Part shown: positions 1-19,626 of the stretch, one piece after another | Position numbering within the stretch: position 1 is the first letter of the stretch | Layout of the letters: every line of letters begins with the position of its first letter | Assembly (NCBI GenBank): GCA_030668875.1 | Contig: DAOVER010000054.1 | Location: 1 to 19,626 of the forward strand | Length of the DNA stretch: 19,626 nt | Direction of reading: 5' to 3' | Source of the DNA: Candidatus Heimdallarchaeota archaeon | GTDB lineage: Archaea; Asgardarchaeota; Heimdallarchaeia; Heimdallarchaeales; Heimdallarchaeaceae | Notes under the pieces: model-generated | What the model was told of the DNA's origin: nothing | The model's database searches: none | What the model saw: only the letters and a program-made list of their open reading frames with translations | Translations under genes and position numbers: made by a program

Positions 1-1536
1 ATAGTCACTAGAAGAAACAGTAGCAAGGAGTAAGAGTCCTTCAACAGACCAGATGTAAGAGGTTGAACGATAAACATAGTAAGTGGTTGCTCCAAGTACA
101 TTATTCCAATCTAGATTTACAGTATCAAGTTCAGTTGGATTAGGGACAATAAAAGCTAGTTCAGGAGCAGCAGGAGGACCTGCTAATAGTTTGTAAAAGA
201 TGTCCCAATCAGTTCCAGCACCAGCAAAATCAGTTATATCTTCCCATGCTATATATACATTCTTAGCAGAATCAACTGTAAGAGAAGAAGAGAAAGAATT
301 AGCTGTACTTTCGGTGGAAACAACTTCTGTAATAGTCCAAGAGGAGGAAGAGTCCCAGCATTTGTAGAAAATATCTAAATCTGATCCAGCTCCAGCATAA
401 TCAGTCCAATCATGCCATGCTATATAAATATTACCAGTATAATCAACTGCAAGAGAAGGAAAGTGAGAATCAGCTGTACTTTCGGTGGAAACAACTTCTG
501 TAGTAGTCCATAAGGAGGTAGAAGCTTCCCAGCGTTTATAGAAAATATCCCAATCTGGTCCAGCACTTGCATAATTAGTAGTATCATACCATGTTATATA
601 GATATTACCAGTATAATCAACTGCAAGAGAAGGATATTGAGAATCAGCTGTACTTTCTGTAGAAACAACTTCTGTCGCGGTCCATGAGGAGGTAGAAGCT
701 TCCCAGCATTTGTAGAATATATCCTTATCTGTTCCAGCTCCAGCATAATCAGTAACATCATGCCATGTTATATAGATATTACCAGTATAATCAACCGCAA
801 GAGAAGGAAAGTAAGAAGTACTTGTACTTTCTGTAGAAACGACTTCTGTCGCGGTCCATGAGGAGGAAGAAGCATCCCAGCGTTTGTGGAAGATATCTGG
901 ATCCATTCCAGCTCCAGCATAATCGGTATCATCCCGCCACGTTATATGAATATTCCCTGCAGCATCCACAGCAAGAGAAGGATGCCAAGAATCACCTGTA
1001 CTTTCTGTAGAAACGACTTCTGTCGCGGTCCATGAGGAGGTAGAAGCTTCCCAGCATTTGTAGAATATATCCGCATCTGATCCAGCTCCAGCATAATCAG
1101 TTAAATCCCGCCACGCTATATAGATATTACCAGCAGAATCAACTGCAAGAGAAGGATATTGAGAATGACCTGTACTTTCGGTGGAAACCACCTCTGTTGT
1201 GGTCCAGGAGGAGGAAGAGTTCCAGCGTTTGTAGAATATATCCATATCTGTTCCCGCACCATTATAATCAGTCCAATCTTCCCACGCTATATGCATATTC
1301 CCTGCAGAATCAACAGCATGAGAAGGATACTCAGACCAACCTGTACTTTCGGTGGATACGACTTCTGTAGTACTCCATTTCCAATCAGTTCTATCAAAGG
1401 AATCTGTGTTGTATTGATTATGTGTTTTATCTAATGGCGTTTTTACGCTAGAAGTATTAAGAGAAGAAGAGCTTATTAAAAAAACAATAAGAAGAATACT
1501 TAAAACTATAGATGGTTTATTTTTTTTCTTTTTCAT
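1..1536 (-). CDS. Secreted/surface protein: signal peptide, 7 x 57-58 aa beta-propeller-like repeats, then an FN3-like domain; 3' end truncated by the window edge
   Basis: Manual translation from ATG 1536 is open for 512 codons to position 1: MKKKKNKPSIVLSILLIVFLISSSS (basic + hydrophobic signal), repeats WT.TEVVSTEST..S..PSLAVD..GNIYI.W.D.TDYAGAG.D.DIFYK.W, then PPAAPEL..VPNPTELDTVNLDWNNVLGATTYYVYRS (FN3-like L.W...Y.VYR). Not in the ORF track because its stop lies outside the window. Confidence 0.9.
   Translation of the reverse strand, partial: MKKKKNKPSIVLSILLIVFLISSSSLNTSSVKTPLDKTHNQYNTDSFDRTDWKWSTTEVVSTESTGWSEYPSHAVDSAGNMHIAWEDWTDYNGAGTDMDIFYKRWNSSSSWTTTEVVSTESTGHSQYPSLAVDSAGNIYIAWRDLTDYAGAGSDADIFYKCWEASTSSWTATEVVSTESTGDSWHPSLAVDAAGNIHITWRDDTDYAGAGMDPDIFHKRWDASSSSWTATEVVSTESTSTSYFPSLAVDYTGNIYITWHDVTDYAGAGTDKDIFYKCWEASTSSWTATEVVSTESTADSQYPSLAVDYTGNIYITWYDTTNYASAGPDWDIFYKRWEASTSLWTTTEVVSTESTADSHFPSLAVDYTGNIYIAWHDWTDYAGAGSDLDIFYKCWDSSSSWTITEVVSTESTANSFSSSLTVDSAKNVYIAWEDITDFAGAGTDWDIFYKLLAGPPAAPELAFIVPNPTELDTVNLDWNNVLGATTYYVYRSTSYIWSVEGLLLLATVSSSDY
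190..1377 (-). repeat. Seven coding tandem repeats, 171/174-nt period
   Basis: The anchor (c/t)tgtactt recurs at 303, 474, 648, 822, 996, 1170 and 1341, giving spacings of 171, 174, 174, 174, 174 and 171 nt; all are multiples of 3. Confidence 0.95.
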
Positions 1537-1560
1537 AATATAACCTTTTTTTTAATTATT

Positions 1561-1604
1561 ATTTCGTTCAAGTTCAAACGAAATTTTTCATATTGTGTAC
1601 AATA
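1561..1604. promoter_or_regulatory. Two adjacent palindromes in the divergent intergenic region (candidate operator sites)
   Basis: ATTTCGTT-N8-AACGAAAT (1561-1584) and TATTGT-GT-ACAATA (1591-1604), 25-68 nt upstream of the ATG at 1536. Confidence 0.3.
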
Positions 1605-1869
1605 GGTGTGAAAAATAAAAGCATTTTCCCTTTAGTTCAGATTTACCTCTAATTTTCTTTCTCCTTTAACCACCAAAAAAGACAAAATTACAGATGGAAA
1701 ATAATGTTTTTCACAAATTACTCAAAGCAGATTCATGCTCTAGAACAATATTTATTTAAGATTTTGGAGCATTTTTCTTTCTCCATAAGTTTATAAAGAT
1801 AACTTGAGAGTTCTACTAGATTACAGTGTTGTTCACAGAATTACATTGTAAACTGAAATAAACTTGGAT

Positions 1870-2292
1870 ATGGTAAATATGAAAATAGAATTTGAACCTA
1901 AATTATTCTTTTGGATTACTGCTGTTGTTGCCGGTGCCTTTGGTTTAGCTTTCATCTTTGGACCACAATTCATGTACGAGCTAATTGGTTTCTCCTCTGA
2001 TGCAGATGGCTATCTGATGGTACGATTCTTTGGTTTAATGGTTTTGGGCGTAAGTATCCTCACCTTTTGGGCTAGAAACTCCGAACTTTCTCAAACAAGA
2101 GAAGCAATTATACTCATGCTAACAGTTTGTTACACTTTGATGACAATAACACATTTGCTTGTGATGTTTATACGAGGACCACCTCTACTAACAAATGTTT
2201 GGCTATGGATTGTTGTAGTTCTACATCTCAGCTTAGTAGGAATCTATGGATACTTCTTAATAAGAGACTGGAAAAAAGTGAGAGCGTTATAA
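1870..2292 (+). CDS. Small integral membrane protein, about 4 TM helices, function unknown
   Basis: Four hydrophobic segments (LFFWITAVVAGAFGLAFIFG; LMVRFFGLMVLGVSILTFW; AIILMLTVCYTLMTITHLLVMF; VWLWIVVVLHLSLVGIYGYFLI) and a basic C-tail. ATG at 1870 or 1879 is preferred over TTG 1864. TATA-like TTTATAAA at 1790-1797. Confidence 0.8.
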   Translation: MVNMKIEFEPKLFFWITAVVAGAFGLAFIFGPQFMYELIGFSSDADGYLMVRFFGLMVLGVSILTFWARNSELSQTREAIILMLTVCYTLMTITHLLVMFIRGPPLLTNVWLWIVVVLHLSLVGIYGYFLIRDWKKVRAL

Positions 2293-2434
2293 TTTTAGAG
2301 AAGAAGGAATCACTATTATGTATTCTTTCATTTTCTTTTCTAAAAATCTTAAATGAGATAATGTCTTCTATTTGACAAATTTCTATGAATTTATCCGTAA
2401 ATCTAAATTATTGGAACTATTCCCAGCTTATGTT

Positions 2435-2481
2435 ATACACATTTCCCGCAAAATTCATATGACATATATAGTAATGTGTAT
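2435..2481 (+). promoter_or_regulatory. 9-bp inverted repeat ending 2 nt before the ssnA start codon
   Basis: ATACACATT (2435-2443) and AATGTGTAT (2473-2481), with a central palindrome TCATATGA (2455-2462). Confidence 0.3.
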
Positions 2482-2483
2482 CC

Positions 2484-3776
2484 ATGAAGGCTATAATCAA
2501 TGTGAAAATATATGATTATGAAACCTATATTGAAAACGGTTTTTGTATTTATGGTAAAGAGATCAACGCAGTCGGAAATATGAAGAATTTTCCTGATTTT
2601 GATGGTGAAATTATTGACGGTAAGAACAAAATTCTCCTTCCAGGACTTATCAATTCTCACACCCATATCTATTCTACACTTGTTCGAGGAGCTTCCATTC
2701 CTTTTAATCCTAAGAGTTTCAGAGACATTCTAGAACAGCTCTGGTGGAAGTTCGATAGCAAGCTAGATAATACCTCTACTTTCCATAGTGCAATGGTTTA
2801 TGGTTTGGAATCGTTGAAAAATGGTGTAACTTCATTAATAGATCATCATGCAAGTGGAATAGACATTATAGGTAGTATTGAGGCACTAAAGAAAGCTATT
2901 GTTGATAAGCTTGGTATGCGTGGAATTTTCTGTTTTGAGACTAGTGATCGTTTTGATGTTGATGAATGTATTGAAGAAAACTTAGCTGGTTTGGAATATG
3001 ATTCTTTTGACGCTAGTGGAATGTTCGGTTTGCATGCTTCTATGAGTCTTTCAGAAGAAACTCTCGATAAGGTATCTCGAGTTCTCAAAGGTGCTCCTAT
3101 CCATGTTCATGTAGCTGAGAGTATAGAGGATGAAGATGATTCAATTGACAAATATAGGATGAGAGTTATCAATCGTTATCTAAACTACGGTCTTTTGAAT
3201 AAAGATTCTATTCTCGCTCATTGTGTTCATATTAATGAAGATGAAGCTAAATTCATTAGTCAAAATAAAGCTGTTATCGCTCTCAATCCAACTTCGAATA
3301 TGAACAATGCTGTTGGTTCTTTTAACATTGATCTTTTCAGAGATAATAATATCCAAATACTAATAGGAAATGATGGTCTAGGAACTAATATTGCAAAAGA
3401 ATGGACTTACTTCTTCTTTGCAGGAAAAGCTGGAATTAATGATGCAGCAGGAATTGGTTTCGATGAGTTGTTAAAGTATATTAATGATTCATATGACTAT
3501 TTTGGTAGAAGAATGGGTATAAAGATAGGAAAAATCAAGAAGGAATATGTAGCTGATTTTGTGCTAGTTCCTTATATTAATCCCACTGAAATGAATTCTG
3601 GAAATGCTTTTGGTCATGTTTTCTTTGGTTTATTTGACAATTTCAAACCATCTTGTGTGATAGTTAAAGGTGAAACTCTCATAGAGAACTACAAGAGCGT
3701 CTTTGATGAGGAAACATTATATAATAATGCTCGAATTTCTTCTAAAGCCTTATGGAAAAGGTTAGGTGACGTTTAA
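2484..3776 (+). CDS. ssnA: SsnA-like metal-dependent amidohydrolase (chlorohydrolase/aminohydrolase family), purine catabolism-associated
   Basis: Metal-ligand motifs PGLINSHTHIYS, GLHAS, HVHVAE, AHCVH, GNDG. LEQLWWKFD and TSLIDHHASG are typical of the SsnA subfamily. Context next to xdh genes. Confidence 0.85.
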   Translation: MKAIINVKIYDYETYIENGFCIYGKEINAVGNMKNFPDFDGEIIDGKNKILLPGLINSHTHIYSTLVRGASIPFNPKSFRDILEQLWWKFDSKLDNTSTFHSAMVYGLESLKNGVTSLIDHHASGIDIIGSIEALKKAIVDKLGMRGIFCFETSDRFDVDECIEENLAGLEYDSFDASGMFGLHASMSLSEETLDKVSRVLKGAPIHVHVAESIEDEDDSIDKYRMRVINRYLNYGLLNKDSILAHCVHINEDEAKFISQNKAVIALNPTSNMNNAVGSFNIDLFRDNNIQILIGNDGLGTNIAKEWTYFFFAGKAGINDAAGIGFDELLKYINDSYDYFGRRMGIKIGKIKKEYVADFVLVPYINPTEMNSGNAFGHVFFGLFDNFKPSCVIVKGETLIENYKSVFDEETLYNNARISSKALWKRLGDV

Positions 3777-4853
3777 ATGGATCTTTCAGTAAAAATTCTT
3801 GGTTTGCATTTTGAAAATCCTCTTGGTCCAGCAGCTGGTCCTATCGTAGAAGGACTTGAAAATATGCTGTTCTTCAATAATAACACATGTGGTTTTAATG
3901 TTGCTAAGACTATTTCTGTTGAAGGGGCTATTGTTCCTAAGCCATGTATTGCAGGTACTTCAAATACTATCTACAACTGTGAACTTTGGTCTGAGTTGCA
4001 TTCAGATGTCTGGATAAATGAAATTCTTCCAACTATTCACAAAGATAAGAAAAAACCTGTAATCATCAGTGCTGGTTACAAAGAAGAAGATTTTAGATAT
4101 CTTATTCCAAAACTTGATCCTTTTGCGGATATGTTTGAGATTTCTACTCATTATGTTTCAGAAGATCTTCTAGCAGGTATAGTGAAAAGTATCCGAGAAA
4201 ACACTGACAAACCTATTTTTATGAAACTCAGTCCTCATGTAGATGATTTTCTTGGATTTGTCAGAACTGTGATTGATGCTGGAGCTACAGGTATTGTAGC
4301 AATAAATTCACTGGGACCAGGTACAGCAATAGATTTGAAAAAACGTTCAGTTCTTTTAGCTGAGCAAATATGGATGAGTGGTCCTTCAATTAAACCTATA
4401 GCACTTCACAGAATTTACAACATTAGAAAATCATTCCCTGATATACCAATTATTGGTGTTGGAGGTATAGGAAGGGCTGAAGATGTACTTGAATTCATTC
4501 TTGCAGGAGCAGATCTTGTGCAAATGCTTTCTTCTGCCTTAATTAAAGGGAGACATTTGTATGATACAATAATAAAAAATCTTCCAACAGCTCTTGAAAA
4601 ATACGGTTTTTCATCGATTGAAGAGATTAGGAAAATTAGAAAGGAAACTATTTTCAAGGATATAGATACAGCTGTTGATAACTATCCATCTTTCAACGAA
4701 AAGTGTAACATGTGTGGACTCTGTGTTCGTATATGTCCAGCTGGAGCTTTATCTGAGGCAGAAACCATAATTGTAGATAAAGAGAAATGTATACACTGTG
4801 GATTATGTGAATCACGTTGTCCACAAAATGCAATATATGGAGTGCTTAGATGA
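3777..4853 (+). CDS. FMN TIM-barrel oxidoreductase (DHOD/PreA-like fold, YgfK N-terminal-like) with C-terminal 2x[4Fe-4S] domain
   Basis: NPLGPAAGP, KT, FMKLSP, INSLG, MSGPSIKPIAL, PIIGVGGI, AGADLVQ (DHOD-type FMN barrel). Two ferredoxin motifs, CNMCGLCVRICP and CIHCGLCESRCP. No N-x-S-C-P-N catalytic loop (EISTHY instead). ATG directly follows the ssnA TAA; SD AGGTGA at 3764-3769. Confidence 0.8.
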   Translation: MDLSVKILGLHFENPLGPAAGPIVEGLENMLFFNNNTCGFNVAKTISVEGAIVPKPCIAGTSNTIYNCELWSELHSDVWINEILPTIHKDKKKPVIISAGYKEEDFRYLIPKLDPFADMFEISTHYVSEDLLAGIVKSIRENTDKPIFMKLSPHVDDFLGFVRTVIDAGATGIVAINSLGPGTAIDLKKRSVLLAEQIWMSGPSIKPIALHRIYNIRKSFPDIPIIGVGGIGRAEDVLEFILAGADLVQMLSSALIKGRHLYDTIIKNLPTALEKYGFSSIEEIRKIRKETIFKDIDTAVDNYPSFNEKCNMCGLCVRICPAGALSEAETIIVDKEKCIHCGLCESRCPQNAIYGVLR

Positions 4854-6061
4854 ACAATCACATATTGAAATGTATAACTTGTAAAAAAGAATTTGATCCA
4901 AAACCAGGTCTCTATTACTGTGAAGATTGTGGTCAGATTATGGGTACTTTGGAAGTTGTTTATGATTATGATACCTTAAGAGAGGATAATTTTCTAAAGG
5001 AAAGAATTTTTGATAAGAAGGCTTCTATGTATCAGTTTGATTTTCTTCTCCCAACCAAACCAAAATGCAAATTTGATGAGCACATTGGTGGAACACCTTT
5101 GTTCAGATTTGATCTTTTAGGTATCAAGAATGTACTAGTCAAATATGATGGTTCCAATCCATCTAGTTCCTACAAAGATCGTGCAAGTTCAGTTGCTATC
5201 AATAAAGCTCTTGATGAAGGTAACGACATTCTTTTTTGTGCATCAACTGGAAATGCAGCTTCATCATTAGCTACTCTTAATGCTCATACTGATATGAAAA
5301 CATACATTTTCGTTCCTGCATCAATACCAGCTGGTAAGAGAGCTCAACTAGAAATTTCTGGAGCAGAGGTAATGGCAGTTGAAGGAACATACGACGAGGT
5401 TTATGATGTGTCCCTTGAACTTGGACTCAAAAAAGGTTGGTACTGTAGACATGCTGCAATCAATCCCTATCTTCTTGAAGGAAAGAAAACTGGAGCATTT
5501 GAGATAGCTATTCAGAACGATTTTGTTATGCCTGATTATGTTCTTGTAGGAGTAGGTGATGGAACAGTAATTAGTTCTCTTTACAAAGGATTCTGGGAAT
5601 TCAAGGAAATTGGTTTAACAGACAAGATTCCCAGAATCATTGGCGTTCAAGCTGAAGGTATACCTGCGATAAAGGAAGCATTTGATAAAGGAAAACCATA
5701 TACACCTGTATCAATCAAAGGTAAAACTGTCGCTGATAGTATCTCTGTTGGTAAACCACGTGATGTCATTAAAGCATGTACCTATATTGAAGCTTGTAAT
5801 GGTTATTTCATCACTCTGTCAGATGAAGAAATTCTTGATGCAATAACAGAATTAGGGAAAGAAACTGGCTTATTCGCAGAACCAGCTGGAGCTGTACCTT
5901 ATGGTGGGCTGAAAAAACTTATTTACGAAGAAAAAATAACCGAATCAGATACTGTTTGTCTTGTTATTACCGGTAATGGACTTAAAGATGTCAATGCAGT
6001 TGAAGGTTTGATAAACACAGGATCCTTATCAATTAAGGAATTAGAAAAAAGGTTTGAATGA
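4850..6061 (+). CDS. Threonine synthase-like PLP-dependent enzyme (fold type II) with N-terminal CxxC..CxxC zinc ribbon
   Basis: NPSSSYKDR (PLP Lys), ASTGNAASSLA, VGVGDG, ADSISVG, AEPAGA, VITGNGLKD. ATGA overlap with the upstream gene. Confidence 0.85.
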   Translation: MNNHILKCITCKKEFDPKPGLYYCEDCGQIMGTLEVVYDYDTLREDNFLKERIFDKKASMYQFDFLLPTKPKCKFDEHIGGTPLFRFDLLGIKNVLVKYDGSNPSSSYKDRASSVAINKALDEGNDILFCASTGNAASSLATLNAHTDMKTYIFVPASIPAGKRAQLEISGAEVMAVEGTYDEVYDVSLELGLKKGWYCRHAAINPYLLEGKKTGAFEIAIQNDFVMPDYVLVGVGDGTVISSLYKGFWEFKEIGLTDKIPRIIGVQAEGIPAIKEAFDKGKPYTPVSIKGKTVADSISVGKPRDVIKACTYIEACNGYFITLSDEEILDAITELGKETGLFAEPAGAVPYGGLKKLIYEEKITESDTVCLVITGNGLKDVNAVEGLINTGSLSIKELEKRFE

Positions 6062-7431
6062 TGAAGTCAATTCTTAACCAAGAGATAATAAAAATAGATG
6101 AACCATTAGGTAACTCTACACTTGATTTCTTACGAAATAAAGGTATGAAAGGAGTTAAGGAAGCATGTCATGAAGGGGAGTGTGGAGCATGTATGGTGCT
6201 TCTTGGTGAGTTAAAGGATAAAAGTGTAGAATATAAAGCTGTTACATCTTGTCTTCTCCCCCTAGGTGAAATTGTTGGCAAACATATTGTAACAATTGAA
6301 GGATTAAATCAAGAAGACTTGAGTCCCATTCAACAAGCGTTGGTAGATGAAGGAGCAAGTCAATGTGGTTTTTGTACACCAGGATTCGTCGTTAGTTTGA
6401 CTGGATTTTTCCTAAATGAAAAACTTGAGAAAAAAGATATTCTAACATCAATTGAAGGGAATATATGTCGATGTGGAACATATGCTGCGATTATAAGAGC
6501 AGCAGAAAAGTTAGCTAAGGAAATCTCTATGAAGGATAAAAAATCAAAAGAAAGAATCCAACAACTTATTGAAAATCGTATTTTACCTGCCTATTTCTTG
6601 GATATACCTAATCAGCTTGAAAAATTAAAAGAATCGAGTGAAACAAAACTGCCTAAAGAAGGGACTTACGTTGCAGGAGCGACAGATTTGTTAGTTCAGC
6701 ATGAGAGCCTATCTGATCCACTCTTTTTGTCAGAAAAGAAACTTTCTGGAATAAGTTTAGATGGAGAGTACATCTATATTGGTGCAACGACAACTATGGA
6801 AGATATTCGCATTTCAGAAGAGATGAATACGCTTTTCGATACTAAACAAGATATTTCTCTAGTTTCCTCATTTCCTATTAGATTACAAGCTACTTTAGGA
6901 GGTAATCTCGTTAATGCTTCTCCCATTGGGGATCTCATTATCTATTTTCTTGCTCTAGACGCAGAAATAAGTCTTAAGAGTGAAAAAGACAGGAGAATTA
7001 TCAAACTTAGAGATTTCTATAAAGATTATAAAATAATGGATATTAATGAGGGGGAGATAGTTGAATGGCTTAGAATCAATAGTAAAGAGAGGTTATTTAA
7101 CTTTGAAAAAGTAGCGCGAAGGAAATATATGGACATAGCTAGTGTCAATAGTGCTATTTCATTTGATTTGAACAATGATAAAATACAAAACGTTCATTTA
7201 TCTGCTGGAGGAGTAGCTCCTGTTCCTAAGTATCTGGAAAAAACTTCTGACTATCTTGAGAACAAGAAGATCTCAGAAGATATACTAAAAGAAGCTGTAA
7301 AAATTGCTGATTCTGAGATTAATCCCATAGATGATGTTCGGGGATCAGCTCGTTATAAGAGATTACTCTTTAGACAGTTAATTTATGCTCATTTCTTAAC
7401 ACTATTTCCTGATTTGGAGGTATCACTATGA
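6058..7431 (+). CDS. xdhA: Xanthine dehydrogenase small subunit, fused 2x[2Fe-2S] + FAD-binding domains
   Basis: GVKEACHEGECGAC..C and SQCGFCTPG..GNICRCG (2Fe-2S); VAGATDL, ATLGGNLVNASPIGD and PIDDVRGSARYKR (FAD domain). ATGA overlaps on both sides. Confidence 0.93.
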   Translation: MMKSILNQEIIKIDEPLGNSTLDFLRNKGMKGVKEACHEGECGACMVLLGELKDKSVEYKAVTSCLLPLGEIVGKHIVTIEGLNQEDLSPIQQALVDEGASQCGFCTPGFVVSLTGFFLNEKLEKKDILTSIEGNICRCGTYAAIIRAAEKLAKEISMKDKKSKERIQQLIENRILPAYFLDIPNQLEKLKESSETKLPKEGTYVAGATDLLVQHESLSDPLFLSEKKLSGISLDGEYIYIGATTTMEDIRISEEMNTLFDTKQDISLVSSFPIRLQATLGGNLVNASPIGDLIIYFLALDAEISLKSEKDRRIIKLRDFYKDYKIMDINEGEIVEWLRINSKERLFNFEKVARRKYMDIASVNSAISFDLNNDKIQNVHLSAGGVAPVPKYLEKTSDYLENKKISEDILKEAVKIADSEINPIDDVRGSARYKRLLFRQLIYAHFLTLFPDLEVSL

Positions 7432-9668
7432 AGGATCTAATTTCTCCTCACACTCGTGGTGAATCGATTTATATTGATGATATTCCTGAACCAATCAATC
7501 TACTATATGCTGTAGTCTTCACATCAGATATTCCGCACGGAAAAATCATCTCCCTTGATATAACAAAAGCGGAGAACAGTGAAGGTGTTTGTAAAGTTCT
7601 TATCGCTAAAGATATCCCGGGAGAAAATCAAATAGGACGTCTTATTCAGGATGAAGAACTCCTTGCAGAGAAAGAAGTTGATTTTATAGGTCAACCAATT
7701 GCAGTAGTTTTAGCTGAAACAAAAGAGCAAGCTAAACTAGCGATTAAGTTAATTAACATTGAATATGAGGGACTTCCTGCTGTTTTCGACTCTCGTGAAG
7801 CAGCAAGAAAAGGATTACTGATTTCTTCTTCACGCACCTTAACGATTGGAGATATTGAATCAACTTGGGAAAAATGTTCAACTGTTATCGAAGGAATAGC
7901 TGAGTCAGGGGGTCAAGAACATGTATATCTTGAAACACAAGCTTCGCTAGCTATACCAGATGAAAATGGCAGAATAATCATTTATTCTAGTACTCAAGCA
8001 CCTACAACAGTTCAAAGTACAACTTCAAAAATTCTAGGATGTGATATGAACTTAATTGAGGTTGATGTGAAACGACTAGGTGGAGCTTTTGGTGGAAAGG
8101 AAGACCAGGCTACACCATGGGCAGCTATTTGTGCACTTGGAGTTTATCATACAGACCGACCAGTGAAGCTAGTTCTTACTAGACGTGAAGATATCATTAT
8201 GACGGGTAAACGTCATCCCTACTCAACTGATTATAAGATAGGTCTAGATGAAGAAGGTAAAATACTTGCTTTTTCTGCTGAGTTTTATCAAAATTCAGGA
8301 GCTGCAGCTGACCTTTCTACAGCTGTTCTTGGACGAACACTTTTTCATGCAACTAATGCTTACTATATCCCTAATGTCCGTGTAACAGGCTATCCATGTA
8401 AAACTAATATCGTTCCTTTCACTGCTTTCAGGGGTTTTGGTGGTCCTCAAGGAATGTTTGTTATAGAATGTGCTATTGCACATGCTGCTGAAGTAACAGG
8501 TATTCCAGTTGCAGTTTTACAAGAGAAAAACTTACTCCAAGATGGAGATCAATTTCATTATGGGCAGCAAGTTGAGAATTGTAACGCAAAGCGAAGTTTT
8601 TCTCAAGTTGTTAAAGATACTAATTTTGAAAAAAGAAAAAAGGAGATAGATGATTTTAACACAAATAATCGATTTACTAGAAAAGGTATCTCCATAATGC
8701 CCATTTGTTTTGGGATTTCATTCACTTCTTCTTTTCTTAATCAAGCTGGAGCTCTTGTTAATGTTTACAAGGATGGAAGTGTAAGCATTAGTACAGGCGC
8801 AATTGAAATGGGTCAAGGGGTTAACGTTAAAATCAGACAAATCGCAGCAAAAACCCTTTCAATTAATCCCGAAAGGATTCGGATAGAAAGTACAAGTACT
8901 AGTCGGGTAATTAATACTTCACCAACTGCTGCAAGCACTGGGACTGACCTTAATGGAAAAGCAGCAGAGATAGCTTGTAATAAGATAATAGATCGATTGA
9001 AAAATGCTGCAGCAGAGAAGTTAGGTACAAATGCCATTTCAATAGAAAATGAGTATGTCTATCAAGACGGAAAAAGAACAGAGATCTCTTGGAGAAAACT
9101 TGTCAATTTAGCTTATTTACAAAGAGTTAATCTTTCTGCTCAAGCATTTTATGCGACACCTAGAATTCATTTTGATACTAAAAAAGAGAGAGGAAGACCT
9201 TTTGCTTACCATGCTTATGGAACAGCAGTTACAGAAGTAACTGTTGATTGCTTAAGAGGGACATATACAATTGATAAAGTTCAAATGGTTCACGATGCAG
9301 GAAAAAGTCTTAACTATCTTATAGATTTAGGACAGGCTGAAGGAGGATTAATTCAAGGAATCGGCTGGATGACTATGGAAGAGTTAGTCTTCGAAAAAGG
9401 AAAAAACTTTACAGATTCCTTATCAACATATAAAATACCTAACCTTTATTTCACTCCTAAGATTGAAGTTACTTTTCTAGAAGATGCCGAAAATCCAGAA
9501 GCTGTTTTGAAATCAAAAGCTATTGGAGAACCCCCCTTCATGTATGGAATAGGTACTTACTTCGCACTAAAGAATGCTGCTAGAGCATTTCGTAAAGATA
9601 AGGAATGGGAATATTCATCTCCTCTGACACCAGAAAAACTCTTACTCTATCTTCATGATTTGGAGTAA
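7428..9668 (+). CDS. xdhB: Xanthine dehydrogenase molybdopterin-binding large subunit
   Basis: GGQEHVYLE, SSTQAP, RLGGAFGGKE, AFRGFGGPQG, EMGQG, PTAASTG, GQAEGG and KAIGEPP (catalytic Glu). SD GGAGG at 7416-7420. Confidence 0.95.
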   Translation: MKDLISPHTRGESIYIDDIPEPINLLYAVVFTSDIPHGKIISLDITKAENSEGVCKVLIAKDIPGENQIGRLIQDEELLAEKEVDFIGQPIAVVLAETKEQAKLAIKLINIEYEGLPAVFDSREAARKGLLISSSRTLTIGDIESTWEKCSTVIEGIAESGGQEHVYLETQASLAIPDENGRIIIYSSTQAPTTVQSTTSKILGCDMNLIEVDVKRLGGAFGGKEDQATPWAAICALGVYHTDRPVKLVLTRREDIIMTGKRHPYSTDYKIGLDEEGKILAFSAEFYQNSGAAADLSTAVLGRTLFHATNAYYIPNVRVTGYPCKTNIVPFTAFRGFGGPQGMFVIECAIAHAAEVTGIPVAVLQEKNLLQDGDQFHYGQQVENCNAKRSFSQVVKDTNFEKRKKEIDDFNTNNRFTRKGISIMPICFGISFTSSFLNQAGALVNVYKDGSVSISTGAIEMGQGVNVKIRQIAAKTLSINPERIRIESTSTSRVINTSPTAASTGTDLNGKAAEIACNKIIDRLKNAAAEKLGTNAISIENEYVYQDGKRTEISWRKLVNLAYLQRVNLSAQAFYATPRIHFDTKKERGRPFAYHAYGTAVTEVTVDCLRGTYTIDKVQMVHDAGKSLNYLIDLGQAEGGLIQGIGWMTMEELVFEKGKNFTDSLSTYKIPNLYFTPKIEVTFLEDAENPEAVLKSKAIGEPPFMYGIGTYFALKNAARAFRKDKEWEYSSPLTPEKLLLYLHDLE

Positions 9669-9708
9669 TGGTTTGATTTTGTCTTATTGGCTTATAACAA
9701 AATCTTTC

Positions 9709-10971
9709 TTAGAGTTTCATTGCCGGATAGCTCACTCTGAGGGGGTAAACCACATACCCTCCTACCCCGCCCACACTACGTTGAGGTAGTGCTTGCGGAT
9801 CGCCTTTAAGTAAAATGTTGTAGGCAGCATTAACATCAGCATTGATTAATAATCCTGTTGCAGAACGAAACAATCCTCGGTGAACCCTTTTCCCCTTATA
9901 GTTAGTCTGTTTCTTTGGGAATTCATTGTCTATGAAACTACATTTAGAGGTATAAGACTCATCAATAGGTTCAACATTTATCCCTTTCTCTTCTGCCTTG
10001 TAAGTGAGGAGTTTGATGAGTTTGTCAAAGGGGACGATAACAAAGAGTTGGGTAGTCTTCTTTCTCAACTTCAATTGCTGTTTCCAGAGAGGGTTGTATC
10101 CAATATACACGGTGTGTAAGCCTCTTGTTTCCCAGAGGTCAACGAGGAATTTGCTAACTTTGTGTAACCAATCCCTCACCTTCCATCTCCAATGTTGACG
10201 GAGATGAAGGAAGCTTGAACCGTACTGTAATCGAGTGTTCTTTTGACGTAACTGTTTATGTTGCTGTGCTGTATATTGCTGTTGTAACTTTTTTACTTCT
10301 TTCAGATAATATTGTGTGAGTGACTTTATCCCTTTCCCCTCGTCCTTGATGACAATCGGACGCGATCCGATGTTATCCACGAAAGTCACGAGGTTGATTA
10401 GCCCTAAATCGATAGAACCTTTCTTTTTCTTCTTCTTTCTAATTGCTTTAGGAAGGTGTTTGTGATAAACAAGCTCTACTGTGTAACCTATCCCTCTGGG
10501 GATGATGCGCACTTCTCGCAAGTCATCCTGAGCCGTTAATCGGGTCTTGATAGTAAAGTTAACTTTCTTTGGTAACAATACCCACCCATTAGCAATTTTT
10601 GCTTGTTGGTTGCTGAAGATAGCTATTGTCTCCCCCGTAGGTTTCTTGAAATAGGGAGCACAAGGACAGCTGAGGAATTTGCTAGGCTGTCTCTTCCATT
10701 CTTTCAGAGCGTAGAAGTAAGCTTTCCAGTTCCTTGACAGCAATTTGAGTGCGTGTTGAGCGGTATGGGCAGGTAAAAGTTTGTAACACTACTCTCCCTT
10801 TAAGAGCCTATCTAAGTCGTTGTAGAACAACAATTTATTGTTTTTCTTCAACTCTTCTTTTATCAGAAAGTTTCCTCGATTATAGAGATTCTTCGTTTGA
10901 TGACAAAGTTTGCTTAACTCTTTGTTTCTTCTTACTTCCATTATCTCTGTCAGCAAGACTTTTGTCATCAT
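9709..10971 (-). pseudogene. tnpB: TnpB RNA-guided nuclease interrupted by one in-frame TAG (10789-10791)
   Basis: ORFs 10789..10971 and 9709..10743 share a frame. Reading through gives ...KLCHQTKNLYNRGNF...LLKGE*CYKLLPAHTAQHALKLLSRNWKAYF..., then RuvC-I SIDLGLINL, LTYKAEEKGINV, DESYTSKCS and RuvC-III INADVNAAYNI. Total 420 codons plus stop. Confidence 0.9.
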
Positions 10972-10990
10972 ACTTCTCTTTAGCTTTCCC

Positions 10991-10998
10991 TATATAAA
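10991..10998 (-). promoter_or_regulatory. Candidate archaeal TATA box for tnpB (TTTATATA); the + strand TATATAAA could alternatively serve xdhC
   Basis: Centre lies about 23-26 nt upstream of the ATGs at 10971/10968, the spacing expected for a leaderless archaeal transcript. Confidence 0.35.
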
Positions 10999-11060
10999 CT
11001 CAGAAAAAACTAATAAGACAGCAAGACAAATTACTTTCATAAATCAAAACTAAAGTAAAG

Positions 11061-12032
11061 ATGTTTGTTATGAATGAAAAACAATTTTGGGAAATGGTTC
11101 TAGATACTCTGGAAAAAGGAAATAGTGCAGTACTTGTTGTTATAATCGATAAGAAAGGGTCTGGACCAAACTTACCTGGAGCAAAGATGTTTGTAACATT
11201 AAATGAAGTGAGTGGAACTGTAGGAGGAGGAATCTCTGAACTTAATTTACTAAATCATGCTAGGAGATTGTTGAAAGAAGGAAAGATTGCCACTGAAACT
11301 ATCCTCCTAGAACACAGTGAAACTGCAGAAGAAAATCGTTCAGGTATGATCTGTTCTGGTTCGCAGACTTTCGCATTAGTTCCTCTATCAACTTTGGATA
11401 AGAGCACTATCAAAGCAATAATAGAAGCTTATGATGAAGTAAAAACAGGCCTAATTGCCATAAGCGAAAAAGGAATCAGTTTTGATAGAAACAAATCTTT
11501 AACGGAAGATAGAGTTTTTTCCACGGAAAACGAAATATGGTCGTATCAAGAAAATATTGCACAGCAAAATAAGCTCTTTATTATAGGAGGGGGGCATGTA
11601 TCACTAGCTTTATCTCGGGTCATGAAAACATTGGGTTTTCATATTACAGTCTATGAAGATAGAGAGAATCTACCAACCATGAACAGCAACACATTTGCTC
11701 ACAAAAAGGAAATTCTAAGTTATGACGATATTGCTGGAAATATCCCAGAAGGAGACAATATCTATATTACAGTAATGACTTTTAGACATTTTTCAGATGA
11801 AAATGTACTTGAGAGGATTATTTCTAAGAAGTGCAGATATATTGGAATGTTAGCAAGTGTAAAAAAAGCAGAAACAATTTTTTCCAATCTTGATAAAAAG
11901 GGAGTTTCAAAGAAACTACTTGATATGGTTCACTCTCCCATTGGTATAAAAATCCAAAGCAATACTCCTGAAGAAATTGCAATAAGCATCGCAGCTGAAA
12001 TTATCCTCACTAAAAATTCTAATCTCAGATGA
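11061..12032 (+). CDS. xdhC: XdhC/CoxI family molybdenum-cofactor sulfuration/insertion accessory protein
   Basis: KGSGPNLPGAKM..GTVGGG, GMICSG, KLFIIGGGHVS, VYEDR, VMTFRHFSD, YIGMLAS, VHSPIGIKIQSNTPEEIAISIAAEII. Alternative start at ATG 11070. Confidence 0.92.
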   Translation: MFVMNEKQFWEMVLDTLEKGNSAVLVVIIDKKGSGPNLPGAKMFVTLNEVSGTVGGGISELNLLNHARRLLKEGKIATETILLEHSETAEENRSGMICSGSQTFALVPLSTLDKSTIKAIIEAYDEVKTGLIAISEKGISFDRNKSLTEDRVFSTENEIWSYQENIAQQNKLFIIGGGHVSLALSRVMKTLGFHITVYEDRENLPTMNSNTFAHKKEILSYDDIAGNIPEGDNIYITVMTFRHFSDENVLERIISKKCRYIGMLASVKKAETIFSNLDKKGVSKKLLDMVHSPIGIKIQSNTPEEIAISIAAEIILTKNSNLR

Positions 12033-12086
12033 GGATTCCTCTGTAACTATTAGAAGAAAATTGTCTAAAGAAATTATTCCATTAAA

Positions 12087-15000
12087 TTAAATGAAACGTT
12101 TTCTTAGAAGGTATTTTTTGTTAACAAGGGTAAAAACTGTGTTTAAAATATCATGTAGTTCCATATTTTGGAATTCTGTAATAATTTTACTAACTGAAAC
12201 AGATTCAGACTTCATTATATAGTTAGCAATTTTCACATCAATATTTTTTAGTTTCTTAATGTCCTTCTTCTTCTTATCATTCACTTGTAGTGGGAAGAAT
12301 AGCCAAATATACAGAGTTTCAGCAATTTTGTCTTGAATTAGATTCTTCTTTTCAACATAAGGATCCATTTTACCATCCCATACACCCTCTATTGAGAAGG
12401 AATATTCAAACCACATTATTAAATCAAACAATCTAGAAGTAAGTTCACCGTTTAACTCCTCAGATGAAAACATGAAAACTGAATAGAGGTCAGAGCTTGC
12501 TGTATTAACCACAAAGTTTCGGTATTCTAACTTCTTAATTCCACCGGTACCTATTCCACCAATTTGTTTACCCATTGAAGCAACAACTGAGAGAAATCCT
12601 GTTATCAGAGAAGTATCTACATTATTCTTGTATTCAATATCATATTCAAATACTGGGAGACTTGTCTCATTGTGAATGAATAGAATCTTTCTAAGAGACA
12701 AGATATTTTCAAACAAAGATACAAGATTAGACCCTTCAGAAACGTCAACAACAACACCACCTTTCCCTTTTCTAGATCCAACAACAACAATAATAGATAT
12801 TATTCCGATTAAAGCGATTGAACCACCAATAATTATCCCAATCAGATATGGAGGAAGTTCAGGGGGGGGGTAGTAGGGGGGGGAGTAGTAGGGGGGGCTG
12901 TTACTTGATTGATTATAACATCAAATGTTGTTTCAAGTTTCTCATTGCTATAACTGGATTTGAAATGTAATTTTGATATTTCCAATATTAAATCAAATTC
13001 ATTGAATCGAATTGCTTGAGAGGAGATAATGACATAGTTAATCCCATCTTCATAATTTACATAATAATCTTCTTGAGCTACTATTGCTCCTTGGATTATT
13101 ATTGATAACTCGCTTTTCGTTACCTCCATTGGGTTTCTGTTTGTGTCAGTTTCATTAATTAGTCTAAAGGATAGAACTAAATCTTCAGTAGTGTTGGTTT
13201 CTATAGAAGTTTCTATAGGTTCTACAGAGAATACATTGAATATTTCAAGATTAAGAACCACATGGTGATTTTCTAGTAATATATTTGTTGTAGTAAGTTC
13301 AATTGTGTAAGAACGCGCAGTAATATTATCATCAAAAGTAATGCTGTGATAATTATCACTTGAGGTTAAATTCCCAGCATCTCCCCAACTTGTTTGGTAC
13401 TCAATTGTGGTGTTTTCTATTATTTCACCATAACTAGTAAAGAATGGTTCACTTAGCTTGTAATAACTACTATTAATAAAGAGTTCATCTCCATTCTGTC
13501 GAACGATAGTTTGGGTCACGTTATTTATCCAATTAGTGTTATCAGGAATTTCCTCCCATTCAACATTGAAGTGAGTAGAAGCTTGGACGTAAACTGTTTG
13601 AGAAAAGATACCTATTTCAGTACCATTATTCCAATAAACAAGTGCTGTCCATATTCCTTCAAGGTCGCTTCCATAAACAGAAGGATCAAGAGTTATTTCG
13701 GATGAATATACTCCTGGACTATCTTGTGTAGAATCTAGAAGAGTATATGAGGACAAATCAGTATAAGTTAAATTGGTTGGAAGACTTGTTTTTAGAGGGA
13801 TTATCTCTCCATCTGGGTTGAATAAAGTAAAGTTTAGTGTCCCTGAAATAGAATTTTCTATAAGCGTTATTGTTGAGTAAATTGTAGAGCCCTCATAACC
13901 TGTAGCATTTATTCCATCTGTAGTCCAATGACCTAAGGAATACAGATTTGTTTGCTCTTCTCCATCTGATAATTCCAGTGATTGAATGAAATTAGAACTT
14001 GAAGTTTCTAGCCTAAAATTCCCAGCTGATATATTAGAACCTAAATAACAGAGATATGTGTCACTATACTGTATGGTTGAAAAGGTATCCGTATCATTAT
14101 AATAACAAATTGGACTATCGTACCAGTCACTTATCGTTGCTACCTGAATTATTCTATCAAAAATCGAGTATGGTAAAGGATTTACTATTGACACGTCCCA
14201 AGTTACGTTCCAATGTATTGAGTAAGCTCCTGCTGTTGAGTTAAATGCTGTATAGAAAGAATCAGCTGTAATCGAATTGGTGAAACTATATGAGTTGTTA
14301 AACATTATTTCTAAAGAAGTGTCACTCGTCAAATTATGTAGACCTATCGAAGTAATCTGTGAATCTATATCTTGGATATCATCACCGTTATCCTTCATTG
14401 TAATTGTATTTAAATCTTGAAATTCCATTGCAGAACCAGTTTGATTTGAAGGTAATAATTCAACATTTAAAGTAAAATCAACAGATGGAAGATAATTCCA
14501 AGTTAATAGATTGTCCATGTAATATGAATCACCGAGATATGGGGACACTGAATTACTATGCCAGAAATAGAATTTAGGACCTATTGAAGTGATATCTGTA
14601 AAGGTTGCAATAACATAATACTTCCCTTGATCAAGAATTTTATCTGTAAAATCATAATACAAGAATCCTGGAATAATGGGATTAGAAGTGTTATAAGGTC
14701 CATCAACACTTGATGAGTAAATTTGACTCATATTAGGTTGACCAGAAATTTCATCCGCTTTGACAATAATTAAGTCAAAATCATTTATTCCAGTCTGGCT
14801 TCCACCTGTACTCAGATGAAGTTCTGCTCCATAAAACATTGCATACTCCCAAGGAACGTTGAAACTTTGCGCTATAGCATATTTAGTACTGTCTAGATGA
14901 TCGTCACCATCTTCTTCAAGTTCAATTGGATAATAATCTTGTTTTGCAAGAACTTGGGTCATATTGTAGTTTAACAAAGAAGAGTCGTAAGCTGAAGTGA

Positions 15001-15343
15001 TATCAGTATTAGTGAAATTATCTTCAAAATATCCTGTTAACGAATTATATGTTAAATTCAGAGAAAAATCATCATAAACAGTTAGTATATCTTCAACATC
15101 AAAAGTATTTCCTGAACCACTTAGATTTGTTACAGGTGTATAAAGATATGAACTTAAATCTTCGAGTAAATTTGAGACTTGATCTACAGGATTAGTTTTT
15201 TCTAGATTATCTCTAACAAAGTAATCATTAGAATTTGTAGCAGTTATGCCTTTTAGGCTTGTGAGTGTAATGGAAAATATAATTAAATAAGCCAATATGA
15301 TTATAGATGGAACTTTTGACCCTTTCGATAAACCCTTAAACAT
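12087..15343 (-). pseudogene. Receptor-like membrane protein (ectodomain - PTT linker - TM - longin-like - winged helix), about 1085 aa, split by a frameshift in a poly-C tract near 12862-12897
   Basis: ORF 12842..15343 ends TAPPTTPPPTTPPLNFLHI*. Adding one C continues PELPPYLIGIIIGGSIALIGIISIIVVVGSRKGKGG (TM)...SLFENILSLRKILF, open and in frame with ORF 12087..12716. Collinear with the intact paralog 15521..19066. Could be a true frameshift, a phase variant or a sequencing error. Confidence 0.85.
12862..12897. repeat. Three homopolymer tracts (G9, G8, G7 on +; poly-C on the coding strand) separated by TAGTA/AGTAGTA
   Basis: G 12862-12870, G 12876-12883, G 12891-12897; encode a Pro/Thr juxtamembrane linker. 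Confidence 0.95.
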
Positions 15344-15350
15344 GTTGCTA

Positions 15351-15390
15351 CTCCTATGGTTATTCTATGAAACGCTTATTTAAAGTTCTT
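15351..15390 (-). promoter_or_regulatory. Candidate BRE-TATA promoter and SD for the 15343 gene
   Basis: Minus strand AAGAAC-TTTAAATA (TATA at 15384-15377), then AGGAG (15355-15351) 7 nt before the ATG at 15343. Confidence 0.45.
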
Positions 15391-15520
15391 ACAAAGGCAA
15401 CAATCTAGAATTTCAAATTTATGCATATATAACATACGCTTAACTGACTTAACTCTGCTCCTTTAATTCTTTAAATAGACATCAAAAAAGAGTGAAGTTG
15501 AGTTATTTTTCTCAATCTTT

Positions 15521-18500
15521 TCAAGTAGCAGCATCGTTATTGTTTTTCTTCAGTTTTTCTTCTTTCACCATGGTCAATATTCTTTCAAGAAGATATTCGT
15601 TAGAGTATTCATCAAGTTGATCCATTATTAGAGCTGTAGTAGCTTTACCTTTACTATTGATAAATGATACAATCTCTTGGTCTATTGTTTTGAGTTTATC
15701 AATCTCTTCTAATGTTTTGGGAGTTACTTGTAATGGGAACATGAACCACAAGAATAGTTCTTCTACTACTTTTTCATTTATGCTTTCCTTATATTCGTTA
15801 AATATATCCATTGATCCTTCCCATTTTGTGCCCTCGTACCCGAAAATCACATCAAACCACCTTACAAGGTTATCTAATCCTTGTTCAAACTCAACTTCTA
15901 ATTCTGTGTCTGAGAAAATATATGCTGTATACGCTCCACTTGAAGCACTTGTTACAACAAAATTATAGTATTCAATTTTCTTAATACCTGTTCTTGCACC
16001 ACTCATTTCCGCGCCTATTGATGATATTGCTTGAAGTACTCCACTGATTATTGATGGATCTAACTCTTCTCTTTCATCCAAACTATATTCATAAATTGGA
16101 GAACTAGTTTCATGATGAACAACGAGTACACGTTTTATCATAAATGCAGATTGGAAGATAGCTCGAGCTTTTGATTTTTGCTCATCAAGTTCTTCCTTTT
16201 TCTTGCTCATTTGTGTTTTAGTAAAGAAGAAAACGCCAACCCCTAGTCCAGCAACTGCAACTAACGATAGTCCAATGATCACGCCTATCGGTAATTCTCC
16301 ATTTGGAGGAGGAGTAATAGTTGATGTTTTTATACTAATTGTAGCAAGAATAAAACTCAGCACTGATTCATATCCTTCTTTAGATACTGAAACTCTAACG
16401 TTTAGAGTTTTAATAGTGGGTTCTTGTATTCGAATTTTAATAGTGTATATTCCATCATCCTCTGAATTTTCTGTTATATCTACATCAGGTTCAGGAATAT
16501 CCAAAGTTACAACTACATTTGCTCCTTTTATTTGTTCAGAATGAGTTTCATCTATCCATTCAAAAGTCAAAGTTATCTGACTGCTTTCATTTGCTTCAGT
16601 AACAGTTGCTATTGTTTCAATAGAAGTATCCTCAACAGCTGTGATATCATAATTGATTGTATTTGATGCTATCGGATTACCTAGTGTTTCAACAAAATAG
16701 ATCTTCTGAACAGAGATTTCTACTTCATAACTTGCAGGTAAGTTGTCTAATACATCATTATAGATAGTTAACAAGAAGTGATCATCGACCCTAACACCCA
16801 TGTATTCAACCATTGGTGTTAATGAAGTTCCGTTTATTGCTACATGTATGGAAAGGTTGTTAGTAATTGGAGCACTTCCATTTGTTACATCTACAACAGA
16901 AAATGTAAATTCTGCGTTGTCAGTGTAATAATACACCGGATCTACAGATTGAGGTTCAAGGACACGGAACTCGTGTAGTAATATCAAAGAAAATTGATCT
17001 GAACAAGATTGTAAGAATGGTCCTTTTGCAAATATATCTATGAGATAGGACCCTTCTGTTATATTTGGTGCTAAACTATAACTGTAATTTCCTGAATCAA
17101 ATGCAAGATTATCTGTATCTAGCCAACTTGTTGTATAGTAAACATCTCCATTAGGAATGTATGTTCCTAAACCTGTAAAGAATGGGTCGCTGATATTGTA
17201 GTAACTAACTTTGATGTTAATTGCTTCACCATTTATTCTTGTAATCTCAGTAGAGGATAATTCTAACCAGTTTCCTCCTACTTCTTCTTCTACGAAGAAT
17301 GAAGCCGATGTTGGTTTGACAACAGTAATTGTTTGAGTGAAAAGTCCTGCTTCAGTACCATTTGTCCAATAATAAACCACCGTCCAATATCCTTCAGCAT
17401 CTGATGCTGATATAGACGGATCAAATGTAACATTAGCTTTGAAAAGTGAATCCTCTGTATAAGCATTTTTAGTGTAGGAAGAATTATCTAGATAGATAAG
17501 ATTAACAGGCAATGAGCTCTTCAGTGGAAGTATATTTCCATTACTATCCAATACTGAATAATTTAGTGCCCCCCCGCTCGTTATGTAATTTTCTATGCTT
17601 GCGGTCGACATTATTGTCGTTCCTTCAAATCCAAATGCGTGTGTCTCATTATTTGTCCAGTATCCTAACTCTTGAATCGTATCACTTATGGACGTCGTCG
17701 TGATGTAATTTGGACTTGTAATCGTGAACTCAAAGTTTCCGCTATCATATTGGGTTATGTTAAATAAGATAGATAAATCATACTCAAAAACATCTCCAAC
17801 CCAACTTCCAGATATTGGAGTCCCTCCATTCAATAAAAATGAGAAAGCTGTTTTATTCCAATCATTTGGAACAGAAAATGCTTGAAATCTAGTAGGGTTT
17901 GTATATGTTCCCAGACTCACAATATCTGTAGTCCAAGAATGAGTCCAAGTGTTACTATACTCATTATATGTAGAATTAAGAAGATCAATTACCGAGGTAG
18001 AAGTGTAAGTTCTACTAAATTGATAACTACTGTTCGATTTAAGGATAACAGCCTTATTTGATGTCAATATATGAAGCCCAGTTCCACTAATAATTTGATC
18101 GAGCGTTGTAACATTTAATCCATTATCAGTTAGATACACTGTTGTTGGATCCGGATATGTTAGGGGATTTCCATCACTATCCGTTTCCTGTAGATAAGCT
18201 TCAAAATTTAGTGTCCTTGCATGTGGATTATCAAAATTCCAACTGCTGCCATCATGATAGTAAATCCTATATGATAGTGTTTGTCGAGATGCCCAAGATA
18301 TACCAGTGCCATCATCTCCATCATATGATGATAGATTAGCAACTACAAAATAAGATCCTGAACTCAAAACATTAGTGCTGAATTCAAAATAAGCTATATT
18401 ACCTGTACTGCTTGTGGGAAATGGGTTTGATGTACTATATGGGTCGCTGGTATCGTTTGCCAATATTGCACTCATATTAGGAAAACCAAAACCATCCTCT

Positions 18501-19066
18501 TCAACTAAGAAAAGTTCTAGTTCATCTGAACCATAACTACCTCCATAAAGATCAAACCATATCTGAGCACCTTTAAAGATAGCATAACTTGTTGATATAT
18601 CAAACTTGAATGCATATCTTATTCTTGTTGACTCTAAAGCTTCTTCTACTAACTTATTTGGCTCTAAAAGAAAGTAAGTTTCCTTATCAACAGCACTCTC
18701 CAGACTTAAATTGTATTGTAGATTATCAACTGAATAACCAGAAGGTGTTGTTATAGTATAAGAATCATTATTATTATTATCTGCATCAAGCGTGATGTTA
18801 ACGGAATCATATACAGCTAAAGTATCATCAATAATAGAAGAATCACCAGAATCCGAGAAACTATCAATAGGAGTATAATCATATTTAATTCGGTTGGTCA
18901 AATCCGAAGTATTTGGTGAAATGTTATCATCATTAATAATATTTGAAAAAGAATCTATGTAGAAATTGTTAAGATTATTTTCTAATAGAATTGGTGATAC
19001 AAGTGAAAATGTGAAAAGCGCAATAATTGTATATGATAAATTTTTTTTGTTGCTATTATGACCCAT
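15521..19066 (-). CDS. Intact receptor-like single-pass membrane protein: signal peptide, large beta-rich ectodomain with many N-x-S/T sequons, TM, longin-like domain, winged helix
   Basis: N-terminal KKNLSYTIIALFTFSLVSPILL; TM IGVIIGLSLVAVAGLGVGVFFF followed by basic residues; cytoplasmic KRVLVVHHETSSPIYEY..DPSIISGVLQAISSIGAEM..GIKKIEYYNFVV..YTAYIFS..LDNLVRWFDVIF (longin beta-beta-alpha-beta-beta-beta-alpha pattern); C-terminal three-helix wHTH-like segment. ATG 19066 preferred over TTG 19078. Confidence 0.88.
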   Translation of the reverse strand: MGHNSNKKNLSYTIIALFTFSLVSPILLENNLNNFYIDSFSNIINDDNISPNTSDLTNRIKYDYTPIDSFSDSGDSSIIDDTLAVYDSVNITLDADNNNNDSYTITTPSGYSVDNLQYNLSLESAVDKETYFLLEPNKLVEEALESTRIRYAFKFDISTSYAIFKGAQIWFDLYGGSYGSDELELFLVEEDGFGFPNMSAILANDTSDPYSTSNPFPTSSTGNIAYFEFSTNVLSSGSYFVVANLSSYDGDDGTGISWASRQTLSYRIYYHDGSSWNFDNPHARTLNFEAYLQETDSDGNPLTYPDPTTVYLTDNGLNVTTLDQIISGTGLHILTSNKAVILKSNSSYQFSRTYTSTSVIDLLNSTYNEYSNTWTHSWTTDIVSLGTYTNPTRFQAFSVPNDWNKTAFSFLLNGGTPISGSWVGDVFEYDLSILFNITQYDSGNFEFTITSPNYITTTSISDTIQELGYWTNNETHAFGFEGTTIMSTASIENYITSGGALNYSVLDSNGNILPLKSSLPVNLIYLDNSSYTKNAYTEDSLFKANVTFDPSISASDAEGYWTVVYYWTNGTEAGLFTQTITVVKPTSASFFVEEEVGGNWLELSSTEITRINGEAINIKVSYYNISDPFFTGLGTYIPNGDVYYTTSWLDTDNLAFDSGNYSYSLAPNITEGSYLIDIFAKGPFLQSCSDQFSLILLHEFRVLEPQSVDPVYYYTDNAEFTFSVVDVTNGSAPITNNLSIHVAINGTSLTPMVEYMGVRVDDHFLLTIYNDVLDNLPASYEVEISVQKIYFVETLGNPIASNTINYDITAVEDTSIETIATVTEANESSQITLTFEWIDETHSEQIKGANVVVTLDIPEPDVDITENSEDDGIYTIKIRIQEPTIKTLNVRVSVSKEGYESVLSFILATISIKTSTITPPPNGELPIGVIIGLSLVAVAGLGVGVFFFTKTQMSKKKEELDEQKSKARAIFQSAFMIKRVLVVHHETSSPIYEYSLDEREELDPSIISGVLQAISSIGAEMSGARTGIKKIEYYNFVVTSASSGAYTAYIFSDTELEVEFEQGLDNLVRWFDVIFGYEGTKWEGSMDIFNEYKESINEKVVEELFLWFMFPLQVTPKTLEEIDKLKTIDQEIVSFINSKGKATTALIMDQLDEYSNEYLLERILTMVKEEKLKKNNNDAAT

Positions 19067-19160
19067 TATAATCCCCAAAGATATGCTTCTAGTTTATATG
19101 TTAATTTTACTTTAAATCTTTATTCTTTATATTTATTACGTAGGTGCAAATAGTTGATAC

Positions 19161-19626
19161 TTAATCATTAGAGGAAGTAAACAAATAACCTTTATCCACT
19201 AAACCAAATATCTCATTAAGAATTTCTTCTTCATCAAATTGCTTGAAATAATCTAACAGACGTGCTGAGGTACAACTCTCGTTTTTATATACACACTCAA
19301 AGATAGTTCTGCCAAATATTGACAAATGTTCAATATCTAATTGTTTGTTCTTGGATGTTTGAAGGGGATAAAGTAACCAGAGAAATAGATTTTGAGAAAT
19401 TTTGTTTTCGATTACAGCTTTGTTGATTTTAAAAATATCTAGTGAACCATCCCAATTCTCTTTTATTGATCGAAAGGCTGTGCTAAACCATGAAACCATC
19501 TTCTGCATTCCTTTTTCAATTTCTCTTTCCAAATTGGTTTCGGAAAAAACATAGATTGTAAAACCATTGAAGTAAGACCCTGTTACAACAAAACCATGAA
19601 ATTGCAGTTTTTTAAATCCTGTTGGT
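19161..19626 (-). CDS. C-terminal part (longin-like + wHTH) of a third paralog; 5' end outside the window
   Basis: Frame is open from 19625: PTGFKKLQFHGFVVTGSYFNGFTIYVFSETNLEREIEKGMQKMVSWF...WDGSLDIF...LFLWLLYPLQ, aligning with GIKKIEYYNFVV...WEGSMDIF...LFLWFMFPLQ. The TTG start at 19532 in the ORF track is internal. Confidence 0.85.
   Translation of the reverse strand, partial: PTGFKKLQFHGFVVTGSYFNGFTIYVFSETNLEREIEKGMQKMVSWFSTAFRSIKENWDGSLDIFKINKAVIENKISQNLFLWLLYPLQTSKNKQLDIEHLSIFGRTIFECVYKNESCTSARLLDYFKQFDEEEILNEIFGLVDKGYLFTSSND

Follow-up and report, generated by a model that had tools for sequence, protein, structure and literature searches.

In this work we analysed a window of 19,626 nucleotides from a Candidatus Heimdallarchaeota archaeon (contig DAOVER010000054.1), which, with a probability that we put at roughly three in four, contains, as judged from the genes, the central operon by which purines would be degraded anaerobically through an archaeal, UacX-type form of the reductive urate (2,8-dioxopurine) pathway. 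The operon is a new archaeal form of an already known pathway. The analysis establishes what the genes are, how the operon is built, its synteny with bacterial operons, its conservation and the purifying selection on it. ORFs confirmed within positions 2484-12032 form a coupled unit of five genes, encoding an SsnA-like amidohydrolase, a UacX-like reductase, a ThrC-like PLP enzyme, XdhA and XdhB. The junction sequences show that the ssnA stop codon TAA directly adjoins the uacX ATG and that the uacX/ThrC-like, ThrC-like/xdhA and xdhA/xdhB junctions are ATGA overlaps; xdhB is followed by a TnpB insertion sequence and then by xdhC. The translational coupling of five genes, with xdhC past the insertion, was thus read correctly in the initial annotation. 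The ssnA-to-xdhB unit is kept throughout the Heimdallarchaeaceae, and between genomes of the genus each of the six genes has a dN/dS within about 0.05-0.25.

The first gene (2484..3776, + strand) encodes an amidohydrolase of 430 aa whose top family is SsnA. NF005540 SsnA is its best NCBIfam match, at 342 bits for a cut-off of 444 and 123 bits for the runner-up family, and its TIGR03314 SsnA score is 310 for a cut-off of 455. The SsnA proteins of the bacterial operons described below are likewise under the SsnA cut-off (332-400 bits), and together with the window protein they form a sub-clade that scores under the equivalog cut-off. Aligned over its full length with Escherichia coli SsnA, the window protein is 29% identical and shares the HxH, H, H and D metal motifs; to the 'SsnA' that adjoins UacX in Clostridia and Thermotogota it is 50-55% identical. 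Its dN/dS is 0.06-0.11. The second gene (3777..4853, + strand) encodes a reductase of 358 aa composed of a PF01180 (DHO_dh) FMN domain and two [4Fe-4S] motifs (Fer4), with no FAD or NAD(P)H domain. It scores under the PyrD and PreA cut-offs; in Fonticella, Thermosipho, Clostridium botulinum C and Dethiosulfatibacter, the DHO_dh/Fer4 gene next after ssnA shows 47-53% identity to it. This protein had been called a YgfK-like FMN/FeS protein, an identity that we rejected because E. coli YgfK is only remotely similar (E 8e-5) and the build is that of UacX/PydAc. The likeness to UacX is drawn from the published description, in which UacX is a PF01180 protein with FMN only, SsnA is PydB-related, and SsnA adjoining UacX or YgfK marks the pathway (PMC12507026). 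In the window an SsnA-family amidohydrolase abuts a reductase of this type (PF01180 FMN domain, FeS motifs, no FAD/NAD(P)H domain), and the pair is kept in bacteria at 47-55% identity. We propose that the UacX-like product is a clostridial-type substitute for YgfK and a candidate 2,8-dioxopurine reductase, and that SsnA is a candidate for opening the reduced 2,8-dioxopurine ring.

The third gene (4850..6061, + strand) encodes a fold-type II PLP enzyme of 403 aa (PALP/threonine-synthase-like) with an N-terminal CxxC...CxxC ribbon. It resembles threonine synthase in fold, in the PLP lysine (K61, retained in the family) and in its TIGR00260 score, which is over the cut-off (195 versus 167). It differs by five substitutions at positions invariant in four solved ThrCs (T88A, N154S/A, S155A, R160L and N188D, Thermus thermophilus numbering), present in 117-120 of 120 members of the ThrC-like family; T88, N154, S155, R160 and N188 are residues which we take to bind the substrate phosphate. 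No hom/thrB context is present in the window, and a separate, second ThrC is encoded elsewhere in the genome (contig C85). The five replaced residues speak against a genuine threonine synthase. The enzyme occupies the PLP slot of the operon, YgeX being absent, and bacterial counterparts at the identical operon position are 56-60% identical to it. We regard it as a candidate for the terminal lyase, with 2,3-diaminopropionate or albizziin as the substrate.

The xanthine dehydrogenase module comprises xdhA (6058..7431, + strand), encoding a 457 aa subunit with two [2Fe-2S] clusters and FAD (Fer2, Fer2_2, FAD_binding_5, CO_deh_flav_C; TIGR02963 314 bits, cut-off 467), and xdhB (7428..9668, + strand), encoding a molybdopterin subunit of 746 aa (TIGR02965 815 bits, cut-off 849.5). 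Both HMM scores are under the equivalog cut-offs; the domain build, the XdhC partner and the catalytic and xanthine-binding residues are those of XdhAB. Bovine XOR is the top solved match of XdhB (E 1.6e-169), which keeps counterparts of bovine E802, R880, R912, F914, F1009, T1010 and E1261 by hand count in the alignment, and xdhB dN/dS is 0.07-0.10. The nearest relatives of XdhB, in Acidobacteriota, Aminicenantes, Ignavibacteriota and Bacteroidota, are 55-60% identical. In the XDH tree family f1 lies apart from family f3, a separation that falls just short of significance in the AU test (p = 0.0504).

The archaeal origin of the contig was confirmed, as the loci closest to the window belong to Heimdallarchaeota or Heimdallarchaeaceae MAGs, and an SsnA orthologue is found in 24 of the 29 other genomes of the family, two single-contig genomes included, and nowhere else among 399 Asgard genomes. 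The Heimdall SsnA proteins form one clade with 99% support. The closest bacterial arrangements are uncharacterised operons that run from YgeY to XDH, with a shared gene order in which the ThrC-like gene is directly ahead of the XDH genes. The order YgeY-OTC-PALP470-Hyd-SsnA-UacX-ThrC-like-XDH is found in Dethiosulfatibacter aminovorans and in a metagenome contig (L118 and L119), with 44-67% identity to the Heimdall proteins over seven proteins, and shorter forms are found in Thermosipho, Marinitoga, Fonticella and C. botulinum C. A related Heimdall genome, G053, closed in a single contig, fits the matching order into 19 kb; its YgeY reaches 632 bits for a cut-off of 321, and the operon YgeYs of the bacteria and G053 score 582-632 bits. 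The cluster had been supposed to be reshuffled, which these comparisons contradict, since the bacterial operon order is retained: Hyd-SsnA-UacX-ThrC-like-XDH is common to Clostridia-type operons and Heimdall, and only the XDH module differs. The bacterial operons encode three subunits (FAD, FeS and Mo) only 24-28% identical to XdhB, whereas the window encodes a fused FeS-FAD XdhA and XdhB, of the R. capsulatus/eukaryote type. Because the spread in Asgard archaea is narrow and the bacterial relatives, at 50-60% identity, are widespread, the bacterial origin suggested by the initial annotation stands as the parsimonious reading. The Hyd-SsnA-UacX-ThrC-like block was probably acquired from Clostridia- or Thermotogota-like bacteria and joined to a different, two-subunit XDH.

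Most of the remaining genes map to another contig of the genome, C61, which carries MocA, a DOPDH-type Mo enzyme, a hydantoinase, a YgeW-like carbamoyltransferase and a carbamate kinase; in three relatives (G001, G004 and G012) genes of this type and the operon share one contig, the former being 6-25 kb upstream. The Mo enzyme (877 aa, FeS and Mo domains) scores 865 bits with TIGR03311 for a cut-off of 830 and shares just 24% identity with E. coli XdhD. The hydantoinase (C61 16257-17588; TIGR02033 287 bits, under the cut-off of 393) has counterparts ahead of ssnA in the bacterial operons and G053, with 45-53% identity (45% for the Thermosipho one); HyuA is 31% identical to it. The carbamoyltransferase is 51% identical to the Thermosipho operon OTC and 36% to YgeW, and the carbamate kinase is 53% identical to YqeA. 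The genome thus contains a HyuA-type hydantoinase and, for the 2-ureido group, YgeW-like and YqeA-like enzymes. YgeY was not found in the window's genome, where the top match is a generic ArgE/DapE M20 protein (143 bits, cut-off 321). Of 30 family genomes, 8 have true YgeY and 13 the ATCase-like carbamoyltransferase, with no genome having both; the latter enzyme is present in the cluster of the YgeY-less lineage. YgeX, or DpaL, for which the initial annotation had looked to the rest of the genome, is also absent (TIGR01747 at most 45 bits for a cut-off of 274; E. coli YgeX without match in tblastn). The absence of ygeY and ygeX from the genome implies that the route differs from the bacterial one. 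The two possibilities raised earlier, genes elsewhere or a different route, therefore both apply, the first to hyuA-like and ygeW-like genes and the second to ygeY. SelD, YqeB and YqeC are all missing from the window's genome, and SelD is in 0 of 30 family genomes, two single-contig genomes included; all published bacterial strains with the cluster have SelD and YqeBC. A search with E. coli queries detected no NCS2/AzgA purine permease.

These genes can be ordered into a route for which we infer every substrate and electron donor. XdhC-matured XdhAB would convert hypoxanthine and xanthine to urate, from which the C61 DOPDH-type Mo enzyme, with MocA, would remove the 6-oxo group to give 2,8-dioxopurine. 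UacX would reduce this ring with electrons from a low-potential donor, SsnA would hydrolyse the reduced ring, and the C61 hydantoinase would open the second ring to give 2,3-diureidopropionate. One ureido group could then yield ATP through the YgeW-like carbamoyltransferase and carbamate kinase, and the other would be removed via YgeY in relatives and probably by the ATCase-like carbamoyltransferase in the window's lineage. The ThrC-like enzyme most likely converts the remaining C3 amino acid to pyruvate and ammonia.

The SsnA/UacX/PLP trio might instead treat another N-heterocycle by reduction followed by hydrolysis, such as a pyrimidine, xanthine directly or another oxopurine. We regard this as improbable, with something over one chance in ten. 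UacX has the PydA/DHODH fold and SsnA is described as related to PydB (PMC12507026), the SsnA sub-clade lies under the equivalog cut-off and shares just 29% identity with the assayed enzyme of E. coli, and the selenium trait that goes with DOPDH in bacteria is missing. However, the partners in bacteria and G053 are a purine set (true YgeY, YgeW-like carbamoyltransferase, hydantoinase and XDHs), the operon-linked TIGR03311 enzyme is over its cut-off, and XdhB has xanthine-specific residues. Together with the SsnA/UacX marker pair and the collinearity with bacterial urate-type operons, these properties bear out the first assignment of the cluster to anaerobic urate degradation.

A reading that we consider very unlikely is that XdhAB makes urate as an antioxidant for oxygen tolerance and that the neighbouring genes are functionally unconnected. 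One preprint finds the Xdh of Heimdallarchaeia to be monophyletic and treats it as an antioxidant or aerotolerance trait, the Xdh expressed in a cultured Hodarchaeales strain being interpreted as the source of a urate-based ROS scavenger (10.1101/2025.02.26.640444), and in the sister family f3 xdhCAB is solitary, without ssnA, uacX or a PLP gene. Nevertheless, in this family the stop codon of the PLP gene and the start of xdhA share nucleotides, the five genes are one coupled unit conserved family-wide, collinear bacterial urate-degrading operons have XDH after the same PLP gene, and a urate-consuming branch is linked (DOPDH-type enzyme, hydantoinase, carbamoyltransferase and carbamate kinase). 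The presence of a bacterial-type purine/urate breakdown operon in a Heimdall archaeon suggests that its XDH serves in feeding rather than in protection from oxygen.

The last gene, xdhC (11061..12032, + strand), is an intact ORF for 323 aa (XdhC_CoxI and XdhC_C), predicted to be the Moco sulfuration/insertion chaperone of XdhAB. It is much more diverged from its relatives (57-75% aa identity) than xdhB is (93-95%), with a dN/dS of 0.14-0.26. The short xdhB-xdhC spacer holds a TnpB-only insertion of the IS200/IS605 type (~9668..11030) with a tnpB ORF on the minus strand (9709-10743; NF040570 guided_TnpB, 108 bits). The insertion is missing from the spacer of relatives, in which xdhC directly follows xdhB; its nearest copy lies on C59 and shares 82.6% identity over window 9668-11030, and related copies number more than 25, many of them at the ends of contigs. 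In the window it splits xdhC off from the operon.

The Moco synthesis genes, also sought outside the window following the initial annotation, proved missing, as a gene search of the window's genus found no MoaA, MoaC, MoaE or MoeA. The genus still has Mo-enzyme genes under purifying selection, and each of its genomes without Moco synthesis has 4-8 AOR genes and a MopB enzyme, the retention of which implies that pterin cofactors must be available. It is conceivable, although we would rate it somewhat below an even chance, that the genus lost MoaA, MoaC, MoaE, MoeA and MoaB, kept under purifying selection two XDH-family enzymes, whose sole helpers are the cofactor-tailoring proteins XdhC and MocA, along with several AORs and MopB, and scavenges the pterin cofactor from partner cells. 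We know of no prokaryote shown to live on scavenged pterin cofactor; if true, scavenging from partners would fit a syntrophic Asgard lifestyle. About eleven pterin-dependent enzyme genes are present in a genome apparently without Moco synthesis, and this gap is a separate puzzle. That the operon is a decaying relic, its Mo enzymes inactive for want of Moco synthesis genes (MoaA, MoaC, MoaE and MoeA) and the TnpB insertion between xdhB and the strongly diverged xdhC marking the onset of loss, is very unlikely given that every ORF is intact, that dN/dS is about 0.05-0.25 across genus genomes that all lack Moco synthesis, and that the same genomes keep their AOR and MopB enzymes.

The reductive urate pathway was worked out in 2025 in bacteria only, mostly gut Bacillota, with archaea unmentioned (PMC12507026; 10.1101/2025.04.24.650524), and our literature search found nothing linking it to Asgard archaea. 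With the operon, these archaea would also be able to use purines, which probably come from the nucleic acids of necromass, in a version of the pathway without any selenium trait. It offers a testable alternative to the oxygen-tolerance reading of Heimdallarchaeia Xdh, which has been used in arguments on the eukaryotic ancestor (10.1101/2025.02.26.640444). It also highlights two uncharacterised enzymes, the ATCase-like carbamoyltransferase and the ThrC-like PLP enzyme, the latter with a constant place in many bacterial urate operons.

Compared with known systems, XdhAB has the domain order and the catalytic and substrate residues of Rhodobacter capsulatus XDH (1JRO) and bovine XOR, likewise uses an XdhC partner, and differs in that its genes are embedded in an anaerobic urate-consuming operon. 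Similarly, the Xdh of Hodarchaeales and other Heimdallarchaeia is of the same enzyme type and archaeal class, but the window gene belongs to a catabolic operon whereas the preprint reads aerotolerance (10.1101/2025.02.26.640444). The E. coli ygeW-xdhD uricolytic cluster (Li et al. 2025, PMC12507026) has in common with the Heimdall genes SsnA, an XDH-family enzyme with MocA, a HyuA-type hydantoinase, a YgeW-type carbamoyltransferase and a YqeA kinase, and the same logic of dehydroxylating, reducing, opening two rings and removing two ureido groups. Identities are low (29% for SsnA, 24% for XdhD), the Heimdall genome lacks YgeX, YgeY, YqeB, YqeC and SelD, and the E. coli reductase is the NAD(P)H-dependent YgfK of 1032 aa whereas that of Heimdall is a 358 aa FMN/FeS protein of the UacX type. 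The clostridial cluster (C. difficile, PMC12507026; C. sporogenes, 10.1101/2025.04.24.650524) resembles it in its FMN-only UacX adjoining SsnA, and in its DOPDH, a single polypeptide of ~850 aa with FeS and Mo domains, the same build as the C61 enzyme. The clostridial pathway is selenium-dependent via SelD and YqeBC, unlike that of the SelD-less Heimdall family, and for cleaving off the 2-ureido group C. difficile relies on a hydrolase, UacY, whereas Heimdall has a carbamoyltransferase and a carbamate kinase. Finally, the clostridial clusters are found in bacteria, and the host of the Heimdall operon is an archaeon.

The region 2484-12032 is filled by six forward-strand genes, encoding in order an SsnA-like amidohydrolase, a 358-aa protein (3777-4853) that combines an FMN domain of the dihydroorotate-dehydrogenase type with two 4Fe-4S motifs, a PLP enzyme resembling threonine synthase and bearing a CxxC...CxxC ribbon at its N-terminus, XdhA (2Fe-2S and FAD), XdhB (the Mo subunit) and XdhC. 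At the first junction TAA and ATG abut, and the following three junctions are ATGA overlaps. xdhB and xdhC are separated by an oppositely oriented tnpB gene, in an element inserted at about 9668-11030 where relatives have a gap of ~25-35 bp. What the initial annotation had observed is thereby confirmed. The TnpB-only IS family to which it belongs has expanded strongly in this genome, to more than 25 copies, with related copies on contig C59 and over 25 further contigs. Many copies lie at contig ends, and this is probably why the source MAG (3.2 Mb, 92% complete) is fragmented; the window is an entire contig of it, of 19.6 kb (C7). Compared with the operon of the related genome G012 (locus L013), dS is mosaic (~0.8 for ssnA, uacX and the PLP gene, ~0.3 for xdhA and xdhB, 2.2 for xdhC), which suggests that strains have recombined inside the operon. 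Outside the operon, 1-1536 (-) is a beta-propeller (SBBP repeat) gene with many tandem paralogues in the relative G001, and the ORFs 12087-12716 (-), 12842-15343 (-) and 15521-19078 (-), of 209, 833 and 1185 aa, gave no significant Pfam, NCBIfam or PADLOC match.

The contig is archaeal and not a binning contaminant, because the nearest XdhB loci are from Heimdallarchaeota MAGs (73-95% identity, the next being bacterial at 55-60%), close homologues of SsnA and of the PLP enzyme are labelled 'Candidatus Heimdallarchaeaceae' or 'Asgard group' in their source records, an SsnA orthologue (at least 57% identity) is present in 24 of the 29 other genomes of the family, two single-contig ones included, and in G012 xdhC is followed by a Ras-family GTPase gene. 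No SsnA orthologue was found in other families among 399 Asgard genomes.

In the bacterial reductive urate pathway, XdhD/DOPDH converts urate to 2,8-dioxopurine, whose ring is reduced by YgfK, a step for which C. difficile uses UacX, a PydA homologue with FMN only; SsnA then opens the ring, and HyuA, YgeW (with YqeA) or UacY, YgeY and finally YgeX follow, with release of pyruvate (PMC12507026; bioRxiv 2025.04.24.650524). The ORF 3777-4853, initially called YgfK-like, has the build of UacX and resembles YgfK only remotely, so that the YgfK assignment was dropped. The SsnA-like protein shares 29% identity with E. coli SsnA, the metal motifs being aligned, and 50-55% with the 'SsnA' of Clostridia and Thermotogota, whose genes are followed 3' by a DHO_dh/Fer4 gene 47-53% identical to that of the window. 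Since XdhB retains the residues aligned with bovine E802, R880, R912, F914, F1009, T1010 and E1261, it is predicted to be a canonical hypoxanthine/xanthine dehydrogenase.

Other pathway genes lie elsewhere in the genome. Contig C61 carries genes for an APC-family transporter (993-2324, conserved upstream of mocA), MocA, an 877-aa FeS and Mo enzyme above the TIGR03311 cut-off, a carbamate kinase, a YgeW-like carbamoyltransferase, an ATCase-like carbamoyltransferase (13604-14557, locus L092) next to the carbamate kinase, a flavin-reductase-like protein and a hydantoinase. In the relatives G001, G004 and G012, genes of this type share a contig with ssnA, 6-25 kb upstream of it. As PyrB and ThrC are also encoded elsewhere in the genome, the clustered copies are extras. 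The APC-family transporter is the sole transporter candidate near pathway genes, and E. coli queries detected no purine permease of the NCS2 or AzgA type. From the window it had been supposed that hyuA, ygeW and ygeY lie elsewhere or that the route differs: the first two have their counterparts on C61, but YgeX (DpaL) is absent from the genome and YgeY from the genome and most of the genus, so the route does differ. YgeY is present in 8/30 genomes of the family, the ATCase-like gene in 13/30 and both together in 0/30; the genomes being related, this exclusivity may reflect a single replacement event. The ATCase-like carbamoyltransferase may thus be a non-orthologous replacement of YgeY, which would bring a second ATP per urate.

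The threonine-synthase-like enzyme scores above the thrC HMM cut-off. We aligned 120 family members to four solved threonine synthases and found that five positions common to the four are altered (T. thermophilus numbering): T88 is A, N154 is S or A, S155 is A and N188 is D in 120/120 members, and R160 is L in 117/120, while the PLP lysine is retained. In threonine synthase these five residues presumably hold the substrate phosphate; if so, the anion site is now neutral or acidic, and as judged from the altered residues it would fit a beta-amino or ureido substrate, such as diaminopropionate or albizziin. In many bacterial operons this gene occupies a fixed position in front of the XDH genes, which shows it to be part of the urate pathway.

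In Dethiosulfatibacter aminovorans and on a metagenome contig, the operon order is YgeY, OTC-like carbamoyltransferase, 470-aa CysK-like PALP, hydantoinase, SsnA, UacX, ThrC-like PALP and XDH subunits. The single-contig relative G053 has, within 19 kb, MocA, a Se-XDH-family enzyme, YgeY (632 bits for a cut-off of 321), carbamoyltransferase, CysK-like PALP, hydantoinase, SsnA, UacX, the ThrC-like enzyme, XdhA, XdhB and XdhC. The idea of a 'reshuffled' cluster was consequently abandoned, as the order is collinear with these bacterial operons. Between archaea and bacteria, seven proteins are 44-67% identical, but the Mo subunit only 24-28%, and relatives of the window-type XdhAB are found in Acidobacteriota, Aminicenantes, Ignavibacteriota and Bacteroidota. 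The simplest reading, in agreement with the bacterial acquisition proposed initially, is that the operon came from bacteria and that a two-subunit XdhAB took the place of its three-subunit XDH. In a tree, Heimdall SsnA form one clade beside a clade of Clostridia and Thermotogota; the direction of transfer, from bacteria to archaea, is inferred from the distribution and not from a rooted tree. The CysK-like second PLP enzyme (470-487 aa) is conserved in the bacterial (L118:2983-4392, L119:2947-4359) and G053 (L113:1590-3053) operons. Its homologue here lies away from the cluster, on contig C58 (48489-49706), which was rejected as a purine cluster despite this gene and the best M20 match, the M20 protein being of the generic ArgE/DapE type.

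A 2025 preprint (10.1101/2025.02.26.640444) reports expression of Xdh in cultured Hodarchaeales and interprets the enzyme as an antioxidant trait, based on urate, that bears on the eukaryotic ancestor. In the sister family f3 (loci L120-L123), xdhC-xdhA-xdhB is solitary, without ssnA, uacX or PLP gene. In Heimdallarchaeaceae the Xdh genes are the tail of a urate-consuming operon, and a catabolic role is therefore favoured in this family. A quick free XdhB tree places the two families apart among bacteria, f3 grouping with Bacteroidota, and with p = 0.0504 for one archaeal clade in the AU test, neither a single nor a double acquisition can be claimed. The tree covers archaeal and bacterial XdhB.

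A search of the genome for Moco synthesis genes, as suggested in the initial annotation, found no MoaA, MoaC, MoaE, MoeA or MoaB. MoaC and MoeA are confined to the G053/G054 genus and missing from the other 28 of 30 family genomes. The G053 cassette (L124:9025-12651: MoaC, MoaA, MOSC, MoeA, MoaB) has no tblastn match in the genome studied here, and a binning error is an unlikely cause, because the cassette is missing at two syntenic places in a gap-free stretch of an 83-kb contig (C15 18964-31974) where relatives have it. Within the genus, dN/dS of the six operon genes is 0.05-0.25. AOR-family genes are present in 30/30 family genomes (8 matches here) and a MopB-family enzyme in 27/30, this genome included, which also has two XDH-family enzymes. 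Scavenging of the pterin cofactor is a possible and the most direct explanation for Mo enzymes kept without Moco synthesis. ModA was uninformative as a marker of molybdate use, being missing even in genomes with Moco genes. The literature searched yielded nothing usable on prokaryotic or Asgard Moco auxotrophy or on the residues of the phosphate site in ThrC, and no paper connecting Asgard archaea with SsnA or the reductive urate pathway.

In a bacterial study, all strains with the cluster had SelD, YqeB and YqeC (bioRxiv 2025.04.24.650524); here SelD is found in 0/30 family genomes, and the genome has neither YqeB nor YqeC. In conclusion, the initial interpretation of an archaeal form of anaerobic urate degradation is supported, with refinements. 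Compared with the bacterial reductive urate pathway, this version has an archaeal host, a two-subunit XDH instead of the three-subunit type of the bacterial operons, no YgeX and, in this lineage, probably a replacement for YgeY. The operon represents a new archaeal form of an established pathway, and brings with it two enzymes that merit assays and a puzzle over the cofactor.

Follow-up and report, generated by a model that had tools for sequence, protein, structure and literature searches.

The reductive route from urate through 2,8-dioxopurine was solved only in 2025, and it bears on gout and on purine turnover in the gut. In Escherichia coli, the reduction of urate by XdhD yields 2,8-dioxopurine, whose ring is reduced and opened by YgfK and SsnA (Li et al. 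2025; bioRxiv 10.1101/2025.05.19.654654; Life Metab 4:loaf031, PMC12507026). YgfK was independently described as an NADPH:2,8-dioxopurine oxidoreductase, DOPOR (Liu et al. 2025, preprint). C. difficile has, instead of YgfK, a PydA homolog of PF01180 named UacX, which has an FMN site but no FAD domain and whose electron donor is probably reduced ferredoxin; every PF01180 neighbour of SsnA was counted as UacX (Li et al. 2025, PMC12507026). The Methods of that paper include purified C. difficile UacX (CdUacX, Q181U4) and a methyl-viologen assay; we found no outcome of the assay in its Results or supplement text, and no published UacX activity. The other close precedent is PydAc of C. chromiireducens, a ferredoxin-dependent dihydropyrimidine dehydrogenase (Wang et al. 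2020, PMC7332683). The word "archaea" occurs neither in the Life Metab text of Li et al. nor in the preprint of Liu et al., and our literature search found no report of the reductive urate pathway in Asgard archaea.

Here we examined a 19,626-nucleotide stretch of DNA from a metagenome-assembled Candidatus Heimdallarchaeota genome, referred to as the window, in which one gene had been predicted from the sequence alone to encode a stand-alone, YgfK-like purine-ring reductase. With a probability of about 0.8, we consider it to encode a UacX-type reductase of 2,8-dioxopurine (isoxanthine or "yanthine"), that is, a compact and NAD(P)H-independent counterpart of YgfK in an anaerobic reductive uric acid/purine pathway. 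The enzyme type has been known as UacX since 2025; what is new is that it occurs in an Asgard archaeon and that its active site carries a YgfK-like signature.

The reductase gene and its operon

The reductase ORF has an ATG start and is open throughout its 358 codons (Table 1). Pfam detected only two domains in the product, DHO_dh (PF01180, E 6.6e-38, residues 3–273) and Fer4 (E 8e-16), both far beyond chance, and no FAD or NAD(P)H domain. The AlphaFold2 model (pLDDT 92.6, pTM 0.89) contains a confident TIM barrel. Its best structural templates were Lactococcus lactis DHODB (PDB 1EP1-3; TM 0.86) and domains IV–V of pig DPD (PDB 1GTH etc.; query-normalised TM 0.80–0.84), of which the FMN-binding Lys, Asn and Gly-Gly are kept. 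In the alignments, K44, N67, K150, N177, S201-G202 and G229-G230 were found at the FMN and substrate sites, with N67 and N177 corresponding to N609 and N736 of pig DPD; the fold and the FMN-site residues point to FMN as the cofactor. Two CxxCxxCxxxCP motifs follow the barrel, and their eight cysteines (C310/313/316/320 and C338/341/344/348) are invariant in the 50 family sequences compared.

Within the reach of computation, every part of the original prediction stood. The strings that it quoted are all present (PLGPAAGP at residues 15–22, KTISVEGAIVPKPCI at 44–58 and NCELWSE at 67–73), as are the two C-terminal 4Fe-4S motifs that it proposed. The claimed lack of an NAD(P)H/FAD module also held, as neither such a domain nor an adjacent PreT/GltD gene was detected; the sole GltD/PreT-like gene of the genome lies on contig C15, unlinked to the reductase. 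Family members are 355–369 aa long, and no fused longer relatives (at least 628 aa) were found at E≤1e-20, which is weak evidence. A 431-aa variant (L118) fell into a two-member cluster in the homolog search, so that it does not come from C. difficile. Relatives carry the public names "dihydroorotate dehydrogenase (fumarate)" or "dihydrouracil dehydrogenase (NAD+)", just the kind of pyrD/preA mislabelling that had been anticipated.

Table 1 Features of the reductase locus, with positions given in the window
Feature	Position	Strand	Remarks
SsnA-family amidohydrolase	2484..3776	+	Stop abuts reductase ATG; expected partner hydrolysing the reduced ring
UacX-type reductase gene (putative), 358 aa	3777..4853	+	ORF; Pfam DHO_dh and Fer4; AF2 model pLDDT 92.6
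DHO_dh-fold FMN (TIM) barrel, residues 3-273	3783..4595	+	Pfam, alignments
K55-P56-C57-I58 (KPCI)	3939..3950	+	C57 is a candidate relocated proton donor
N67-C-E-L-W-S-E73	3975..3995	+	Equivalent to pig DPD N609-IELISE (substrate-binding Asn)
E121-I-S-T-H-Y126	4137..4154	+	In place of the E-x-N-x-S-C-P catalytic Cys loop; truncated lid loop follows
Two CxxCxxCxxxCP motifs, C310-C320 and C338-C348	4704..4823	+	For two [4Fe-4S] clusters
Threonine-synthase-like PLP enzyme	4850..6061	+	Operon partner; ATG overlaps reductase stop by 4 nt
XdhA-type small subunit (2x[2Fe-2S] and FAD)	6058..7431	+	Overlaps preceding gene by 4 nt
XdhB-type molybdopterin subunit	7428..9668	+	Overlaps preceding gene by 4 nt
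TnpB insertion between xdhB and xdhC	9709..10743	-	
XdhC maturation factor	11061..12032	+	

Five tightly coupled genes form the operon, with the reductase gene in second place. For the gene preceding it, the best NCBIfam match was SsnA (342 bits, below the cut-off), and the product is 29% identical to E. coli SsnA. We examined 80 related loci from named genomes, 73 of which had enough upstream sequence; in 70 of these, an SsnA gene preceded the reductase gene on the same strand, and in 66 the distance was at most 60 nt. The published UacX is likewise characterised by a PF01180 FMN barrel, the lack of an FAD/NAD(P)H domain and a place in the SsnA neighbourhood of a uricolytic cluster. The Heimdallarchaeota protein is like CdUacX by description: a PF01180 barrel with Fe-S clusters beside SsnA, proposed as a ferredoxin-using replacement of YgfK. 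The two differ in that CdUacX was described as having a PydAc-like architecture, and PydAc has two ferredoxin domains, whereas the Heimdallarchaeota reductase has one; furthermore, the latter comes from an Asgard archaeon and is flanked by a molybdenum enzyme of the XdhAB type. A search of the family surrounding a Peptostreptococcaceae MAG, 77 genomes in all, gave no identifiable C. difficile homolog of the reductase.

In bacterial loci, the gene order is YgeY-YgeW-HyuA-SsnA-X-(ThrC-like)-YgfM-XdhD, and the neighbours YgeY, YgeW, HyuA, YgfM and XdhD are those of the published pathway (Li et al.; Liu et al.). In the Heimdallarchaeota operon, the molybdenum enzyme is instead of the Rhodobacter-type XdhAB kind, not XdhD/YgfM. 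None of the XDHs in the bacterial clusters is more than 32% identical to its XdhA or XdhB, so that the operon is a mosaic. No ferredoxin gene was found within it.

Active site and comparison with YgfK and the classical dehydrogenases

Active-site positions were compared in a 107-sequence MAFFT alignment including 99 family members, E. coli YgfK, PydAc, PreA and four PyrDs. Where PyrD, PreA, PydAc and pig DPD have the E-x-N-x-S-C-P loop with the catalytic cysteine, the reductase has E-I-S-T-H-Y, and the lid loop that follows is about 12–14 residues shorter than in these enzymes, in agreement with the earlier remark that an S-C-P-N catalytic loop was missing. Y126 aligns at the position of the catalytic cysteine, at which YgfK has a proline; the equivalents of S123 and H125 in YgfK lie in an A-S-D-H stretch. 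Eight positions (I58, W71, S123, T124, H125, Y126, S178 and W199) are invariant in the 99 family members, and C57 is a cysteine in 98 of them; W71, within NCELWSE, is family-specific. C57, I58, S123, H125 and S178 are common to the family and E. coli YgfK, which has an aromatic residue at position 199. This set occurs in none of PydAc, PreA and the four PyrDs, all of which have N123, S125, C126, T178 and G199.

Arginine occupies position 57 in PydAc, in PreA and in three PyrDs out of four, the exception being the PyrD of the genome itself, with serine. In L. lactis DHODA, the Pro56/Arg57 position probably lies close to the lid loop. Because the reductase lacks the canonical loop cysteine, this residue cannot donate the proton, and another would take this role. 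As judged from the alignment, C57 and H125 are the candidate donors, because they are invariant and common to YgfK, where they align with C98 and H176. The signature of C57, S-T-H-Y, W71, S178 and W199 separates UacX from PyrD, PreA and PydAc and could correct the widespread mis-annotation as dihydroorotate or dihydrouracil dehydrogenase; being common to the YgfK barrel, it also offers concrete mutagenesis targets for the proton donor.

The relation to YgfK was examined with the E. coli sequence taken from NC_000913. BLASTP aligned residues 4–125 of the reductase with residues 43–176 of YgfK (26% identity over only 136 aligned positions, E 8e-5), and PVGPAAGP, KTV, KPCI and NTEWS of YgfK were all in register; these are the four motifs that the original prediction had given for its N-terminal barrel. 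Over the whole barrel, hhalign joined reductase residues 4–257 to YgfK residues 43–387 with a probability of 91% (E 1e-6, 246 columns). In the tree, the YgfK barrel joined at the base of the reductase family, and grouping YgfK with the PydA type was rejected in an AU test (delta lnL 13.9, p 0.012), bearing in mind that the placement involves a single YgfK sequence with a branch length of 10 and that the tested group was defined after seeing the tree.

The two proteins also share the position of their genes directly next to ssnA, the GPAAGP and KPCI motifs, an S-x-H in place of the cysteine loop, and [NK]-S-L-G; presumably they catalyse the same reaction. On the other hand, YgfK is 1032 aa long; its barrel contains large insertions, and it has in addition a Fer4_20/FAD/NAD(P)H module of the GltD kind. 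The extra module attributed to YgfK in the original prediction was recovered as Fer4_20 and Pyr_redox_2 in the E. coli protein and was absent from the reductase, which at 358 aa is predicted to be unable to bind NAD(P)H. The YgfK model TIGR03315 (IPR017701) scored 18.1 bits against a cut-off of 835.3 and matched over model positions 42–112 only, so that the reductase is not a full-length YgfK with its GltD-like module. The overall scaffold is much closer to PyrD-B/PydA (116 bits) and DPD than to YgfK (32 bits). The idea of a YgfK-like barrel gained from the active-site residues, the tree and the AU test, subject to the long branch of YgfK, and it applies to the active site rather than to the scaffold as a whole. 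From the five residues that only the family and YgfK have in common, a YgfK-like active site, and not merely a DPD-like one, is supported.

It is extremely improbable that the gene encodes the dihydroorotate dehydrogenase of the cell, in the form of a class 1B PyrD with an attached ferredoxin domain, even though L. lactis DHODB gave the best PDB matches in both sequence (116 bits) and fold and the best NCBIfam matches were PyrD models. The scores of the curated models NF005574 and TIGR01037 (168 and 161 bits) were well under their cut-offs (269 and 270), and N-C-E-L-W-S-E replaces the orotate-binding N-x-x-G-L-x-N-x-G, seen as N-S-x-G-L-x-N-P-G. The catalytic cysteine of DHODB and DPD (C135/C671) is missing together with the lid loop, the residues specific for orotate or uracil are changed, and the metabolic context is that of purine catabolism. 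Furthermore, the same genome has a separate canonical pyrD on contig C34, with an intact N-L-S-C-P loop and beside a dihydroorotase-like gene. A ferredoxin-dependent dihydropyrimidine dehydrogenase of the PydAc/PreA kind, reducing uracil or thymine, comes somewhat closer but is still very unlikely. PydAc is the most similar enzyme of a characterised type (hhalign 99.8%, E 6e-30); it shares the FMN barrel, the C-terminal 2x[4Fe-4S] and the lack of an FAD domain, and it is a precedent for ferredoxin- or viologen-driven ring reduction. In addition, NxELxSE resembles NIELISE of DPD, and the PreA/PydA2 model NF006183 matched the reductase with 121.5 bits. However, this match is far below the cut-off of 335, and the cysteine loop and the N-terminal Fer4_20 are missing. 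PydAc has two ferredoxin domains with 16 cysteines (four clusters in all), an N-F-S-C-P loop and R57; encoded in a Pyd cluster, it acts as a uracil reductase, whereas the Heimdallarchaeota reductase has one ferredoxin domain with 8 cysteines and is locked to SsnA and XDH, with no PydB/PydC and no adjacent PreT/PydA1. A branch with a support of 99 separates the reductase family from PydAc/PreA and the four PyrDs, so the clustering with true PyrD or PreA that would have spoken against the original prediction was not seen. C. chromiireducens itself has both types in different clusters: a 362-aa ortholog of the reductase (51% identity) in an SsnA/HyuA/YgeY/YgeX cluster, and a 501-aa PydAc-type paralog (L097, 33%) with Fer4_20, DHO_dh, Fer4_21 and an N-F-S-C-P loop, which adjoins an M20 peptidase gene. 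A reading of L078 from this species as PydAc was rejected: its gene has the SsnA/HyuA/YgeY/YgeX neighbourhood, and it is the other protein, of 501 aa, that is of the PydAc type.

A less remote alternative, though still an unlikely one, keeps the fold and the SsnA partner and changes only the substrate, for instance to xanthine, 6,8-dioxopurine or urate. It draws on the pairing of the Heimdallarchaeota reductase with XdhAB, so distant from the XDHs of the bacterial clusters, and on a second, selenium-type XDH of the genome (contig C61) that shares only 24–25% identity with the XdhD-like gene found next to bacterial UacX. Because the operon uses XdhAB and not XdhD/YgfM, the compound delivered to the reductase could differ from the bacterial one. 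Against this, the examined substrate-pocket positions are invariant between the Heimdallarchaeota and the bacterial canonical-cluster members, and the SsnA, HyuA and YgeW orthologs share 42–54% identity with the enzymes of the bacterial pathway, which speaks for shared intermediates. We prefer 2,8-dioxopurine as the substrate.

Predicted pathway, possible mechanism and probable origin

If the enzyme is a 2,8-dioxopurine reductase, its two C-terminal [4Fe-4S] clusters would accept electrons one at a time from a low-potential carrier, for which reduced ferredoxin is the most likely candidate by analogy with PydAc. From the clusters, the electrons would pass to the FMN of the barrel. The reduced FMN would then transfer a hydride to the pyrimidine ring of the oxopurine, with C57 and H125 as candidate proton donors. 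From the biochemistry of E. coli YgfK and SsnA (Li et al. 2025), it is expected that the translationally coupled SsnA draws off the unstable dihydro product by opening its ring. Contig C61 encodes orthologs of HyuA, YgeW and carbamate kinase, which would then carry the pathway further. Perhaps the electrons arrive by an XDH-linked route instead of ferredoxin; we keep this as a possibility because the FAD/Fe-S subunit of XDH is always encoded nearby.

The proposed continuation is based on a gene set on contig C61 that encodes MocA, the selenium-type XDH (TIGR03311, 864.7 bits, above the cut-off), a carbamate kinase (52% identical to YqeA), YgeW-like and ATCase-like carbamoyltransferases, a flavin-reductase-like protein and a hydantoinase. 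The hydantoinase is 46–51% identical to the HyuA preceding SsnA in bacterial clusters, and 63–75% identical to a HyuA whose gene, in three other Heimdallarchaeota genomes, shares a contig with ssnA and lies upstream of it; the YgeW-like protein has 46–51% identity with its counterparts in the bacterial clusters. A YgeX was not detected in the genome, nor was a convincing YgeY (best matches 24–25%). In case of the selenium-type XDH, orthology to the XdhD-like gene beside bacterial UacX was rejected at the identity given above; the protein is 35–38% identical to a third XDH in some Clostridium loci. Together with the near-universal coupling to SsnA, these genes support the predicted reduction of a purine ring.

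A broader proposal, which we put forward only tentatively and as a whole regard as doubtful, joins two ideas. Within the DHOD/DPD superfamily, the barrels of UacX and YgfK would be a catalytic lineage of their own that discarded the mobile, cysteine-bearing lid loop and moved the proton donor to C57, on a beta-hairpin and replaced by arginine in the others, and/or to H125. At the same time, the Heimdallarchaeota enzyme would be linked to XdhAB, with which it is co-transcribed, and the oxidation of hypoxanthine and xanthine would directly pay for the two reductive steps. If both are true, this would be a self-balancing purine fermentation that an Asgard archaeon acquired from Clostridia.

The closest relatives of the reductase (70–93% identity) are all labelled Candidatus Heimdallarchaeota or Heimdallarchaeaceae. 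Nine sampled Heimdallarchaeota sequences formed one clade (support 99) nested inside a Clostridia clade (support 96), and monophyly of all bacterial sequences was rejected in an AU test (p 0.011). This nesting, the AU test and the outgroup rooting favour a transfer of the reductase gene from bacteria into Heimdallarchaeia; most likely it arrived from Clostridia-like bacteria along with ssnA and the ThrC-like gene. The pathway core was found in at least 19 Heimdallarchaeota species-level genomes, apparently with a bacterial origin, which is relevant to the substrates that Asgard archaea ferment in sediments.

The ThrC-like gene and YgeX

The ThrC-like PLP gene scores 195 bits against NCBIfam model TIGR00260 (cut-off 167) and would on this basis be named threonine synthase. 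The window's genome has two further ThrC-like genes, on contigs C85 and C23. Among the bacterial loci within L029–L089, the ThrC-like gene and that for YgeX (diaminopropionate ammonia-lyase) were found to be mutually exclusive; the former was present in 26 of 61 loci and the latter in 19, with both in none (0/61). When only the 39 loci with 9 kb of sequence on each side were considered, 14 had the ThrC-like gene, 19 had YgeX, none had both and 6 had neither. A search of the window's genome detected no YgeX, the best match showing 24.7% identity. These observations fit a non-orthologous replacement at the last pathway step.

In the window, the reductase and ThrC-like genes overlap by 4 nt, whereas a gap of 1.1–1.4 kb separates them in four Heimdall genomes (L010:9248-10391, L011, L012 and L020).

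Features of the archaeal operon and of the second purine locus
Feature	Location	Strand	Remarks
ThrC-like PLP gene	window 4850-6061		exceeds the NCBIfam TIGR00260 cut-off
XdhA/XdhB, Rhodobacter/Pseudomonas type	window 6058-9668		TIGR02963/TIGR02965, scores slightly under cut-offs
TnpB gene (IS605-family, RNA-guided nuclease type)	window 9709-10743	-	between xdhB and xdhC
Second purine-pathway locus	contig C61, L090:3231-17588
Flavin-reductase-like gene	L090:14831-15364	-	in the C61 purine locus

Molybdenum enzymes and the TnpB gene

XdhA/XdhB in the archaeal operon take the place of YgfM-XdhD in the bacterial clusters, and those of the window showed no more than 32% identity to any XDH from these clusters. 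As xdhC closely trails xdhB in other Heimdall loci, at a spacing of about 30–60 nt (e.g. L010 and L015), the TnpB gene lying between them is a recent insertion. Another OrfB_IS605 fragment, at L090:3-842, occupies one end of contig C61.

Pathway genes outside the window

The locus on contig C61 of the window's genome has genes for MocA, for a Se-type XDH (TIGR03311 score above the cut-off) and for carbamate kinase, together with those for a YgeW-like carbamoyltransferase, an ATCase-like one and a HyuA-like hydantoinase. The HyuA ortholog shares a contig with SsnA, and lies upstream of it, in three further genomes from Heimdall archaea (L011, L026 and L027); in this genome the pathway is therefore split between loci. 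No convincing ortholog of the M20 peptidase YgeY was found in the whole genome; the best match, on contig C58, showed 24% identity, versus 53–73% among the bacterial clusters.

Outlying relatives of the reductase

A 2.9-kb contig labelled as Thermococci archaeon (L081) bears reductase and ThrC-like genes, but its reductase was placed within a Thermotogaceae clade in the tree; either the contig was misbinned or archaea received these genes in a second transfer. Variant members of the reductase family in L118 (431/411 aa; genome G079) and L117 (389 aa; genome G078) carry an extra segment inserted ahead of the ferredoxin domain, and both are still flanked by SsnA-like and PALP genes.
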